Of a DNA stretch of 64,000 bases, positions 1 through 64,000 are shown in pieces. Position 1 is the stretch's first letter. Each line of letters begins with the position of its first letter. The stretch is taken from contig JAMASZ010000056.1 of assembly GCA_023301585.1 (NCBI GenBank), forward strand, positions 729-64,728, given 5' to 3'. The position numbers and the translations under genes are program-made. The notes beneath the pieces are model-generated. The model saw only the letters and a program-made list of their open reading frames with translations. It made no database searches and was not told the DNA's origin. This DNA comes from Alphaproteobacteria bacterium. GTDB lineage: Bacteria > Pseudomonadota > Alphaproteobacteria > Micavibrionales > Micavibrionaceae.

Positions 1-120
1 CGCAAGGCGTCCGAAAGTCGCGAGACGATTTTCCAGGAAAGCATCGGGGCCGAGAAGCACGTAGATATCGACGGCATCGGGGTGGACAATCTGTTCACGA
101 GCCTCTTTGCGGGAATTTGA
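1..120 (+). CDS. 3' end of a gene starting left of the window (partial)
   Basis: Frame 1 is open from base 1 to TGA at 118-120 (..GIGVDNLFTSLFAGI*). Too short for any assignment and not in the ORF track. Confidence 0.25.
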   Translation, partial: RKASESRETIFQESIGAEKHVDIDGIGVDNLFTSLFAGI

Positions 121-131
121 CAGATTTTTTT

Positions 132-482
132 TCAGAAATTGTTGAAAATGATTTTGCTGAAGCCGCTGGAGTCGCTGAAGTAAACTCGGCCAACGCCATT
201 GTCTTTCATGAAGCTCATGCACTTGGAGCACGGCTTGGAATTCATGTAGCCTCCCTGAGAATTGACGCGACAGACGTAAACGACCAGGTGCTCGTACAGG
301 TGGTATTTGTCTATGTTCTTAATGGCGCTGACTTCGGCGTGGACTTTATCACGGTTGTATCCGCGTCCGACGATCGTGCTTCGGCGGTAGACGGCGATGG
401 ACCCGTGTCGAAATCGAGTGTGGTGTGATTTGAACGCGAGCTGTCTGCAGATGCTGAAGAAGTCCATATGATTTTTTTTCAT
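132..482 (-). CDS. Cytidine/deoxycytidylate deaminase-family zinc enzyme (dCMP deaminase-like)
   Basis: 116-aa ORF with ATG at 482. Zinc-ligand signatures H-A-E (VHAEVSAI) and P-C-x2-C (KPCSKCMSF) occur in canonical order and spacing. Confidence 0.8.
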   Translation of the reverse strand: MKKNHMDFFSICRQLAFKSHHTRFRHGSIAVYRRSTIVGRGYNRDKVHAEVSAIKNIDKYHLYEHLVVYVCRVNSQGGYMNSKPCSKCMSFMKDNGVGRVYFSDSSGFSKIIFNNF

Positions 483-586
483 CTGTGACTGGTGTTAGGA
501 GAAGTGAGCGTCGTCGTTGTCGCCCGCCATTCGTCTTGTTTTCAGCAAACGTTAGCCTCGATCGTACATACATACTGAAAAAAAAC

Positions 587-1669
587 ATGCTTCGATTTAC
601 GCGCTTCAACACGTCAGCTTTCCTCGCCCACGAGTCCTTGGAGTGCCAAAGGCTGGCGTCGGTCGATGCCGACTCGGTGTGCGCTCGGGGCATAAAGTTT
701 TTACTTCGCCAACTACTTGTATCCGTTCGCTTGACTATCGTACACTCCCGTGTCTTGAGGAGGTTTGTTTCACTCAGGGGGCTACCCGCGCACTCGAACA
801 CTGTTGTCAAATTCCGAGACATGTTGGTTTCCGGCGGTAAGGATGTCGTGGACGTAATCGAAACGACGAACGGCGTCATGATAACCGAGATTGACACGGA
901 CAAGGTCAGGCAACGCCTGGGAGAGGTCACGGCGCGGTGGCTGCAGAAACGGGGGCGTTTCGTCGCCAACGATCCCGAGACCGGGTTTTACAAGAGGCTG
1001 TTTCGTCTCAAATTTGTCTACGATCACCTCGGCGATGTGTACGCCGACAAGTACAACATCTATCAGGCAGCGTACGTGGATCCGTCTTACACCGTGCGGG
1101 CACTCCTGTGCTTCGTGATGCAAATCATTTCTTCTCTGGCGCTGATGAAGGAGGGGGTTGGTGATGGTGAAACGTCTCTGGCCCGTGACGATCGTCGTCC
1201 GGTGGATATGGTGCTCATCATCGTGACCATCATGTACATGTTCTACAACCTACCGGCGAACTCCATCACGTCGAGCATGAGCCACGACGTCATTCTCTTT
1301 GACGCCTTTGCAAGGATGAACATGTACAGGAAACTTGTCTTTGTGGCGATGGATCTTATCGTAAACTGTCTGATTCTCTCCCTCATGCCACTGGTGTCGG
1401 CAAGACTCCTGTACAAGACCGCAGACTCCTCCAGTATCGTCGCGACGTTGCTCTCGGTGTTCTTCGTCACCAGTCTCGACGACTCCGCGATTACCAAGAG
1501 CGAGTCCAACAACATGACTGCCTCGCAAACCGCCTTGCTGCGCGAGGTAACGGAAAAGGTCGACTCTTACGTCGACTCGGACGGCATGCGTGTCGTGGCC
1601 CACCTACCGTGGGTTGAAATGCTCCTCTTGGTCGCGTCTGTGATTGCATCCTACGTCGTTCTGCTATGA
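587..1669 (+). CDS. Hypothetical multi-pass membrane protein
   Basis: Track ORF 485..1669 opens on GTG; first ATG is 587 (MLRFTRF..). The C-terminal half has about five hydrophobic helices (ALLCFVMQIISSLALM, VDMVLIIVTIMYMF, LVFVAMDLIVNCLILSLMPLV, IVATLLSVFFVTSL, VEMLLLVASVIASYVVLL). No family recognised. Confidence 0.5.
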   Translation: MLRFTRFNTSAFLAHESLECQRLASVDADSVCARGIKFLLRQLLVSVRLTIVHSRVLRRFVSLRGLPAHSNTVVKFRDMLVSGGKDVVDVIETTNGVMITEIDTDKVRQRLGEVTARWLQKRGRFVANDPETGFYKRLFRLKFVYDHLGDVYADKYNIYQAAYVDPSYTVRALLCFVMQIISSLALMKEGVGDGETSLARDDRRPVDMVLIIVTIMYMFYNLPANSITSSMSHDVILFDAFARMNMYRKLVFVAMDLIVNCLILSLMPLVSARLLYKTADSSSIVATLLSVFFVTSLDDSAITKSESNNMTASQTALLREVTEKVDSYVDSDGMRVVAHLPWVEMLLLVASVIASYVVLL

Positions 1670-2572
1670 TGCGTTCTCTGTGATCGGCGCGATGCAGAAG
1701 CGCAGACACCCGATGCTTATCTCGAACCTCATGATCAAAGGGTAGTTGGTCTTGAGGAAGAGCTCGACGTTGTTCGCCAGGGAGTTCTTGGTAAACTTTT
1801 CAATGTATCTCGCGAAGTATTTCCCCTCGATGTCACCCCCCTTCTCGCTGTGCTTCCAGTTGAGACCCGATGCGGTGGGCTCGATCGTGATATGACTCCG
1901 CGCCATCTCTCCCTCGGACACTAGCTCGAGCGTCGTTGTCGTCGCTCTTATCGTGATGAAAGGGCTCACGGTGACCATCTCGCGCACGTGCTTGGAGAGT
2001 TCCGTCGACGGCATGGAAACAACGCGATCGAACTCCACCTGCGGAATGATGATGTCCTCGGCGTCCAGGTCGAGGAGCTTGATGGAGTTCACTGTCTTGG
2101 TGCGCCTCTCGGAGTTTGACAGCTCGATCTCCATGCGGTGCGGCTCGTCCTCGTAAATTCGCCACTCCATAAAGTCGTTGGAGGTCATGGATCGTATCAT
2201 CTTGTAGAGCACCACGACGTTGATGCCTGCCGTGACGGTATCCTTGACGTAGAAACTCTCGATGTTGTTGACCACGAGATGAATCATGGCCACGCGCCCG
2301 GGGTCGATCGAAACGAGACGAATTCCCTTGCCTTCGATGAAGTCCATGTTCACCTCGCTCAGCAGCTCTTTCAGGCACTCTATCAGAGACTTGAACTGAA
2401 GACACTGCGACGTCTGCATGAGCAGCAGCAGCGGTCTGGTCTGCGAGGGTTGCTCTCTCGGACCCATGTTATTGGGCATGGTCTCCATCAGCGCGTCTGC
2501 TCCCATGCTACAGGTCATCGTGGCCACCCTGGAGGAATTGGTATTCGTGTCGGCACTGTGTTGTCGATCCAT
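1664..2572 (-). CDS. PCNA: Proliferating cell nuclear antigen (sliding clamp)
   Basis: PCNA-like over about 250 aa (LQFKSLIECLKELLSEVNMDF..GIRLVSIDPGRVAMIHL.. LELVSEGEMA..YPLIMRFEI). Track start 2650 is TTG; first ATG is 2572. ATG 2419 (MQTSQCLQFK) would give a canonical 252-aa clamp. Confidence 0.85.
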   Translation of the reverse strand: MDRQHSADTNTNSSRVATMTCSMGADALMETMPNNMGPREQPSQTRPLLLLMQTSQCLQFKSLIECLKELLSEVNMDFIEGKGIRLVSIDPGRVAMIHLVVNNIESFYVKDTVTAGINVVVLYKMIRSMTSNDFMEWRIYEDEPHRMEIELSNSERRTKTVNSIKLLDLDAEDIIIPQVEFDRVVSMPSTELSKHVREMVTVSPFITIRATTTTLELVSEGEMARSHITIEPTASGLNWKHSEKGGDIEGKYFARYIEKFTKNSLANNVELFLKTNYPLIMRFEISIGCLRFCIAPITENAS

Positions 2573-2668
2573 CTTGTCGTGTGTCTCCGGTTTTTCCGGT
2601 GCGTGAGTGACGGAAGGGTCTCTCCCCGTGTCCGATAATGTTTTCTTCAAACAAAATAATTGGTGTTG

Positions 2669-2947
2669 ATGCTCCGAGCGACTTCACCCTCATCTCTTGT
2701 CCACATGGACGAAGACTTGTCCATGGACGCTTGCTTCGACTACTTTCGACGAAAAGACTCCAAGGTTGACGTCCTGTGGGTCAAGGAGCAGATTTACAGA
2801 ACCTCGTGTGTCCCCGAGACGTGTCCGCCTACGCGATCACTGGTCGAGATCTTTCGTGAAAGAAGTGAACGAAGCGACAGCGACGACGAGGATGCAAATC
2901 TTGAAAAAGGAGAAATTGCTGAAATTTCTCTTTCTCGCGACAATTAA
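2669..2947 (+). CDS. Small acidic hypothetical protein
   Basis: Track ORF 2660 opens on TTG; ATGs at 2669 and 2705 (MDEDLSMDACFDYF..). Acidic tail SDSDDEDANLEKGE. Stop TAA 2945-2947 sits one base before the next gene's ATG. Confidence 0.4.
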   Translation: MLRATSPSSLVHMDEDLSMDACFDYFRRKDSKVDVLWVKEQIYRTSCVPETCPPTRSLVEIFRERSERSDSDDEDANLEKGEIAEISLSRDN

Positions 2948-2948
2948 A

Positions 2949-3425
2949 ATGTTTTTTTCAGTCAAGTATAAAGGAGTGGAACCCATGACGAGTCCGACAC
3001 AGCAGGTCTGTGAGTACATTGATAGCGACCTTCCGCAGAGCTTCGGTGCCAACACGATATCAGAGATGTACGCCGCTCTGCAGAAAGATCTAGAGTTTAT
3101 CCGGACCAAGGGCGGCGTCGTCGACGCGAAGAAGATGGAGATGATTCTGCACCAGAGGCACAAGAAGCTGGCGTTTTCCTACCCCGGCTTGTTTTTCAGG
3201 ATTGTGCGAGGGGAAGTTGATCCGGCGATGTTGCAATCGTTGCTTAAGCTCAAAGAAAACCTAGACGATCAAAGTATTTCTCTCGATGACGCAAGGAACA
3301 GAGTTATTGACTGCGCCAAGCAGCAGATCGAAGACACCAAAGGCACGCCTAGGGTAAAGAAGGCCAAGCCGTCCGGGACGGTCGTCCAGGAACTCAGTTT
3401 CAAGTGCAAGCCAGAAGACTCATAA
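2949..3425 (+). CDS. Hypothetical protein
   Basis: Track ORF 2697..3425. The part upstream of Met85 is Arg-rich and looks off-frame, overlapping the better 2669 ORF. ATG 2949 gives 158 aa (MFFSVKYKGVEPMTSP..). No family recognised. Confidence 0.5.
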   Translation: MFFSVKYKGVEPMTSPTQQVCEYIDSDLPQSFGANTISEMYAALQKDLEFIRTKGGVVDAKKMEMILHQRHKKLAFSYPGLFFRIVRGEVDPAMLQSLLKLKENLDDQSISLDDARNRVIDCAKQQIEDTKGTPRVKKAKPSGTVVQELSFKCKPEDS

Positions 3426-3448
3426 AACAATCAATTAATCTACTTTAC

Positions 3449-5047
3449 TTATTTGGAGACCTCGATCTCGGGTCCCTTCTCAGGTTCCTTCCCGGGCCCC
3501 TTTTTGGCCTTCTTTGCCACGGGGGGACCTTCCATTTCTTGACCCCTGGCCTTTGTTTCGGCCTTGGCAGCACTGGCCGCCGCCCTAGCCTTCTTGGCCT
3601 CGGCGGCACGAGCATCCTTGACATCCTGTGTTTCTTTCGGGAAGTGCGGGCCGAGAAGAGAACACATCTTGAAGTACGTGATGGGGCCAAAGTCGGCCGC
3701 GGGCTTGAGCAGCTTCAGCATGGCCTCGTCCGGCAGGATCTCGATCTTTTTGGCCGGGTTCTGCAGTCCGTTGGCCTTGACATAGTTGTTGAGTAGCTTC
3801 ACCGTGTGGGTACGAGACACCATGTGACCCTCTTCGAGCCCAAGGAAGTCTGTCAGCTCCTTCGACACGACTACGGGCTTGGCGATGCCGTGGCACGCAC
3901 GTGGGCCGTCCTTGTTCATTTTCCTCTTCTTGCGCTTGCGCCTGAGGTCGCCAAAGTCGGCCGTGTTGCTCCTTGCGAAAGACAAAACCACCAGGCGCAA
4001 CCATTCCGCGGGAAGGTCGGGGTCTTCGGAGCCCCAGTCGTACGAGATGGGCGACCTCATTTCGGCCAGCGACTTGGCGATCTGGGTCCACATCGGTTCG
4101 ACGGCCTTGAACTCCTTGACCCTCGTGTCTCTGTCGCTGTCGTCCGCCTGCGCCATCTTGGAAAGCGACGAGCACAGCGACTGCAGCTGCACCTTCTTTA
4201 GGGACCGCATGACCTTGTTCAGGCAGTTGGCGAGGCCGGTGTTGCTGCCGTAGCCCGGGCAGAACCCGCCGGGAACGTTCGGTCCGATGGAGTCAGTGTT
4301 CTTCTTCAGCGTCGATCCGAACACTTCCAGGACTTTAGCGGAAGGCTTGAGGTGCGCCGTTGTGATGTCGAGGAACTCTTCGGGGCGGTCGCACACCCAG
4401 GCCGGGTCCAGGTTGATGTTCTTCTTGGGCACGCTCCTCGACTTCTTGCCGAGCTCGGGCTTGCGAAGCACCTGGTACGGAAGCGTTCCCGCCTTTTCGT
4501 TCATGAGCTGGTCGAGAACGTCGCGTCCGCCCTTGCTCCCGAGCAAGAGATACTCGGTCGTCGGACGCGTGGAGCCCTTGTTGTCCATATCCTTCCAGTA
4601 CCTGGGGAGCGTCAGAGGGGGGCACCTGATCTTCTTGGCGCGCTTCACGGCTGGCTTCGCCGCGGGCTTGTCGACGGCAGCCTCGGACGTGGTCTCGGCG
4701 GTCTCGGCGGTCTCGGCAGTCTCGGTGGCACCAACGTCTTCCCCAGCCGCTGTTACGGGCAGGGTCTTGGGCTTGGGCTCCGGTGGAGGGTAGGTAGCGA
4801 CGTCGCAGACCTGGTACACGGAATCAAACTTGAATCCTTGAAGCTTGAACAGCTCGATCGCGTCTTGAATGGTGTACGTGTCGGCCCACATGTACAGGAG
4901 GGCCTCGTCTTTGGTCAGAGCCGATAAGTCGATCTTTCCCATCTGTTCCACAGAAAGCTTGTTCCAGGGGGTGTTGACATACAGCGCGTCGTACTTGGTG
5001 TCTTCGGAAGCCTTGAGCTGCGCGACGGCGGAGATAAAGTTGTCCAT
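3449..5047 (-). CDS. MT-A70-like N6-adenine methyltransferase fused to a C-terminal SWIB/MDM2 domain
   Basis: First ATG is 5047 (track start TTG). MT-A70 layout: YDALYVNTPW (DPPW-type motif IV), LLYMWADTYT, FKLQGFKF, TEYLLLGSKGG, RPEEFLDI..VLEVFG. C-terminal SWIB: SKELTDFLGLEEGHMVSRTHTVKLLNNYVKANGLQNPAKKIEILPDEAMLKLL. Confidence 0.75.
   Translation of the reverse strand: MDNFISAVAQLKASEDTKYDALYVNTPWNKLSVEQMGKIDLSALTKDEALLYMWADTYTIQDAIELFKLQGFKFDSVYQVCDVATYPPPEPKPKTLPVTAAGEDVGATETAETAETAETTSEAAVDKPAAKPAVKRAKKIRCPPLTLPRYWKDMDNKGSTRPTTEYLLLGSKGGRDVLDQLMNEKAGTLPYQVLRKPELGKKSRSVPKKNINLDPAWVCDRPEEFLDITTAHLKPSAKVLEVFGSTLKKNTDSIGPNVPGGFCPGYGSNTGLANCLNKVMRSLKKVQLQSLCSSLSKMAQADDSDRDTRVKEFKAVEPMWTQIAKSLAEMRSPISYDWGSEDPDLPAEWLRLVVLSFARSNTADFGDLRRKRKKRKMNKDGPRACHGIAKPVVVSKELTDFLGLEEGHMVSRTHTVKLLNNYVKANGLQNPAKKIEILPDEAMLKLLKPAADFGPITYFKMCSLLGPHFPKETQDVKDARAAEAKKARAAASAAKAETKARGQEMEGPPVAKKAKKGPGKEPEKGPEIEVSK
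4691..4726. repeat. 9-bp tandem repeat (GGTCTCGGC x4) inside the methyltransferase linker
   Basis: Read directly; encodes (ETA)n: ATETAETAETAETT on the minus strand. Confidence 0.8.
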
Positions 5048-5270
5048 GTTGGGTGCGTCGGAAGAGGATTTACTTTCTGGATACAAAATTTATTTCGATT
5101 CGCGAACGCGTCCAAAAGTTTGTTGAATTTCAGGTGATCGGTGGGTGGGCACGAGGAATGAGACGGTGGGGCTCGTGTGCGAAAAGAAAAGTCATTAATA
5201 AATAAAATATCGTAAAGTAGGAAGGATCGGGTGCCACTCACTCTCTCGCCAATCCTAAACCTAATAAACC

Positions 5271-6530
5271 ATGTTCACCGAAAAAAAAATCACGGTGTAC
5301 AGAATCGAAGGCTGTTCCGTGTGCGACGAGACCCTCGAGTATCTCAGGAAGAGAGATGTGTCGCCCGTGGTCTACGTCGTGAAGAGTGGCACCGACGACA
5401 TGGCCGAGCTGGTGGGAGTGACAAAGTGCTCGACGTTCCCTCAGATCTTTGTTGATTCTCAGTTCATCGGCGGGTTCAGCGAGCTGAAGAAGACGACCAT
5501 CGACCGTCCGACGGAGTTTAGGGCAAAGGAACTCTCCGGCGAAATCGCCGAGCCCATGTGCAGGGAGGAAAAGGACTTCGACAGGTTCATTATGTTCAAC
5601 GGCAAGACCGAGTACGAGTACGCAGACATCCACCAGCTCTACAAGAAGCAGACGGCATTGTTCTGGGTCGTCGAGGAGATCGATCTGTCGGGTGACTCCA
5701 AGGACTGGGATGATGCCTCGGACAACACAAGACACTTCCTCAAGCTCGTGCTGGCATTCTTCGCCTCTCTGGACCAGATCGTCATGGAGAACATCGGCCT
5801 CAACTTCAGGAACGAGATCGTCATCCCTCAGATTCGAAACCATTTCGCGATCCAAGAGGCCACCGAGGCCGTGCACGGCGAATCGTACGCCCTCCTGATT
5901 CAGACCTACTTCAAGGACATTGACGAGCAGAGGCACGTCATGCGCTCCGTGCAGACGATGCCCATCATCCAAAAGAAGGCGCTCTGGGCGGAGAAGTGGA
6001 TGAACCCCGAGACCGCGTCGCTCGCAGAGAGGTTGATTGGGTTCACCTGCCTCGAGGGCGTCCAGTTCAGCGGATCGTTCTGCGCCATCTACTGGCTCAA
6101 GAAGCAGCAGAAGTTCAAGGGTCTGTCTTTCGCCAACTCCCTCATCGCGAGGGACGAGGGTCTGCACGCGACCGCGTCGGTGCTGATCTACAAGCACCTC
6201 GTGCACAAGCTTCCGCAAGACAGAGTACACCAGATTTTTGAGCACGCGGTCGGCGTCGAGTGCGACTTCATCTCCGAGGCCCTGCCTGTCGCTCTCATCG
6301 GCATCAGCGAAACGAGCATGGCGGAGTACATCAAGTTTGTCGCCGACTACTGGTTGGTGCAGCTAGGGTACGACAAGGTGTACAACTGCGCCAATCCGTT
6401 CGAGTGGATGGATATGATTTCTCTGCAGGGGAAGACCAACTTTTTTGAGAATAGAGTCGCCGAGTACAGCAAGCCGGGAGTGTTGCTCGACCGCGAGGAA
6501 CAGCGGTTCTGCACGGACGCAGATTTTTAA
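5271..6530 (+). CDS. Ribonucleotide reductase small subunit (R2) with N-terminal glutaredoxin-like domain
   Basis: ATG 5271. N-terminal Grx/NrdH-like fold: VYRIEGCSVCDETLEYL..TFPQIFVDSQFIGGFSEL. R2 core: FWVVEEIDLSGD, FFASLDQIVMENI, EAVHGESYALLI, EGVQFSGSFCAIYWL, ARDEGLH. Acidic C-terminal tail ends ..CTDADF. Confidence 0.9.
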   Translation: MFTEKKITVYRIEGCSVCDETLEYLRKRDVSPVVYVVKSGTDDMAELVGVTKCSTFPQIFVDSQFIGGFSELKKTTIDRPTEFRAKELSGEIAEPMCREEKDFDRFIMFNGKTEYEYADIHQLYKKQTALFWVVEEIDLSGDSKDWDDASDNTRHFLKLVLAFFASLDQIVMENIGLNFRNEIVIPQIRNHFAIQEATEAVHGESYALLIQTYFKDIDEQRHVMRSVQTMPIIQKKALWAEKWMNPETASLAERLIGFTCLEGVQFSGSFCAIYWLKKQQKFKGLSFANSLIARDEGLHATASVLIYKHLVHKLPQDRVHQIFEHAVGVECDFISEALPVALIGISETSMAEYIKFVADYWLVQLGYDKVYNCANPFEWMDMISLQGKTNFFENRVAEYSKPGVLLDREEQRFCTDADF

Positions 6531-6627
6531 TTCGATGCGTGTGACCGTGGCAAACGAGAGCGTGAAAGCCATCAATAAAATATGTGTTTTACCTTAAAGG
6601 GGTTCCAATTCCAACCGAGCGATCGGT

Positions 6628-8133
6628 ATGGATGGTCGTACAGACCCGTTCCCGATGATGCCGCAAGATCTCCTGATTGATTTCAATCAGTTCTTGCCCA
6701 CTGCCGAAAGGCAGCGAGCAGTCGCTGTCTCTCGACAGTGGAGGGATGGTATCACGTGCCTGCCTTCTCGGGACGTTTACAGAACAAACCTTCCCTGCCC
6801 TCCTTACGCGAGCAGCGTTGAACAGACGGCCGGCGCGGATCGAAGGTGTTGTGCAGCGACCAATCCTTCCGATGTGCGCTTTCTGAAGGCGATGATCTCG
6901 ATCGGCCACCCCAGAATTCACGCCCCCAACGCTTTCGCCAAGGTGACCAAGGTGTTTGGCGAGAACTTCGCCACATGGTTCTTCCGGAACAAGAACGGGC
7001 TGGGCATCCAACCTTTCCCGCTGACGGCCACCATGCCGCTCGACAACACCGAGCCCTGGTTCGATATGTTTCTCCAGTTTCTTTTTCACGCGAGCGACAT
7101 TCCGAGTGTGCGGGAAGTCAGTGCGTCGGGCGCGGCGGTGAGCACCTACCTTTTGTACCACAAGTCGGTTGGCGCTGGCGGAGGACTTGGCGGAGGACTT
7201 GGCGGAGGACTTGGCGGAGGACTTGGCGGAGGACTTGGCGGAGGATTTGGCGGAGGATTTGGCGGAGGATTTGGCGGAGGATTTGGCGGAGGATTTGGCG
7301 GAGGATTTGGAGGAGGACTTGGCGGAGGAGGACTTGGCGGAGGAGGACTTGGCGGAGGCGGTTTCGGCCTCGCTGGACCGGCGGGACCCGTGCGTGGTGG
7401 AGGAGTTTGGGGACACTGGAACCTTGGTCCCGGCGTGCATGGTAGAAGAGTGAAGGCCCTGATGAAAAAAACGGGGGTCACCGGCGTCGTTGTCGAGGTT
7501 GGTTCCGAGGGCGCGGTTGACGACGAGGGAAAGGTGAAGCCCTTGAAACCCGTGGCGCTTCCGTTCACCACATATGTCCACACGAACGACCCCGCTGGTC
7601 ACAGCACCTTCTACGGCGCGACCCCGTATGACACGCACGGATACGTTGACATCACGCGCCTGCCAAACGTGCTGCGGCATCGCAAATGTGGATACGGTGG
7701 AACATCGACTCTTAACTATCAACACGTTGCCGTTTTCGACAAGAATTTGTTGTGGCACAACGTTCTGGCCGACATTGTCCTGGCCATGTCCAAAAGCGAG
7801 AACCGCCTCGTGGTGTTGGAGTTTGCTTTTGGCTTCGGACCCGCTGCACGTCGGGTGGCTGTACCCGGTAAAAACTTCTTTCCGGAATTCGCTTGCCCCC
7901 CCGCCAATCGCCCAGAAGCGTCGCTGATGGACAGCGCTGCCATCCAAGCGGGCGCTCAGCTAAGTACACTCGGTATTCAGCGTTCCGTGCGCGTCAGTCG
8001 AGCAGACCCGGCCGTCACTCGGTGGCGAATCGACGACAGTGTGTTGGCAAACACTCCGACGCCTAAGGAAATCATCACTATATCTCTGCTCTACGGCACG
8101 TCCGCGGTCAAAATTCAGAAGAGTCTTGTGTGA
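6628..8133 (+). CDS. Hypothetical protein with F-box-like N-terminus and (GGLG/GGFG)n glycine repeat
   Basis: ATG 6628. N-terminus MPQDLLIDFNQFLPTAERQRAVAVSRQWRD resembles an F-box. Central GGLGGGLG..GGFGGGFG tract. A 452-aa antisense ORF also stays open across the repeat, so the strand choice is tentative. Confidence 0.5.
   Translation: MDGRTDPFPMMPQDLLIDFNQFLPTAERQRAVAVSRQWRDGITCLPSRDVYRTNLPCPPYASSVEQTAGADRRCCAATNPSDVRFLKAMISIGHPRIHAPNAFAKVTKVFGENFATWFFRNKNGLGIQPFPLTATMPLDNTEPWFDMFLQFLFHASDIPSVREVSASGAAVSTYLLYHKSVGAGGGLGGGLGGGLGGGLGGGLGGGFGGGFGGGFGGGFGGGFGGGFGGGLGGGGLGGGGLGGGGFGLAGPAGPVRGGGVWGHWNLGPGVHGRRVKALMKKTGVTGVVVEVGSEGAVDDEGKVKPLKPVALPFTTYVHTNDPAGHSTFYGATPYDTHGYVDITRLPNVLRHRKCGYGGTSTLNYQHVAVFDKNLLWHNVLADIVLAMSKSENRLVVLEFAFGFGPAARRVAVPGKNFFPEFACPPANRPEASLMDSAAIQAGAQLSTLGIQRSVRVSRADPAVTRWRIDDSVLANTPTPKEIITISLLYGTSAVKIQKSLV
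7177..7358. repeat. 12-bp tandem repeat (GGCGGAGGAYTT)n, about 13-15 units
   Basis: Read directly: ggcggaggacttggcggaggactt.. switching to ..ggatttggcggaggattt.. Confidence 0.9.
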
Positions 8134-8140
8134 GGGAGAG

Positions 8141-8458
8141 ATGTGCGATCAAATTTTATTTGGTATTTGGTATATATATGGGGCCGCCATGCCGAGGTGG
8201 GGAAAGAAAGACGGCGGAGACACCTCTCTTTTAAAATTGATGGAAGATCTGAAGCAACAACAGACTCATCTCGTTGACAGCATCAAGAACGAGAAGGACG
8301 GTTCTGACCTCCGTGTGTCCGGCGTTTTGTCCGACCTCGAAACCTACATGTCGAAACTCGAAACGATAATCGAACGTCTCGCGAACGTTACCGAAGCTCT
8401 GGTCGAGCAGAGCGATGCGGCGCAAAAGCCTTGGTACGTGCGACTATTCTGCCCGTAG
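8141..8458 (+). CDS. Small hypothetical coiled-coil protein
   Basis: Track ORF 8039 is not ATG-initiated and overlaps the upstream gene. ATGs at 8141 and 8189 (MPRWGKKDGG..). Heptad-like LLKLMEDLKQQQTHLVDSIK..LETYMSKLETIIERL. Confidence 0.35.
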   Translation: MCDQILFGIWYIYGAAMPRWGKKDGGDTSLLKLMEDLKQQQTHLVDSIKNEKDGSDLRVSGVLSDLETYMSKLETIIERLANVTEALVEQSDAAQKPWYVRLFCP

Positions 8459-8467
8459 TTCGTTTCG

Positions 8468-9130
8468 ATGTCTCGTAAAATTATGTGTGTGGACCACACA
8501 AGACATCGAAAACCTCATACGCGAAAGATGCCGGAGTTGTTTTTCGATGTTGAGACAACGGGACTCCCCCCGAGAAAAGCAAGCCCGGCGACATTCCAAC
8601 AGTACGACTCGTGTCGCGTGGTGTCGATCGCGTGGGTGCTGAGGGACGAGAAAATGGTGTACTCGCAGAGGTATGCCGTGACCGACCCGGGCATTCCCGA
8701 CGAGACGATCGGCGCCGAGTTTGTGCACGGCATCTCGAGGCCCATCATGGACAAGTACGGGAGAAAAATCTCAGATGTCCTTGCCGACTTCGTGGCAGAT
8801 ATGAAGAACTCCGACAAGATTGTTGCGCACAACCTCGAGTTCGACAAGAGTGTGGTGTCGGCTGAGTTGTACAGAATGGGCCTTGCAAACGATGCCGCGG
8901 TTCTGATGGGCTTCAAGAACCTGTGCACGATGCGCAGCACGACGAATTTGGTCAAGATTCCCAACGCCTACGGGTCTTTCAAGTGGCCGAAGCTCGAAGA
9001 GCTGTACAAGTTTCTTTTCGGGCACGTCTTTGAGAACGCTCACCACGCCATGTGCGACGTCGACGCGCTGGTGGCGTGCTACTACAGGCTCGTCGAGAAG
9101 CACGGCTCAAACAAGAAGAACAAAAATTAA
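8468..9130 (+). CDS. DEDDh (DnaQ-like) 3'-5' exonuclease
   Basis: ExoI FFDVETTGLPP, ExoII IVAHNLEFDKSVV, ExoIII HHAMCDVDALVACYY. ATG 8468; alternative ATG 8528 lies just before ExoI. Confidence 0.85.
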   Translation: MSRKIMCVDHTRHRKPHTRKMPELFFDVETTGLPPRKASPATFQQYDSCRVVSIAWVLRDEKMVYSQRYAVTDPGIPDETIGAEFVHGISRPIMDKYGRKISDVLADFVADMKNSDKIVAHNLEFDKSVVSAELYRMGLANDAAVLMGFKNLCTMRSTTNLVKIPNAYGSFKWPKLEELYKFLFGHVFENAHHAMCDVDALVACYYRLVEKHGSNKKNKN

Positions 9131-9163
9131 TGTTTGCCATGTTTACCGCCATGTTTACAGCGA

Positions 9164-9724
9164 ATGGATGCGTACATACTCTGGCTGGAGCAGTTTCGCA
9201 AGTTCAAGCAAAAATGGGTTCACGCCGATGACAAGATCAACTGTTTTGTCGTCTCCGCCATACCCCCGGGACACCAATACACGACCAAAATGCATTGCGA
9301 GCTGGTCTCCGCCATCGGGTCGTGGTGTAGAACGAAGACGCGCATCAACCACAGGGAGAAATCGTTCATCGTCGAGGACGGTACGTCGCTCAAACCGACG
9401 GTCCTTTTCAGCTCCGAGAAATCAAGAAAAAACTACCCGGTCGACCTGGATTTCGATCACGACTTCGCGGCGGCCGTGGCCAAGATGAAAACGAGCTCTC
9501 GGCACATGGACGTTCTGGATTGCTTTGGTGTGATTTCCTACAAGCTGCACGATTTCAAGAGGGTGAACATCCTCAGAGTTGTCAGAGCGATGGAGAGCGT
9601 CGGCTTCGGTGTTCTGCACAACGGTGGTTTGATTTGCTCCGACTCAGAATCCGTCGGAGAAGCATCCGACAGATTTTTATCGAAGCTGCCGCACCGAGAC
9701 GATCCGGTGTGGTTGCTTGTGTGA
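9164..9724 (+). CDS. Hypothetical protein
   Basis: Track ORF 9134 opens on TTG; first ATG 9164 (MDAYILWLEQFRKF..), 186 aa. No family recognised. Confidence 0.45.
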   Translation: MDAYILWLEQFRKFKQKWVHADDKINCFVVSAIPPGHQYTTKMHCELVSAIGSWCRTKTRINHREKSFIVEDGTSLKPTVLFSSEKSRKNYPVDLDFDHDFAAAVAKMKTSSRHMDVLDCFGVISYKLHDFKRVNILRVVRAMESVGFGVLHNGGLICSDSESVGEASDRFLSKLPHRDDPVWLLV

Positions 9725-9814
9725 TCTTGCGCTTCAACAAACGACTCGAAATTAAAAAAATAATGTTTTCCCATTGGTATACGCGCACGAGCCTTGTGCT
9801 CTCATTTACCGGTG

Positions 9815-10291
9815 ATGAGTGGAACTGTGACAATCGGAAAAGTTCGTCTTGTCGATGAATACATTTCCGACCAGATCGATGGTATTGGGCAGGAACAACT
9901 TGCTGGTTCTGGACGCATGACCGCGGTCGAGCAGACCGTGGCTCTGTCGACTCGTGTGACAACGGCCGAAAGCGACATCGCCGCCCTGGAAGCTAAAGAC
10001 GTAACACTCGCCTCCGCCGCGACGGCTCTGTCGAACCGAGTCACCACCGCCGAGCGGGACATTTCTGCTCTGGAAGCTAAGGATGTCGCACTTGCAGCCG
10101 CGACGTCCTCGGTATCCAGCAGTCTGGCGAGCGCTTTGGCAAGAATCACAGTGATCGAGACTCATTTCGCCGACACGCGGAAAACGTTCAACCTCTATAA
10201 CCACCGTGCGGGCAAATACTTAGATGACGGGGGTAATTTGACCGCCACTAAGGAAAGTACAAATGCACACTACAGCATCACACACGACTAG
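9815..10291 (+). CDS. Fibre-like coiled-coil protein with internal 28-aa duplication
   Basis: First ATG 9815 (MSGTVTIGK). Duplicated ALS(T/N)RVTTAE(S/R)DI(A/S)ALEAKDV(T/A)LA. The two DNA copies differ mostly at synonymous sites, which supports coding in this frame. Confidence 0.5.
   Translation: MSGTVTIGKVRLVDEYISDQIDGIGQEQLAGSGRMTAVEQTVALSTRVTTAESDIAALEAKDVTLASAATALSNRVTTAERDISALEAKDVALAAATSSVSSSLASALARITVIETHFADTRKTFNLYNHRAGKYLDDGGNLTATKESTNAHYSITHD
9941..10108 (+). repeat. 2 x 84-bp diverged tandem duplication (coding)
   Basis: gctctgtcgactcgtgtgaca.. at 9941 versus gctctgtcgaaccgagtcacc.. at 10025. Confidence 0.75.
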
Positions 10292-10341
10292 GCGCGTTTC
10301 GTAAGCGCATGTAGTTTTATTGCGATTTAGTTAAATACAAG

Positions 10342-10785
10342 ATGTCCATCTCGTGCCCCACCCTCGTCACCTCCAGAGTCACGAGCGCAGCCTCGAGCAT
10401 ACAGATCGGTGCCTTCACGTGGCCGTCCGCGGCGCCCGTGGCCGGCTCCGTGCTGAAGACCGACGGTCTCGGTAATTTATCATTTGAGGTTCCGAACGTG
10501 CGCTCGGCTGTGGACCCCGTGTCTTCCACATACACAATTTTGGCGACCGATGACATCGTGGCCGTGACGGGGACACTCGACACCACACTGACGCTTCCCG
10601 ACCCGTCGTCGAAAGTTACTGGAGACATGATTAGTGTGGTGAAAGAAGTGGGCGGTGCGAGCACGGTGACTGTCGTCCCTTTCGGCTCGGAGCTCGTGTC
10701 CGGTGGCTCATCGGTGGTGCTGTCGCAACCATACGGGTCGTTGAAAGTATACACCAATGGAACAAATTGGTTTGTGCTGTACTGA
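10342..10785 (+). CDS. Hypothetical beta-rich protein (paralog of 10788-11246)
   Basis: ATG 10342. YTILATDDIVAVTG..LTLPDPSSKVTGDMISVVKEVGGASTVTVVP..VVLSQPYGSLKVYTNGTNWFVLY. Shares the LP..(I/E)ISVV.E.GG..V....G..V.LS.PY..L pattern with the convergent neighbour. Confidence 0.5.
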   Translation: MSISCPTLVTSRVTSAASSIQIGAFTWPSAAPVAGSVLKTDGLGNLSFEVPNVRSAVDPVSSTYTILATDDIVAVTGTLDTTLTLPDPSSKVTGDMISVVKEVGGASTVTVVPFGSELVSGGSSVVLSQPYGSLKVYTNGTNWFVLY

Positions 10786-10787
10786 GC

Positions 10788-11246
10788 TTAGAGTGTGAGA
10801 AGAGACTCCCTGGCCTCGGAAATCAAAGCAGCAGATGTCGACGTTGCTTTGATGCTCAGATGGGAGTAAGGTGTTGACAGGACGAGATCACCCAGTGCCC
10901 CGGGCGATGTTGCTGTGATGGTGTTCACCGCACTACAAAACCCGCCCTCGTCGACCACCGAGATCTCGTTTTTCGTACAAGATATGGGTAGATCGAGAAC
11001 CACTGGACCATCAAAGTTTATACCCACAATCGTTGTCCCCGCATTGACGGTCGCGGAGGATGACGCCACCATCTGATACTTGGACTTTGTCACGAATGGT
11101 TCCGACTGCGCGACCCCAAACGAGGCCACGGACCTGGGCGCCGCATCCGACACGGGGAAAACGGCGGAACCGATTGTGATGAATCCGGAGCTGGGTTCGC
11201 TCTTGATCTCATCGGTCCGAATTTCGTCGGTGGAAACAGTTCCCAT
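10788..11246 (-). CDS. Hypothetical beta-rich protein (paralog of 10342-10785)
   Basis: ATG 11246. ..VVLDLPISCTKNEISVVDEGGFCSAVNTITATSPGALGDLVLSTPYSHLSIK. Convergent with its paralog, the stops being 2 nt apart. Confidence 0.5.
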   Translation of the reverse strand: MGTVSTDEIRTDEIKSEPSSGFITIGSAVFPVSDAAPRSVASFGVAQSEPFVTKSKYQMVASSSATVNAGTTIVGINFDGPVVLDLPISCTKNEISVVDEGGFCSAVNTITATSPGALGDLVLSTPYSHLSIKATSTSAALISEARESLLTL

Positions 11247-11404
11247 TTATAAAAAAAATTGACGCCTGTGGTCAGATCCAACTGCGTACCGGTGATTGAA
11301 TTTTCGTGACATATTTAAAACGGTGGCGGTGGCGCACACCGGCATTACTTATCGCTAAACAAAAAACTGCAGCGAGCTCAAAAATATCTTACAAACGCTC
11401 AAAC

Positions 11405-12835
11405 ATGGCCGCCTTCTCGTCGCTAAACCACTTCGGCGACAATTTCGGAAATCGAGATGTCGTGAAACACGTATCTTTTTTCCTCAATCTGCGCGACAAG
11501 ATCGCCATGGCCGCGTCAACCAAGGGTGTCAGCCAAGCCCTGCGACAGTTCCTGCCGACGTCTTCCTCGTATATCACGACGGTCAAGCCGAACTTGCTGT
11601 CGGCGTTCTCTGTCGTCTCGCAAACCGGCGTGTACTCTGCGCCGATCGAAACGTTCAAACTCAACAAGTACGGCTGGTTCGGAAACTTTTACGAGAGCAT
11701 GATCACGCACGTCGGCGCCAACGAGGACAGGGACTACTACTCCGCCTGGTACGAGCACCACCTCCTTCTCGCTCCTCGGTCGACTCGCAGCCAGAGAGGC
11801 GCCATCGACCTCTTCATCTCGGATTTGCCCGGGAAGGACGAAGAGTTCCTGACCGAGAGACTTCGGCAGTCGGTCGACACGACGCTGTGTGACCACCACT
11901 GTCTGTCGTACACTCAAGAAATTGTGGACGCGATCGTGAGCAACACTTCGATCGTGAACGTGCTGGCGTACAGCCAGATAAGCTCCTGTCGATGCGCGCT
12001 CTTCAGGTCTCTGGCGGCAAGGTCGACGAACATCACTTCTCTCAACGTGTGCGGAGGGATCTGTCACGACACAACCCTCGTCATCGGAGACGAGTGTGTG
12101 CAAGCCTTGACTCATTTTTCATTCACGACGGGAGAGTCCGACCGCTTCATCGATGGCGGGAGCGTCGACTACATCTGCGAGTCGATAGCGGACGCAGGCA
12201 TACTCAAAGTCTTGGAAGTCGGGAACGTACACGGAGACTACGACGAGTGGGCCAATGGCTTGATCTGTGTCATGGAGAGCTGTCTCCTTCGATCGGTGAC
12301 CATCGACGACACAGATTTCATGCCGCACTGTCTGCCGGGAATGGTGCGCGTCCTTCCGTTGCTGACGGCAACGACCGTCAAGATCACATCCTGCGGCTTC
12401 GGTGACTGGGGAAAACCCGTGTTCGACGCCCTGTTTTCGAATTATGCATTGACCACGCTCGACATGTCCTTCACCAATATGGGCGATGGAAGCATCGGTC
12501 CATTGGTGAAAATGATCAAGCGCGGAACGCTCGTCAAGCTGGCCATAGGGGCGTGTGGAATATCTGCAAAGGGTATCGAGAGCGTGCTCAGGGCCACGGC
12601 GCACGACTCGAGCAACCTGAAATATTTAAGCGTCTTCGACAATCATTTGAGCAGAAGGTGTTTCCAATCGGATAAAACGTCGCTCGTAGGGCTGCACGTC
12701 GGTGTCGTGTGCGACGAAGCAATCTTGGACAATATTTTGAAATTTGGCGTCGACAACAACTTGGAAGTGGACATGCGCGACTCCGACGAGTATTTGAACG
12801 AGGGTGGGGGCTGGTGGCCATGTGGGGAGGACTAG
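11405..12835 (+). CDS. Leucine-rich-repeat (RNI-like) protein with possible F-box-like N-terminus
   Basis: Track start is not ATG; first ATG 11405 (MAAFSSLNHFGD..). C-terminal half has RNI-type LRRs (LTTLDMSFTNMGDGSIGPLVKMIKRGTLVKLAIGACGISAKGIESVLRA..LKYLSVFDNHLS). Confidence 0.6.
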   Translation: MAAFSSLNHFGDNFGNRDVVKHVSFFLNLRDKIAMAASTKGVSQALRQFLPTSSSYITTVKPNLLSAFSVVSQTGVYSAPIETFKLNKYGWFGNFYESMITHVGANEDRDYYSAWYEHHLLLAPRSTRSQRGAIDLFISDLPGKDEEFLTERLRQSVDTTLCDHHCLSYTQEIVDAIVSNTSIVNVLAYSQISSCRCALFRSLAARSTNITSLNVCGGICHDTTLVIGDECVQALTHFSFTTGESDRFIDGGSVDYICESIADAGILKVLEVGNVHGDYDEWANGLICVMESCLLRSVTIDDTDFMPHCLPGMVRVLPLLTATTVKITSCGFGDWGKPVFDALFSNYALTTLDMSFTNMGDGSIGPLVKMIKRGTLVKLAIGACGISAKGIESVLRATAHDSSNLKYLSVFDNHLSRRCFQSDKTSLVGLHVGVVCDEAILDNILKFGVDNNLEVDMRDSDEYLNEGGGWWPCGED

Positions 12836-12878
12836 AGCCAAATGAGAATGTTAACAATCTATATCTACACATCGCCGC

Positions 12879-14447
12879 TCAAGCCTTGTCGGCGTACGCC
12901 CATTTGAACCCAAACCTCTCGAGATCTCCACTGATTGCGGTCCTTAGTTTAACCCGACCAATCTTGAAATGGCGTGCGACTTCATCCATTGTACTGTACG
13001 TCCGCAAGACCTCCTTGGTCACAGGATCAAGTCTATTGATGGGCTTACTAGTTGCATTTGGAGCAAGCGTTGGAAGCGTGTTGCTTGCAAGCCATTTGTT
13101 TTGCACACTCTCCGACAATTCGCTCCACGATACCATGTGATACCCGCCGACCTTGGTCCCCCTTAAAGACCGTTTCTGAACGGCGCCCCCAGACTTAAAA
13201 TGGTGCGTGAGTGCACATGCTTTGAAAGATGTGTAAACATGATCAATATGGGTCTTGTCGTCGTTCAGAGCAGCGACATGACCTGTACGAATGCGAGTTT
13301 CAGAAACCGTGTCGCCTATGTCCTGAACGGTGTCGTCGGGTAGTGACCGACTCAGACGAGCCCAGCGATGGCCAAATCTGACAACTTTTTCCTCGCACGC
13401 TCGAAGAATTCCATTGTCAGAAGCGCCTTCTACGTCTCTAACCGCATCACGACGAGTGTTGTACGTGAACACAAGTTCCTTCCCATCTTCTGAGTACGCC
13501 TGGAACTTGTCGCCTGTTAGAGTACACCTTCCTCTCTTGCTCTCAGGTCGTACGTCCATGTTGTCAATATCATCGTTGACAGCTATTCCGTTTTTTTCCA
13601 GCAAGGCCCTGTAGCTTGGCTGCTCCAGAAGTGCTTCTCCGAATCCTTTTTGGTCAAATCGGAACCCGGACACACCACGCACGGCAATGTTAGCCGCACG
13701 CTTGACTTCTTCTCCGGTCATGCAAAACACCTCCATCGACCTCTTTCCGTTGATCGGTTCCTTGAAGAGGTATCGTCTGATGTCGACATGATTGTGCAGA
13801 AATTTCTCGAAATTCTCGTACTTGTCGCATTCGAAGACCTTGAAGATCGACATGCTCCCGAACTCCTTCACCAAGCCTGTCGTACGTGAGCGAATATTCT
13901 TCGTCGATCCGATTTTGACCAGAATGCTGTCGTCGTCCATGGTCATGATCTTGCCAAAGTAGACGCATGTCCTGTTCTCAAAACCTTCGATGAGAGTCTT
14001 GTGAATCCGTTCATCCTCAGAGTCCATGTACTTTCGGAGGAGAGCCTTCGCATCGGCATCGGCGTCCACTAGTGCTTCAGCGTGCTTACGTTTGAGCCCG
14101 GCAACCTCCTCCTCCAAAGCATACCTTCCTGTTTTTCGTATTGTCTTGAGAACGTGGAAGACCCAGTCCTGGAATGGCTTCGCGATGGGCTTTCTTGATC
14201 GCATGATGAGCTTGAACACCCCCTGTTCGGTGAGGAAAGTTGCCTCTTGATCGCCACCACGGGGGGTGTAAGCAGTACTTACGACTCTTTCGTGTTCGTC
14301 GAAATCTGCAATCGAAGGGCGTACATTTTTAATTGACAGCACTTTTCCGATGTCAGAAGCTTTAATCAGGGGGTCGCCATCGCCATCGCGTTGAATACAG
14401 ACCTCGTGAGACATTTGGTCGAAGACGAAGGTCTTCAGGATATCCAT
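12879..14447 (-). CDS. BRO-N / T5orf172 (MUG113-like) domain protein with C-terminal nuclease-associated DNA-binding repeats
   Basis: ATG 14447. BRO-N-like N-terminus (IKASDIGKVLSIKN..FLTEQGVFKLIMRSRKPIAKPFQDWV). T5orf172-like core (VYFGKI..VKIGSTKNIRSRTTGLVKEFG). Three C-terminal modules end in G(H/Y/F)(R/H/K)W (FGHRWARL, GGYHMVSW, FGFKWAYA). Confidence 0.8.
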   Translation of the reverse strand: MDILKTFVFDQMSHEVCIQRDGDGDPLIKASDIGKVLSIKNVRPSIADFDEHERVVSTAYTPRGGDQEATFLTEQGVFKLIMRSRKPIAKPFQDWVFHVLKTIRKTGRYALEEEVAGLKRKHAEALVDADADAKALLRKYMDSEDERIHKTLIEGFENRTCVYFGKIMTMDDDSILVKIGSTKNIRSRTTGLVKEFGSMSIFKVFECDKYENFEKFLHNHVDIRRYLFKEPINGKRSMEVFCMTGEEVKRAANIAVRGVSGFRFDQKGFGEALLEQPSYRALLEKNGIAVNDDIDNMDVRPESKRGRCTLTGDKFQAYSEDGKELVFTYNTRRDAVRDVEGASDNGILRACEEKVVRFGHRWARLSRSLPDDTVQDIGDTVSETRIRTGHVAALNDDKTHIDHVYTSFKACALTHHFKSGGAVQKRSLRGTKVGGYHMVSWSELSESVQNKWLASNTLPTLAPNATSKPINRLDPVTKEVLRTYSTMDEVARHFKIGRVKLRTAISGDLERFGFKWAYADKA

Positions 14448-14786
14448 GTTAGCTATTGATCTGTGAAAATATTAAAAAATCCCTGATTCAAACGCGATGT
14501 CTGATCGAAGAGAGAAGAGTGATTGAAATTGTTTGAATATATTTTTATTATTTCGTGATATTTGACCCCAAAGAGATCACATCACTTTCATTTTTGAAAA
14601 CAGCTTTCGCCGAAAAAAGGCGCAAACATTTGTCGAAAATGTTCAAAATGCGCAAAGTTGAGTTTACCCCCTGTAAGAGGCCTAATTGGAGTACCTGACT
14701 CCCCCCATCCCATCCTTGATACATTTTACAGTAAACTTTGGCAAACTTAAGGAGGCGAGCTCCAAAAACCGCCAAAAATGTTTACC

Positions 14787-15180
14787 CCCCATGCTTCCCG
14801 AGTTTCAATTTTCAATCCACTCGATCACATGAGGCATGTGCTCGACACAGGAGTAACCCTGGCTTACACAATACGGACTGTACATCAGGCCCCGTGGAAT
14901 GTTGTTTACAACAAACTTTAGGGACCCACTTTTGACCCAGTCTCTAGCGAAGAATACACATTCGTTTCCAAATGGTTCTCCGACGGTCTGGACCTACTCT
15001 GCCGTGGTAGCAGAGCACATCTTTGACCGTTTTCAAAAGCATTGCCTCTTTTAATGCTGTGGACTGTCGTCCACCTAGCACTACCCTCCGACTGAACGAA
15101 GTAAAAGTAGCGGACTAGATCCAGGTGGCTTGGTTGTTTCCAAGCCTTGTTTACAAAATGGGGCCTTGCGACACCACCTG
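14787..15180 (+). repeat. Copy U1 of a roughly 400-bp diverged dispersed/direct repeat
   Basis: Nine colinear conserved blocks are shared with 15634-16054. Examples: ccccatgcttcccgagtttcaattttcaatccactcgatcaca, cttttgacccagtctctagcga, atggttctccgacggtct, ctttgaccgttttcaa, ggactgtcgtcc, cggactag, gccttgcgac. Confidence 0.8.
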
Positions 15181-15597
15181 GACCTTTTTGGCAATCATGG
15201 ACTGGCCCAACACAATTGTTAGCGCCTGAAACATGTAGTTTACCAGTAGGTTGTAGGCTTCGTTGAAGACGATAACATCCGAGGTGGGGATGTTAGCGCC
15301 GTACTTGAGCTCGAGCTGCACGTGGTCGATGCGGCTCATGTTGAGAGTGGAAGTAGGGTTCCACACACCGCCCAGCGCGGCGAAGGTGAACAGGTAGGTG
15401 TAGCCGGCCGGAGTGTTGGGCCACTTGAGCGCGGGCTGCACCTGGCGGAAGAACAGGCCCGGGAGCGAATCCGGGAATCTGCTGTGTCCGTTCAGCGTTA
15501 GACTGGCCGCGGACACGGAATCTGTAACATCACCCCACATTCCTGCGGAGGCGTCGTCGACCTTGAACGGCGGCAATCTGTATAACTCCCCCTCCAC
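15151..15597 (-). pseudogene. Orphan C-terminal fragment of an NCLDV double-jelly-roll major capsid protein
   Basis: ASLTLNGHSRFPDSLPGLFFRQVQPALKWPNTPAGYTYLFTFAALGGVWNPTSTLNMSRIDHVQLEL..VIVFNEAYNLL fits the second MCP jelly-roll. The ORF opens on GTG after a stop and the N-terminal roughly 300 aa are missing. The MCP-like part is about 15244-15597; the tail runs into repeat U1. Confidence 0.7.
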
Positions 15598-15633
15598 GAT
15601 AAGAATCGACCTCTCTCAAAAAAGAGGAACGAC

Positions 15634-16054
15634 CCCCATGTGCTTCCCGAGCTTCAATTTTCAATCGACTCGATCACACACGGCCCACCCTCGTACTCGG
15701 AGTTACCCGAACTTGAGTGGGACTAGACTGTACATTAAGCCGCATAAGTTTCGAAAAACCCTTAGCGACCGACACTTGACCCAGTCGTTAGCGACAGAAT
15801 TCACCTCTTTCGAGATGGTTCCACCGACGGTCTCTGCACAAGGCTCCCGACGAGCCTCATACCTTTGACCGTTTTCAAGAGTCTCGCCCCGAGGTCGCAA
15901 AACCTCTCACCCGGACTGTCGTCCCGGTTATGTGCATCCAAGTCAAAAGACCCTGCGAATGACACACGGACTAGGTGGTTACAGTGTCACCGTTGGTTCG
16001 ATGAAGGGTGGCTCAACAAAATCCCCAAAAGCCTTGCGACCTTTCACCCACCTG
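15634..16054 (+). repeat. Copy U2 of the roughly 400-bp repeat
   Basis: Same nine blocks in the same order as U1 (ccccatgtgcttcccgagcttcaattttcaatcgactcgatcaca .. cacttgacccagtcgttagcga .. atggttccaccgacggtct .. ctttgaccgttttcaa .. ggactgtcgtcc .. cggactag .. gccttgcgac). Confidence 0.8.
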
Positions 16055-16194
16055 TTGACGGTTTGAGGTTAGCCGGCATGATTGATGTTTATAGTTGAGT
16101 TAAGTCTTGTCAACAAAATAATTTCAGAGACGGTCCAAATGTGTGTCTCAGTTTCGAGAAAAAATGTTGATGGAAACGTGAACAACAATAAATA

Positions 16195-16208
16195 CCGTAA
16201 ACATTGGC
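16195..16208 (+). promoter_or_regulatory. Orphan copy of the CCGTAAACATTGGC motif
   Basis: Identical core to the 16391 copy, 196 bp upstream of it. No ATG-initiated ORF follows. Confidence 0.35.
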
Positions 16209-16390
16209 CCGTTACGTCCCTCGTCCGTCTCCGCCGAAACTGCCGACTCCGCCGGCGGCTGTCGTACGGCGTGACGCAGGAGCGGTCGCCGCGCTCGCGG
16301 CGGCGTATTTTAGTTCAGTACTCGGGGTTCCGTGATATCCGCTGGTGCTGTGCCGGGTCTATATTGATGTTACGGGCCTCCAGATTTTTA

Positions 16391-16406
16391 CCGTAAACAT
16401 TGGCAA
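16391..16406 (+). promoter_or_regulatory. CCGTAAACATTGGCAA motif, candidate promoter element of the zinc-finger gene
   Basis: Lies 48 nt upstream of ATG 16439. A near-identical motif sits 51 nt upstream of ATG 18135. Confidence 0.4.
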
Positions 16407-16438
16407 GTTGTTTTGATTCACATCGTCATTCCAACACA

Positions 16439-18013
16439 ATGACTCTCCTCTGTCCCAGGTGCAACCATACTTTTCAAAGAACTAACGCATTCAGGCGACA
16501 CCAAAAGGATGGCTGTGGCGAAGACAAGCCGAGGATCAAGTGCGAGTACCCGTCGTGCGACAAAGATTATCGGACACAACAGTCGATGAAAACTCACTAT
16601 AAGACACACTTCGCGCAAATGTACGAGTGCGATGAGTGCGACAAGGTGTGTGACAACTATCAAAAACTCGCCCACCACAAGAAGGTCGAGCACAGGGGTG
16701 GTTACCCGTGCGACTTCGACGGATGCGACGAAAAGCGTGCAAGCAGGAAGAACATCATCAACCACATGAACACCTGCTCCTTTCGCCCGAGCGAGGTGAA
16801 TGATGTCGGAGAAGAACGCGACATCGTCGGTAACAAGAGGAAGATCGAGAGCCTGAGAGAAGAAGAGTCCGTTGTCACAGACTCCGACCCGGCTGATCCC
16901 GTTTGTGCTTTCATGCAGCGCATATCAGCCAAACTTAAAGATGGCAAGACGACAGACAAGATGTGTGCGAGCGTGACGATCTGCCCGGTCACAAACCTGG
17001 GGTACGGAATTCCTGGCGAGGTTTCGAAGTACTGTGGGAAACACAAGGATGAAGTTCACGGACTCAAGCAGCTCTACAGGCAGTGCATGTACACTGCTTG
17101 TGCGAAGACTGGGCACGATTTTGTGGGAGGACTTCGCTTCTGCCCCAAGCACGTCAAGCTTCTCATCGAGGACGGTCTTCCGAATCCCGATCTGTCTGTC
17201 GTCGTGATCAGCAATGGTCGCGTCACATGCGAGGAGCCAGGGTGTGACAAGAACGCGTCATACGGTCTTTCCGGAGAAAAAAGAGCGTCATGCGCTTCGC
17301 ACAAAAAGGATGGCTACATCCGCTCAATTACCCAAGTGTGTGCCATGGCTTGTTGCTGCACGTTGCCGGACGGACTGAGTGGTAGGTTTCTACACCCTGA
17401 GCATGATGACGAAGACTCCGAGTTTTACAAGAAGAAAATCTGCAACAACGGGCGCAGGGTTGTGATCGAAGATGCTCTGATGCGGAACGACGTCGGCAGG
17501 CTCAAGACTATCCTCGACCACTTCAAGTTGGACCGAGCACTGACTTTAAACGCTCAGAGCGCTTTTCGATTCGCTTGTGAGAAGGAGTGTTATGATCTCC
17601 TGCAGGACTGTGTTGACATCGTGTTTGACAAGCCCGTGGTCAACGGCCCCAAGGTGATTGGGTCCTTACGACCCGACATATTCTACAAGTGGTGCGTGGG
17701 CGGCGTTAATTTCGGGATTCATATCGAGTACGACGAGAATCGGTCACACGAGGACGACGACGTTCGTCTCAGGAGCATTGCATGTACAGCAAGCTGCACG
17801 GATCGCGTCTACGTCATTCGTGTGTACGGTGGCCACGACACGAAGAATCCAGTTTGCAGGCGTGTTCACATGAAGTATTACGAGTACTACAAGGTCACAG
17901 ATGAGGGTATGCGTGTTGCGCTGGAGGTCGCAAAATTGGTGAAGGAGCGTGTCGCCTGGATTAGGCAGGGTCTTGTGCCATGTGATTCGAGGGAATGGAA
18001 AATATGTATTTAA
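16439..18013 (+). CDS. C2H2 zinc-finger / EsV-1-7-type cysteine-repeat protein with C-terminal PD-(D/E)xK-like motif
   Basis: First ATG 16439. Four C2H2-like fingers (CPRCNHTF..H, CEYPSCDKDY..H..H, CDECDKV..H..H, CDFDGCDE..H..C). C-x4-C-x13-16-C-x2-H repeats (CMYTACAKTG..FCPKH; CEEPGCDKNASYGLSGEKRASCASH). C-terminal ..SLRPDIFY..FGIHIEYDENRSHED. Confidence 0.75.
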   Translation: MTLLCPRCNHTFQRTNAFRRHQKDGCGEDKPRIKCEYPSCDKDYRTQQSMKTHYKTHFAQMYECDECDKVCDNYQKLAHHKKVEHRGGYPCDFDGCDEKRASRKNIINHMNTCSFRPSEVNDVGEERDIVGNKRKIESLREEESVVTDSDPADPVCAFMQRISAKLKDGKTTDKMCASVTICPVTNLGYGIPGEVSKYCGKHKDEVHGLKQLYRQCMYTACAKTGHDFVGGLRFCPKHVKLLIEDGLPNPDLSVVVISNGRVTCEEPGCDKNASYGLSGEKRASCASHKKDGYIRSITQVCAMACCCTLPDGLSGRFLHPEHDDEDSEFYKKKICNNGRRVVIEDALMRNDVGRLKTILDHFKLDRALTLNAQSAFRFACEKECYDLLQDCVDIVFDKPVVNGPKVIGSLRPDIFYKWCVGGVNFGIHIEYDENRSHEDDDVRLRSIACTASCTDRVYVIRVYGGHDTKNPVCRRVHMKYYEYYKVTDEGMRVALEVAKLVKERVAWIRQGLVPCDSREWKICI

Positions 18014-18083
18014 AGTTTTGAAGAAAATTGATTCGATCGTTTTGGTACACTTGACGTCATCGATCACCAAACCTCAATCAGAA

Positions 18084-18100
18084 CCGTAAACTCTGGCAAA
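18084..18100 (+). promoter_or_regulatory. CCGTAAACTCTGGCAAA motif, candidate promoter element of the first ankyrin paralog
   Basis: Lies 51 nt upstream of ATG 18135 and shares CCGTAAAC..TGGCAA with 16391. Confidence 0.4.
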
Positions 18101-18134
18101 ACGAAACAAGATGTGAATTCACAATTCAAGAGTC

Positions 18135-19247
18135 ATGTCAGGAATTCTCACGGAAGACTGCGTCAGCGAGTGTATCCTCTCTTTCGGCAAGGAAGACTTT
18201 TTGTTTACGGGTACAGTATGTAGATCATGGAGAAAAAACTCTGGGTGCACAGGGACGCACGTGAAAGCATCTGTCGAGAGCGTTTCGAGGGTGAAGGAAT
18301 CGTTTGAGTATGATATATGCACTGACGAAGCAGCTTTTGTTGCTATCGAAGAGGGTGCCAGCATATCTGTCTTCAAAGCAATCTATGACCGAGGATTCTA
18401 CTGGTGGGACGGGGTTGACCTGGGGGCTGCAGTTCACCTGGAAGTTGCAGCAACATACGGACGAACGGATGTGTTGGAGTTCTTGACACCACTTGGACCG
18501 CTTGGAGTGGTCCGGTACGACGAGAAATTCCTACGCAAGGCAGTGGTTCTCTCCAAGCTTGAGAATGAAATAGTCGAAGTTGTTCGGTTCCTTCTGAACA
18601 CCGGGTGTCCAATTGATGCATTTCTTTCGGGGGAGAGATCGATGGAAATTGCAATTAAGCAAGAAAATTTGGATCTGATAAAGGCGTTGCGCACGGCGGA
18701 CTACCCCTTCATCAGTACAACATTCAGGACCGCATGCGAGACCAAGAACGTGGCGATTGTCCGATACCTTCACGACGAGGGATGCAAACCGGATGAAGAT
18801 CTTTTTTGGGACTTGAAAAATAACGATGAGTGGGTACTTGTCGAAGTTCTTTGCAGGATGGGATATGGTAGAGATGAATGGGATCTGAATACTTACCTTG
18901 CATTTGGAAGAACACAATTATCGATGTTTGTGCTTGAGCAAGGAGTTATTCCAACAGATAGATGTGTTGATGGCGCCATTAGCGGTGGTGACTTAGGAAC
19001 AGCAATGTTGCTGACGACGAAGTATTCCTGTCGACCAACATCGCAGGCTTACATTGAGTTGTTTAACAACGACTATGTTCAATGTGATGCCTACAATTTT
19101 CGAGTGCTTGAATGGCTTCATGACGAGATGGGATGTGACATTGGATTCTCCTCTTTTGAAGAGATGAAGAAGGAGCCACACGGACGTTGTATAGTAGATG
19201 GACAGAGTAAAGCCATTGTTGATTGGTTCAAGAACAAGCTTAATTAA
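18135..19247 (+). CDS. Ankyrin-like repeat protein with F-box-like N-terminus (paralog 1 of 3)
   Basis: ATG 18135. N-terminus MSGILTEDCVSECILSFGKEDFLFTGTVCRSWRKNS. ANK-like units (AAVHLEVAATYGRTDVLEFL, MEIAIKQENLDLIKALR, ACETKNVAIVRYLHDEGC). C-terminal CRPTSQAY..LEWLHDE pattern is shared with the paralogs. Confidence 0.7.
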   Translation: MSGILTEDCVSECILSFGKEDFLFTGTVCRSWRKNSGCTGTHVKASVESVSRVKESFEYDICTDEAAFVAIEEGASISVFKAIYDRGFYWWDGVDLGAAVHLEVAATYGRTDVLEFLTPLGPLGVVRYDEKFLRKAVVLSKLENEIVEVVRFLLNTGCPIDAFLSGERSMEIAIKQENLDLIKALRTADYPFISTTFRTACETKNVAIVRYLHDEGCKPDEDLFWDLKNNDEWVLVEVLCRMGYGRDEWDLNTYLAFGRTQLSMFVLEQGVIPTDRCVDGAISGGDLGTAMLLTTKYSCRPTSQAYIELFNNDYVQCDAYNFRVLEWLHDEMGCDIGFSSFEEMKKEPHGRCIVDGQSKAIVDWFKNKLN

Positions 19248-19272
19248 CGAAAACAATCTTTTCAGCACCAAA

Positions 19273-20364
19273 TCAAAACAGTCTTTCCTCAAACCAATCC
19301 TCAACGGCGCTGCTGCACGCGTCAAGAATCATGGATCCGCGGGGGTGCTCGCGCATTTCCCTGAGTAGAACAAAGCCGAGGTTGCACCGCGCCTCGTCGT
19401 ACAGCCAGTTGAGAAACTCGAGATAGTGGCAGTCGCACATGTCGTTTTCGAACACGAGCATGTATGCCATGGACGTGGGTCTGCACACGTACTCTCTTGT
19501 CAGATACTTGGCGGTGTCTAGGTCGCCTGCGCATATCGCGGAGTCAACATCGTCGTCGGTCGGCGCGATGCCTTTGCTGATTAGGAACATCATCATGTCG
19601 TCCTTTTGTTCGAAGACGCATCCCCACAGATCCCACTCGTCTCTGAGCAGCAGGTTGTCGATGAGGAAGTCGAGGACGACGTAGTTTTCACTTGCTACCG
19701 AATCGGCAAATAGGCCGTCGGGAGGTCGACACCCCTGATCGACGAGGTACTTCATCATTTTTTTGTTCTCGGTGTCGGAGGCGAAGGTGAAGCTGTCTTC
19801 GATGAAGGGGTAGTCGGCGGTTCGCAGGAGCCTGACCATGGTCAAGTTTTGTGCGGAGATGGCCACCTCCATGGACCTCATCTTGAGCTCGTCGATGACG
19901 TACGGTCCGAATCCCCACTCGATGACGGTCTTGTCGACGGGTGTGTTGATGGACAGGAGGTAGTTGACGACCTTCAGTCGGTTGTATCTCACGGCGGTGT
20001 GAAGCACCCTCTCGTCGGCCAAGTATCCCTTTTCGCGCATAAACTGCAGGACGTCTATTCTGCCCAGCTCGGCGGCGTGCTCGATGTCCTGCTGCTCCCA
20101 GAAGCATTCGTGATCGTTGATCTTCTTGATGATGGATAAGTCGGCGTGCGTCAGCGACCAGAACGATGCGAGGTAGGGGTCCATGCCGCAACGCCGTGCT
20201 TCATCGAGCCTGGACAAACTCTCGACGGCTTCCTTGGCGCCGGTGTAGGTGTGCGTGGAGTTTTGGCGCCACGTTTTGCACACGGTGGCCGTGAAGAGAA
20301 AGGTGTTGTCGGCGAAGGACAGGATGTTGGCGCTGACGCGGCCCTCGGTGAGAATTGGCGACAT
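19273..20364 (-). CDS. Ankyrin-like repeat protein with F-box-like N-terminus (paralog 2 of 3)
   Basis: ATG 20364. MSPILTEGRVSANILSFADNTFLFTATVCKTWRQNS; AAELGRIDVLQFMREKGY; CRPTSMAY..LNWLYDE. Confidence 0.7.
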   Translation of the reverse strand: MSPILTEGRVSANILSFADNTFLFTATVCKTWRQNSTHTYTGAKEAVESLSRLDEARRCGMDPYLASFWSLTHADLSIIKKINDHECFWEQQDIEHAAELGRIDVLQFMREKGYLADERVLHTAVRYNRLKVVNYLLSINTPVDKTVIEWGFGPYVIDELKMRSMEVAISAQNLTMVRLLRTADYPFIEDSFTFASDTENKKMMKYLVDQGCRPPDGLFADSVASENYVVLDFLIDNLLLRDEWDLWGCVFEQKDDMMMFLISKGIAPTDDDVDSAICAGDLDTAKYLTREYVCRPTSMAYMLVFENDMCDCHYLEFLNWLYDEARCNLGFVLLREMREHPRGSMILDACSSAVEDWFEERLF

Positions 20365-20463
20365 GTGTGTATGGATGGATGTATGTTGGAGTGGCGACGT
20401 ATCGCAACCTAATGGTACAAAAGTAACATGGAAAAAAATTGGGGGGCCAGTCCGCCCCGAGCG

Positions 20464-21621
20464 TCACCCCAGCGAATCCTTGAACCATTGTGCGACGATC
20501 GGGTCGTGATTGTTCAGGGCGATGGCCCATCTTGGATTTTCGGCAAGCTCGTCGTACGTTTGAAAACCTATGTCGACCTTCCAGTAATGGTACAACCAAT
20601 CGAGCGCTTGGATGCAGTAGGTCTCGTCCATGTCGTGCTCGACGGTGTGGATGTAGGCGCGATGCGTGGGCCTGCAGCAGTTCTCACCGCCGGCAACGCG
20701 AATCAGCCATCTGGTGATACCCATGTCGTAGGTGGCGAGGTCAACGACGTCGCTGCTGACCTCAAACCTGTAGGCGACCAGCAATCGCATGATGTTCGCC
20801 TGGAAGCGTGTGACGGCGATGCACATGGCGGTGGGGCCTCTGTTCTCGTTGAGTTGGTGCTCGAGCATGAACTTGACCGCGTGAAAGTTTCCGTCGTCGA
20901 CCATCTCGTAGAAGAGGAGGGACGACGGTCGGCACCCCTGTTCGTAGAGGTACGCTAGCGTGTGCAAGTTCTTTGGGTAGTCGGCGTTACAGGCAACTTT
21001 GAACGTATTGGTCCCAAAGGGGAAGTTGAGCTCGGAGCGAAGACACATGACGATGTCGAGATCGTTCTTGGCGACGGCCTTCTCAAAGGAGCGCACGTTG
21101 TATTCTACGCGTCGCTGATCCTCGGTCTCGATCGGCGTGTCGTCGATCGGGCAGTTGTGCTCGGCGAGGTATTGAACGAGCTCGAGGCAGTTGGAGTTGA
21201 CGGCGTTGAAGAGGACGCTGCTGTTGAGGGGGCATCCGTGCTCAAACATGAATCTGATTATCTCGATCTTGTGGTCGATGGCGGCGTTCTGCATGGTAAA
21301 TTGTCCCCACCCGTACCCCATGTCGTGTATCGCTTTGAAGACGGAGACGTCGGCGTCCACGATCTCGGCGTACTCCATGAAGAAGTCGCAAGAGTTGGGC
21401 GTATCTGTATCATCGGTGTTGTGCGGGCACAGGCATCTGATGCCGTTCTCGACGGCCTCCTTGATTCGCGAGGGACTTTCGAAGGCGTTGGCGACGTCGG
21501 TGCGAAAACACTGCTTACTGTTTTGTTTCCAGGCGCGGCACACTGTGGCCGTGAACAAATAGTCGAGCGAGCTGTAGGACAAGATGTTTGTGCAAACGCG
21601 GCCTTCCAACAACACGTTCAT
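20464..21621 (-). CDS. Ankyrin-like repeat protein with F-box-like N-terminus (paralog 3 of 3)
   Basis: The paralog alignment favours ATG 21621 (MNVLLEGRVCTNILSYSSLDYLFTATVCRAWKQNS). Upstream ATG 21681 would overlap the divergent gene. CRPTHRAY..LDWLYHY. Confidence 0.7.
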   Translation of the reverse strand: MNVLLEGRVCTNILSYSSLDYLFTATVCRAWKQNSKQCFRTDVANAFESPSRIKEAVENGIRCLCPHNTDDTDTPNSCDFFMEYAEIVDADVSVFKAIHDMGYGWGQFTMQNAAIDHKIEIIRFMFEHGCPLNSSVLFNAVNSNCLELVQYLAEHNCPIDDTPIETEDQRRVEYNVRSFEKAVAKNDLDIVMCLRSELNFPFGTNTFKVACNADYPKNLHTLAYLYEQGCRPSSLLFYEMVDDGNFHAVKFMLEHQLNENRGPTAMCIAVTRFQANIMRLLVAYRFEVSSDVVDLATYDMGITRWLIRVAGGENCCRPTHRAYIHTVEHDMDETYCIQALDWLYHYWKVDIGFQTYDELAENPRWAIALNNHDPIVAQWFKDSLG

Positions 21622-21674
21622 TGTTTCATTTGTGCATTTGTGTTGTGAGGCTCGTTCGTCGCCACGGCGTAAAA

Positions 21675-22673
21675 ATGTCATCGCTCAATTATGAAATGGG
21701 TGTCAAGCGCCGGAGGATTAGTCCGACGGACATGATTCACATTGGAGGTGTGTCGTACGTGAAGCGCAAGCATCAGCACCACCGCGTTTGTCCGTGCCAG
21801 GTGGTGTACATGAACTGCGTGAAGTGCAATGCAAAACTGGCGAAGCGGAAGTCCGACTATGTGTCTCTGATGGTGAAGCACGCTCGAGAGGCATCGTTGC
21901 GTCGCGAGCGCTCTCGACCGCTCGAAGACCACTCGTTCTCTATTTCGAAATTTTACGCGCTGATTCTCCAACGGGTACGGACAAGCGGCATGGTCTGCGA
22001 GTGCCTTCTTTGCGCCTCTTTGTCTCGCGACCAGAGGCAGCGACTGTCCGTGAGGGGTCCGAACAAGTTGTCCATCGACAGGAATGACGACGGGCTCGGG
22101 TACACGCACCGCGACCAAGTGCTGCGACTGGTTTCAAAGTCTCATCACTCCTCTCAGCAGAGAGATGCCGTGCCTTTGCAGACAACGTCAAAGAAGAAGC
22201 GTAAGTGGCTCGTTTCGGCCGTCGGTGGGATGCTGCGTCGATCAAGAGCGAGACTTGCGAGAACTCGGGCGGAGATTATCGACATGCAGGGAGCGGGCAT
22301 GGACGTGGGGGGTATGGAATACTACTTGGGCACGCACTTGCTGACCCGCGAATCGTGCGTGTCTATGATCACGCAGAAGAAGACGGAGACGTCCCACTGT
22401 CCGAACTGCGGCGTGCGACTCGATTACGGCAACGACAACGGGGTGATGACGACGAAGAACAATCCTAGACGCGCGTCTCCCGATCGAATCAATGACCGAG
22501 TCGGATACATCCCCACTAACGTCCGCATCGTTTGTTGCGCCTGTCAGACGATGGGATCGATCGACGACGCGGACGACGTGTTTCTGAGCCCGGGCGAGGT
22601 TGATGACCTGCTCGCGTATCTTTTTTTTAAGGGTCGGCGGACGCATCTTTCGTGCACCGAAGAAATTCCTTGA
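21675..22673 (+). CDS. Hypothetical DNA-binding/nuclease-like protein with two DR(I/N)(D/N)..GY modules
   Basis: First ATG 21675 (MSSLNYEMGVKRRR). LSIDRNDDGLGYTHRDQV and CPNCGVRLDY..ASPDRINDRVGYIPTNVRIVCCACQ resemble the S-x-DRID..GY..N..C..C module of HNH-related phage/NCLDV nucleases. Tentative. Confidence 0.5.
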   Translation: MSSLNYEMGVKRRRISPTDMIHIGGVSYVKRKHQHHRVCPCQVVYMNCVKCNAKLAKRKSDYVSLMVKHAREASLRRERSRPLEDHSFSISKFYALILQRVRTSGMVCECLLCASLSRDQRQRLSVRGPNKLSIDRNDDGLGYTHRDQVLRLVSKSHHSSQQRDAVPLQTTSKKKRKWLVSAVGGMLRRSRARLARTRAEIIDMQGAGMDVGGMEYYLGTHLLTRESCVSMITQKKTETSHCPNCGVRLDYGNDNGVMTTKNNPRRASPDRINDRVGYIPTNVRIVCCACQTMGSIDDADDVFLSPGEVDDLLAYLFFKGRRTHLSCTEEIP

Positions 22674-23007
22674 TACTCAGGATCAACAGGAGGTACTCAT
22701 TTTTTGTACAGAAGCCATTTTTCGCGGCATCCTCGACTACTTTCGATTTTTGCCAGAGGTCCTTGGCCGCCATGTTTGCCGCTTGTCCCTTGACGCGGTG
22801 CGCCACTTCTCTCGTCTTGAGCGGATCGTTGGTGTTGTAGGCATTCGCCAACAAGTCCGCGCACTCGACCATGTCTTCGCGCATGAGTTGGACCAACTCC
22901 TCAAAAAATTCTTGGTCGTCTTCACAAATCTCCATGGCTTCATTTACCGCAATGACTCTGTCGATGGTCTTGGCCTTAAAATGTTTGTCATCGACAGGGC
23001 CGGCCAT
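22627..23007 (-). CDS. Histidine phosphotransfer (HPt) domain protein
   Basis: ATG 23007, 126 aa. The HPt signature H-x2-K-G-x5-(A/G) is present as EVAHRVKGQAANMAAKDL within a predicted helical bundle. Divergent from the hybrid HK with a 20-bp spacer. Confidence 0.75.
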   Translation of the reverse strand: MAGPVDDKHFKAKTIDRVIAVNEAMEICEDDQEFFEELVQLMREDMVECADLLANAYNTNDPLKTREVAHRVKGQAANMAAKDLWQKSKVVEDAAKNGFCTKNEYLLLILSIKEFLRCTKDASADP

Positions 23008-23027
23008 TGTTTCTAATATAAAAATCG

Positions 23028-24764
23028 ATGAAACAATTGTTGCTTGATGTGACGCAGTGTGTGATATTTTTGTCTTATTTTATTATTTCGAGCATCATTG
23101 CTTGCTTGTTCGTCCGACACAGGTCCTACATCGACACGTGGGCCAATCGTTTTCTGGTGGTGACGGCTGGCCTATTCCTGATGCTCTGTGCGCTGACACA
23201 CCTATACGTCGTGTGGCATTCAGCGCCTCCGGACGCGCTGCTGGTAGCATGTGCCGTAGTGTCATTCACGTCTGCGTCGTGCACTTTTTACACTTTCCGG
23301 GGGCTTGATGACTACCTTCGTCTTCGAATCACAACGGTGAATCTGATGAGAGAAGAGATCATCACCAACTTAACGGAAGGGTACGATATGAAAGTGCGTG
23401 TGTCGGGAAATGCAATCATTGGTGGTGTGGCCGGCGAGTACGAGGTGGTGGAGCCTTATTTTGTCGTCGGGGGGTTCGAAGTCAATCGCATCATCGAGGT
23501 GCGCGACAAGTACTTCCGCATTGCAAACATAGTAAAATCCTTTGTTGAAGTGAGTGCCGACAAAACGCAGACGCGCGAGTCATCCACGGAGGAAGGTAGG
23601 TCGCCTTCGGTGTCTATGATGTATGGTTACGACGCGACGGCTGAAGTCCGCATGAGGAACGAGTCCGATCGCATGACTAATATGACGATGAATTTGTGTA
23701 TGTCAACTGCTCACCACGTGAGGACCCCTCTTTCCTGCATCGGCGTCGCCCTGGAGTGCATTCAGCCACGCAGACTCGGCGACGAAGTCCTCGGCATGGT
23801 GGAGGAAGTGCGTGTGCATTGCGAAATATTGAACATGTTTGTGACCCAATTCGTTGACTTCGCCACGGTAAATTCGAAGGTCTTGTTGAAGCCCTGCGTG
23901 GATTACGTTGATGTTCGTGTGCTCGTGGAGAGGGTCGAGAAGGTGCTGGCGAGAATGATGATGGAGGATGTTCGATGTAGGTGTCACGTGGACGCCCGCG
24001 TCCCTAAACTCCTTCTGTCGGACAGCGACTGGATCATGCAAATTTTGCTCAACCTTGTCGCAAGCGCCGCTGGCCACACGTTCAGGGGGGTAATCTGTTT
24101 GACCGTGGCTGTTGAAAACAACGAGCTGTGCATTGTTGTAAAGGACACTGGCGTCCATATTCCGTTGGCTGAAAAACGTGCGTTATTTTCCACGAATTTC
24201 GCCGACGACGCGTGGCGCGGGTATATGTCGACGGGTGTCGGATTGTATTCGGTCAAGACGAAGGTAGATGCCCTTGGTGGAGAGTACGGTATTCACAACA
24301 ACCCCCATGGAGGGACGGTTCTGTCCGTGAAGGTGCCCGTGGAGTTGGACAAGAAGTGCCGCCAAAGGTATGTGGGCAAAAAAGACGACAACGAAAAAGA
24401 AAAAGTTACTCGTGTACGGTCTGTTCTCGTGGTCGACGACACTCCTTCCGTACGGAAGTTGATGAAGAGGTACCTGAAGGGGCACAGTGTGGAGGTCGCT
24501 GTGAACGGCGCCGAGGGTCTCGGCAAGATGAAGGAGAAATATTTCGACGTCGTGCTGCTGGACCTGTTGATGCCCGTGATGGATGGCGTGGAGTGTCTGC
24601 GAAGGTTCAGGGCGTGGGAGAGATACAGCAGACAAGATGGCGTCCACCAGTTCGTGTACTGTGTGTCGGCGACAAGCGTCGAGCTCGACACGGGGTTCGA
24701 TGGCTCGATTTTAAAGCCCGTCGACACCCGAAGGTTGCACAGACTTCTCGAAAATCTCCCATAA
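23028..24764 (+). CDS. Hybrid sensor histidine kinase (TM N-terminus, HisKA, HATPase_c, receiver)
   Basis: ATG 23028. Three N-terminal hydrophobic helices. H-box STAHHVRTPLSCI; N-box QILLNLVASAAGH; G1 VKDTGVHIP; G2 STGVGLYSV. Receiver: VLVVDDTPSVRKL..DVVLLDLLMPVMDG..VSATS..ILKP. Confidence 0.9.
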   Translation: MKQLLLDVTQCVIFLSYFIISSIIACLFVRHRSYIDTWANRFLVVTAGLFLMLCALTHLYVVWHSAPPDALLVACAVVSFTSASCTFYTFRGLDDYLRLRITTVNLMREEIITNLTEGYDMKVRVSGNAIIGGVAGEYEVVEPYFVVGGFEVNRIIEVRDKYFRIANIVKSFVEVSADKTQTRESSTEEGRSPSVSMMYGYDATAEVRMRNESDRMTNMTMNLCMSTAHHVRTPLSCIGVALECIQPRRLGDEVLGMVEEVRVHCEILNMFVTQFVDFATVNSKVLLKPCVDYVDVRVLVERVEKVLARMMMEDVRCRCHVDARVPKLLLSDSDWIMQILLNLVASAAGHTFRGVICLTVAVENNELCIVVKDTGVHIPLAEKRALFSTNFADDAWRGYMSTGVGLYSVKTKVDALGGEYGIHNNPHGGTVLSVKVPVELDKKCRQRYVGKKDDNEKEKVTRVRSVLVVDDTPSVRKLMKRYLKGHSVEVAVNGAEGLGKMKEKYFDVVLLDLLMPVMDGVECLRRFRAWERYSRQDGVHQFVYCVSATSVELDTGFDGSILKPVDTRRLHRLLENLP

Positions 24765-24765
24765 T

Positions 24766-26196
24766 TTATTTTTGTTCTCGTCTTAGATCCCCGATATCTG
24801 AAACAAGTTTGTTTATTTCTCTTGCGCCCGAGTTTTTCTGCCTGCCAAACACCTCAACCTCGACGACAGTCATCGTGTCATTCTTCAATGTCTGAAAGAC
24901 GATCTGTATCATGGCCAGACCCGTTGACGTCATTTTTGACCCCTTCACTACCGATGACGAAGGTGGTGATGGTGATGGTGATGGTGATGGTGATGGTGAT
25001 GGTGATGACGATGGTACCAGTCGTTCGTCAGCCTTTTGCGTCCACGCGTTGGTTTGGAGTACATCGACAACGCGAGACACGGCTGCTTCCAACCCGAGGT
25101 TAAATTCGATTTTTCTGTGCTCTTTCGCTACAAGCTTCGAAGCAGCAGCCCTCTGACCAGCGGGTGGAAGTTTGCTCTTGAACCGAGGCAGGCTTTTTGA
25201 CCCTTGTAATGGCAAGTGTGGTGCTGATAAAGGCCTCCCCGTGTCCCGCAGCCACTCGTGATCGAGGATGGTCTTTGCTCCGGGTCGAAACAGTGGGTTG
25301 GGTGTCAAGAGTTTGGTGATGAGATCGCGTGCGAGATCGGACACGGAGGCCGGTGTGTCGAACTTGCCCGTCTTGATTTTTTGGATGACGATCTCGGGGT
25401 TGTTGGAGTCGAACGGCAGGTACCCGGCAATGAGCACGAAAAGAACGATCCCACATGACCATATGTCGGCCTTGTCTCCTCTGTAGCTGTCTCTGTTTAC
25501 AATCTCGGGGGCCATGTACTGCGTCGTGCCACACATGGTGGATAACTTTTGCATTCTCTTTGACGGTAGGTTCCTGAACTTGTGATTTTTCGGCAAAGCT
25601 CCGTCTCGCGCGTCTGGTACGTAGTCAGAGAAAGCTTTGACGGTGGCGTTCATGGAGGCGTGTTCGTCGATGGGTGTGAGTCGCGCCTTCGTTTCACCAC
25701 TGTCGGCATGGGGGCCGGTTCCCATTTCCGGCTCCATGATAGACGCAAATCCAAAGTCGGCGATCTTTACATTGTCGTCGGCGTCGAGCAAAATATTCTC
25801 CGGTTTTATGTCTCGGTGACACACGTACAGGTTGTGACAGAACTTGACTGCGTCCATGATTTGCCCGAAGTACCTCTTGGCCACATTTTCGGAGAGCTTG
25901 CCTTGTTGAGCGATCTTGGTAAACAGTTCGCCGCCACCGGCGTACTCGAGCACGAGGTACAGGTGCGAGTTGGACATGAGTACTTCTTGAATGCGGACAA
26001 TGTTGGGATGGTTTAATTTTTTCATGGTGGTTATTTCTTTTTTGACCTGTGGCCCCATGTTGCTCTTCTGGATCCTGCTCTTCGAGATACACTTGACGGC
26101 GACTTTTTCACCGGTCTTGCGATCCTCGGCGATGTTGACGGTGCCGAACGCACCGGACCCGATCTCTTTGCCAATCTCATAGTTGGAAATTATCAT
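24766..26196 (-). CDS. Ser/Thr protein kinase (SNF1/AMPK/CAMK-like) with (SP)n tract
   Basis: ATG 26196. GSGAFGTV, VAVKCI, HRDIKPENILL, DFGFA, TTQYMAPE. C-terminal SSPSPSPSPSPSPSPP. The stop is 1 nt from the stop of the convergent HK. Confidence 0.9.
   Translation of the reverse strand: MIISNYEIGKEIGSGAFGTVNIAEDRKTGEKVAVKCISKSRIQKSNMGPQVKKEITTMKKLNHPNIVRIQEVLMSNSHLYLVLEYAGGGELFTKIAQQGKLSENVAKRYFGQIMDAVKFCHNLYVCHRDIKPENILLDADDNVKIADFGFASIMEPEMGTGPHADSGETKARLTPIDEHASMNATVKAFSDYVPDARDGALPKNHKFRNLPSKRMQKLSTMCGTTQYMAPEIVNRDSYRGDKADIWSCGIVLFVLIAGYLPFDSNNPEIVIQKIKTGKFDTPASVSDLARDLITKLLTPNPLFRPGAKTILDHEWLRDTGRPLSAPHLPLQGSKSLPRFKSKLPPAGQRAAASKLVAKEHRKIEFNLGLEAAVSRVVDVLQTNAWTQKADERLVPSSSPSPSPSPSPSPSPPSSSVVKGSKMTSTGLAMIQIVFQTLKNDTMTVVEVEVFGRQKNSGAREINKLVSDIGDLRREQK
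24962..25012. repeat. (GGTGAT)n hexanucleotide repeat, about 7 units
   Basis: Read directly; encodes (SP)n on the minus strand. Confidence 0.9.
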
Positions 26197-26251
26197 GGGT
26201 TGCGACGGGCGTGGTGTTATACCACAGAGAAAACATTTTATATTTGATTTA

Positions 26252-27007
26252 TCACATGTTCTGCATCATCTGGTTGTTTATAATGGAGAGTCTTTTGCTG
26301 AGAGGTATCTGTTCGACCGTCACGCACTTGGTTTGGCCGGCGCCGTCGTCGTCTTCGTCGGTGTCCGTGGCATCCGACTCTGAGTCTGCGTTACCTCTGC
26401 GTTTGTTTTTGTTTTCAGTGTCGCTGTCGTCGCTGCAGGTTTCGCTGTCGCTGCCGCTGTCGCGGTCACGGTCGCTGCCGCTGTCGCGGTCGCTGTCGCG
26501 GTCGCGGTCGCGGTCGCTGTCGCGGTCGCCGTCGCCGTCGTCGTCGCTGTCGCCGTCGCTGTCGCCGTCGTCGTCGCTGCATGTTTCGCTGACATCACTG
26601 TGGGTCGATGCGTCGTCCGAGTCTCGGGGAGCAGCCCGTGATTGTGAATCGTCGTCGTTGCCCCACTTGATGAGGATTTCTCTGTTTCCCAGTCGGACGC
26701 ATTTGAATCCGATGGATTTGTAGTGGCGAAGTATCATTTTCTCCACCTTTGACGCTTGGAAGACGGGTTGGCCCCACAGAATACCGGGTATTTTGAAGTG
26801 AAGACTGGTGTGCCTCGGAGCGCGTTCCCGGATCCGCGGGTCTATGTGTTTGACAAGATCTTTGAAGGCCAGCTTTTCCGGGTGTTTGGAAGAATCTGAA
26901 AGGTTAATAATTTCATCGACAGATCTGATTGCCATGTTACTTTTATTTCGCGTCACGTCACGTCCGTCTACGTGTATATATTGATCGATAAATAATATAT
27001 CTTCCAT
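26252..27007 (-). CDS. Hypothetical protein with Asp/Ser-rich acidic repeat tail
   Basis: Track ORF extends to 27190 but would overlap the divergent helicase gene. ATG 27007 (MEDILFIDQYIHVDG..) gives 251 aa. Tail: DDDGDSDGDSDDDGDGDRDSDRDRDRDSDRDSGSDRDRDSGSD. Confidence 0.5.
   Translation of the reverse strand: MEDILFIDQYIHVDGRDVTRNKSNMAIRSVDEIINLSDSSKHPEKLAFKDLVKHIDPRIRERAPRHTSLHFKIPGILWGQPVFQASKVEKMILRHYKSIGFKCVRLGNREILIKWGNDDDSQSRAAPRDSDDASTHSDVSETCSDDDGDSDGDSDDDGDGDRDSDRDRDRDSDRDSGSDRDRDSGSDSETCSDDSDTENKNKRRGNADSESDATDTDEDDDGAGQTKCVTVEQIPLSKRLSIINNQMMQNM
26419..26579. repeat. Imperfect GTCGC(T/G/C) hexamer-based low-complexity repeat
   Basis: gtcgctgtcgcggtcgcggtcgcggtcgctgtcgcggtcgccgtcgcc.. 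read directly. Confidence 0.8.
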
Positions 27008-27055
27008 TATAACCGAGTGAGCGATCAAAGGTGTCGGTCTCCTGGTGTACCGTAG

Positions 27056-28885
27056 ATGAACGCCGCTGTGAATGTGCGCGACGATGAAGAAGAGCAAGAA
27101 GACTTTGTGAGCAAGGAGGATATCCTGACGAGGTTTGAGGAGATCGAGATGAGGTGGAAGGTCGAGCCGACCCCCGACGGCTTCCGACACCTACTGGAAA
27201 TTTTCGAGATTACAGATGCCGACGATCTCATCCCTCAGCGCATCAACGACATCCACAAGTCCGACTGGAATATGTACATCGACCTGCGAGACGAGCTAAC
27301 CCACAGGTGCGACGAGGAGGCGTCGGACGAGGATCTCGAACGGTTTTCTCGATTCCAAGAAACGATCTTCCACGCTCATCAGAGCATAATGATGTTTATG
27401 CGTTCATCCAACTGCAATGGGTCATTCCCGACGCCGATGACGCCCGAGACGATTTTTTGGTACTCTCCGCTGGACAAGAAGGATATGACTCCGTACCACT
27501 TCCTGGTCCTCTTTCTTCTGGGGGAGCTGAGCCGACGACGATATCGTCGCTTCGACGGGCACGTGTACAAGCAGGTGTTTATCGGGAGCTACCCGACCCA
27601 CGCGTGGGAACCGAAGTGTGAGATCAGCGTGATTGTGAGGATGCTCTGCGACAAGGAGACCCACTGCGAGATGTGGAAGCACGCCAACATGGGCGGTAAC
27701 ATGGACGCGTGCGTGAAGTACCTCAACAATTGCTGTGATCTCGAGTTCCCGGATCTAAATGCCAAGCGAAGAGTCTGGAGCTTCAACGACGGCATCTACG
27801 ACGCGTCGGACGACTCGTTTGTACCCTACGATCAATACATTGACGATCATCTGGTGTCGTGCAAGATCATACCCAACGATTTTCACGACGCCTACTTTAG
27901 CTCTCCGTCTCGTGTCGCGGAGAAGCTCAAGTTCGGGGATCTGAAAACGCCTCTGTTCGATTCGATCTTCGAACCCCAGCGATGGGATGGGGACATGCTG
28001 TGGTGGATGTTCGTTTTCATCGGGAGGCTTTTCTACGAGGTTTCTGAGATGGACTCGTGGCAGGTGATCCCTTTCATGAAAGGCGTCGCCGGCACGGGTA
28101 AGTCGACCGTCATCAAGGTCATCCAGATGATGTACAACCCGGCGGACGTTGGCGTGATTTCGAACAATATCGAGAAAAAGTTTGGGCTGTCGACGATATA
28201 CAACAAGACCATCTTCGTCGTGCCCGAGCTGAAGGGGGACTTCGCCATGGACCAGGCCGATTTTCAGAGCATGGTCACGGGAGAAATTTTGTCCATGCCG
28301 GTCAAGAACGGGTCTCCCAAGACGGGTATGTGGACGACTCCTGGGATCATGGCCGGAAACGAGTCCGCGCGCTGGGAAGACAAGAGTGGCTCAATCTCGC
28401 GTCGGATCGTGGTCTTCCCGTTCTCGAACAAGGTCCCTCAGATCCAACTGAACCCTGGCCTGATGGACGAGATCAAGGACAACGAGATGCCGCAAATTAT
28501 CCGCAAGAGCACTCTCGCTTACCACGAGGCGGTTCAAAAGTTCAGCTCGGGTGACATCTGGCAGGCCCTCCCCCCGCGGATACGAGACGAGAAGAAGAAG
28601 CTGCAGTACAGCACCAATCCTCTGTTCGCGTTCATCAGCTCGGACAACGTGGTTCTTTCCGACGACGAGTACACGCTGGAGAGCATGTTCGTGCAGAAGC
28701 TGAAGGCGTTCGCGACGCTCAAGTTTCCTAGTTCCACCATAACTTTCAACGAGGATTTCTACTCTTACATTTTTAGCGATTTTGGTTTGTCGATCCGCAA
28801 AGAGTCGTTGCCGTGGCCGAGATCAAGCAGGGACAACTTTCAGCTACAGAGTTATCTTTTCGGGTGTAAGATCTGCGACGTCTAG
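27056..28885 (+). CDS. D5-type superfamily-3 helicase (NCLDV primase-helicase family, helicase part)
   Basis: ATG 27056. Walker A GVAGTGKST, Walker B IFVVPEL, motif C IMAGNE, RRIVVFPF. Confidence 0.85.
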   Translation: MNAAVNVRDDEEEQEDFVSKEDILTRFEEIEMRWKVEPTPDGFRHLLEIFEITDADDLIPQRINDIHKSDWNMYIDLRDELTHRCDEEASDEDLERFSRFQETIFHAHQSIMMFMRSSNCNGSFPTPMTPETIFWYSPLDKKDMTPYHFLVLFLLGELSRRRYRRFDGHVYKQVFIGSYPTHAWEPKCEISVIVRMLCDKETHCEMWKHANMGGNMDACVKYLNNCCDLEFPDLNAKRRVWSFNDGIYDASDDSFVPYDQYIDDHLVSCKIIPNDFHDAYFSSPSRVAEKLKFGDLKTPLFDSIFEPQRWDGDMLWWMFVFIGRLFYEVSEMDSWQVIPFMKGVAGTGKSTVIKVIQMMYNPADVGVISNNIEKKFGLSTIYNKTIFVVPELKGDFAMDQADFQSMVTGEILSMPVKNGSPKTGMWTTPGIMAGNESARWEDKSGSISRRIVVFPFSNKVPQIQLNPGLMDEIKDNEMPQIIRKSTLAYHEAVQKFSSGDIWQALPPRIRDEKKKLQYSTNPLFAFISSDNVVLSDDEYTLESMFVQKLKAFATLKFPSSTITFNEDFYSYIFSDFGLSIRKESLPWPRSSRDNFQLQSYLFGCKICDV

Positions 28886-28957
28886 TTTTTACATTCCTCG
28901 TTTGTGTATGTCGATAAAGATTATCAGACTGTTATAAACAAGATAAAACTCGAAAAC

Positions 28958-29653
28958 ATGGAGACGGTGTCAAAAAAATACAGGTGCGCCTCAATTGACA
29001 TCGGCGTCAAAAACCTGGCGCTTTGTGTGATCGAGTTTCTTGAACGAGGTGACGGCACGTTCTCGTTCAACCTTGTCCACGTGGAGCGCGTCGCGATCGG
29101 CCGAAGTAGTGATACGATCCACGTCCTCGCCAAGAGACTGTTGGCCTTTTACGACACCAATGACGCCCTGACAAACCAACGGCTGGACTTCGTGTTCATC
29201 GAGCAACAGCTCTCGCGCGCTGTCAAGAACATTGTGCTGGCGTACAGTACAATGGCGTATTTCGAAACAAGAAACAAGATATGCAGGAATGCCGACGCGA
29301 AAGTAGTCTTTGTCTCTCCGACTAAAAAGTTTAAGGCAATCAAGTTCACATTTGCCGCGGACCTCATCGACTCGATCGACTTCGACCGTCGTGGGAGAAA
29401 CTTGAAGAAACTATCGGTTGACATAGCAACACTCTTGTTCACCTCTTTCCACGTGGAGGTCGGTTTGAGGGCCCTTTCGCAGTACAGGCCCAAGCTCGAC
29501 GACGTGTCGGACGTTTTTCTTCAAAGCTTTGCTTTCTTCTTGGAAAAATTCTCATCTGAACCCGTGGTGCACGTGCGAGGAGATCGGGCCTCTTTCTCGT
29601 TTATTCGAGCCGAGAAGCACGGCCAGTGTAAAGACGCCGATGAAAAGGCATAG
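28958..29653 (+). CDS. RuvC-fold Holliday-junction resolvase (poxvirus A22-like)
   Basis: Track start is GTG; first ATG 28958 (METVSKKYRCASIDIGVKNLALCVIE). Catalytic-acid pattern IDIG.., FVFIEQQ, ..LDDVSDVFLQ. Confidence 0.75.
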   Translation: METVSKKYRCASIDIGVKNLALCVIEFLERGDGTFSFNLVHVERVAIGRSSDTIHVLAKRLLAFYDTNDALTNQRLDFVFIEQQLSRAVKNIVLAYSTMAYFETRNKICRNADAKVVFVSPTKKFKAIKFTFAADLIDSIDFDRRGRNLKKLSVDIATLLFTSFHVEVGLRALSQYRPKLDDVSDVFLQSFAFFLEKFSSEPVVHVRGDRASFSFIRAEKHGQCKDADEKA

Positions 29654-30051
29654 GAGGTGACAGTCCTGACGGTCGATCGTGATATGAATCTCGTAGTTGC
29701 TGCGAGGTTTTTGCCGAGGGGGTGTTTGCGCGGTACCGAGGGCGGGTTTTACCATTTTCTCTGTTTTGGCTTTTGTATTCACCAACTCCACGCTTCGCAT
29801 TTGCCGAGCAAAGGTGGTGCCATACGCGTCGCTGAGAAGAAGGGGCATCTGTGAATGGATAGGGTGTTGATTGAACAAAACATTTTTAAAATCGGCGCAA
29901 TACTTTTTGACAGTCCACTTTCCCCACCCAAAAAGTACCGTAAACTTTCTGCTCGGAAAACCATGCACACCCATCCACTTTCGCCACCTCAGTCTCCGAG
30001 CCTCTCATCTTCGCCGATCGCTCACTCCGCCACAACTCTCGAAAACCGAAC

Positions 30052-31053
30052 ATGTCTTCTTCGCCCGTGATCCCGACGTCTGTGCAAGAGTTCTTCGCTG
30101 GCTCGGGCGGGATCAACGTCCTCGCGTCTCCCATGTTCTTGCGGAAGCACACCGGTAAAAATCGAGTTTTTCTTCCCGTGCACGACATCTACCACGCGGG
30201 GAAGGACGCCGGGGGCAACGCCGTGTACACCGTGTACCGAATCCTGGCGAAGGAGTACAAGCACAACACCATCCAGGGGATGCTCTGCGTGTCGTTGATT
30301 TCCGGGTACGGCGTGAAGGATGGTGACGCTGGCGGTGGCGAGAAGACGTTGTTCAAAAGACCCAACGACCTCAAGAAGTTGATGACGGAGGCCACGACAT
30401 CGATCAAACGTAATTCGGTCGTGGTGTTCAAGACCGGAATGGTTGTCAGGCTAGAAGACATCGAGATATTCTGTGATCTCCCCATCATCAACAAGCGAGA
30501 GCTCATCGCGAAGCAGAGCGTCGGCGCCGTGTGCAAGCGCGACAGTTACAAGGCCACCAGAGGAGAAGACAACTGGGCGCACGTGAAGCAGGGTGCCCTG
30601 ATAAAAGACATGGAGGCGTCCGTGCACCAGCTGCTGCTCCCGTACTACAGGCGTTTCCGGGACAACGACGAAGACTCTCAGCACTTTTTCAAGGCCTTTA
30701 TGGAAGACATAATTCGAACGTGCTCGGCCCACCACAAGAACTTCACGGACTCGGGCGACTTTGATGATCTGCTGAACGGGATTGCCGAGTACAACAAGAA
30801 GCGGTCTTTACCGTCATTGCAGACCGAGACGCGTCCGAGGAAGAAATGGGGTGGGAAGTCCGAGGTGGCTGAAGCGAGTGCGTCCAAGTCCAAGTCGAAG
30901 TCTGGGTCCGAGGTCAAGTGCGACTCCCAGTCCGCGTCCTCGCATGGGTCCGTGTCTCCTTCCAACCCCGAGCAAACGTCTTCCAAGAGGGACCCCGTCA
31001 AGGAGGCGTTGAAGAATGTACCGAGGGAGAAAATAGCTTCGATCATTTTTTAA
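30052..31053 (+). CDS. Hypothetical protein
   Basis: ATG 30052, 333 aa. Ser/Lys-rich C-terminus. No family recognised. Confidence 0.55.
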   Translation: MSSSPVIPTSVQEFFAGSGGINVLASPMFLRKHTGKNRVFLPVHDIYHAGKDAGGNAVYTVYRILAKEYKHNTIQGMLCVSLISGYGVKDGDAGGGEKTLFKRPNDLKKLMTEATTSIKRNSVVVFKTGMVVRLEDIEIFCDLPIINKRELIAKQSVGAVCKRDSYKATRGEDNWAHVKQGALIKDMEASVHQLLLPYYRRFRDNDEDSQHFFKAFMEDIIRTCSAHHKNFTDSGDFDDLLNGIAEYNKKRSLPSLQTETRPRKKWGGKSEVAEASASKSKSKSGSEVKCDSQSASSHGSVSPSNPEQTSSKRDPVKEALKNVPREKIASIIF

Positions 31054-31131
31054 AAGAAGAGTCGAAGAGTGTTACAAAAATTTAAAAATATTTGTCTCTT
31101 GTGTGTATCATCGGGTGTTGTCGAGTGCAGA

Positions 31132-31557
31132 ATGTCGAGGTTTTCCGATTTCAGCCTGTACAAGAGAACCGACGAGCTTCTTCGTCCGGCAGAGAAAGAT
31201 CTCCGCGACCGTTTTTACTCGTCCGAAAACATTCGACTGATTTACAAAAAGGCCTTGTCGGACATCATCGCTGGTGTGTCGTACTCGCACGTGATGACCA
31301 CGATGGACGCGGTGTTTCGACTCGCGATTACAAAAACAGAAGAATTGCCGGACGTGTCTGACATGAACGCCGGTGTTCTTCGGAAGATACAAACTGATAC
31401 CGCTAGGGTGAACGCGAGCCAGAAGCGATACACCGAGCGAGTCTTTAGCAAGAACAACCTTCCGACCAACTTCCTCCCGAGGCCGTCGTACCGCTCTACT
31501 ATCGATGACGGCAACGGTGACGAAGAAGACAACACAATCGAGCTTCTGCGGAGATAA
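31132..31557 (+). CDS. Hypothetical protein
   Basis: Track start is GTG; first ATG 31132 (MSRFSDFSLYKRTDELL..), 141 aa. Confidence 0.45.
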   Translation: MSRFSDFSLYKRTDELLRPAEKDLRDRFYSSENIRLIYKKALSDIIAGVSYSHVMTTMDAVFRLAITKTEELPDVSDMNAGVLRKIQTDTARVNASQKRYTERVFSKNNLPTNFLPRPSYRSTIDDGNGDEEDNTIELLRR

Positions 31558-31593
31558 AATGTTTGTTGGGTGTTACAGTAACGGCCAGCTCGC

Positions 31594-32418
31594 ATGCCCA
31601 AAAAAAAACCCGCCCGTTCTTCGAGGGAGGAAGGAAGTAGCGACTCGACCTGCAATATTTCTCCGTTGCACGTTCTCAGCACGTTGAAAATGATCGGGGC
31701 TTCTCCTTCAAAAGTTGCCAGCGTCAAGACAAAATCTGATATGTGCCACCACATCTCTCGAGCTCTTGGCCTCAACTGCTTGCGGGACTGGAAGTTCAAG
31801 GCCTTCTTGGGGGCGGGTGTCTACGGCAGCATATTTAGCGTGAGAAGTAAGAGCGGTGCGGTTCGGGCGGCCAAGATCGTCGGCGTCAACCCGGCTCCCG
31901 AGGTCAGGGCTCAGCGGAAGCTGGCGGACATCGGCATCGCGCCCAGGTTGTACGACTCGTGCAAGCTCTCCGGCAACGTTTGGGTAATGATTATGGAAAA
32001 GATCGATGGAACGCTCCAAGATTTGGTCGGGGGTACGAAAAGTCTAAGCAGGCGGCGGCTGGATTCTGTTTTTCGCGAGGTTGTGGCACTTGTAGAAAAA
32101 ATGGAAGGCGCCGGTGTGTGTCACGGGGACCTGTCTCTCGATAACGTGGGGTACGTGACGCGTCCGGACGGACGACTTAGGTTGGTGCTGATTGATTTCG
32201 GGTGGAGCGGGCACCACGTCCCGATGTTCGACATGACGAGTCTTGCACAGTCTCTTCTTTTCACCAAGAACGAGGTAAATCGAAACTACCTTTACGACAA
32301 GACCCACCAGTACCTGCTGAAGAAACACAAGTTTCGCATTCCAGGATCGACCGACGGATTCGATTCCTATTTCAAAGACATGCAAAAGTCGTACGTCACC
32401 AACGTGAAACGACTGTGA
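31594..32418 (+). CDS. Small protein kinase-like protein
   Basis: ATG 31594. Gly-loop LGAGVYGSIFSV, Lys AAKIV, catalytic loop CHGDLSLDNVGY, LIDFGWSG. Confidence 0.75.
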   Translation: MPKKKPARSSREEGSSDSTCNISPLHVLSTLKMIGASPSKVASVKTKSDMCHHISRALGLNCLRDWKFKAFLGAGVYGSIFSVRSKSGAVRAAKIVGVNPAPEVRAQRKLADIGIAPRLYDSCKLSGNVWVMIMEKIDGTLQDLVGGTKSLSRRRLDSVFREVVALVEKMEGAGVCHGDLSLDNVGYVTRPDGRLRLVLIDFGWSGHHVPMFDMTSLAQSLLFTKNEVNRNYLYDKTHQYLLKKHKFRIPGSTDGFDSYFKDMQKSYVTNVKRL

Positions 32419-32426
32419 CGTCACAG

Positions 32427-33839
32427 TCACCCGTCGGAGGGCAGCGTCATCGAAGGCGTCGTCTGCACGGCGTTGGTGTTGACTCCGAATATGGAGGCTG
32501 GCATTGACGACGCCCCTGGTCCTCGCATCGTTTTCCTCCTGGGCTTGCTGGTGTCGTTCGCGCCGTCGTTGGATTGGTTTGGCGCCGGCGACTGGTGGTT
32601 GGCATTTCTGGGGGGCGGTGCGGATCGAGGAGTTGGGAAGCTGCTGGCGACCGGCGTACTCTTGTTACGGTTGAGCATCCCCATCATGCTCATGACGGAG
32701 GACATGGGACTAACGCTCGACTTTTTCTTTTCGGAACCGCCTCCGCCCCGTCCGCCACCGATAGCGTTTCCAGCGTGGTGGAAAATGGCGGCCGACATGA
32801 AGGTGAATAGGATCTGCATCTCCGGTCCGACGGAGGATCTCCCTGAATACTTGTGGTGGATTTGTTCGAAGCAGTCGTCGTAGTCGTCCAGGTTCAGCAT
32901 CATGCTCTCCGAGAAGCCATCGAGCCTCAGATTGAAGGGATTGAAGTACGAATTTCCCGTCTCGACCAGCGTGGTGATGGTGACGAGAACACGCCTCATG
33001 ATTTTGATGGACTTCTTGGAGTTGCTCTCCCTCTGCATGCGGTAGCATTCGTACCTGATCTCGTCTATGTCGTCTTTGACGTCCCACTCCTTGGTGGCTG
33101 TGAACCCGTTCTTGCTCAAATTGATGATGCGCGTGAGCATCTCGACTTTCTCGTGAAGCAGTTCTTCTTTCCTTTTCTTTTTCTCACGAGCCACTTTTGT
33201 TCCCGATTTAGCTCTCGGGGAGTACTTGCCGGATGATCCAGAAGATGCGTAGGACACATCGCCACTAGACTTTGACGAACGCGACGTCACCGTTGACATC
33301 GACGATGAGTTGGTAGACGAGGTGGACCGCGACGACGCTATCGATGATGAGGAGGGGGACGTGGATGTGACAGAAGAGGAGGAGGAGACGGAGGCGTTGT
33401 AACCTACCTTCTTTTTCTTCTTCATCTGGTCGCCTTTGGATTTCTTGGGCTTGCCGCTTTCCTTGTTCTGGAAACTGTTTCCTTTCTTCGACCTCCCGAT
33501 CGAGTCCATCTGTCCAACGGGACCCGTCTTCAGGGAATTGACCAGTGTACCAAAGAGCTGAGAGTTGGTGTCGGGCTTCGCCACGGGGGGTGGTGGTGCA
33601 AGCGTTTGCCCTGGAGAAGGGGATATATTCTGTTTCTTATTCTTGTTCGACGTACCGTTGGTTTGTTTCGGTCGCGTTGGCGTTTTGGTGCCGAGCTTTT
33701 TAGTATTTTTCTTCTTGGTTCCTACCGATCCGACGAAACCAATCGGTGGGCGAGGAAAACTCGAGGCATCTCCGCCGGTGATGGTCTTCATGGACTTCAT
33801 GGCCTGCATGATGCCCTCTTCATTCGGTGGTGCCAACAT
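32427..33839 (-). CDS. Hypothetical Ser/Lys-rich protein with conserved-looking C-terminal domain
   Basis: ATG 33839, 470 aa. Long poly-Ser/Thr tract. Structured part: DDIDEIRYECYRMQRE..RRVLVTITTLVETGN..LRLDGFSESMMLNLDDYDDCFEQIHHKY. Confidence 0.55.
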   Translation of the reverse strand: MLAPPNEEGIMQAMKSMKTITGGDASSFPRPPIGFVGSVGTKKKNTKKLGTKTPTRPKQTNGTSNKNKKQNISPSPGQTLAPPPPVAKPDTNSQLFGTLVNSLKTGPVGQMDSIGRSKKGNSFQNKESGKPKKSKGDQMKKKKKVGYNASVSSSSSVTSTSPSSSSIASSRSTSSTNSSSMSTVTSRSSKSSGDVSYASSGSSGKYSPRAKSGTKVAREKKKRKEELLHEKVEMLTRIINLSKNGFTATKEWDVKDDIDEIRYECYRMQRESNSKKSIKIMRRVLVTITTLVETGNSYFNPFNLRLDGFSESMMLNLDDYDDCFEQIHHKYSGRSSVGPEMQILFTFMSAAIFHHAGNAIGGGRGGGGSEKKKSSVSPMSSVMSMMGMLNRNKSTPVASSFPTPRSAPPPRNANHQSPAPNQSNDGANDTSKPRRKTMRGPGASSMPASIFGVNTNAVQTTPSMTLPSDG

Positions 33840-33900
33840 CTGATCCTTGAAATTGAATAAAAGTTAGTTAATTGAAGCCTAAATTATAATTTCAGCTTTC

Positions 33901-34227
33901 TCAACGCGACGAATCCGTGTGTGTCTGGAGCTTCTCCCTCATCTTCTTCATACCTCCGAGTGCCCCGACTACCACGAGGTTATTTTCACGATACTTCTGA
34001 ATGTCGGTCAATCTCTTCTTTATTTCCTCGTTGTTGCTGGTCTGGATAGAAGTCAGGTTGTTGATTTCACTTTCAATCAGGTCGAGAGTGTAAATGTATG
34101 TCCCCTTTCTTGTCTGATCCCTCGTTGCTGTAGTGGCGGCGTCGGCGTTGGCGGTGGTGCGCGACGTGAATATTTCAGACATTGGGATCAGAGGGGCGTG
34201 GTTGCCGGAGGTGTTGTCGGACGACAT
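33901..34227 (-). CDS. Small hypothetical coiled-coil protein
   Basis: Track start is TTG; first ATG 34227 (MSSDNTSGNH..), 108 aa. Confidence 0.4.
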   Translation of the reverse strand: MSSDNTSGNHAPLIPMSEIFTSRTTANADAATTATRDQTRKGTYIYTLDLIESEINNLTSIQTSNNEEIKKRLTDIQKYRENNLVVVGALGGMKKMREKLQTHTDSSR

Positions 34228-34356
34228 CGTTGGTTGTCTCTTGAATCTGTTGTATTCTATATCAAGACAAAATATATTGGTTTGTTTCAACGCAATAAAA
34301 ACTTTTCTATCTACTTTGTAAGGACGACGTCATTCGCCGTTGCTCATTTGCAACGA

Positions 34357-35343
34357 ATGGACGACAACGATGGCATTGCCAACAAACCTCCGGCGACGGA
34401 AGGGTTTCATCGTCTGACGAAGAGAGTCAGGAGAAATCTGAAGCACACTCGAACAGATGCAAAATTTCTGAAGAAGATGAATGCCTCGTTTCCGGACGTC
34501 ACGTGCTCGATCGACCACTTTGTAGACATCTCTGATCATCAGCGCGCCAACCCGTCCGACGCCAGCGATCACGTGGGTCATATCGTGACCGGCGCCGACG
34601 CCGACAACGACGCCTACGAGGACGACGACGACGATACCACAATGGTACCGGATGTAAGAGGAGGTCCTGTCAACTGCCTGTCGAAAGAGTGGATCTGCCA
34701 AGTTTGTAACAAGGAATTAGTCTATATCCGCAAGGATGCGGCGCGTATCTGTCCGGATTGCGGTCTGTCGCATCCGTACCAGGAGATGACGAGAGAGGAC
34801 TGTATACGTCAGGGGTATGTCACCCACACTACTTACATGTACAAGCGGATCAATCACTTCAAGACATGGCTCAAGCGTACTCAGGGCAAGGAAACGACCG
34901 CTGTCGACAGCGACGTCGTCGGCAGCGTCCGCCTCGAGCTGAAGAAGCAGCGCGTGGACGATGTCACGACGGTCACGCATGTCAAGGTCAGAGAGATATT
35001 GAAGAAGCTTCGGTTGAACAAGCACTACAACAACTGCGTCCAGATCACTTCAATCATCACGGGAATAACACCGCCGCAGATGACAAACGAGCAGGAGATG
35101 GCCCTTCTCCAGATGTTCGACGTCATACAGGAGCCGTTCCAAGAAATCATACAGAGCGAACCTCGTCAGAACATGCTGTCGTACTCCTTCTTGATTCACA
35201 AGTTTTTAGAAATCATGTCGTGGGACGAATACCTTCCGTACTTTCCACTACTTCGCTCCGTCGACAAGATTCAGTACCAGGATTGGATCTGGAGGAAGCT
35301 TTGTACCAAGGTCGGTTTCCAGTACATCAAATCGACAATGTAG
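34357..35343 (+). CDS. VLTF3-like late transcription factor
   Basis: The real start is ATG 34357 (MDDNDG..); the track ORF from 33919 is an upstream read-through. Zn-ribbon CQVCNKE..CPDCGLSH, then YKRINHFKTWLKRTQGKE, which is typical of NCLDV VLTF3/A2L. Confidence 0.85.
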   Translation: MDDNDGIANKPPATEGFHRLTKRVRRNLKHTRTDAKFLKKMNASFPDVTCSIDHFVDISDHQRANPSDASDHVGHIVTGADADNDAYEDDDDDTTMVPDVRGGPVNCLSKEWICQVCNKELVYIRKDAARICPDCGLSHPYQEMTREDCIRQGYVTHTTYMYKRINHFKTWLKRTQGKETTAVDSDVVGSVRLELKKQRVDDVTTVTHVKVREILKKLRLNKHYNNCVQITSIITGITPPQMTNEQEMALLQMFDVIQEPFQEIIQSEPRQNMLSYSFLIHKFLEIMSWDEYLPYFPLLRSVDKIQYQDWIWRKLCTKVGFQYIKSTM

Positions 35344-35345
35344 AA

Positions 35346-35729
35346 CTATTTTTTCGACGCCGAGGCCTGTGTCATCCATGGCCACGTTTCCGGCCCGCCG
35401 TCGTTCTCTTCGATGATGGACTCTTTGATGGCGGGGTACACGCGTCTCTTCATGTGATCGGCGAAATGACGTCCGCCGTGGAACCATGTATGTTTTGATT
35501 CCTCTGTGGCCGCAGCGCGACATCGTTCTTTGTAGTCGGTGAAGTTGTGGAGCCAATGCATGGTGGCACATTCTCTGGCGACCTTGGCGCCGGTCCACTC
35601 GGGTGATGTTTGGCCGCTGATGAAACAAGAACACAGTCTGCTGTCGTATCGTAGCAGCAAGTTCAACTTTCTTAACTCTTCTTCCAGCTCCTTTTTCTTG
35701 TCGGCTCGCTGCAACCGAAAATCGTGCAT
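35346..35729 (-). CDS. Hypothetical protein
   Basis: Track start is TTG; first ATG 35729 (MHDFRLQRADKKK..), 127 aa. Confidence 0.45.
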   Translation of the reverse strand: MHDFRLQRADKKKELEEELRKLNLLLRYDSRLCSCFISGQTSPEWTGAKVARECATMHWLHNFTDYKERCRAAATEESKHTWFHGGRHFADHMKRRVYPAIKESIIEENDGGPETWPWMTQASASKK

Positions 35730-35798
35730 CTCGTTAAATTGTTGCAAAAATTGGTTCGTGTCTGCAATAATTTTAAATTATATTATATATACGAAAGA

Positions 35799-36086
35799 AT
35801 GGACGACGCGGTCACCGGTGCCGGCGCTCACCAGACGGGCAAAAGAGTGATGACACCGGCCATCGAAAACATGACCGTTAAGGAGGAGAGAGCATGCCTT
35901 TCTGAGATCCGTAAGCTGGGTCCAGAGATCGATCATCAGCACGTGCTGGCCAATGGGTGGACAACGGGAAGGTTTGCGTTAATGTACGTGACGGGCCAGC
36001 ATGTAAAAAGGAAGACAAAAAACAAAAAAACGGCTCCTCTATCATCGATCGATCGATCGATCGCAAATAATGAATCTACATCGTGA
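35799..36086 (+). CDS. Questionable small ORF
   Basis: First ATG 35799 (MDDAVTGAG..), 95 aa. The 3' end contains a (GATC)n run and overlaps the next gene's 3' end by 11 nt. Confidence 0.25.
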   Translation: MDDAVTGAGAHQTGKRVMTPAIENMTVKEERACLSEIRKLGPEIDHQHVLANGWTTGRFALMYVTGQHVKRKTKNKKTAPLSSIDRSIANNESTS

Positions 36087-36750
36087 TCGTAACGTGACGG
36101 CGACTCCTAGAGTTCTGAAACAAGGCATCCATAATCTTCTCCAGGAACGAGGCTGTGGTGTACATGGCGTCGGCCGAGGCCTTGTCGACGGATCCCATTG
36201 ACACGGCTACCGAGTACAGTCTTGTCTCTCTTTCGGCCTGCGTCTTGGTCTGACCTTGCCATACGACGGCAAGATGGAAGTTCCACGACGACCTCTCGGA
36301 CTCGTAGGAGAAAACTTTCTCGGATTTAATCTTAACCCATTTGTACGAAGAGTCGTGGTACGTTCTTGACGTGTAGTCCAGATTCTCTCTCCGGACCTTC
36401 TGGATACTAAAATTAAACTTTTTACACTTCGTCGACCCATGTATTGTCTGTAAGACGTGCTCCTTGAAAACGAGTGTCCGCTGTCCTCTGTTGGTGTCGG
36501 AGACGATGATGTCGCTGACGGGGTGCCGAATGGTGTACTCGACGCCGCTGTTCCATGTGCTTACAGATTTCCATGTCGTAGAAGACTTCATGTGGTTGTG
36601 AATGTCTACGAATGTGGCGTTGTCGATGAAGAACTCTCCCCTGACTCGGATAGTTTCGTCGAGGTCTTCAAACAAAGACGACGCTCGGGAGACACAGTTT
36701 TCGTCGGTCGCTCCCTTGTAGTACAAGATTGACGGGCCTGTTTCACCCAT
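36076..36750 (-). CDS. Hypothetical beta-rich protein
   Basis: ATG 36750, 224 aa. Alternating-polarity strands (ETIRVRGEFFID, VEYTIRH, KFNFSIQKVRRE, WVKIKSEKVFSYE, WNFHLAVVWQG). No confident family. Confidence 0.55.
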   Translation of the reverse strand: MGETGPSILYYKGATDENCVSRASSLFEDLDETIRVRGEFFIDNATFVDIHNHMKSSTTWKSVSTWNSGVEYTIRHPVSDIIVSDTNRGQRTLVFKEHVLQTIHGSTKCKKFNFSIQKVRRENLDYTSRTYHDSSYKWVKIKSEKVFSYESERSSWNFHLAVVWQGQTKTQAERETRLYSVAVSMGSVDKASADAMYTTASFLEKIMDALFQNSRSRRHVTITM

Positions 36751-36875
36751 AGCACACGCCGCGGATCAGGTACGACCGGGAAACTTTTTTTTGTTTGGAG
36801 GCTTGTGTCTCAGGCAGATCGAGTTTTTGTGTAGCGCTGTGGTTATTTATATTCATAATAGGTTTACGGAAAACT

Positions 36876-37391
36876 ATGACGAGGTGGGATTGTGACGTAA
36901 AGCTCTGGCGAGGCGTGCCTTGCTCTTTCCCCGCCTTTCACGGATGGCCGGCTCCAATGTTCGACATCGTCCTTTCGTCGACCGCTTCTCTCAGATACAC
37001 GTGCTGTCCATCGTGTCTCAGGTGGGTGCCGGAAACACCGTGGTATCACGACTGCATGAAGCATGTTGTTTCGGTTCCGACCACCACCACCACCACCACC
37101 ACCAGATCAGTCGCGGCCGCCATCACCGCCAGGACCAAAACCGCCGAGTTGGTCAACATCGACACGTGTGGCTCCACTCTCTCGAACGATTCAGAATCTG
37201 AAGACGGGCCAAGATCACCGGTCTACGTCATTTCGACCGAGGAAAACTACAAAAATAACAGATGCAACCTTTGTCAGGATCTCTTTCGTTTGCAGTTCCT
37301 CCACGACATTGAAGACTGGGTATTTATGGATTGTGTCGAGCACGAAGGGTCGCTCGTTCACGAATGTTGCAGAGATATTGTGCTTGGTTGA
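36876..37391 (+). CDS. Hypothetical Cys-rich protein with poly-Thr tract and C-terminal CxxC..W..HxxC zinc-finger-like motif
   Basis: Track start is TTG; first ATG 36876 (MTRWDCDVKLW..). TTTTTTTT is encoded by (CCA)n. C-terminus: CNLCQDLFRLQFLHDIEDWVFMDCVEHEGSLVHECC. Confidence 0.45.
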   Translation: MTRWDCDVKLWRGVPCSFPAFHGWPAPMFDIVLSSTASLRYTCCPSCLRWVPETPWYHDCMKHVVSVPTTTTTTTTRSVAAAITARTKTAELVNIDTCGSTLSNDSESEDGPRSPVYVISTEENYKNNRCNLCQDLFRLQFLHDIEDWVFMDCVEHEGSLVHECCRDIVLG

Positions 37392-37477
37392 CCTGTACAT
37401 TTTACAATGTCGTTACTCGGATGAACCTATATGATGAAAAAAAATATTTTGTGTTATGAAAGGTCGTGAGAAGCAGA

Positions 37478-38479
37478 ATGTCTTCGACCCAAGAAGGTAC
37501 CACTTTGATTCTCGCGAGCGTAGCCGTATGTCTCCTCATCTACGTTATGAAACTCGAGTTTGACGGGCCTCGTGCTTACCCCCGTGTCGCGGGACTTGTC
37601 GGTGCGGTGAAGAGTGCCGTGGGTGCAAGCAGTGAGACAGACTGTTCCACCATCAACCCTGGGCACGCCGACTGGGCGAAATGCGCACAAGGATCCGCCA
37701 TGGGCCGAGTGCCGACAAAAGACCCCTCATCTGTGTTGAGAAACACCACCCTCGACTTCGTGAGCGACTCGATCAATTCCCAGGGACTCGGTGTGGGACG
37801 CCTTCAGGACGACTTCGTGAACGAACAGTATGCGAACAACAGTCTCGGCGCTCCTCGGCCCGGTGGGATGCGAATCAACAAGTCCAACCTAAAGAACAAC
37901 TCTTTCTTTTCCGCGGGCACGCAGAATGCCACAAAGCTCGTGACTTCGGGTATCAGCGACGGTGGGGCCGAGGCCTTTCCGTTTTTGAGAAAGAGTGACG
38001 GCGGGCGCGAAAAGTCCGACTCGTTCACACGCGCAAATGCATCGGGCGGTGTCCCCGGCACGGAAGCAGTCGGGATGGGGATGAAGATTTCCGAGCTGAA
38101 GAAACCAACTGTTTGGTCGGGTGGGGGCGTAAGCGATGGGGATGGACGTGGTATCAGTTCTTTCCGGTCCCAGGTGAACAAGAAGCTGGGCGTGGCTCCG
38201 TTCGAGGACGAGGGTGCTGAGTTCAATCCATTTGCAGGGACCACGACAGCCAGCCTCGGGGCAGGCCTCAAGATAAGCGAGGCGTACAAGGCTCCGCAGC
38301 TTGGTATGGGATCAAAGATTGACGAAGCTTATGGAAGCCTGGGCGCGGCCGTGTCTCCATTTTCGTCGGATGTTGGTGTGTCCCCCGGAGAAATATCGGC
38401 AGCAACGGCGTCTTTGTCGGACATCAACATTGTACAGAGCAAACCGGGTGGCCACATTGACCGTTTCATTCGTCCATAG
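37478..38479 (+). CDS. Hypothetical membrane-anchored Gly-rich protein with K-I-(S/D)-E repeats
   Basis: Track start is GTG; ATG 37478. N-terminal TM TTLILASVAVCLLIYVM. Repeats: GMGMKISELKKP, GAGLKISEAYKAP, GMGSKIDEAYGS. Confidence 0.5.
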   Translation: MSSTQEGTTLILASVAVCLLIYVMKLEFDGPRAYPRVAGLVGAVKSAVGASSETDCSTINPGHADWAKCAQGSAMGRVPTKDPSSVLRNTTLDFVSDSINSQGLGVGRLQDDFVNEQYANNSLGAPRPGGMRINKSNLKNNSFFSAGTQNATKLVTSGISDGGAEAFPFLRKSDGGREKSDSFTRANASGGVPGTEAVGMGMKISELKKPTVWSGGGVSDGDGRGISSFRSQVNKKLGVAPFEDEGAEFNPFAGTTTASLGAGLKISEAYKAPQLGMGSKIDEAYGSLGAAVSPFSSDVGVSPGEISAATASLSDINIVQSKPGGHIDRFIRP

Positions 38480-38543
38480 TTTGTTTACAACATTAGAATC
38501 AAGGAGTGGGGCGCATGGTGCCATTCCGATCTGTTGAGGAAGA

Positions 38544-39431
38544 ATGCGCTCCATCCAAAGTAGAAAACGTACGGCAGATGACGATATCAAATCAATTCAA
38601 CGTGTTTCGAACATTGGCATGACCCCAACGACGGTAACAGTTCCAGAAACACCGAGCACACCGATTGTGGTGTGGGAACATTCCAAGATTTCTAACAGCT
38701 CCGTCGACAGTCTCAGATACCATCTCCAATGGCCTCTTTCGTGCGACAAGCGTTGTCACAACTGTGCCCATTACTTCGAAGGCGTACCCGTTCCTCTGCC
38801 AGTGAGTAGAGACGACCTTCGCCAGGTATACTTTTGCGAAGGGAAGTTTTGTTCGTGGCAATGTGCAAAGTCATTTAACATGCGCGAGACGTCGCCGGCG
38901 GGCAAAGGCAATCGAAACATGTACATCGCCGTCTTGGCATACAAGACATGGATAAAATTGAAGCACCTTGTCCTCGACGACGTCTGCCGTGAAAAGATGA
39001 GAACATACTGCAACTACAGGATTGACCCTGCTCCTCCCAGGGCCACCCTCGTGGAGTTTGGAGGGACCGTCGCCATCGAAGAGTACCGCAAGAATTTCTG
39101 CGGGATCGTGCCGCCGTCTGAGATGATAAAAGAGATGGACCCAAAGTTGAACCTTCGTCTGATGGCCGTCCTCCCTTTCATCGACACAGACTCCGATGGT
39201 TCGGCACCCAGAGTCACGAAGAAGTCTGTTCAACTCATCGAGCCGATGCGATTTTCATCTGGGACCAAGCGCATTGAGACAAACCGTGTTCAAGAGTTCA
39301 ACAACTCTTTTGTGGATAGACTGAAGCGAGCCAAGGTCGACCCGGCCATCATGCGTCGGAAAAAGAAACCGGAGTTTTCAAACACACTTCTGTCTTCCAT
39401 GGGTATTGAAATCAAGAAAAGGTCAAAGTGA
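38544..39431 (+). CDS. VLTF2-like transcription factor (MYM/TRASH-type zinc finger)
   Basis: ATG 38544. CHNCAHYFEGVPVPLPVSRD..VYFCEGKFCSWQCAKSF matches the NCLDV VLTF2/A1L-type finger. Confidence 0.7.
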   Translation: MRSIQSRKRTADDDIKSIQRVSNIGMTPTTVTVPETPSTPIVVWEHSKISNSSVDSLRYHLQWPLSCDKRCHNCAHYFEGVPVPLPVSRDDLRQVYFCEGKFCSWQCAKSFNMRETSPAGKGNRNMYIAVLAYKTWIKLKHLVLDDVCREKMRTYCNYRIDPAPPRATLVEFGGTVAIEEYRKNFCGIVPPSEMIKEMDPKLNLRLMAVLPFIDTDSDGSAPRVTKKSVQLIEPMRFSSGTKRIETNRVQEFNNSFVDRLKRAKVDPAIMRRKKKPEFSNTLLSSMGIEIKKRSK

Positions 39432-39884
39432 TTCTGCTGAGTTGTCCGCATTTGCACACACGACTGATTCGCCACGCAGGGCCTTTCTGGGCTGGACGGC
39501 GTACTGAGAGTAGTTTTTGTCCTCCGAGCGGGCCTCGCGTTCCCTTCTGTTGGTCCTACCGTACTTGTGAGCTGGTTGTCTGTGTTGTGGTTCTCGACGC
39601 ATCGGAGGCGGCAGCGGCATCGGCATCGGCGTCACCATCGGCGCCACCATCGGCGTCAACATCGGCGTTTGCGGCGTCTGCATCGGCGTCTGCGTCGGCG
39701 TCTGCATCAGCCTCTGCGCATGCCTCGATCCTCCTGTGCCCATCATCCGACGGACTTCAGCCTCTCTTTTACGAACTTCTTGTTCTCGCTTGCCGAGGAG
39801 TGCCTCTCTGGACGAGAGAGCCATCCACCTCTTCTCGATCTCGGCGAACTCGTCTCTGGCCGAGCGAAAGTTCAAGTCATTCAT
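39423..39884 (-). CDS. Hypothetical protein with (Q/M)TP repeat
   Basis: ATG 39884. Coiled N-terminus, then MQTPTQTPMQTPQTPMLTPMVAPMVTPMPMPLPPP. Overlaps the VLTF2-like 3' end by 9 nt. Confidence 0.4.
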   Translation of the reverse strand: MNDLNFRSARDEFAEIEKRWMALSSREALLGKREQEVRKREAEVRRMMGTGGSRHAQRLMQTPTQTPMQTPQTPMLTPMVAPMVTPMPMPLPPPMRREPQHRQPAHKYGRTNRREREARSEDKNYSQYAVQPRKALRGESVVCANADNSAESL

Positions 39885-39968
39885 TGGTAGGAATCATGAC
39901 ATCAATAAACATATTATTTCACACGGCCTTGACGAACAGGCACAAAATTACGAGAAAAATGTTTTCCT

Positions 39969-40208
39969 ATGGGGAACATCGAGCACGTGGCTGCGATGGA
40001 CGGAAATTTCGGTGGACGCGGTGTGACACTCGTTAATGGGACCTCGGCCACAGGGGGAGAGTCCTTTTTCACCCTTATTAACGGGTCTAGGGCGTGGCGG
40101 TTCAGAATTCCTTCTGCGCAAGAGAGCTTTGAAAACGCCCTGGTCCTCGAGGTCAAGCAAGGAACAAATTGGTATCCAGCCCAACACTTCGTGGTCACGG
40201 ATGACTGA
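39969..40208 (+). CDS. Questionable small ORF
   Basis: ATG 39969, 79 aa. Convergent 14-nt overlap with the next gene. Confidence 0.3.
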   Translation: MGNIEHVAAMDGNFGGRGVTLVNGTSATGGESFFTLINGSRAWRFRIPSAQESFENALVLEVKQGTNWYPAQHFVVTDD

Positions 40209-40575
40209 GTTGTTGGTCGCGACCTTTGCGGATGCTCAGTGTCTTTTCACTATTGTCGAGGAGCGTCTTCAAGCGAGACTCGAATACGTATTCGTATAGC
40301 TTGATGCAAAAGAACGTGTAGGCCATGTATATAATGACGAGTCCGTACACCGAGACCACGAAGGCCTCAAACTTCCGGCGAATTAGTTCTTCGCATGCGA
40401 AGATGGATTGATCGGAAGACGACCAGAAGAGAGCATCGATGTTCGTCAGCTCGTAGCAAATATTTTCTTCGCTCAAACCTTCCCACAGATAAATAAATCG
40501 TGGCCCCCTTCTGTAGAGAGTCTTTAGTGGCCACTTGATACACTCCCATAAAATCTCCTTCAGCTGACTGATCAT
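40195..40575 (-). CDS. Small hypothetical membrane protein
   Basis: ATG 40575, 126 aa. One TM: AFVVSVYGLVIIYMAYTFFCI. Confidence 0.4.
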   Translation of the reverse strand: MISQLKEILWECIKWPLKTLYRRGPRFIYLWEGLSEENICYELTNIDALFWSSSDQSIFACEELIRRKFEAFVVSVYGLVIIYMAYTFFCIKLYEYVFESRLKTLLDNSEKTLSIRKGRDQQLSHP

Positions 40576-40651
40576 TTCTTCTTCTAACGCTAAACTCTCA
40601 TAATATTCGTGTCAATGTACGCTACATCCAATCAATGAACCAATCAATGCA

Positions 40652-43600
40652 TCAACACTTCTGTCTTTTATTAAAGAAGCTAGTAATCTCTCTCCTCCCG
40701 TGGTTCGAGTTCGAAGTCCTCCTCTGAGCGTCTACGAACAAGCTCGCGGGTGACTCGATCACGTGCTGCAGCAGGTCAACCATGGGGTTTCGAAGCTGGT
40801 GGTCTATGTAGTACAGGAAGTCAGGCTTGCATCTCCCGATGTTCACCATGCGGGGGTCTTCCGCCCTGGAGCTGATGTCCCCCCTGCCGGTCGTGATGAC
40901 ATAGGGGATCCTTTCCCCCAAGGTAGGGGGGTCCCAGTCGACGATGTCGTACTTGACGAACGACATGTACCTTTCGCCCAACCGGTGAGCGTTACCGATC
41001 CCGGCCGAAATGAGCCCGATGGTGGTCGAGTATTGGTCGTCCTTCAAGACGGTCTCGACGTCGTCATACAGCTGGCGCAGCGACCTCACCGCGTACGCCT
41101 CGGCCTTGAAGGGGCTCGTCGCGTCCCCCTTGATGGATACAATCATGTCTTGCATCGGTATGTCTTTCCCAGCTCGTGCCGACAGGTACGTCCGGAGGTT
41201 GTTCATGTTGGACCACGTCCGAGACAGCAGGGTGTCGTCGTAACCACCGGGAGTCTCGTACGCTTCTTTGACGTACTCGCGAAAGACGGCCTGCTCCTTG
41301 GTGCGCTCCAGCACCTTGAGAGCAAGCGTGGCATGCGGAGATGGCGTCTTGTAGACCCACTGCTTCAACTCTTTTCTGATCGTCAGGTCCTCGATGGAGA
41401 TGTCGCCTCTCTCCAGCCTGAGCAGCGTTTCCGTGACGTGACTCCTGACGGCCCTCCTCCCGTCCGTTACGCCCACGTCCATCAGCATGTGGATGGCCTC
41501 CGAGGCGCATCTCCCCACGAACGGGGCGTTGTCGCGTCTGACAGTGACCAATCCTTTCATGGTCATGGAGGGTGGTCCCTCCACCGTCTCCCACGACAGA
41601 CCAGCGTATCGTTTCTTGGACACTAATAGATATTTGAAGTAGATGTTCTCGAACTCGAGGAGGATCGGGTGGCCAAACATGTTCGAGATTTCCTTCGAAA
41701 CCTTCTTGCCCATCTCGAAGCAGTACCGCATCTTGTCTCGAAGGTCGTGTATTTTCCTGTGCTCGGGGAAGATGACCATGACCGAGTCCGTGTCGCCGTA
41801 GATGACGTTGCACCCGTGCTCCGTCTCGGCATACTCCTTGGTTCGCTTGATCATGTCTCGACCGGTTGAGGTGACGGCAGCGGCTATCTCGACGAGGGGG
41901 AGCATGCCGTTGTTGACGGTGCCGGTAAAGCCGTAGATTGAGTTCATCGTCACCTTCTGAGCCTTCTGCTTCGAGTCCAGCAGCGAGTACGCGAACGGGT
42001 CTTTCTCCGACTTCATCAGCTTCTTGGTGGCTTTCCTCTCCTCGCCCAAGACCTCTTCCAGCTCGCAGAGAATGCTCTTGGACTCTGGGCGGTGCGCGAA
42101 GGTGGCGTTGACCCCGTCGGAGATCTCGTGATCTTCGTACACGACTCCCTCGATTCCTCGAAACTTGTCTTCCTTCACAATCGTGGTGTAACACAGCTGC
42201 TTCAGCCGCATGATGCTCGGGTACAGCGACGCGAAGTCCATCGTCACGACGGGATCCTTTTCGTAAAAGCCTTTCTTGGCGTCGATGACAGACGCACCTT
42301 TGTACCCCTCGTTCTGAACCTGCTTCCCATCGGCCATGAACTTCTTCTTGGCCGGTGTGTAGTTGCAGACGAACTCTCCATGTGTCCGGTTCAGTATCAG
42401 ACTCATGCACTTGATCTGCTGGCCTCTCCCGACGATGTAGGTGAGTGGGACGGTGCACAGCTTCGCCATTGCCGTCGCGTCGTACACCTCTTTGATCTTA
42501 TCCAGCAACTTGAGAACGAGGCCGCTGTCCTGGTAGCAGTACTTGGCGATGATGCCGAGCTTGTGCGGATCCTTCGACGTGCACGCCTTGACGATGTCCT
42601 TGTAGGTGACGTCGTCTTTCTTGCCACCGAAGAACTTCTCGCACACGGCGTTCAGCTTGTAGCTAGAGAGTTTCTGGGACCTTCTCATCACCATGAAGAG
42701 ATCTATCTCCACGCGACCCGGGATGATGATTTGCTTCAGCTCGTTCTTCCCCAGGGCGGCGCTCTGCAGAGTCTTGACTTCGAGATCGCAGGCCAGATCC
42801 TTGATGAAACTCAGTTTCTTGAACCCACTCATGCCGTACTTCTCGGCCCTTTTGTAGAGAAACGCCGAGTCGAACTTGAACGTGTTGTAGCCGCACAGAA
42901 TGTTGCACCCGCGCTCGATTAAGATCTCCCTGAACTTGTCCAACAGATCCAGCTCGTTCTCGACGACCAAGATGGGGGTCCCGTCAATAGACTCCGTTGC
43001 GCCCACGCAGATCACGACGCCGTCCGTGTAAGCTTCCACGGCATGACCGTCGCCGCCGACGCCGCCGGACTCCTCGCCCAGCCTCGCGAAAATCATAGAC
43101 ACCTGGAAAATGTAGTCGTCGTTCGTGTTCAAGCCCGAAGTCTCCAGATCGTACGAGCAGATTGTCATCGGCGGTGGCTTCCGGTCCGAGATTGTGTCGT
43201 CGTCGTCGTCGTCGTCGTTGTCTCCGAGGGGCCGAATGTTCTTGAAGTCCACGACAAACTCTTTGGCGCAATGCGTCTTCCTCGCCTTGTCGGCAACCTG
43301 CACATAGTTCTCCATCCTGAAGTACGAAGACGGACGGACGCCGCTGGCGTGGAAGAACTTCAGGACCGAGTCGACGCTCTTGGATTCGTACACGCACATC
43401 CCGGGGTACTTGTTCAGGTCGACCGACATGCCCGGAGCGGGTTCTCTCGTACCACAGAGCTCATCGAGGTGCTTGCGGACCACGTACAACGCGATCGTTC
43501 CGGTAAACTCCATGAGGATGTAGGGAAACAGACTTCCGTCCGAGAATCCGATCAGTCTTTTCCTCTTTACCAAGGATACCCTGAACACGCTCCTGAACCA

Positions 43601-43804
43601 CTTCTCCCGCTTGAATTTCTCGATGTAGTTCATCCTCACACATTCCTCCGTGATGTCAAAGTCGAATCCCACGTACAGGTAAGTCTTGAAGTTTTTCACG
43701 CTCACAAAAACATTCGTGCCGTCTGCTTCCATCGTGAAAAGCTGCATCACGGGGTCCGTAAACGAAGCACTGTCGTCGCGGATGTCGTGCAAGTAAAGGT
43801 CCAT
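40652..43804 (-). CDS. polB: Family-B (delta-like) DNA polymerase
   Basis: Track start is GTG; first ATG 43804 (MDLYLHDIRDD). ExoI ICSYDLETSG, ExoII GYNTFKFDSAF, ExoIII YCYQDSGL. Pol motif A DFASLYPSIM, motif B KVTMNSIYGFTG, motif C IYGDTDSVM. No intein-sized insertion. Confidence 0.95.
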   Translation of the reverse strand: MDLYLHDIRDDSASFTDPVMQLFTMEADGTNVFVSVKNFKTYLYVGFDFDITEECVRMNYIEKFKREKWFRSVFRVSLVKRKRLIGFSDGSLFPYILMEFTGTIALYVVRKHLDELCGTREPAPGMSVDLNKYPGMCVYESKSVDSVLKFFHASGVRPSSYFRMENYVQVADKARKTHCAKEFVVDFKNIRPLGDNDDDDDDDTISDRKPPPMTICSYDLETSGLNTNDDYIFQVSMIFARLGEESGGVGGDGHAVEAYTDGVVICVGATESIDGTPILVVENELDLLDKFREILIERGCNILCGYNTFKFDSAFLYKRAEKYGMSGFKKLSFIKDLACDLEVKTLQSAALGKNELKQIIIPGRVEIDLFMVMRRSQKLSSYKLNAVCEKFFGGKKDDVTYKDIVKACTSKDPHKLGIIAKYCYQDSGLVLKLLDKIKEVYDATAMAKLCTVPLTYIVGRGQQIKCMSLILNRTHGEFVCNYTPAKKKFMADGKQVQNEGYKGASVIDAKKGFYEKDPVVTMDFASLYPSIMRLKQLCYTTIVKEDKFRGIEGVVYEDHEISDGVNATFAHRPESKSILCELEEVLGEERKATKKLMKSEKDPFAYSLLDSKQKAQKVTMNSIYGFTGTVNNGMLPLVEIAAAVTSTGRDMIKRTKEYAETEHGCNVIYGDTDSVMVIFPEHRKIHDLRDKMRYCFEMGKKVSKEISNMFGHPILLEFENIYFKYLLVSKKRYAGLSWETVEGPPSMTMKGLVTVRRDNAPFVGRCASEAIHMLMDVGVTDGRRAVRSHVTETLLRLERGDISIEDLTIRKELKQWVYKTPSPHATLALKVLERTKEQAVFREYVKEAYETPGGYDDTLLSRTWSNMNNLRTYLSARAGKDIPMQDMIVSIKGDATSPFKAEAYAVRSLRQLYDDVETVLKDDQYSTTIGLISAGIGNAHRLGERYMSFVKYDIVDWDPPTLGERIPYVITTGRGDISSRAEDPRMVNIGRCKPDFLYYIDHQLRNPMVDLLQHVIESPASLFVDAQRRTSNSNHGRREITSFFNKRQKC

Positions 43805-43892
43805 CTTTTTGCACGGTTGCCCCACTTCTTCGAATGTGTGTGATCAGCTCTGAGGCCACGACCAGTTGTTTCTCGATCTGTTTGTTACGAGT

Positions 43893-44270
43893 TCACTTTC
43901 GGATATGACCAAACTCGCGTGGGTAATTTTGACGCATGGTTGCAAAAACCTGTGCAGACGTGGGTGGTAAAAAGGATGATATTTGTTGCCGTTGTCGGTG
44001 GAACTGAGCTTGCGGCTTGAGCTGGTACTGGTATCCCGTCGTCTGTGTGGGCACGCCCATCGAAGCGTGAAATACTTTTTCCGCAGTAAATGTTTTGAGG
44101 TTTTCCTGGTGCTTGTCCCACTGCTTCTGCCACATGGTGCCATCTGCATTGCACTCGCTCTTCATGTAGTCCGGGCAGAACCCGGAGGTGTACATGGGGT
44201 TAGGGTAGTACCCGTCGAGAGTTTGGGAGCACACCAGATCGCACAACTCCTCGTCTCCGATGTCGGACAT
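43893..44270 (-). CDS. Small Cys-containing hypothetical protein
   Basis: ATG 44270, 125 aa (MSDIGDEELCDLVCSQTLDGYYPNP..CPDYMKSEC..). Confidence 0.45.
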   Translation of the reverse strand: MSDIGDEELCDLVCSQTLDGYYPNPMYTSGFCPDYMKSECNADGTMWQKQWDKHQENLKTFTAEKVFHASMGVPTQTTGYQYQLKPQAQFHRQRQQISSFLPPTSAQVFATMRQNYPREFGHIRK

Positions 44271-44354
44271 GCTTTGGTCGTAGTAGACAAGGAGGATGTT
44301 ATATTATCAGCACTACATTTTTATTTCGTGTTTGTGTCAAAAAAAAAATTTGAA

Positions 44355-46019
44355 TTACAAGCCTTTGTTGGAATCAAGACAAGTTATCTCTAAGAACATG
44401 GTAAAGTCCACCCCGACAAAGTCGTATTTCGTGCCATCTTCGTTGAAGAACTGAAACCTTATTTTGTTCAACCTCTTGAGTACACTGTTGAACTCGTGTG
44501 AGCCGACGGCAGTGTCCTTGTTCAAGAAATTGACCAGGTCTGCGCCGGAATGGAGCTGAATTCTTCCGAAGAACCACGCATTTGACAGAGAGGGTATGTG
44601 GATCGATCCAATGTCTTGATTATCAACCACCGCACGACATAGAACCATTCTCCTCGCTCGACTCAGATCGAATCGGTCGGTTGAGATGTAGGTCGTGGGG
44701 ATCAGAGTGTCTGCATTAATCGGAGAAAGTTTTGAGACACCGTCGCTGAACAAGTAGGACGCGGGGTAGTCGAAACTCACAGCGACCAGAGCACCGTCCA
44801 CCGACACAACCCTTGCCGAAAGATGAGCGAATTCCGGTGAGTCAAAGCCTCCCCTGAAAACTATGGCGTCTCCTGTGGACAGAGACGTTGCCGGCGAACC
44901 AGTCGTCAGCGTCAGCTCGACCGAACTGTTTTGCACGGCTGAAAGGGTGATCTCTCCGACTTCCCACTCCATAGACGGCTGGGACTCTTTTGCGATTTTT
45001 CCCCGACTGCGTCGAGTCGCCCACAGCGCGCTTCTGTTGACGTATAACTCCGTGTGCGTTTCGTCGTGCACGACTGCGACGGTGCATACCATATCGTTCA
45101 TGAAGCCAGGGATTCCTGATAGTTTTACGCGGTCCCCGGCGGAGAGGAACGGTCCGAAGTTAGTCACCACCATGACCGAGGCGTTGAGCAGAGTGTCGGT
45201 GCCATTGAAAGGGGATCCGATGGACAGCACTTCGAAAAAAGAACCTCCGTGCACATCAGACTGTCCGTACCCCAGAATCCTGGACACCGAGTTGTCTGCA
45301 GAGTAAGGCACCAGCTTGGAAAGCGACGCGTTGACAGTGCTCCAGTCGACATCGGAGAAGTCGCCAAGAACTCTAACTTTGTTGTCCGTTTTGTCTTCGA
45401 GAATTTCGACAACCTGCACGTCTCTGTCTGAGTAGGTGTACGGCTGGAACACGAGGAGAGCCCCGGGCGAAAATACTTGTTTGGACGGCGCAAAATAGGA
45501 CAGAATGGCCTCTGTGTCGGAGCTGACAGTGATGGAAGAAAGCGTCACGGTCTCGGTCGATGCATGAACGGTGTACTCGTATTCGCCCGACGACACAATC
45601 CCAACCTTTCCGAACAAGAGAGATGTGGTAAAGTTGTAGTCATTCCCCATGCCCCTGTCTCCGTTGAACATGTTGGGGCATTCGGTGGAGAGCGTGAGCG
45701 AAGTACAGAGGTTTTGGATCGAGTAACCCCCGGTGGAGGAACGAAAGGAGTAAAAGTAATACTCGTCCTCTCCCCACTTTTCGCTGATGTAAAAGTTGTT
45801 GGTGGTTTTGTCGATGGCGTATCTCGTGTGAGGTATCTCAAAGTTGAGGATCTTCATACCGAGCACGTTGGACTGCTCGTCGAATACGAGCTCGGAATCG
45901 GCCGAATCGGGGTACCGCGCCTTGTTCCTGTCGGATGACGACAGGTTCAGATATTTTCGGTGAACGCCGTCTGTGCGAGACAAAGATGTGTCGAGCTCGG
46001 AGCTTCTGTTGACCGACAT
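44355..46019 (-). CDS. Probable minor capsid (penton-like, single jelly-roll) protein with large central insertion
   Basis: ATG 46019, 554 aa. The termini fit the NCLDV penton-type pattern as I recall it. N-terminus: YLNLSSSDRNKARYP..VLGMKILNFEIPHTRYAIDKTTNNFYI..GGYSIQNL. C-terminus: FGRIQLHSG..LNKIRFQFFNEDGTKYDFVGVDFTMFLEITC. The functional call is tentative. Confidence 0.55.
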   Translation of the reverse strand: MSVNRSSELDTSLSRTDGVHRKYLNLSSSDRNKARYPDSADSELVFDEQSNVLGMKILNFEIPHTRYAIDKTTNNFYISEKWGEDEYYFYSFRSSTGGYSIQNLCTSLTLSTECPNMFNGDRGMGNDYNFTTSLLFGKVGIVSSGEYEYTVHASTETVTLSSITVSSDTEAILSYFAPSKQVFSPGALLVFQPYTYSDRDVQVVEILEDKTDNKVRVLGDFSDVDWSTVNASLSKLVPYSADNSVSRILGYGQSDVHGGSFFEVLSIGSPFNGTDTLLNASVMVVTNFGPFLSAGDRVKLSGIPGFMNDMVCTVAVVHDETHTELYVNRSALWATRRSRGKIAKESQPSMEWEVGEITLSAVQNSSVELTLTTGSPATSLSTGDAIVFRGGFDSPEFAHLSARVVSVDGALVAVSFDYPASYLFSDGVSKLSPINADTLIPTTYISTDRFDLSRARRMVLCRAVVDNQDIGSIHIPSLSNAWFFGRIQLHSGADLVNFLNKDTAVGSHEFNSVLKRLNKIRFQFFNEDGTKYDFVGVDFTMFLEITCLDSNKGL

Positions 46020-46067
46020 GGCTTCAGGAATACAGTATATTGCGATGAATACATTTTTTTGTCACAA

Positions 46068-46355
46068 TCAAGCGCACACCACAAACTGCGACGCAGAGTT
46101 GTTGTCTTTCTTCGCCCTTTTACGCAGAGACTCTTCCTTCTCAAACGCAACTTCTTCCGCGGAAAACAATCCCTTCACTAGGTGTTTAGAGCTCTTGTTG
46201 CTGTTCTTCCGAGACATCTTTTTGGACGTCTTTCGAATGGCACGGATCTCTCTTTCCATTTTTTCCCGGCTACGTGAGTTAAATCTCCGACCATCGATGC
46301 GACCAATTTTTTTCTTTTCCTCCTCGATCTTTGCGTGTACCTTGCCGAGAGTCAT
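46068..46355 (-). CDS. Questionable small basic protein
   Basis: ATG 46355, 95 aa, Lys/Arg-rich. A 133-aa ORF on the other strand competes with it. Confidence 0.3.
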   Translation of the reverse strand: MTLGKVHAKIEEEKKKIGRIDGRRFNSRSREKMEREIRAIRKTSKKMSRKNSNKSSKHLVKGLFSAEEVAFEKEESLRKRAKKDNNSASQFVVCA

Positions 46356-46427
46356 GGCAAGCAGGGTGCTGTAACGTTCGCCTACTGATCGACAACATTA
46401 AATTTTACAATCAATAAACGCCATTTG

Positions 46428-47363
46428 TTAACTCCGCGGAACTTCGACTTGGTGCATGTTGTACGGTGCGTACGGGCTCTGTGGCTGCAGCGCGGCTCTG
46501 TTGTGCTCGAGGGCTCTTTCTCGTTCACTAAAAACTGGTGGCGCCCCGATTAAGTTGTGGGGATCGTACACGTTGTGCCCGCCGGCGAGGGCGGGACCGG
46601 GTTCGGTCATCGAACCAGTGATCGGGTGAGGATACTGATTGTTCGGGTCGGTGGGGTGTGGGTTTTGTGGCACAACGGCCGTCGCGAAAGGATCGACGTA
46701 TGGGGCGTAAGGACTGATGTAGGGACTGTACACACTGTACGGACTGTATGTGGTGGGGAACGGGCCGTAGGGACTGTAGTAGGGGTTCATGTAGTAGGAC
46801 GACGAAGGGTCTGGCGCTCCACCCGTAGTCGAGGACGACGACGGCGCCGCCCCGGCATCGAAAGACGACGACGGAGCGGCTCCCGGTGCATACGACGACG
46901 AGTCATCGGTCAGCGAAGACATGACGGAGGCCATCAACAGAGGATTCATGGCGCCCATGGGATTTCCCACGGCAGCCACTGTTCCGGGTGCCATTGGCAT
47001 GGCGGGCGTTAATGGCTGCAAGAGAGGTGTGAAAGGGTTTGGGCCTAGTGTGGCGGGTACAGGAGGCTGCGCGACCGGCGTACCGAACATGCCTGCAAAC
47101 ATGTCTGGGTTGAACGGTTTCATGTTGAATGGGTCGTGCTTGTTGTATCCGAACGGAGGAGGAGGGCCGTAGACTTCCTCTCCGGTGACGTGGTGAGGGA
47201 ACATGTTCGCCGGGTCCATGCTGTTGTAGAACATGGAGGAATCTAATTCCCCCATGTTTGCACTGCTGCCCCCGCTTGTTTGAGCAGAATCCATGGATTC
47301 GATTTGGTTATACATTTGGTCAAGATAATAAATCGTGAGATGATGTAATGACTGGACATACAT
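46428..47363 (-). CDS. Low-complexity Pro/Tyr/Ser-rich protein with YSPY repeats
   Basis: ATG 47363; alternatives at 47315 or further downstream, because the first 16 nt overlap the divergent HK start. YYSPYGPFPTTYSPYSVYSPYISPYAPY. Confidence 0.5.
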   Translation of the reverse strand: MYVQSLHHLTIYYLDQMYNQIESMDSAQTSGGSSANMGELDSSMFYNSMDPANMFPHHVTGEEVYGPPPPFGYNKHDPFNMKPFNPDMFAGMFGTPVAQPPVPATLGPNPFTPLLQPLTPAMPMAPGTVAAVGNPMGAMNPLLMASVMSSLTDDSSSYAPGAAPSSSFDAGAAPSSSSTTGGAPDPSSSYYMNPYYSPYGPFPTTYSPYSVYSPYISPYAPYVDPFATAVVPQNPHPTDPNNQYPHPITGSMTEPGPALAGGHNVYDPHNLIGAPPVFSERERALEHNRAALQPQSPYAPYNMHQVEVPRS

Positions 47364-48784
47364 GTACGAAAAAAAATGTTTGCGACATGGTGTGTTCAGT
47401 GCCGGGTGACAAATTGCTGATGACGCTTTCGTATCGCCTGTTCAAGAGAGGGGGACATGCGGAGACGCGAAAGCATAAGAAACAGAACGCCGAATCGGAT
47501 GCGTTGTTGGAAAATGGAAATGACTTGGTGCGCGCGAGAACACAATTTCTACGCAACTTCTCTCACCAGATCGACACCGACGTGATCCACCGGCTCACAC
47601 GCAGCTCTTCCAAGTTCCGAGAAATCACAGACAAAACAACCATCCCAGATTTCGTGTCGACTGTTTTTGATGTCGGCGAGGAGTACGGAGTCGTGCTTTC
47701 GAACGTCCTAAGGTATTGCGAGTGCGTCGGAGGCAAGTTCAAGACCGTCGACGGACCGATGCTGATACGAAACGTTGTTGCGGACGCGAACACGGACGCG
47801 AAGCAAAAGATGCTACGCGTTTCAAACACACCTCCTCTGGTGAATGTCGACATTACTCACGACGTGCCCATTTCAGAAATGATCGGGGACGGTCCCGTCA
47901 TCAAGGAGTGTCTTGAGGAATTAGTATTCAACGGCCTTCGCCACGACAACCACGCACACGTCTCCGTGCACGTGTCCTCCACAGGCCGTGACCCGTGTCA
48001 CATTACCTTCACGGTGGAGAACAAAGGGATACAGATTCCCGACGACGACCTGGTCGACATTTTCACACCCTTTCACAGTATCCACAGAGGCATCGTTCAC
48101 GGGTCTGGCCTGGGCCTGGGTCTGGCTAGGTGCAAGCGCCTGGCTCGTGAACTCGGAGGCGGTCTACACGTCCAGAACGGGCGTGTGACTCGATTTTCTC
48201 TCTCGATTCCGATCAAGCACCGTGCACCCATAGAGTTACCGCATCAAGCGATGGCCGTGACTTTCGGTAGGCGGTCGAGCGAAACCCTAGCTACGACGAA
48301 CGTGCACGAGGAGTCCGACATCTTCCAGGGCGACCAAATTTCAGCCGACGCGGAAAAGCCTTCGGTCTTGGTCGTGGACGATTCCGCCATTGCCAGACGC
48401 CAGTTTCAGAAAATGTTACAATACGTCGACGTCGACGTCGACGTGTGCGAAGGGCCTCTCAGGTGTTTGGAGATGATCAAAGTCAAGGCGTACGATATCG
48501 TGTGTCTAGACATAATCATGCCGGTGATGTCCGGAGTCACCTGCGCCTATCAAGTACGCGAAGGAGACACGGACAACAAGAGTTCTCCGATCATCATCAT
48601 CACCGCGGACAACTCCATTGAGACGAGACAGCTATGTGCGTGCATACCGAATAGCACGGTGCTCGAGAAACCCGCGAAGCGTAACGTTCTTTTTAGAACA
48701 ATCATGTCATCCATGGCAGGCTTGCCACAAAAAGAGTGGATCAGAAGAGCGTGGCGTAAAAAAAACGGTGATTATCTTCTGTGA
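47348..48784 (+). CDS. Hybrid histidine kinase (soluble; divergent H-box, HATPase_c, receiver)
   Basis: ATG 47348. H-box-like FLRNFSHQIDTDV; N-box LVFNGLRHDN; G2 GSGLGLGLARCKRLARELGG. Receiver: VLVVDDSAIARRQ..DIVCLDIIMPVMSG..IIITAD..LEKP. Confidence 0.85.
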   Translation: MTGHTCTKKNVCDMVCSVPGDKLLMTLSYRLFKRGGHAETRKHKKQNAESDALLENGNDLVRARTQFLRNFSHQIDTDVIHRLTRSSSKFREITDKTTIPDFVSTVFDVGEEYGVVLSNVLRYCECVGGKFKTVDGPMLIRNVVADANTDAKQKMLRVSNTPPLVNVDITHDVPISEMIGDGPVIKECLEELVFNGLRHDNHAHVSVHVSSTGRDPCHITFTVENKGIQIPDDDLVDIFTPFHSIHRGIVHGSGLGLGLARCKRLARELGGGLHVQNGRVTRFSLSIPIKHRAPIELPHQAMAVTFGRRSSETLATTNVHEESDIFQGDQISADAEKPSVLVVDDSAIARRQFQKMLQYVDVDVDVCEGPLRCLEMIKVKAYDIVCLDIIMPVMSGVTCAYQVREGDTDNKSSPIIIITADNSIETRQLCACIPNSTVLEKPAKRNVLFRTIMSSMAGLPQKEWIRRAWRKKNGDYLL

Positions 48785-49076
48785 ATGTTGTCCGATAAGA
48801 AAACGCGAGATTGAACTCCACCGACGTCTTAATTGTTGTCGTCAGAAATGTTGCTTGTGGCCGACAAGATTTTCCTGTGGATCGTGCTTCTCTGCTCTTC
48901 TCCGTTGTTGTGTTTCGTAGCCGTCGTCTCGGCGGACCTTGTGGCACCGGTGGTCTTCTTGGTCGTGGTGTACGTGGCGCTGAGCATTCGCTTGGTGGCA
49001 TCCGACTGCATTTTAATTAAATCAGTAGGGTACGGAGTCGCGTCGGCGCCGATCCTGTTGGCCGTTCGCGTCCAAA

Positions 49077-50105
49077 ATGACGACACCGTGGGTCGAAAAG
49101 TACCGCCCTACCGATTTCGATGAAGTAGTCGGTAACTCCAGAGTCGTGCAAATGCTGACCAACCTTCTCGACAAAGACGTGTCGATTCCCAATTTGTTGA
49201 TATGTGGACCGTCCGGTTCCGGCAAGACTACCTGCGTCGACATCTTGTGTGACACAATCATTCGTGATAATCCTAAAGCCAACTTCCTGCGGTCGAGTTC
49301 GTTCGAGGAAAGAGGCATCGATTACGTGAGAAGCACCGTCAAGAATTTCGCAAAGGAGCGCTTCACCAACGAACACGATTCCAACCTTCGTTCAAGGCCG
49401 AGCAAGGTCGTGGTTCTCGACGAGGCCGACTCCATTGCCCCGGGAGCCTTTCAGGCCCTGCGGAGAATTATGGAGGCCTTCTCCAACACTACGCGGTTCG
49501 TCATCGTCTGCAACAACTCTACGAAGATCATCGAGCCGATTCAGAGCAGGTGTGCCATCCTGAGGTTTTCAAAGGTGGAAGAAACCGCCATGTGCTCAAG
49601 AATGGAGCAGATTTGTGACATGGCCGGCGTTGAGTACGACGTCGGCGGGATAAGAGCGTTGGCGTGTGTCGCGGACGGCGATGTACGTTCCGCCATCAAC
49701 AGTCTCAGTTCGACGGTGTCGGCATTCGACAGCGTTACGGAAAAAAACGTCTTTCGCACGTGCGACTCGCCGCAACCGGTGAAGATCGAGGAAATACTCG
49801 ACCTTCTTCGAAGCAAGGCAAACTACACGAGGGCCTGCCTAAAACTGAAGGATGTTGTTGATGATGGTTACCATTTTTCGGATATCGTTTCCACGTTCTT
49901 CAGTGCATCGGCGCATACACCCGCCGACGGAGGACACGTGCGTCTCGAGCTTGCCAAGGTCATCGGTTTGACACAGGCCAGGGTGTTGAACGGTGCTTCG
50001 TCGTACCTTCAGCTCGCGGCCATGCTGTGGGGCATCGCCGAAGTTTTGAGTGGGAAACAGGAGATATTTTCCGCTCCCCCGACGACTTCCGGGAACGCTA
50101 AATGA
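49077..50105 (+). CDS. Replication factor C small subunit (clamp loader AAA+)
   Basis: ATG 49077. WVEKYRP, Walker A GPSGSGKTT, Walker B VVVLDEADS, SRC motif IQSRCAILRF. Confidence 0.9.
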   Translation: MTTPWVEKYRPTDFDEVVGNSRVVQMLTNLLDKDVSIPNLLICGPSGSGKTTCVDILCDTIIRDNPKANFLRSSSFEERGIDYVRSTVKNFAKERFTNEHDSNLRSRPSKVVVLDEADSIAPGAFQALRRIMEAFSNTTRFVIVCNNSTKIIEPIQSRCAILRFSKVEETAMCSRMEQICDMAGVEYDVGGIRALACVADGDVRSAINSLSSTVSAFDSVTEKNVFRTCDSPQPVKIEEILDLLRSKANYTRACLKLKDVVDDGYHFSDIVSTFFSASAHTPADGGHVRLELAKVIGLTQARVLNGASSYLQLAAMLWGIAEVLSGKQEIFSAPPTTSGNAK

Positions 50106-50107
50106 TG

Positions 50108-50131
50108 CGTAATTTGACTTTTTATGTTTGT
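50108..50131 (+). promoter_or_regulatory. Intergenic element CGTAATTTGACTTTTTATGTTTGT (copy 1)
   Basis: Starts 3 nt after the RFC stop and is 23/24 identical to 50613-50636. Contains an ATG in frame with the downstream ORF. Confidence 0.45.
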
Positions 50132-50168
50132 TTTATGTATTAAACTTGAAATCCGTCGTGGCCCGCCA

Positions 50169-50606
50169 ATGTCTCTCGTCGGAAAAATCGTTGCCCCGAG
50201 TTTGATTGTAGGTATGTCCGCAGTTGCCCTGTTTCAGCAAAGAGAATCGCTCTCCAACTCAAGTAAGCAGGCTTTGGTCAAAGGCTCCGTTTCTCTGACG
50301 GCATGCATTCTATTGCAAGTCGCCGTCATTCGCAGATCGGCGATGGGCGGAAGGCCGTCCAACATCCATGGCGTTCTGGCGCTCCTTTATCCTTTGCTAT
50401 TCGTGGTGTCCATGAGCCTGACCTTCATGCTATACCGCGACGTCCCTCCGAGCGTAGCGTTTGCGTTTTTTGCTGGGCCCTCGAGACTGGGAGCTTCGGG
50501 GAATCAACCCGTCTATCAATACCGCCTTACCGACGTCATCGATCGCGTACGAGGGATTGTCGCCGACAGGATGAAAACCAGCTCGAACGACTTTCGGGAA
50601 CTCTGA
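50169..50606 (+). CDS. Hypothetical membrane protein
   Basis: ATG 50169 (MSLVGKIVAPSLIVGMSAVALF) is preferred by analogy with the next gene; ATG 50124 inside the shared element is also in frame. Three to four hydrophobic helices. Confidence 0.5.
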   Translation: MSLVGKIVAPSLIVGMSAVALFQQRESLSNSSKQALVKGSVSLTACILLQVAVIRRSAMGGRPSNIHGVLALLYPLLFVVSMSLTFMLYRDVPPSVAFAFFAGPSRLGASGNQPVYQYRLTDVIDRVRGIVADRMKTSSNDFREL

Positions 50607-50612
50607 ATGTTC

Positions 50613-50636
50613 CGTAATTTAACTTTTTATGTTTGT
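50613..50636 (+). promoter_or_regulatory. Intergenic element CGTAATTTAACTTTTTATGTTTGT (copy 2)
   Basis: Starts 7 nt after the previous stop and ends 18 nt before ATG 50655. Its internal ATG opens a 9-codon uORF whose TGA overlaps the main ATG (tcATGa). Confidence 0.45.
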
Positions 50637-50654
50637 CGAGTTTAACAAAACCTC

Positions 50655-51473
50655 ATGAATTTCTTGACGGATATCGGAGCCAACTTGATACAAGGTGGAC
50701 TGGCAGTCGCATCGGGCAAGTCCGTCGGCGGTGTCGCTAAACAGATGGTCACTCGGAAACACACCCGCAAGCTCGAGTCGTACTTCATGCAGGCCGCCGA
50801 CGCCTACTCTTCGGGGTACAACACGTTCAGTGCTCCAAGCATCACCAAATTTGGAGTCTCTGCGATCGTGGCATTGGCGGCGTGGACGACCGTCGTCCTC
50901 TTGCAAAAATCTAAAACCAACGGCGACGACGGTGTCGTGGTGACGGAATCACCCAAAGTCGAGGCCACTGCGATGGCGGGCACGGCTGCCTTTGTCGCGG
51001 CGTTCTTTTCGGTCATGGCCTTCGACGTGATGCGGAGACAGAAGACTTTTTCGAATTTTACGGGAACGAACATGATCTTGCAGCACGCCATGTTCTTCGC
51101 GATTCCGTTTGCCGCCTTGTCTGCCGGCCTGGCGGTGGCCTCTCCGCTTGATTTGAAGAAGAGCGTCCTCGCAGCCACTTTCATTGCCGTTGGTGTTGTC
51201 GTCCTGGCTAAAAAGTTCTATTTCGTCTTCAAACAGAACGATCTCGAGAAAGAGGTGTTTACGCAGATTGCGAACGTCTTGGACGCTTGCCAGGCTCCGA
51301 ACAAGGCCGGCTGCAGCCACAAGCACGCTGGATACCTGGAGGCGTTCTCTAACATGGTCAAGCCTTACATGGATCAGATTAATTACTTTCTACCGTCACC
51401 GCTCGACGCTTCTGAGGTCGCGCGAGACATTGCTTCGAGGCAGTTTTTTGACACGCTTCGGAATCGTGTTTAA
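50655..51473 (+). CDS. Hypothetical multi-pass membrane protein
   Basis: ATG 50655, 272 aa. Helices: VSAIVALAAWTTVVLL, GTAAFVAAFFSVMAF, AMFFAIPFAALSAGLAVA, VLAATFIAVGVVVLA. Confidence 0.55.
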   Translation: MNFLTDIGANLIQGGLAVASGKSVGGVAKQMVTRKHTRKLESYFMQAADAYSSGYNTFSAPSITKFGVSAIVALAAWTTVVLLQKSKTNGDDGVVVTESPKVEATAMAGTAAFVAAFFSVMAFDVMRRQKTFSNFTGTNMILQHAMFFAIPFAALSAGLAVASPLDLKKSVLAATFIAVGVVVLAKKFYFVFKQNDLEKEVFTQIANVLDACQAPNKAGCSHKHAGYLEAFSNMVKPYMDQINYFLPSPLDASEVARDIASRQFFDTLRNRV

Positions 51474-53081
51474 ACACGTTCCAAGATTCGGATTCTCGCA
51501 AAAAAACACTCCGGTCGTGGAAATCTCCTTGTCGTTCACGGGAGGTGGGCAGACGGGCCCGGGTGGCACCAACTCTTCTCTTGGCGTGGTTGTGCTCGTG
51601 GTAGACGACGATCTCGTGCTTCCCCACGCAAAGTTGGTCGACGTCATGAACATTTTTGTCACGGCAACGACCGATAGGAAGGGCATGCAGATCTTGTTCA
51701 AGAAAAGCCCCACTACCATCTGTTTCCATTCGGGAACGATGCAACCGATCCAAACGAAGGCGTAGACGTACGGAAGAAGAATGACGAGCGATAGAAACAG
51801 GACATTGACGATGGAGAAACCATCAAGGAGGATCCAGAAGCAAAAGTAGGAAATGAATCGAAACGGTGTCGAGAAAACGCGAGCGATGTCGAACAGCGTC
51901 GACGCGCGGACGTACACAGGGATGTTGCGGGAGTAGAGCACGACGAGAGAGTTGAAGAAAGAGTTCGACGACCATCGTCTTCGCTGGTTGATGAATGACG
52001 CCGGGTCCAGAGGTGGCTCTGTGTACACGTGCGCACGCCAGTTCATCTGTAGCCTTGACCCCTGCCTGAGAAGCAGGGTCGTGTACCGCCGATCGGTTCC
52101 CTGCATCCGCGTGACTGCTTGCAACAGGCTGCTCTCGTTCGGCGGAAGGTTGCCGTACTTTTCGATGGCAGCTTTCGAACGAGGTCCCACCCTGATCATA
52201 TTGGAGCATCCCGGAAGACATACCGTGGAGTTCATCAGGCTCTCGGTCATCCTTCGGACCATAATCGAAAAGAAGTACTGGAAGTCCTGCATGAACACGA
52301 ACCCCTTTGCTGTGCACGAAGCGTTTTCTCTGGCGTGTGCCCTCAGCAGACCGGAGACACCGTCAAGCTCAGTGTCATCTCGGAAAGACTTGAGCATCTC
52401 GTTCAAACAGTTTTCGTCAGACACGGTGTCGCCATCGGTGTGATAGATGAAGTCGACGCGGGGCACACCGATGGCCTCTATTTCGGGTATATCCGTGGTG
52501 ATGAATTTTTCGCCGATGATGAGCGAGTCCTTCTTGCCCGAGTTGTGTTGTTTGAATGACAAAATGACGGTCGTGTTGTTGAATCGACCCATCCGGTAAA
52601 CTAGCTTGGCGTCTTGCTTGCTTTTCCAGTTCTGGTACGATCGCTCTTCGCCCCTCCCGGGATCCCAAGCACCCACCAGATCAACGACCGAGTTGAAGAG
52701 GTCCGTGTTGTTTTCGGTCAGTCCGTCAAAGAGAAGTAGTACCACCACCTTTGTGTTTGCCGATAGGTTTTGCGTGGTCAAGCCGTTTAGGTTTTTCTGT
52801 AACATCGATGGTTCTTCGTTGTGCACAGGGACCAGGCAGCATATCGTGGTCCGGCGCTGTTCGTCGGCAGCGATGTCCGGACAAGACCTCAAAATCTTTT
52901 TCAGGTTAAACACCTGATATACCACACTGAACACGTCTCTGGCGTGCCCGCCGACGACAAAAAGAGCCACGAACAGGTAGCCGTAGCGAAACGTCAGCAA
53001 CAGCATCGCAAGCAGGACGTTGAAGACGACGTAACTGGCGAACAACAAGTTTTTTTTCAGGCGTAGGATGACGTTGTTCAT
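51396..53081 (-). CDS. Processive family-2 glycosyltransferase, chitin-synthase-like
   Basis: Track start is GTG; first ATG 53081. HTDGDT, QDFQYFFS (QxFEY-like), LPGCSNMIRV (LPGCF/S.MYR-like), QGTDRRYTTLLL (GEDRxLTTLLL-like), QRRRWSSNS (QRRRW). TM helices flank the catalytic domain. Confidence 0.85.
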   Translation of the reverse strand: MNNVILRLKKNLLFASYVVFNVLLAMLLLTFRYGYLFVALFVVGGHARDVFSVVYQVFNLKKILRSCPDIAADEQRRTTICCLVPVHNEEPSMLQKNLNGLTTQNLSANTKVVVLLLFDGLTENNTDLFNSVVDLVGAWDPGRGEERSYQNWKSKQDAKLVYRMGRFNNTTVILSFKQHNSGKKDSLIIGEKFITTDIPEIEAIGVPRVDFIYHTDGDTVSDENCLNEMLKSFRDDTELDGVSGLLRAHARENASCTAKGFVFMQDFQYFFSIMVRRMTESLMNSTVCLPGCSNMIRVGPRSKAAIEKYGNLPPNESSLLQAVTRMQGTDRRYTTLLLRQGSRLQMNWRAHVYTEPPLDPASFINQRRRWSSNSFFNSLVVLYSRNIPVYVRASTLFDIARVFSTPFRFISYFCFWILLDGFSIVNVLFLSLVILLPYVYAFVWIGCIVPEWKQMVVGLFLNKICMPFLSVVAVTKMFMTSTNFAWGSTRSSSTTSTTTPREELVPPGPVCPPPVNDKEISTTGVFFCENPNLGTCLNTIPKRVKKLPRSNVSRDLRSVER

Positions 53082-53129
53082 GTTTTTGGATGAATTTAGG
53101 ACAAGTTGGCCTTGGAACACGTTACTTAA

Positions 53130-53972
53130 TCACGACAAACATTTTTTTACTTGGTCGACGACGGCCGATGATTTCGTTTCGTGAGTCAGTCCCTTCTGAT
53201 CGGAGTATCTCAGGACAAAGTCTGCCATGTTTGTTTCTCCCGCGGTGGATTTGAGGAGTATGCAGTTGGGCAGCACGCAGTGTCCACCGATGACGTTTTT
53301 GCCGTCCTCGTTCTCAGGGACGGGTGTTAACACGGGCCGGCAGACATTGGGCTTCCCGAGGGCCGTGTAGCCGGAGTTGTACCCCGTCTGCCAACGGGTA
53401 AACACTTTTGAAAAGTCTACGCCGTATGCGTCACACATCCGCGACACGTCTGTTATGGCGGCGATGCTGACACCGTACAGCGTGGTCGAGACCACTTTTG
53501 CCAGCTCGGACTCCTTCGCTCGACACAGGACAGGTTTCATCCCCAGAGATTTGACATGGTCCGTCAGTCGATCGGTCACCGACTCGTCTTTGAAAAACAT
53601 GTCGCTGACGCCGACGTACTTCTCGAACGCCATTAAACCCTCGGTGAGGTTGGGATGGACGCCTCGGACGGGCGAGTGGGCGCAGACTACGTGCGGCAAA
53701 TCGTTCTGCAATAGATCGGTGCACCCCACCCCGATTGTCGATTGGATTATCAAGACACAGCCAGTGCACAAGTCCAGGTCTTTGAGAGTGGAGACGAATT
53801 TGTCGTACCCGTGGAAGGGTATGCATACATTTACAATTTCACATGCAGATAGACTGCGACACAGGCCCTGGAACGGATCCCGGACGACAATGTCCTCGAA
53901 ACCAGCCTGTTCGTAGACCTTGAGGAGAGACGACCCAATTTCCCCGTTCCCCAAAAGCCCAACCGAATGCAT
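53130..53972 (-). CDS. NDP-sugar (UDP-glucose/GDP-mannose family) dehydrogenase-like protein lacking the C-terminal domain
   Basis: Track start is TTG; first ATG 53972. Rossmann VGLLGNGEIGSSL; IIQSTIGVGCT; central-domain helix ESELAKVVSTTLYGVSIAAITDVSRMCDAYGVDF; catalytic-Cys region VIGGHCVLPN. Only 280 aa. Confidence 0.65.
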   Translation of the reverse strand: MHSVGLLGNGEIGSSLLKVYEQAGFEDIVVRDPFQGLCRSLSACEIVNVCIPFHGYDKFVSTLKDLDLCTGCVLIIQSTIGVGCTDLLQNDLPHVVCAHSPVRGVHPNLTEGLMAFEKYVGVSDMFFKDESVTDRLTDHVKSLGMKPVLCRAKESELAKVVSTTLYGVSIAAITDVSRMCDAYGVDFSKVFTRWQTGYNSGYTALGKPNVCRPVLTPVPENEDGKNVIGGHCVLPNCILLKSTAGETNMADFVLRYSDQKGLTHETKSSAVVDQVKKCLS

Positions 53973-54026
53973 TATCGTCTTTCTTGTCTTTCTTTTGATG
54001 ACACGTACACACAAAAAAAACTCAAT

Positions 54027-54941
54027 TTATGTCGACGAGAATGACACTGGCGTCATCTGCGAAATGTCAGCTTCAGAGATGTCCATGGAGTCCGCGGCGT
54101 ACGATGTGATTTTCGGAGCGGTAACGTTGCCATCGGACACGATACCTTCCCATTGCACAATGATCCGCCGAAGAAAGTCTCCTTTTTGGTTGGCATTGTT
54201 TTTTACGGCACCGTTGCCGTACACCCCAAGCATGTCTGAAATCACCGCCCGGACGGCTGGGTCTGGGAATCGTGCGAGCGCGGCAAAGGTGTTGTCGGCC
54301 AAGTTGTGTTCGTCGTTTCTGGCGTGAACGTCCCCCGGCCTAGTGCCGAGAAAAGCGTCCAGCAGACTGACGGCCAGAGCATAGATGTCGTGCGTGCTGT
54401 CGACCACGGGATTTGGCATGGGCATGTACCCAGGCGTCCCACTGAACCTTTTTTTGTGCATGAACTTCGCACACGTGGACGCGAGTCCCACGTCACCGAG
54501 AGCGGCCTTCGTGATGCTTCCCGTCGCGTCGGTGTTGACGAGGATGTTGTCGGGCTTTATGTCACCGTGGACGACGCACTTGCCGTGAAGGTGCATGTAC
54601 GCAATCCCTCTCATGCAATCTCTTCCGACCACCGCCACGTCGTCGAGCGTGCGGAGTTTTTTCGCGCTGCCCTTGTACATGTCCATCACAATGTACTCCG
54701 AGTTGAACGCAACCATGCATACGATGTTGGGGTGGCTGAGATTTTTGAGAATTCCAATCTCTCCCAACAGTTCCTCCTTCGCCTGTCGACGGACTTCCTT
54801 CATCTGGTTCTTCCCGGTCAAGAGCTCCTTGACAGCAACGGGTGCGCTGCAATAGAGCGCCCTCTTGACGTTGCCGAAAGCCCCTCTTCCTAGAAACTCT
54901 TGTTCTGGATATGGCCATCGCTTCAACTCGGCGACGTTCAT
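54027..54941 (-). CDS. Protein kinase (Ser/Thr or dual-specificity)
   Basis: ATG 54941. GRGAFGNV, VAVKEL, HGDIKPDNILV, LGDVGLA (DFG variant), GTPGYMP. Confidence 0.85.
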   Translation of the reverse strand: MNVAELKRWPYPEQEFLGRGAFGNVKRALYCSAPVAVKELLTGKNQMKEVRRQAKEELLGEIGILKNLSHPNIVCMVAFNSEYIVMDMYKGSAKKLRTLDDVAVVGRDCMRGIAYMHLHGKCVVHGDIKPDNILVNTDATGSITKAALGDVGLASTCAKFMHKKRFSGTPGYMPMPNPVVDSTHDIYALAVSLLDAFLGTRPGDVHARNDEHNLADNTFAALARFPDPAVRAVISDMLGVYGNGAVKNNANQKGDFLRRIIVQWEGIVSDGNVTAPKITSYAADSMDISEADISQMTPVSFSST

Positions 54942-55015
54942 TATTGTGACACTAACTGACTATACCGGACACAAGGTACGAGCATTTTATTTTTGTTCAG
55001 CACTCTTTTCGCAAA

Positions 55016-55657
55016 TCACATAAACTCGCAGATCCGATTGACTACACTCTTCGGCAGCAACAATAAGCTTGTCGCAAACGCGCTTTCGTACGGTCCGGCA
55101 AGCTCCATGTACGCGCGCTTGATCGGAAGCGACCTTCGCCAGTTCCCCTCGCCGTTCCAGAATTGGTTGAGGTGTGTGCCCATCTGGGCAACGGTGCCGC
55201 CCATCTCCATGTACTTGATGGAAATTTCTACATCGCGGGGGAACACGGCGTCTCTGTCGTACAGCTTGCACCCGTACGCCGTCCATATGTGCTGCATCAT
55301 GTCGGGCGAGGTGCAGTGACAGTAAGGCCTCGTCAGATCGAATACCGACCCGCCTTGCTCCACACAAAAGTCGAGAGCCTCGGTGCTCGATGAACGAATG
55401 GCAGAAGACACGCTCGTCTTAGCGTTTATGGGGACTTTGTGACGAACGCAGTTGCGCAGAATATCTACTCTACCCGTTTCCCACGCGGTGAACACCACGG
55501 GCTTGGTCAAAAGCTCCTTGGCATCCAAGACGTGGACGATGTTGTTGTCGTCGGCCGTGGCCATCATGTAGATTCGTAAGAATCGAAAGACACGACTGTC
55601 GTTGCTGAGCACCATCGACCGAACTTCGCGTACCGCGTCGTCGCATAGCACGACCAT
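55016..55657 (-). CDS. Hypothetical protein with ankyrin-like repeats
   Basis: ATG 55657, 213 aa. AWETGRVDILRNCVRHKVPIN, AIRSSSTEALDFCVEQGGSV. Confidence 0.45.
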   Translation of the reverse strand: MVVLCDDAVREVRSMVLSNDSRVFRFLRIYMMATADDNNIVHVLDAKELLTKPVVFTAWETGRVDILRNCVRHKVPINAKTSVSSAIRSSSTEALDFCVEQGGSVFDLTRPYCHCTSPDMMQHIWTAYGCKLYDRDAVFPRDVEISIKYMEMGGTVAQMGTHLNQFWNGEGNWRRSLPIKRAYMELAGPYESAFATSLLLLPKSVVNRICEFM

Positions 55658-55740
55658 TCATTTCCTTCGCGCACTGTTTGCAAACAAAATATTTGCACAA
55701 AAATATAAAATGTTGTCCAATCAACATCAAACATCAAACC

Positions 55741-56391
55741 ATGGAGAACGCATCGCCTAACCTTTACGACGCCATCGGTGTGGGCGTGGACGCTTCTTCT
55801 GACAAAATCAAGAAGAAGACACGCAAGCTCATCCGCGAGGTCAAGGAATCCGACAAAAACAACTCGGCCAAGAACGAGCTCATTCGTTTCTTCAAAAGCG
55901 CACGAGAGACTCTGTGTGACGCCCGCGCGAGACGAGAGTACGATAGCTCGATCGGGATCGATACCGTCGGCAGTGACAACGGTGTTGATTCCGAATTTTC
56001 CAACACCGAGTCAATGATCCCGTTCGCGACAACGCAGCCCTTCCGTCAGCCGTTCGGTGCGCTAGGTGCTTTCGGTAGTCTCGGTAGTCTCGGCGACCTC
56101 CTTCGTCCCCTCGAGTCTTCTTCATCATCACCATCGTCAATGTCGTCGGCGTCGGCGGCGTTGGCAGGATTTCTCGGGACGGGCATTGAAGATATGTTTT
56201 CGTCAAGTATTATACCGGAGGAGCTGTCGTCTTCGGCCGGCGGTCGGTCTTTGAAATCGGGAACGTTTCATATATTGGAATACACCAAGGTCAGAAACCC
56301 CGATGGGGGTTTCGACGAGTTCGGGTTCACGCGTCAGGGCGACACGAGAAACGATCGTGTCACGGAGAAACGATTCGAGCGCAAATCTTGA
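55741..56391 (+). CDS. J-domain-like protein lacking the HPD tripeptide
   Basis: Track start is not ATG; ATG 55741 (MENASPNLYDAIGVGVDASSDKIKKKTRKLIREVKESDKN..FFKSARETLCDARARREYD). J-domain helix pattern, but KES replaces HPD. Confidence 0.55.
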   Translation: MENASPNLYDAIGVGVDASSDKIKKKTRKLIREVKESDKNNSAKNELIRFFKSARETLCDARARREYDSSIGIDTVGSDNGVDSEFSNTESMIPFATTQPFRQPFGALGAFGSLGSLGDLLRPLESSSSSPSSMSSASAALAGFLGTGIEDMFSSSIIPEELSSSAGGRSLKSGTFHILEYTKVRNPDGGFDEFGFTRQGDTRNDRVTEKRFERKS

Positions 56392-56459
56392 ACATTGATG
56401 TTAACACCAAACAAATTAGATTTTAAATGATGCGAGGATGAAGACATCTCCGATGCCAG

Positions 56460-56909
56460 ATGCCTTCTCTTCCCAACCCGACTGCTACAACAAGACGGTC
56501 ACGAAAAAGACCAAAACGATCAAGACGGACGGGGAAGGAATCATACAACGAAAGGGACGACTGTCGGTATGAACGACCCGTCGAGAGCGCCGCGTCCGCC
56601 GTGACGGACGAGGAGAGGGCCTTTTTTTTCGAGTGGGCCACAAAAAGAAATTTGGAGAAACAGTACGTAGTTTTATCAATCACTTACTGGATGCGAGTCC
56701 GGTCAAAAATATGGACCTGTTTTTTGCAGCGCCCGAAAGAGCTGTACATGATAGTGTGCATCCACATAGCACTCAAGTGGCTCGGGTACGACGAGGTGAT
56801 GAAATGCAACTTTGTCAAAGACTTGCGGGAGATCGCGCCGACTACCAAGGAGGTGCATCAGGAAATGGAGTTCTTGATCTTGAGCGAACTTGGCTGGGAT
56901 TTACAGTGA
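56460..56909 (+). CDS. Single cyclin-box-like protein
   Basis: ATG 56460, 149 aa. Basic N-terminus, then AFFFEWATKRNLEKQYVVLSITYWMRV..LYMIVCIHIALKWLGYDEVM..FVKDL..TKEVHQEMEFLILSELGWDL, which parallels the cyclin N-terminal fold (..ME..IL..L.FDL). Confidence 0.45.
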   Translation: MPSLPNPTATTRRSRKRPKRSRRTGKESYNERDDCRYERPVESAASAVTDEERAFFFEWATKRNLEKQYVVLSITYWMRVRSKIWTCFLQRPKELYMIVCIHIALKWLGYDEVMKCNFVKDLREIAPTTKEVHQEMEFLILSELGWDLQ

Positions 56910-56924
56910 TTGATTTTGATTTGA

Positions 56925-57779
56925 TTACGACGTTGTGTCTCCGTTGCAGAAAATCTTGGTGTTTGATTTTGATGTGGTCACCACAATTGGCATTTTTTCT
57001 TGGTATCGACCAAGGGGGTCGAGGAACGTCAAGACGTTTTTCTCGAGGCACGGGTCGTCTTCAACGCTGGCGTAAAAGTCGCGTCGGAGTCCAGCGGACT
57101 CCTTGGCCTCCGGTCCGTACAGCATCCTGCCGTTGTCCTCGACAAAGTTGGCTCGGATGATGCGAGGGACGCTCAGACCCCGCCGGACAGCGGTCGTTGA
57201 TGCGTACGGCGGGAAACGGAAGGCCTGTGACAGCTTGCACTTGTACCTCGCGGTGAACACCTCCGATGGGTACCTCTTTATCACATTGCTGTGTCCGCGA
57301 TAACGGATACGCGTGACCACGGTGGCCTCGTGGTCCTGGTCCTTGAGGCGGAGGAGCTCGAGCAACAAGTTGATTGGAGTCTCGATACGCACCCCGTCGC
57401 CGAAGGCCCATATTTCTGAAAGAATGGTGGTGATGTCGTGGTCCGTGACGTTGTCGCCGCCGATGACCGTCGACACCGCCTGCAGAATCTGGATCGATGC
57501 GTGCCCAGCCGAAGTGTCCTGGTGGGCTCGTTCGGCATCAACCCTGAGCAAGGCGTCCAGGACTTTCACCAAAGGGGTCGCCAGCCTGGTCCTCTTCTCC
57601 CAGACGTACGCGGACCGAAGGGCCGCGGCATACCTTGTTGCCCTGGCGAGCGCGAAGGCGGTGATCACAATGGCATCGGAAACGACTCGCGAAAGCACGT
57701 TGCGCACAGGAGACGGAAGGCATTTCGTTCCAAAATAGTAGATCCCGACGGCGAGAATCGGAGCGTAAACCAGAAACAT
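56925..57779 (-). CDS. Hypothetical protein with N-terminal TM anchor
   Basis: ATG 57779, 284 aa (MFLVYAPILAVGIYYFG..). Confidence 0.5.
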   Translation of the reverse strand: MFLVYAPILAVGIYYFGTKCLPSPVRNVLSRVVSDAIVITAFALARATRYAAALRSAYVWEKRTRLATPLVKVLDALLRVDAERAHQDTSAGHASIQILQAVSTVIGGDNVTDHDITTILSEIWAFGDGVRIETPINLLLELLRLKDQDHEATVVTRIRYRGHSNVIKRYPSEVFTARYKCKLSQAFRFPPYASTTAVRRGLSVPRIIRANFVEDNGRMLYGPEAKESAGLRRDFYASVEDDPCLEKNVLTFLDPLGRYQEKMPIVVTTSKSNTKIFCNGDTTS

Positions 57780-57886
57780 TTTTGGAATTCTTTGAATGGA
57801 GTTGACATTTTAAAGTTTGCATTCCGGACGTGTTTGACGCAATTAAATATTGTGTCTGAAGGTAAAGGTAGATCAGTCGTCAGTCG

Positions 57887-58879
57887 ATGAACGATCGACG
57901 GGTGCTTGATGAAATTGTGGGGGTCGGGACAAGCAGCGCGATATCTGGGCCATGGCGATTGACCGTGTGGGATTCTTCGACCTCCGGGAAAATCTATGTC
58001 TTTAGCGAGGAGCATGCCAACAAGGGTTCCTGTCCTGAGAACCGACACTTTTCTGCTCTCGCATCCGAGATTCTTCGGAAGACGAGACGTGTGCACGTGT
58101 TGGTGGAGAATTTTATTCACGCAAACAACATTGAGACCCCCAAGACGGGTTCCAATACCTCGATAGAGGAAGCGTGCTCGCCCGTCGATGTCGGCATCCT
58201 CAACAACCTGAGAAACTGCCTCGAGGTGATGAGGATCAACTCTCGGCACTGTCCCGATGGGTGTGACAAACGCATACACTTCATCGATCCTCGCGTAGAC
58301 TTGGTATCGGTTCTCCCGGACGGAAAACTGTTTGAGGCAATATCACACTACGCCCACTTCAAGGCGTCTCAGAACCAGTTCGATGAGGCCGTGTTGACGA
58401 TATTCGAGTCCATTGTTCACCCTCTCTCGAGTCTCTTGCCAGACAGGAAAAATCTCAGGGGAAGGCTCGTGGGGACGTTTGACACATTCCGGAGTAGAAT
58501 GACGAACGCCCAGAGGGTCACGTTCGACAAGATATGGGCCAGGGATATAACGGGGGGTATCGTAGACATTAACTCCAGGTACATTAGGCTGAACGAGACA
58601 TACTCGTCGAAGACCAAGGGTCCCCCATCGCTCAGCGGCTTCCTCACAGAGGTAGAAGAAATGAAGCAGGTTTACAAACGCTACACCAACAAATTTATGG
58701 ACATCTGGCTCCTTGCTCACATCTTCATGATCCAAAACATGGCAGATTGTAACGGAATGGTGATGTACCTAGGGTCTCTTCACGGCCTTGAGATAGAAAA
58801 ACATCTCAGTCTTCATGGCTTTCGCAAACTGTACCACACGGAAAGCCAAAACTTAGAGTCATGCCTTCTCTTGAGATAA
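57887..58879 (+). CDS. Hypothetical protein
   Basis: ATG 57887, 330 aa. No family recognised. Confidence 0.55.
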   Translation: MNDRRVLDEIVGVGTSSAISGPWRLTVWDSSTSGKIYVFSEEHANKGSCPENRHFSALASEILRKTRRVHVLVENFIHANNIETPKTGSNTSIEEACSPVDVGILNNLRNCLEVMRINSRHCPDGCDKRIHFIDPRVDLVSVLPDGKLFEAISHYAHFKASQNQFDEAVLTIFESIVHPLSSLLPDRKNLRGRLVGTFDTFRSRMTNAQRVTFDKIWARDITGGIVDINSRYIRLNETYSSKTKGPPSLSGFLTEVEEMKQVYKRYTNKFMDIWLLAHIFMIQNMADCNGMVMYLGSLHGLEIEKHLSLHGFRKLYHTESQNLESCLLLR

Positions 58880-58886
58880 AATTGGC

Positions 58887-59792
58887 TTAGTTGAACTCTT
58901 GTTCGTCCTCGTCCTCGTCTCCCTCTTCTTCCTCGGCGTCTTCGCTTCCCTCCCCTTCGTCTTCGGCGGAAGAAGGCGACCTCTTGCGCTTGCCGTCGGA
59001 CGACCCGGTGTCGTCACCGTCGCCGTCGCCGTCGCCGTCACCGTCACCGTCACCGTCACCGTCTTCCTTTTTGGTGTCTTGGAAGTCGTCCATGTCCGTG
59101 AACTGAAACTCCGCCTCCTTGGCCTTTGGCTCGACCAGAACAAACTTAACGATCCAAGAAATGCCAATCATCATGGGAGTACACCACACATACGAAGCCT
59201 CTGCGATCACGCTAGCAAGGCATCCGCCTTTGAGCTCCGATGGGGAGACGGGGGTCTTGTCCTTTCGGAAAACGACAATTTTCATGTCCATGGCTTCGTT
59301 GACGTCGTCCGACGAAGGGTTCTTGCCCTCCTGGAGCGGAATCTTCCCTTGGAATGTCGGGGGGTACTTGTCGTTCGTCGATGGCTTGACCGAGGGCTGG
59401 AAGACGGCGTCAATCTTGCTCGGATCCATGGCCTTTTGCCAGAGGTCTGACTTGTTTTCAGCCGCGAGCTCCTTGACTCTCTTGTCCACGCCGTTGAGAA
59501 ACCTGAAGAACCGCCGAAGCTTGCCGTCATCAGATGGGTCGTCGCCCATCCCCTGGAACGACAGCGCGATCTTGGAAGAACACTGCCCGTTCTCCTCGTT
59601 CCTCCTGATCTCGGTGTTCCACGGGATCGTCATCGCCGGAGTCTCCGCAACCAGGCGTCGTCCGTTGGTTCCCACCAGGGTCGCAAACTTCATCCCGTTC
59701 TTTCCCGGACGAATTCCGTCGAACTTGAGCGATGCAAAGTCAACATCGGGAAACGTCTTGTAGGTGAGGTTCGTGTTCATCCTGCCGGCCAT
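58887..59792 (-). CDS. Probable ssDNA-binding protein (T7 gp2.5-like NCLDV SSB) with acidic C-terminal tail
   Basis: Track start is TTG; first ATG 59792 (MAGRMNTNLTYKTFPDVDF..). About 230-aa OB-like body, then (GD)n and the tail EDAEEEEGDEDEDEQEFN with a penultimate aromatic. Family call from memory. Confidence 0.5.
   Translation of the reverse strand: MAGRMNTNLTYKTFPDVDFASLKFDGIRPGKNGMKFATLVGTNGRRLVAETPAMTIPWNTEIRRNEENGQCSSKIALSFQGMGDDPSDDGKLRRFFRFLNGVDKRVKELAAENKSDLWQKAMDPSKIDAVFQPSVKPSTNDKYPPTFQGKIPLQEGKNPSSDDVNEAMDMKIVVFRKDKTPVSPSELKGGCLASVIAEASYVWCTPMMIGISWIVKFVLVEPKAKEAEFQFTDMDDFQDTKKEDGDGDGDGDGDGDGDGDDTGSSDGKRKRSPSSAEDEGEGSEDAEEEEGDEDEDEQEFN
59009..59063. repeat. (GTCRCC)n hexamer repeat
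   Basis: gtcaccgtcgccgtcgccgtcgccgtcaccgtcaccgtcaccgtcaccgtc; encodes (GD)n on the minus strand. Confidence 0.85.
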
Positions 59793-59953
59793 GTTGCTTG
59801 GAAGATGAATTGTTTTAGAAATGGGGGAGAGGATGAATTGTGACAGATGGGGGCCGGTGCGTCTCTCCAAATCTTTCCCGTAAAAAACCGATTGTTAGTG
59901 GTAAATAACTTTTTGCGGACCTTGCCCCATGGGGGACTTATCTGCAGAGTAGG

Positions 59954-61036
59954 ATGCTCACGGGTTTTGAGAATGCTTCTTTTTTACAGAGTGTAACCAA
60001 GTTCAAGGAATGCTTGGAGGATGGGGTCGATCACTCCACTCGAGACTTCCTCGGACGCACGCCAATCTTCGGCCTTCGATTCTGCGCCAAGGCTTCGGTG
60101 GACGACTTCGTTGACGTCCTGTGCGCATTCATGAGATTCGGTGCGGATATCAATCACGTTGATTCTTTAGGCGACACGCTTCTTCTCGTGTCGCAGAATG
60201 ACAACCTTGGTACCGCCCTCGTCCGCGTCGGCGCTCACATCAGCTACGAACTTCAGGACTACAGCAAGAGAGGCCTGGCCAATGCGGCCATGTACGGGTG
60301 CACGCGCACGATTGATGAGATGGTGCGGTCTCGTCTTCACCTACCGGATCGGATACGACAGTCACAATTCGATTCTTGCCTTGACCAAGCCGCCAAGGTT
60401 CTGGCGTACAATCCGGCCATGGGTGACATGACCGGTATCGTCAAGCTCATCGTTGACTACGGCGCCAACCCGAACACTTGGAACACTCTGCACTACAGCG
60501 TCAAACGCAACCACGTGCTCGTACAGACGCTCATTTCTCTAGGGGCCAGATGCCACACACTTGCGTGGGATTTTTCCAGAGGAGTCAAGAACACGCCTCT
60601 GCACCGCATCGTGGACATCGTCTCTCTGAGCGTGTTTGAGGCGCTGGTACAGCCCGACACCGACTTCAACGTTCGAGATAGCTCGGGAGCCACTCCGCTG
60701 ATGGCCATGATGAAAACCCTCTTGCACCCGGACGGAGCCATGCTAGACAAAATGAACTGGTTGATCGAGCGTGGTGCGTCGTGCCTACCTGTTGACAAAA
60801 GCGGAAAAAGAGTATCGGCGATGATTCGTAGCACGTACCCACCATTCAAAACCATGATCTCGGCCAGGATTAGAGAAGAGAACTGGCTCAAGCGCAGGAA
60901 GATATTGTTGCTGAGGCGTCGGCTTGTTGTTGGCATGCACAGGAAGAGATGCAGGCACGGTACGCCCACGTTGGTCGAGAAGGTCGCAAGTTTCCCGATC
61001 GAAGGTGTGTTCCGGCACGTTGTGACGTTCTTGTAA
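59954..61036 (+). CDS. Ankyrin repeat protein
   Basis: ATG 59954. Canonical ANK units (GRTPIF.., LGDTLLLVSQND, WNTLHYSVKRNHVLVQTLISLGA, NTPLHRIV, SGATPLMAMM). Confidence 0.8.
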   Translation: MLTGFENASFLQSVTKFKECLEDGVDHSTRDFLGRTPIFGLRFCAKASVDDFVDVLCAFMRFGADINHVDSLGDTLLLVSQNDNLGTALVRVGAHISYELQDYSKRGLANAAMYGCTRTIDEMVRSRLHLPDRIRQSQFDSCLDQAAKVLAYNPAMGDMTGIVKLIVDYGANPNTWNTLHYSVKRNHVLVQTLISLGARCHTLAWDFSRGVKNTPLHRIVDIVSLSVFEALVQPDTDFNVRDSSGATPLMAMMKTLLHPDGAMLDKMNWLIERGASCLPVDKSGKRVSAMIRSTYPPFKTMISARIREENWLKRRKILLLRRRLVVGMHRKRCRHGTPTLVEKVASFPIEGVFRHVVTFL

Positions 61037-61079
61037 AATGCAAAATTATAATGTTTGCTTATAGTAAAGAAAGAGTGTA

Positions 61080-63305
61080 ATGTCAATTCTCAGAGCCGTT
61101 TCTTTCTTGGCCACTGCCTTCGTTTGCGCCGGACAAACCAAAATCGATCCTACTGGGATCTGTCAAGGGACGTGCACGCGGTCTTGTACCGATTTTACTG
61201 ACGCTGCTACCTGCTTGCTCATGGGGTGCCAAGCGGTCTTTCCGGCACACAGCGTGGGCAAAATATGTTCCTGTCAATCCTCCATGAAAGACTGTGCTGA
61301 GTTAAACACGCAGTTTGAATGTGAGCATCTCGCCAATTGCGAATGGACACACTATGAAGACGCCGATGACATTGTAATGCCCGAGTGCCCTCCCGAGCAA
61401 AGCGATGTTACATCGACATCGGCATCGGACAAGGATTCTTCAACGCAGCCACCGTCGCCTACCGATGACGACTCGTATGGTGACCGAGGGTTGGTGATTC
61501 ATTCCTCTACGGACGACGCGAGTGTCGCGCCGACGCCCGCAGCAACATCGTCGAAAGACGACAAGCATGATGCGTTGACACCACCTCCCGCCGCAGAGTC
61601 GGGTGATGATGATACCATAACACCTGCTCCGGCCTCGGCCTCGTCCGACGAACCCTCTCCTTCGCCCGTCACAGACTCGGGTGATGATGATACCGTAACA
61701 CCTGCCCCGGCGTCGGCCTCGTCGGACGAACCCTCTCCTTCTCCCGTCACAGACTCGGGTGATGATGATACCGTAACACCTGCTCCGGCCTCGGCCTCGT
61801 CCGACGAACCCTCTCCTTCGCCCGTCACAGACTCGGGTGATGATGATACCGTAACACCTGCTCCGGCCTCGGCCTCGTCCGACGAACCCTATCCTTCGCC
61901 CGTCACAGACTCGGGTGATGATGATACCGTAACACCTGCTCCGGCATCGGCCTCGTCCGACGAACCCTCGCCTTCGCCCGTCACAGACTCGGGTGATGAT
62001 GATACCATAACACCTGCTCCGGCCTCGGCCTCGTCCGACGAACCCTCTCCTTCGCCCGTCACAGACTCGAGTAATGATGATACCATAACACCTGCTCCGG
62101 CCTCGGCCTCGTCCGACGAACCCTCTCCTTCGCCCGTCACAGACTCGGGTGATGATGATACCATAACACCTGCTCCGGCCTCGGCCCCGTCCGACGAACC
62201 CTCTCCTTCGCCCGTCACAGACTCGAGTGATGATGATACCATAACACCTGCTCCGGCCTCGGCCTTGTCCGAAGAACCCTCTCCTTCGCCCGTCACAGAC
62301 TCGAGTGATGATGATACCATAACATCTGCTCCGGCCTCGGCGTCGTCCGACGAACCCTCGCCTTCGCCCGTTACAGACTCGGGTGATGATGATACCATAA
62401 CATCTGCTCCGGCCTCGGCGTCGTCCGACGACCCCTCTCCTTCGCCCGCCACAGACTCGATTGACGGAACCGATGACACGTACACGCCTTCGCCTGCCGC
62501 GGACTCGATCGACAAGGGGTCCACACCTTCACCTGCTACAGACTCGAGTGATGACGCGTCGACACCCTCTCCTTCTACCGACTCGAGCGACGGAACCGAT
62601 GACATGCACACGCCATCGCCTGCCGCGGACTCGATCGACGGAACCGATGAGACGGACACAGACTCGAGTGATGAGGGGTCGACACCCTCTCCTTCTACCG
62701 ACTCGAGCGACGGAACCAATGACATGCACACGCATTCGCCGGCCACAGACTCGGCCGACAGAACCGACGGAACCGACGAGACGCAAACGCCTACGCCTGC
62801 ATCAGACTCGCGTGACGATACGAGCGACATGCCAACCGACGATGACCAGCATCGCGACAGAGGATTTGAAATCACACCATCACCTTCCATCGGCCACGAA
62901 CTGGCGGCGGACGACGACTCGGGCGTTGACAACGACGGTGCGCCTACCCCTTCACCCAGCGGACACAAGCACCAGCGACCGACGTCGTCTCACAGGGACG
63001 AGTACTACGACTCCACCACTACCCCGACCCATGGGGACCGCGAGATTGTCTTCGATGACGACGACACGGGTCGGGCTAGCTCGGCGCCTACATTTGCGCC
63101 CACCGGATCTCCTACTTCGCTTTCATCCGTCTCTCCAACTACGGGGTCTATGTGGTGGAGTCAAAGTCCACAAGTAACCTCCACGATAGCCTTCGCGCAA
63201 TCAAGCACGTCGGACGCTAACTGTACGCATACGCACCCGTCTTTAGCGGAATTACTAGTTGTGTTTGGAGTAACCTTGACTTTGATCGGCATCATGGGTC
63301 CCTGA
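61080..63305 (+). CDS. Type-I membrane mucin-like glycoprotein with 11 tandem 26-aa repeats
   Basis: ATG 61080. Signal peptide MSILRAVSFLATAFVCAGQ. Cys-rich N-terminal domain. 11 x S(G/S)DDDT(I/V)TPAPASASSDEPSPSPVTD, then degenerate S/T/D/P repeats. C-terminal TM LAELLVVFGVTLTLIGIMG. Confidence 0.8.
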   Translation: MSILRAVSFLATAFVCAGQTKIDPTGICQGTCTRSCTDFTDAATCLLMGCQAVFPAHSVGKICSCQSSMKDCAELNTQFECEHLANCEWTHYEDADDIVMPECPPEQSDVTSTSASDKDSSTQPPSPTDDDSYGDRGLVIHSSTDDASVAPTPAATSSKDDKHDALTPPPAAESGDDDTITPAPASASSDEPSPSPVTDSGDDDTVTPAPASASSDEPSPSPVTDSGDDDTVTPAPASASSDEPSPSPVTDSGDDDTVTPAPASASSDEPYPSPVTDSGDDDTVTPAPASASSDEPSPSPVTDSGDDDTITPAPASASSDEPSPSPVTDSSNDDTITPAPASASSDEPSPSPVTDSGDDDTITPAPASAPSDEPSPSPVTDSSDDDTITPAPASALSEEPSPSPVTDSSDDDTITSAPASASSDEPSPSPVTDSGDDDTITSAPASASSDDPSPSPATDSIDGTDDTYTPSPAADSIDKGSTPSPATDSSDDASTPSPSTDSSDGTDDMHTPSPAADSIDGTDETDTDSSDEGSTPSPSTDSSDGTNDMHTHSPATDSADRTDGTDETQTPTPASDSRDDTSDMPTDDDQHRDRGFEITPSPSIGHELAADDDSGVDNDGAPTPSPSGHKHQRPTSSHRDEYYDSTTTPTHGDREIVFDDDDTGRASSAPTFAPTGSPTSLSSVSPTTGSMWWSQSPQVTSTIAFAQSSTSDANCTHTHPSLAELLVVFGVTLTLIGIMGP
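61599..62456 (+). repeat. 78-bp tandem repeat x11 (coding)
   Basis: The period was checked from cacctgctcc at 61621 to cacctgcccc at 61699. The copies are nearly identical. Confidence 0.9.
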
Positions 63306-63359
63306 GAATTTGAACTGTGAAGAGTGGGATCGTCTCGGTTTGCTATATCGTCAATCAAA

Positions 63360-63707
63360 ATGGTTTCACAACGAGAACGACGCATAGCGTCGATGTGTGT
63401 GGTTATATTTGTCGTTTTAGTGTTCACGATCGAGTACTTGTACATTGTGTCGATATGGCGACGCCCGGAGTTTGGGTACAGGGTTTTGATGGCCACACTC
63501 CTCGTGTTCACTACTCTTTCGGAGGTGGAAACGGCGTTCGGCGAAGGATTTTTAATTCACGTCCCCAGGGCAAGTGTCGTCGCGCTTGCCGTGGACTCTG
63601 CAATTTTGGAGGGAGTCATGTTGTGCAAGAGGAGGGCCTTCGCGAGGAAGATGAGGGTTTACGATGAGCAGATGTTGGCTGAGGATGCATTTGAAGATGA
63701 AGCGTGA
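63360..63707 (+). CDS. Small hypothetical membrane protein
   Basis: Track start is GTG; ATG 63360 (MVSQRERRIASMCVVIFVVLVFTIEYL..). Two TM helices and an acidic C-terminus. Confidence 0.45.
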   Translation: MVSQRERRIASMCVVIFVVLVFTIEYLYIVSIWRRPEFGYRVLMATLLVFTTLSEVETAFGEGFLIHVPRASVVALAVDSAILEGVMLCKRRAFARKMRVYDEQMLAEDAFEDEA

Positions 63708-63751
63708 AAAGCGGAAGATGGTCTTGGAAATTAGCGATTGCTCTTGCTTTT

Positions 63752-64000
63752 TCATTTCACCAGAGCGCGGAGCTTGGTTGCCTTGGTGATATATAGCTGG
63801 CGCTGGGGGTCATTCACATAATCCTCGTAACTAAGAAATCGCGATTCGTCGAGAGAACTGACCATATTCGCCCGGATCTCATCTGTAATACAAATCTGAC
63901 AGGTTGAAGCTCGTGACTCTATCCCTGCGACGTTTTCTCCTGCGCGGATATACAAATACCCCCTTGAACTCGGACTTTTCAGTGGCCAAGAACTGCTCCA
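63752..64000 (-). CDS. 3' end of a minus-strand gene continuing beyond the right edge (partial)
   Basis: The frame of track ORF 63752..63955 (TTG start) stays open up to base 64000 when read by hand (WSSSWPLKSPSSRGY..). No assignment. Confidence 0.35.
   Translation of the reverse strand, partial: WSSSWPLKSPSSRGYLYIRAGENVAGIESRASTCQICITDEIRANMVSSLDESRFLSYEDYVNDPQRQLYITKATKLRALVK

Follow-up and report, generated by a model that had tools for sequence, protein, structure and literature searches.

The major capsid protein (MCP) gene of the window, as we call the whole 64-kb stretch of DNA analysed here, is most probably (we put this at about 0.8) the syntenic capsid gene of its locus, disabled by one recent deletion, or by a variant of that kind that arose in assembly, in a gene built of three exons and two introns. 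The window would come from a kelp-associated phaeovirus-like giant virus, or from an integrated copy of one. Its single MCP gene would lie on the minus strand, flanked by EsV-1-7 and Bro-N genes, and would consist of exon 1 (ATG CCG GC), a main exon of ~1.34 kb and an exon 3 that forms a 40-nt tail, with two paralogous group I-type introns of ~0.5 kb between the three. Read along the gene, the features of the locus are:

16400-18013, plus strand: EsV-1-7 cysteine-rich / C2H2 protein, the upstream neighbour (Pfam; same position in relatives L003 and L005)
16072-16079, minus strand: putative MCP exon 1, ATG CCG GC, which reads Met-Pro-Ala once exon 2 adds its first base
15597-16071, minus strand: right copy of a repeat labelled U1, a 475-nt group I-type intron (intervening sequence 1)
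15566-15596, minus strand: main MCP exon, 5′ remnant (GGGVIQIAAV codons), matching L005 up to the deletion junction
15565-15566, no strand: deletion junction, 983 bp absent (L005 6449-7431), frame-shifting
15242-15565, minus strand: main MCP exon, 3′ remnant (second jelly-roll, ...WGDVTD...YNLLV; PF04451, HMM)
14722-15241, minus strand: left copy of repeat U1, a 520-nt group I-type intron (intervening sequence 2)
14682-14721, minus strand: MCP exon 3, T ATC AAG GAT GGG ATG GGG GGA GTC AGG TAC TCC AAT TAG
15151-15597, minus strand: flagged ORF, an accidental frame
12879-14447, minus strand: Bro-N / T5orf172 protein, the downstream neighbour (Pfam; protein 100% identical in a relative)

The original prediction was built on the flagged ORF, which has 148 codons and a GTG start in the ORF listing of the window, and described it as an orphan C-terminal piece of an NCLDV MCP. 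Its assignment to the second jelly-roll holds, as the ORF matches Pfam Capsid_NCLDV PF04451 with E=1.9e-23 over profile positions 78-188 of 196 (83.7 bits against a curated cut-off of 34.8) and aligns with the second jelly-roll of PBCV-1 Vp54 in a PDB search. The 3′ remnant of the main exon matches positions 342-447 of a 459-position MCP profile HMM in a six-frame search (E=1.8e-44) and is 60-68% identical to brown-alga MCP fragments. That the 64 kb lack an intact MCP is likewise borne out, since neither tblastn with 14 MCPs nor the six-frame profile-HMM search finds another MCP in the window. The piece is not alone, however. The conserved N-terminus GGGVIQIAAV is found by tblastn at 15566-15595, in a frame other than that of the flagged ORF and 8/8 identical to P0010, and the canonical tail IKDGMGGVRYSN with its stop lies at 14682-14721, ~520 nt downstream and likewise outside that frame, where it matches HMM positions 443-459 of 459 and agrees with the C-termini of many MCPs; in translation, exon 3 first finishes a Val and then gives this tail and the stop. 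About 300 N-terminal residues had been thought missing, which is close in size (~328 codons are gone) but not in place, because the gap is internal, spanning approximately residues 14-341, and the N-terminus is kept. The N-terminal jelly-roll, PF16903, is absent from the window and present in an otherwise identical relative, because the 983-bp deletion took it.

The flagged ORF is an accidental frame in which N-terminal codons, read out of frame, lead into what is left of the second jelly-roll and then on into intron 2. Its 30 'unrelated' C-terminal residues and its stop come from the first 90 nt of intron 2, and that stop codon also closes the gene call of 453 aa made in the intact relative. 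What follows ...YNLLV is thus indeed non-canonical, but it does not replace the proper terminus, which is displaced by ~520 nt of intervening sequence. In the same way the GTG start, although real, is no mark of a remnant, as the missing ATG would reflect an upstream mini-exon. Elsewhere in the window, ORF 2697-3425 has weak second-jelly-roll similarity (tblastn E=0.002) and no Pfam match.

A full-length MCP occupies the same locus in bull-kelp metagenomes. It is present in ENA scaffold_21 and in Logan contig L006, and megablast of scaffold_21 and the Logan contigs against the window gives 0 mismatches over ~29 kb around the MCP locus; otherwise the window was seen to differ from its relative by a 12-nt indel, in its tandem-repeat content and by 2 mismatches near 62-64 kb. 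In the intact relative, a 453-aa gene call with Capsid_N and Capsid_NCLDV domains, 74% identical to the FsV-158 MCP, sits where the window has its remnant, and it adjoins Bro-N/T5orf172 and EsV-1-7 genes as the remnant does. The Bro-N adjacency is kept, with an EsV-1-7 gene upstream, in L171, whose MCP identity is only 78%. The proposal that this is the syntenic capsid locus is supported by the intact MCP found here both in zero-mismatch contigs and in the 78%-identity lineage. The other option that had been raised, a partial duplicate of an MCP located elsewhere in the genome, is barely conceivable: the two flanking repeats that at first hinted at duplication are the gene's own two introns, its start region and tail exon stand on either side of the fragment, the exact locus holds an intact gene in identical and diverged relatives, and no other MCP is found in the window or in the flanks, for which a collinear relative supplies 4.7 kb on the left and 7 kb on the right.

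Aligned to L005, the locus is 100% identical save for one 983-column gap, and not one substitution occurs over its 1,991 bp. The two HSPs given by megablast abut at 15566, and the junction of the deleted allele, GACCTTG/AACGGCGG, shows microhomology of 1 nt and is free of repeats that could mislead an assembler. An intron-like identity of the deleted segment was checked and rejected, its ends not being GT-AG on either strand. Because there is one clean 983-bp deletion without substitutions, the event is, judged from the assembled alleles, either very recent, a co-existing variant or one that arose at the assembly level. Lying within the main exon, it removes approximately residues 14-341 in this contig and shifts the frame, which makes this a null allele, and a spliced mRNA of the deleted allele would stop after ~25 codons. 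The original prediction had also weighed splicing that restores a full-length MCP; splicing would restore the C-terminus, but the deletion is beyond such repair.

Since the two sides of the junction share no repeat and just 1 nt, a graph assembler requires junction-spanning reads to make this join, and the window contig is not simply the same assembly as its relatives, as its 12-nt indel and tandem-repeat differences suggest that the source may be a different sample or population. Both points argue against an artefact of assembly or library preparation, under which the real genome would have an intact MCP and no natural orphan fragment. We nevertheless grant an artefact a minor but appreciable chance, as the deletion allele is found in one public contig only, whereas the intact gene is in both an ENA assembly of a bull-kelp sample and a Logan assembly of run SRR17046544 (project PRJNA783443), in otherwise identical sequence, and L006 crosses both breakpoints without a branch. 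The junction 25-mer was not found in genome, metagenome or viral collections. If present in real molecules, the deletion would mark a defective genome or provirus copy beside intact ones.

The lesion looks quite different from slow decay. The original prediction mainly took the fragment for a long-standing capsid pseudogene that is eroding within an endogenised provirus, a reading that we now consider very unlikely. The gene is non-functional as assembled, brown-alga genomes contain many degenerate viral insertions (PMC11890097) and the related samples are 39-50% kelp DNA, all of which would suit that reading. However, there are 0 substitutions relative to the intact allele at the locus or over ~29 kb around it; what is left of the MCP gene matches that allele at 100%, as does the DNA on either side, the start region and tail exon are unharmed, as are the two introns, and the adjoining core genes are intact, as had been noted. 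Furthermore, the supposed marks of decay are normal features common to FsV-158 and a 335,593-bp contig that we take to be EsV-1. The foreign C-terminus and repeat U1, which had been counted among these marks, are explained by an intron that the reading frame runs into, one also carried by intact relatives, by FsV-158 and by the presumed EsV-1 contig.

The two copies of repeat U1 are paralogous intervening sequences of ~0.5 kb with a covariation-supported group I core. The core profile matches intron 1 at 15721-15900 (E=1e-44) and intron 2 at 14873-15053 (E=2e-45). An alignment of the introns predicts 107 pairs, 70 of them with compensatory changes. Set against controls, 109 pairs in 16 helices are 91.3% paired and 69 show double changes; shuffling gives 74% paired, with 0/500 shuffles attaining these figures, and slid controls give 34-48%. 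All of P7 is paired (100%), with covariation at 2 of its pairs, and the P7 pseudoknot covaries. The helix names follow the general architecture of group I introns, and P/Q/R/S-like conserved elements are seen in the introns. Two other origins for the repeats were considered and rejected, namely that the MCP 5′ region was duplicated in tandem and then suffered deletions, and that a MITE inserted and duplicated its target site (TACTG(G)TAAA is present at either end of intervening sequence 2), as in the relatives the two paralogues prove to be old, structured and inherited vertically.

Rfam's group I model, RF00028, has no match at E<=10 in window positions 14400-16500, none at E<=5 in L009, L010 and L012, and none at the gathering score in L017 and L026, while it does find other introns in L025 and L031. 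A homing endonuclease was sought in the introns and not found, and the ORFs overlapping them have no Pfam match.

The exon boundaries point in the same direction as the core. In 11/11 introns a wobble (U.G in eight, C.A in three) and at least three Watson-Crick pairs occur at one aligned guide position, and across the 11 the guide sequence changes along with the 5′ exon. A C.A pair at the splice site is tolerated by the Tetrahymena ribozyme. In P1 of the window's intron 1, exon GCCGGC pairs with guide ACCGUC with C.A at the splice site, and in that of intron 2, exon ACUGGU pairs with guide GCCAA with U.G there, although the aligned guide of this intron yields only 4 pairs; both introns end in G. 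A terminal G (omega-G) is found in 10/10 measured introns with boundaries set to restore the canonical protein, a count to be read in the light of the fact that the terminal-G rule guided the choice where a 1-nt repeat made boundaries ambiguous. Removal of the introns at the predicted sites brings the canonical MCP termini back in frame, and joining the intron 2 exons at U/...G/ gives YNLLVIKDGMGGVRYSN, with spacing as in uninterrupted homologues and contiguous in P0163. At the start of the gene, MPA is the conserved MCP beginning and all relatives examined have an upstream MPA mini-ORF; in L171, an in-frame stop five codons past the ATG forces the boundary right after ATGCCGGC(T). We infer that exon 1 (ATG CCG GC) would be used as the MCP start, that the exon junctions would be ...GCCGGC/UGGAGG... 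and ...CUGGU/UAUCAAGG..., and that the intervening sequences would be removed by group I self-splicing.

Ordinary spliceosomal introns, or transposon-derived insertions, are an unlikely substitute for group I introns here, though there are several reasons to consider the former. Phaeoviruses replicate in the nucleus; a study of EVEc, an active Ectocarpus phaeovirus, shows by RNA-seq that the MCP is spliced and reports spliceosomal introns in 14 genes, the MCP included, assigned to the spliceosome from splice-site logos (PMC13236599). Every copy of intron 2 starts G/GTAAA, an in-frame GT-AG solution for intron 1 exists in the window and in L009, and the Rfam search returned no group I match. 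These solutions do not extend across the family: an apparent 5′ splice site, ACAG/GTGGGT, has GA in place of GT in L009 and L010, the phase-2 GT-AG solution, which would add 14 residues and fits the window and L009, is excluded by the L171 stop codon, and intron 1 of L012 has no in-frame AG. For intron 2 of the window, the GT-AG option would remove three conserved residues. GT-AG boundaries that leave homologous coding sequence in frame are thus lacking for window intron 2 and for intron 1 of L012 and L171. Moreover, a spliceosomal intron needs no 109-pair covarying core, P3/P7 pseudoknot or exon-tracking guide.

Interrupted MCP genes are shared among the relatives of the window. The three-part gene is found in five further lineages (78-96% MCP identity), FsV-158 and the 335,593-bp contig, and intron orthologues are found in FsV-158, the presumed EsV-1 contig and four kelp-associated lineages. 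The interruption after YNLLV also occurs in L009 and L010, and the introns sit at different nearby codons in different lineages, as expected of a mobile intron. The searchable literature yielded no report of group I introns in this host gene and virus group.

A more far-reaching account would have phaeovirus capsid genes, those of EsV-1 and FsV-158 included, depend on a previously unrecognised mobile group I lineage whose introns hopped between adjacent codons at both ends of the gene, sometimes with a C.A wobble. By this account the 'spliceosomal' MCP intron of Ectocarpus would be a self-splicing ribozyme, reference MCP annotations would be truncated or have false C-termini, and the window would represent a natural capsid-less genome, maintained in kelp alongside intact copies by complementation or as a provirus. 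Taken jointly, these claims are tentative, and we rate their all being right at a little under even odds.

The more secure reading, a syntenic gene with one deletion and two introns, already has consequences. The capsid-lacking appearance of the window comes from one recent 983-bp deletion in one assembly and says little about endogenisation, because an intact, otherwise identical allele exists. An interrupted MCP gene, hitherto taken to show that a virus is decaying, is normal for phaeoviruses and is found also in FsV-158, an isolated virus; such interruptions resemble group I ribozymes and are missed by standard tools. Annotations need to be corrected, since the FsV-158 MCP is short by 25 N-terminal residues and several gene calls have false C-termini, and MCP-based PCR, phylogeny and calls on provirus function in brown algae are affected. 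The family also lends itself to tests of how ribozyme introns move about inside a late gene that is essential to a virus replicating in the nucleus.

Among known systems, the nearest for the protein is the NCLDV double-jelly-roll MCP (PF16903 plus PF04451; Vp54; FsV-158). The intact allele has both domains and, after intron removal, shares the termini MPAGGGVIQIAA... and ...YNLLV(I/V)K(D/E)GMGGVRYSN, while the window's gene differs in lacking the first jelly-roll, in its broken frame and in its three exons. With group I introns, the intervening sequences share the helix order P3, J3/4 (AAA), P4, P5, P6, J6/7, P7, P3′, P8, P7′, P9, the P3/P7 pseudoknot, a wobble at the 5′ splice site in P1 with an internal guide and the terminal G; they differ in that RF00028 does not score them, that they have no intron ORF or homing endonuclease and that three copies have C.A rather than U.G at the splice site. 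Group I introns reportedly occur in protein-coding genes of chloroviruses, phage protein-coding genes carry them too, and L025 has Rfam-recognised group I introns inside another NCLDV MCP gene.

Endogenous elements of the Porterinema fluviatile type (PMC11890097) resemble the window in being brown-alga-derived viral regions without a usable MCP. Those elements are silent and have several core genes lost or frame-shifted, whereas the window has one lesion, 0 substitutions and an intact allele. Introns in core genes have been counted as a mark of non-functionality (PMC11890097), and the intron-containing MCP family argues against such use. EVEc (PMC13236599) shares with the window a phaeovirus MCP that requires splicing, in a virus that still makes particles, so an interrupted MCP is no sign of decay; the window differs from EVEc in that its protein-restoring boundaries are not GT-AG and a ribozyme-like core is present.

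The flagged ORF matches the Pfam family Capsid_NCLDV (83.7 bits, E=1.9e-23) over profile positions 78-188 of 196 only, aligns with the second jelly-roll of PBCV-1 Vp54 in a search of solved structures, and gave 297 matches in an exhaustive phmmer search, every one over the C-terminal 100-130 residues of proteins the size of an NCLDV major capsid protein (MCP). No other MCP was found in the 64-kb window, either by tblastn with 14 diverse MCPs or by a six-frame profile-HMM search. The original prediction was thus right that this is an MCP C-terminal match and that the window has no intact MCP, but the fragment is not an orphan, because the N-terminus and tail of the gene are also there, in other frames:

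15151-15597, minus strand: flagged ORF, 148 codons, GTG start immediately after a stop
15595-15554, minus strand: conserved MCP N-terminus GGGVIQIAAV, frame shifted relative to the flagged ORF
14685-14738, minus strand: MCP extreme C-terminus, matched in the MCP searches, reading ...IKDGMGGVRYSN and then a stop

With both pieces present beside the flagged ORF, both gene ends are retained and the missing part is internal. The C-terminal piece corresponds to positions 443-459 of the 459-position HMM in the six-frame search, so the canonical MCP ending, previously thought to be replaced by unrelated residues, is instead displaced ~520 nt downstream.

Exact-protein look-ups with neighbour genes led to a 140,886-bp ENA scaffold (ERZ23499811, WEIG22-1_SAMN23429948_METAG-scaffold_21) and to Logan contigs of run SRR17046544. 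The BioSample belongs to a set of seven blade metagenomes from bull kelp (Nereocystis luetkeana), sequenced by HiSeq 2x150, whose tissue assemblies contain 39-50% kelp DNA (PMC9238374). Over ~29 kb around the MCP locus these contigs match the window without a single mismatch, and they carry, exactly between the Bro-N/T5orf172 and EsV-1-7 genes, a 453-aa gene call with Capsid_N and Capsid_NCLDV. Window 14448-16438 is 100% identical to 5331-8304 of L005, which carries the intact gene, apart from one 983-column gap between window 15565 and 15566, where there is 1 nt of microhomology but no repeat on either side. The gap length is not divisible by three, which accounts for the shift in frame from the N-terminal codons to the flagged ORF; full-length MCPs can be aligned to the intact relative in a single frame, from residue 4-5 through ...NLLV. 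In the collinear relative, the sequence flanking the window (4.7 kb on the left, 7 kb on the right) holds no second MCP, and the order EsV-1-7, MCP, Bro-N also occurs in L171, a lineage whose MCP is only 78% identical. Judged from these alignments, the window locus is best read as the sole MCP, in its syntenic position, whose inactivation is due to a single very recent deletion and not to decay. The intact MCP in the same place in relatives, including the diverged L171, agrees with the earlier placement of the syntenic capsid gene here, but not with its description as decayed, and an eroded relic is rejected because the locus is otherwise identical to the intact allele. A partial duplicate was likewise rejected, given the intact gene at the same locus in relatives and the lack of a second MCP in the window or its flanks.

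The deleted allele is found in one public contig only, the 69,460-bp NCBI record, and two other assemblies carry the intact gene, as might be expected if the 983-bp deletion were an assembly artefact. Such an origin is nevertheless unlikely, as repeat collapse does not yield joins with so little microhomology (1 nt), and for the same reason junction-spanning reads probably exist. We consider it likely that the deletion is a real variant, which could be a defective genome or provirus copy alongside intact ones. Transcription of the intact gene from a point upstream of 16079 would produce a pre-mRNA, and excision of intron 1 (16071-15597) and of intron 2 (15241-14722) would leave an ORF of ~461 codons, MPA-GGGVIQ...YNLLV-IKDGMGGVRYSN. 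The deletion in the window contig would fuse codon 13 out of frame with codon ~341, partway through the latter, and a ribosome would meet a stop at 15530-15532, after ...IAAVQGRRRLRRNVG. The 148-codon ORF lacks an ATG at its start and would not be expected to be expressed as such. As predicted from its reading frames, the deleted allele cannot supply capsid protein. Viewed as a capsid-less provirus, the finding is ordinary and may be specific to this assembly; the value of the locus is that it exposes what appears to be a family of group I-type introns in phaeovirus MCP genes that is unannotated and escapes Rfam.

The intact relative has the ~520-nt interruption after ...YNLLV too, and there the gene caller reads through to the same stop codon. 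The full main exon as query retrieves relatives at 63-96% identity. Uninterrupted homologues start MPAGGGVIQIAA... and end ...YNLLV(V/I)K(E/D)GMGGVRYSN, and many others are called from an internal MTLFK or bear odd N- or C-terminal read-through peptides. The DNA of the lineages L009, L010, L012, L013 and L171, of FsV-158 (L014, EU916176.1) and of L026 (a 335,593-bp IMG/VR contig, presumably EsV-1) holds the same three-part gene: a mini-exon upstream that begins ATG CCN GCN, then the main exon and, wherever the 3' interruption occurs, a tail exon set apart from it. The interruptions fall at these sites:

Upstream, MPA / GGGVIQ: window, L009, L171
Upstream, MPAGGGV / IQIAA: L010, L012, L013, FsV-158
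Downstream, YNLLV / IKDGMGG: window, L009, L010
Downstream, GMGG / VRYSN: L012, L013, L026

Between lineages, orthologous intervening sequences share 69-84% identity, and the two within one genome are ~50-59% identical overall (75-77% over the repeat blocks found first). The higher identity between orthologues indicates that they are old, inherited parts of a gene still under selection. An in-frame ATG ahead of GGGVIQIAA is absent in the window and intact alleles alike; this, the foreign C-terminus and repeat U1, once taken as marks of a remnant, are normal intron features common to intact relatives.

In FsV-158 (2473-3000), the annotated MCP (435 aa) begins at an internal Met; its true start, ATG CCT GCA GGT GGA GGG GT, is ~470 nt upstream, beyond an unannotated intron of this family over which a 122-aa ORF without a Pfam match is called on the opposite strand. 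L026 (39-2770) has three intron-core matches around the main exon: two upstream (39-212 and 548-728), a hint that two introns may interrupt the short N-terminal coding part, and one between GMGG and a separate VRYSN* tail. This locus begins inside the first intron copy, so exon 1 lies outside the sequence covered.

A consensus structure from an alignment of eight intron copies has 107 pairs, 70 with compensatory changes. With an added pseudoknot helix, GACUG/CAGUC (GAACG/CGUUC in two copies), 91.3% of positions pair, versus 73.7% in shuffled sequences (0/500 shuffles reach it) and 34-48% with partners slid; 69 pairs are doubly changed, versus 14-31 in slid controls. The helices run P3, AAA, P4 (invariant ACGGUC/GACCGU), P5, P6, junction, P7, P3', P8, P7', P9, with names assigned by analogy to group I introns, and together with elements like the classical P, Q, R and S boxes this order matches group I architecture. 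At the boundaries that restore the canonical protein in frame, the 5' exon ends in U (C in three copies) and the intron in G. A guide sequence at one aligned position, 9-55 nt into the intron, pairs with the last 5'-exon bases and changes with them (exon / guide):

AGGGGU / GCCCCU
GGGGGU / GCCUCC
GGCGGU / GCCGCC
(C/U)UGGU / GCCAA
GCCGGC / ACCG(G/U)C

The splice-site pair is a wobble in 11/11 introns, U.G in eight and C.A in three, and C.A can stand in for U.G in the Tetrahymena ribozyme. We put the probability that these putative ribozymes are group I introns at about 0.8. A core profile search of the window finds two copies only, both at the MCP locus, and the P4 pattern occurs in 36 IMG/VR contigs and >120 metagenome contigs. 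In the literature searched, we found no paper linking group I introns to phaeoviruses.

Against this assignment, Rfam RF00028 scores none of the intron copies searched, although it detects other introns in neighbouring positions of the viral metagenome contigs L025 and L031, one inside another NCLDV MCP, and the intervening sequences contain no recognisable ORF. A single RNA-seq study covers a phaeovirus; it reports that the MCP is spliced but labels the introns spliceosomal (PMC13236599). For the introns described here, a spliceosomal reading breaks down at L012, whose intron 1 has no in-frame AG, at the window's intron 2, where the GT-AG option removes three conserved residues, at two copies in which the candidate GT is GA, and at L171, where a stop five codons after the ATG rules out the one GT-AG pair that would keep intron 1 in frame.

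The gene content is phaeovirus-like across the whole window, where long intact ORFs encode PCNA, a SWIB/MT-A70 protein, RNR small subunit with glutaredoxin, exonuclease, hybrid histidine kinases, a Ser/Thr kinase, a D5-type primase-helicase, PolB, VLTF3 and RFC. A 242-aa ORF without a Pfam match (2697-3425, plus strand) weakly resembles the second jelly-roll of MCPs (tblastn E=0.002 to the MCP P0002, weaker matches to P0007 and P0009), and may be the penton-like gene named in the original prediction or a minor single-jelly-roll capsid protein. The motif TACCGTAAACATTGGC is repeated upstream of the EsV-1-7 gene (16193-16213 and 16389-16409, 90% alike), with a weaker copy at the intron 2 / exon 3 boundary (14727-14747), and may be a promoter-type element. 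Besides the deletion, the assemblies differ by 2 mismatches near 62-64 kb and at two further places. A 12-nt in-frame indel within 2867-9118, probably at 7205-7329, makes ORF 6628-8133 501 aa versus 497 aa in the ENA scaffold, and two Logan contigs break in the indel interval. The tandem-repeat content differs at ~61.6-62.5 kb, where an array of ~78-bp units, 91-95% alike (61587-62460), lies inside ORF 61080-63305 (741 aa); the ENA scaffold is ~130 nt shorter there, with 100 nt left unaligned, and the Logan contig stops where the array begins to be reached, so its copy number is uncertain or variable between assemblies.

A Bro-N and T5orf172 (GIY-YIG-like) protein adjoins the intron-bearing MCP in the window (12879-14447, minus strand) and in the diverged L171 (4659-6209), and one possibility is that it acts as a free-standing homing endonuclease for these introns, which have no ORF of their own. 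In FsV-158, however, this position is taken by a ResT/TelK-type (telomere-resolvase) gene. In L025 (487-4493) and L031 (5650-7903), four to five group I introns are clustered within a few kb; RF00028 recognises some of them (70-92 bits), while others are picked up only by the profile made in this study, and one Rfam-recognised intron of L025 splits an NCLDV MCP between residues ~200 and ~199. From such sequences, MCP genes look like intron hot-spots far beyond the phaeoviruses.
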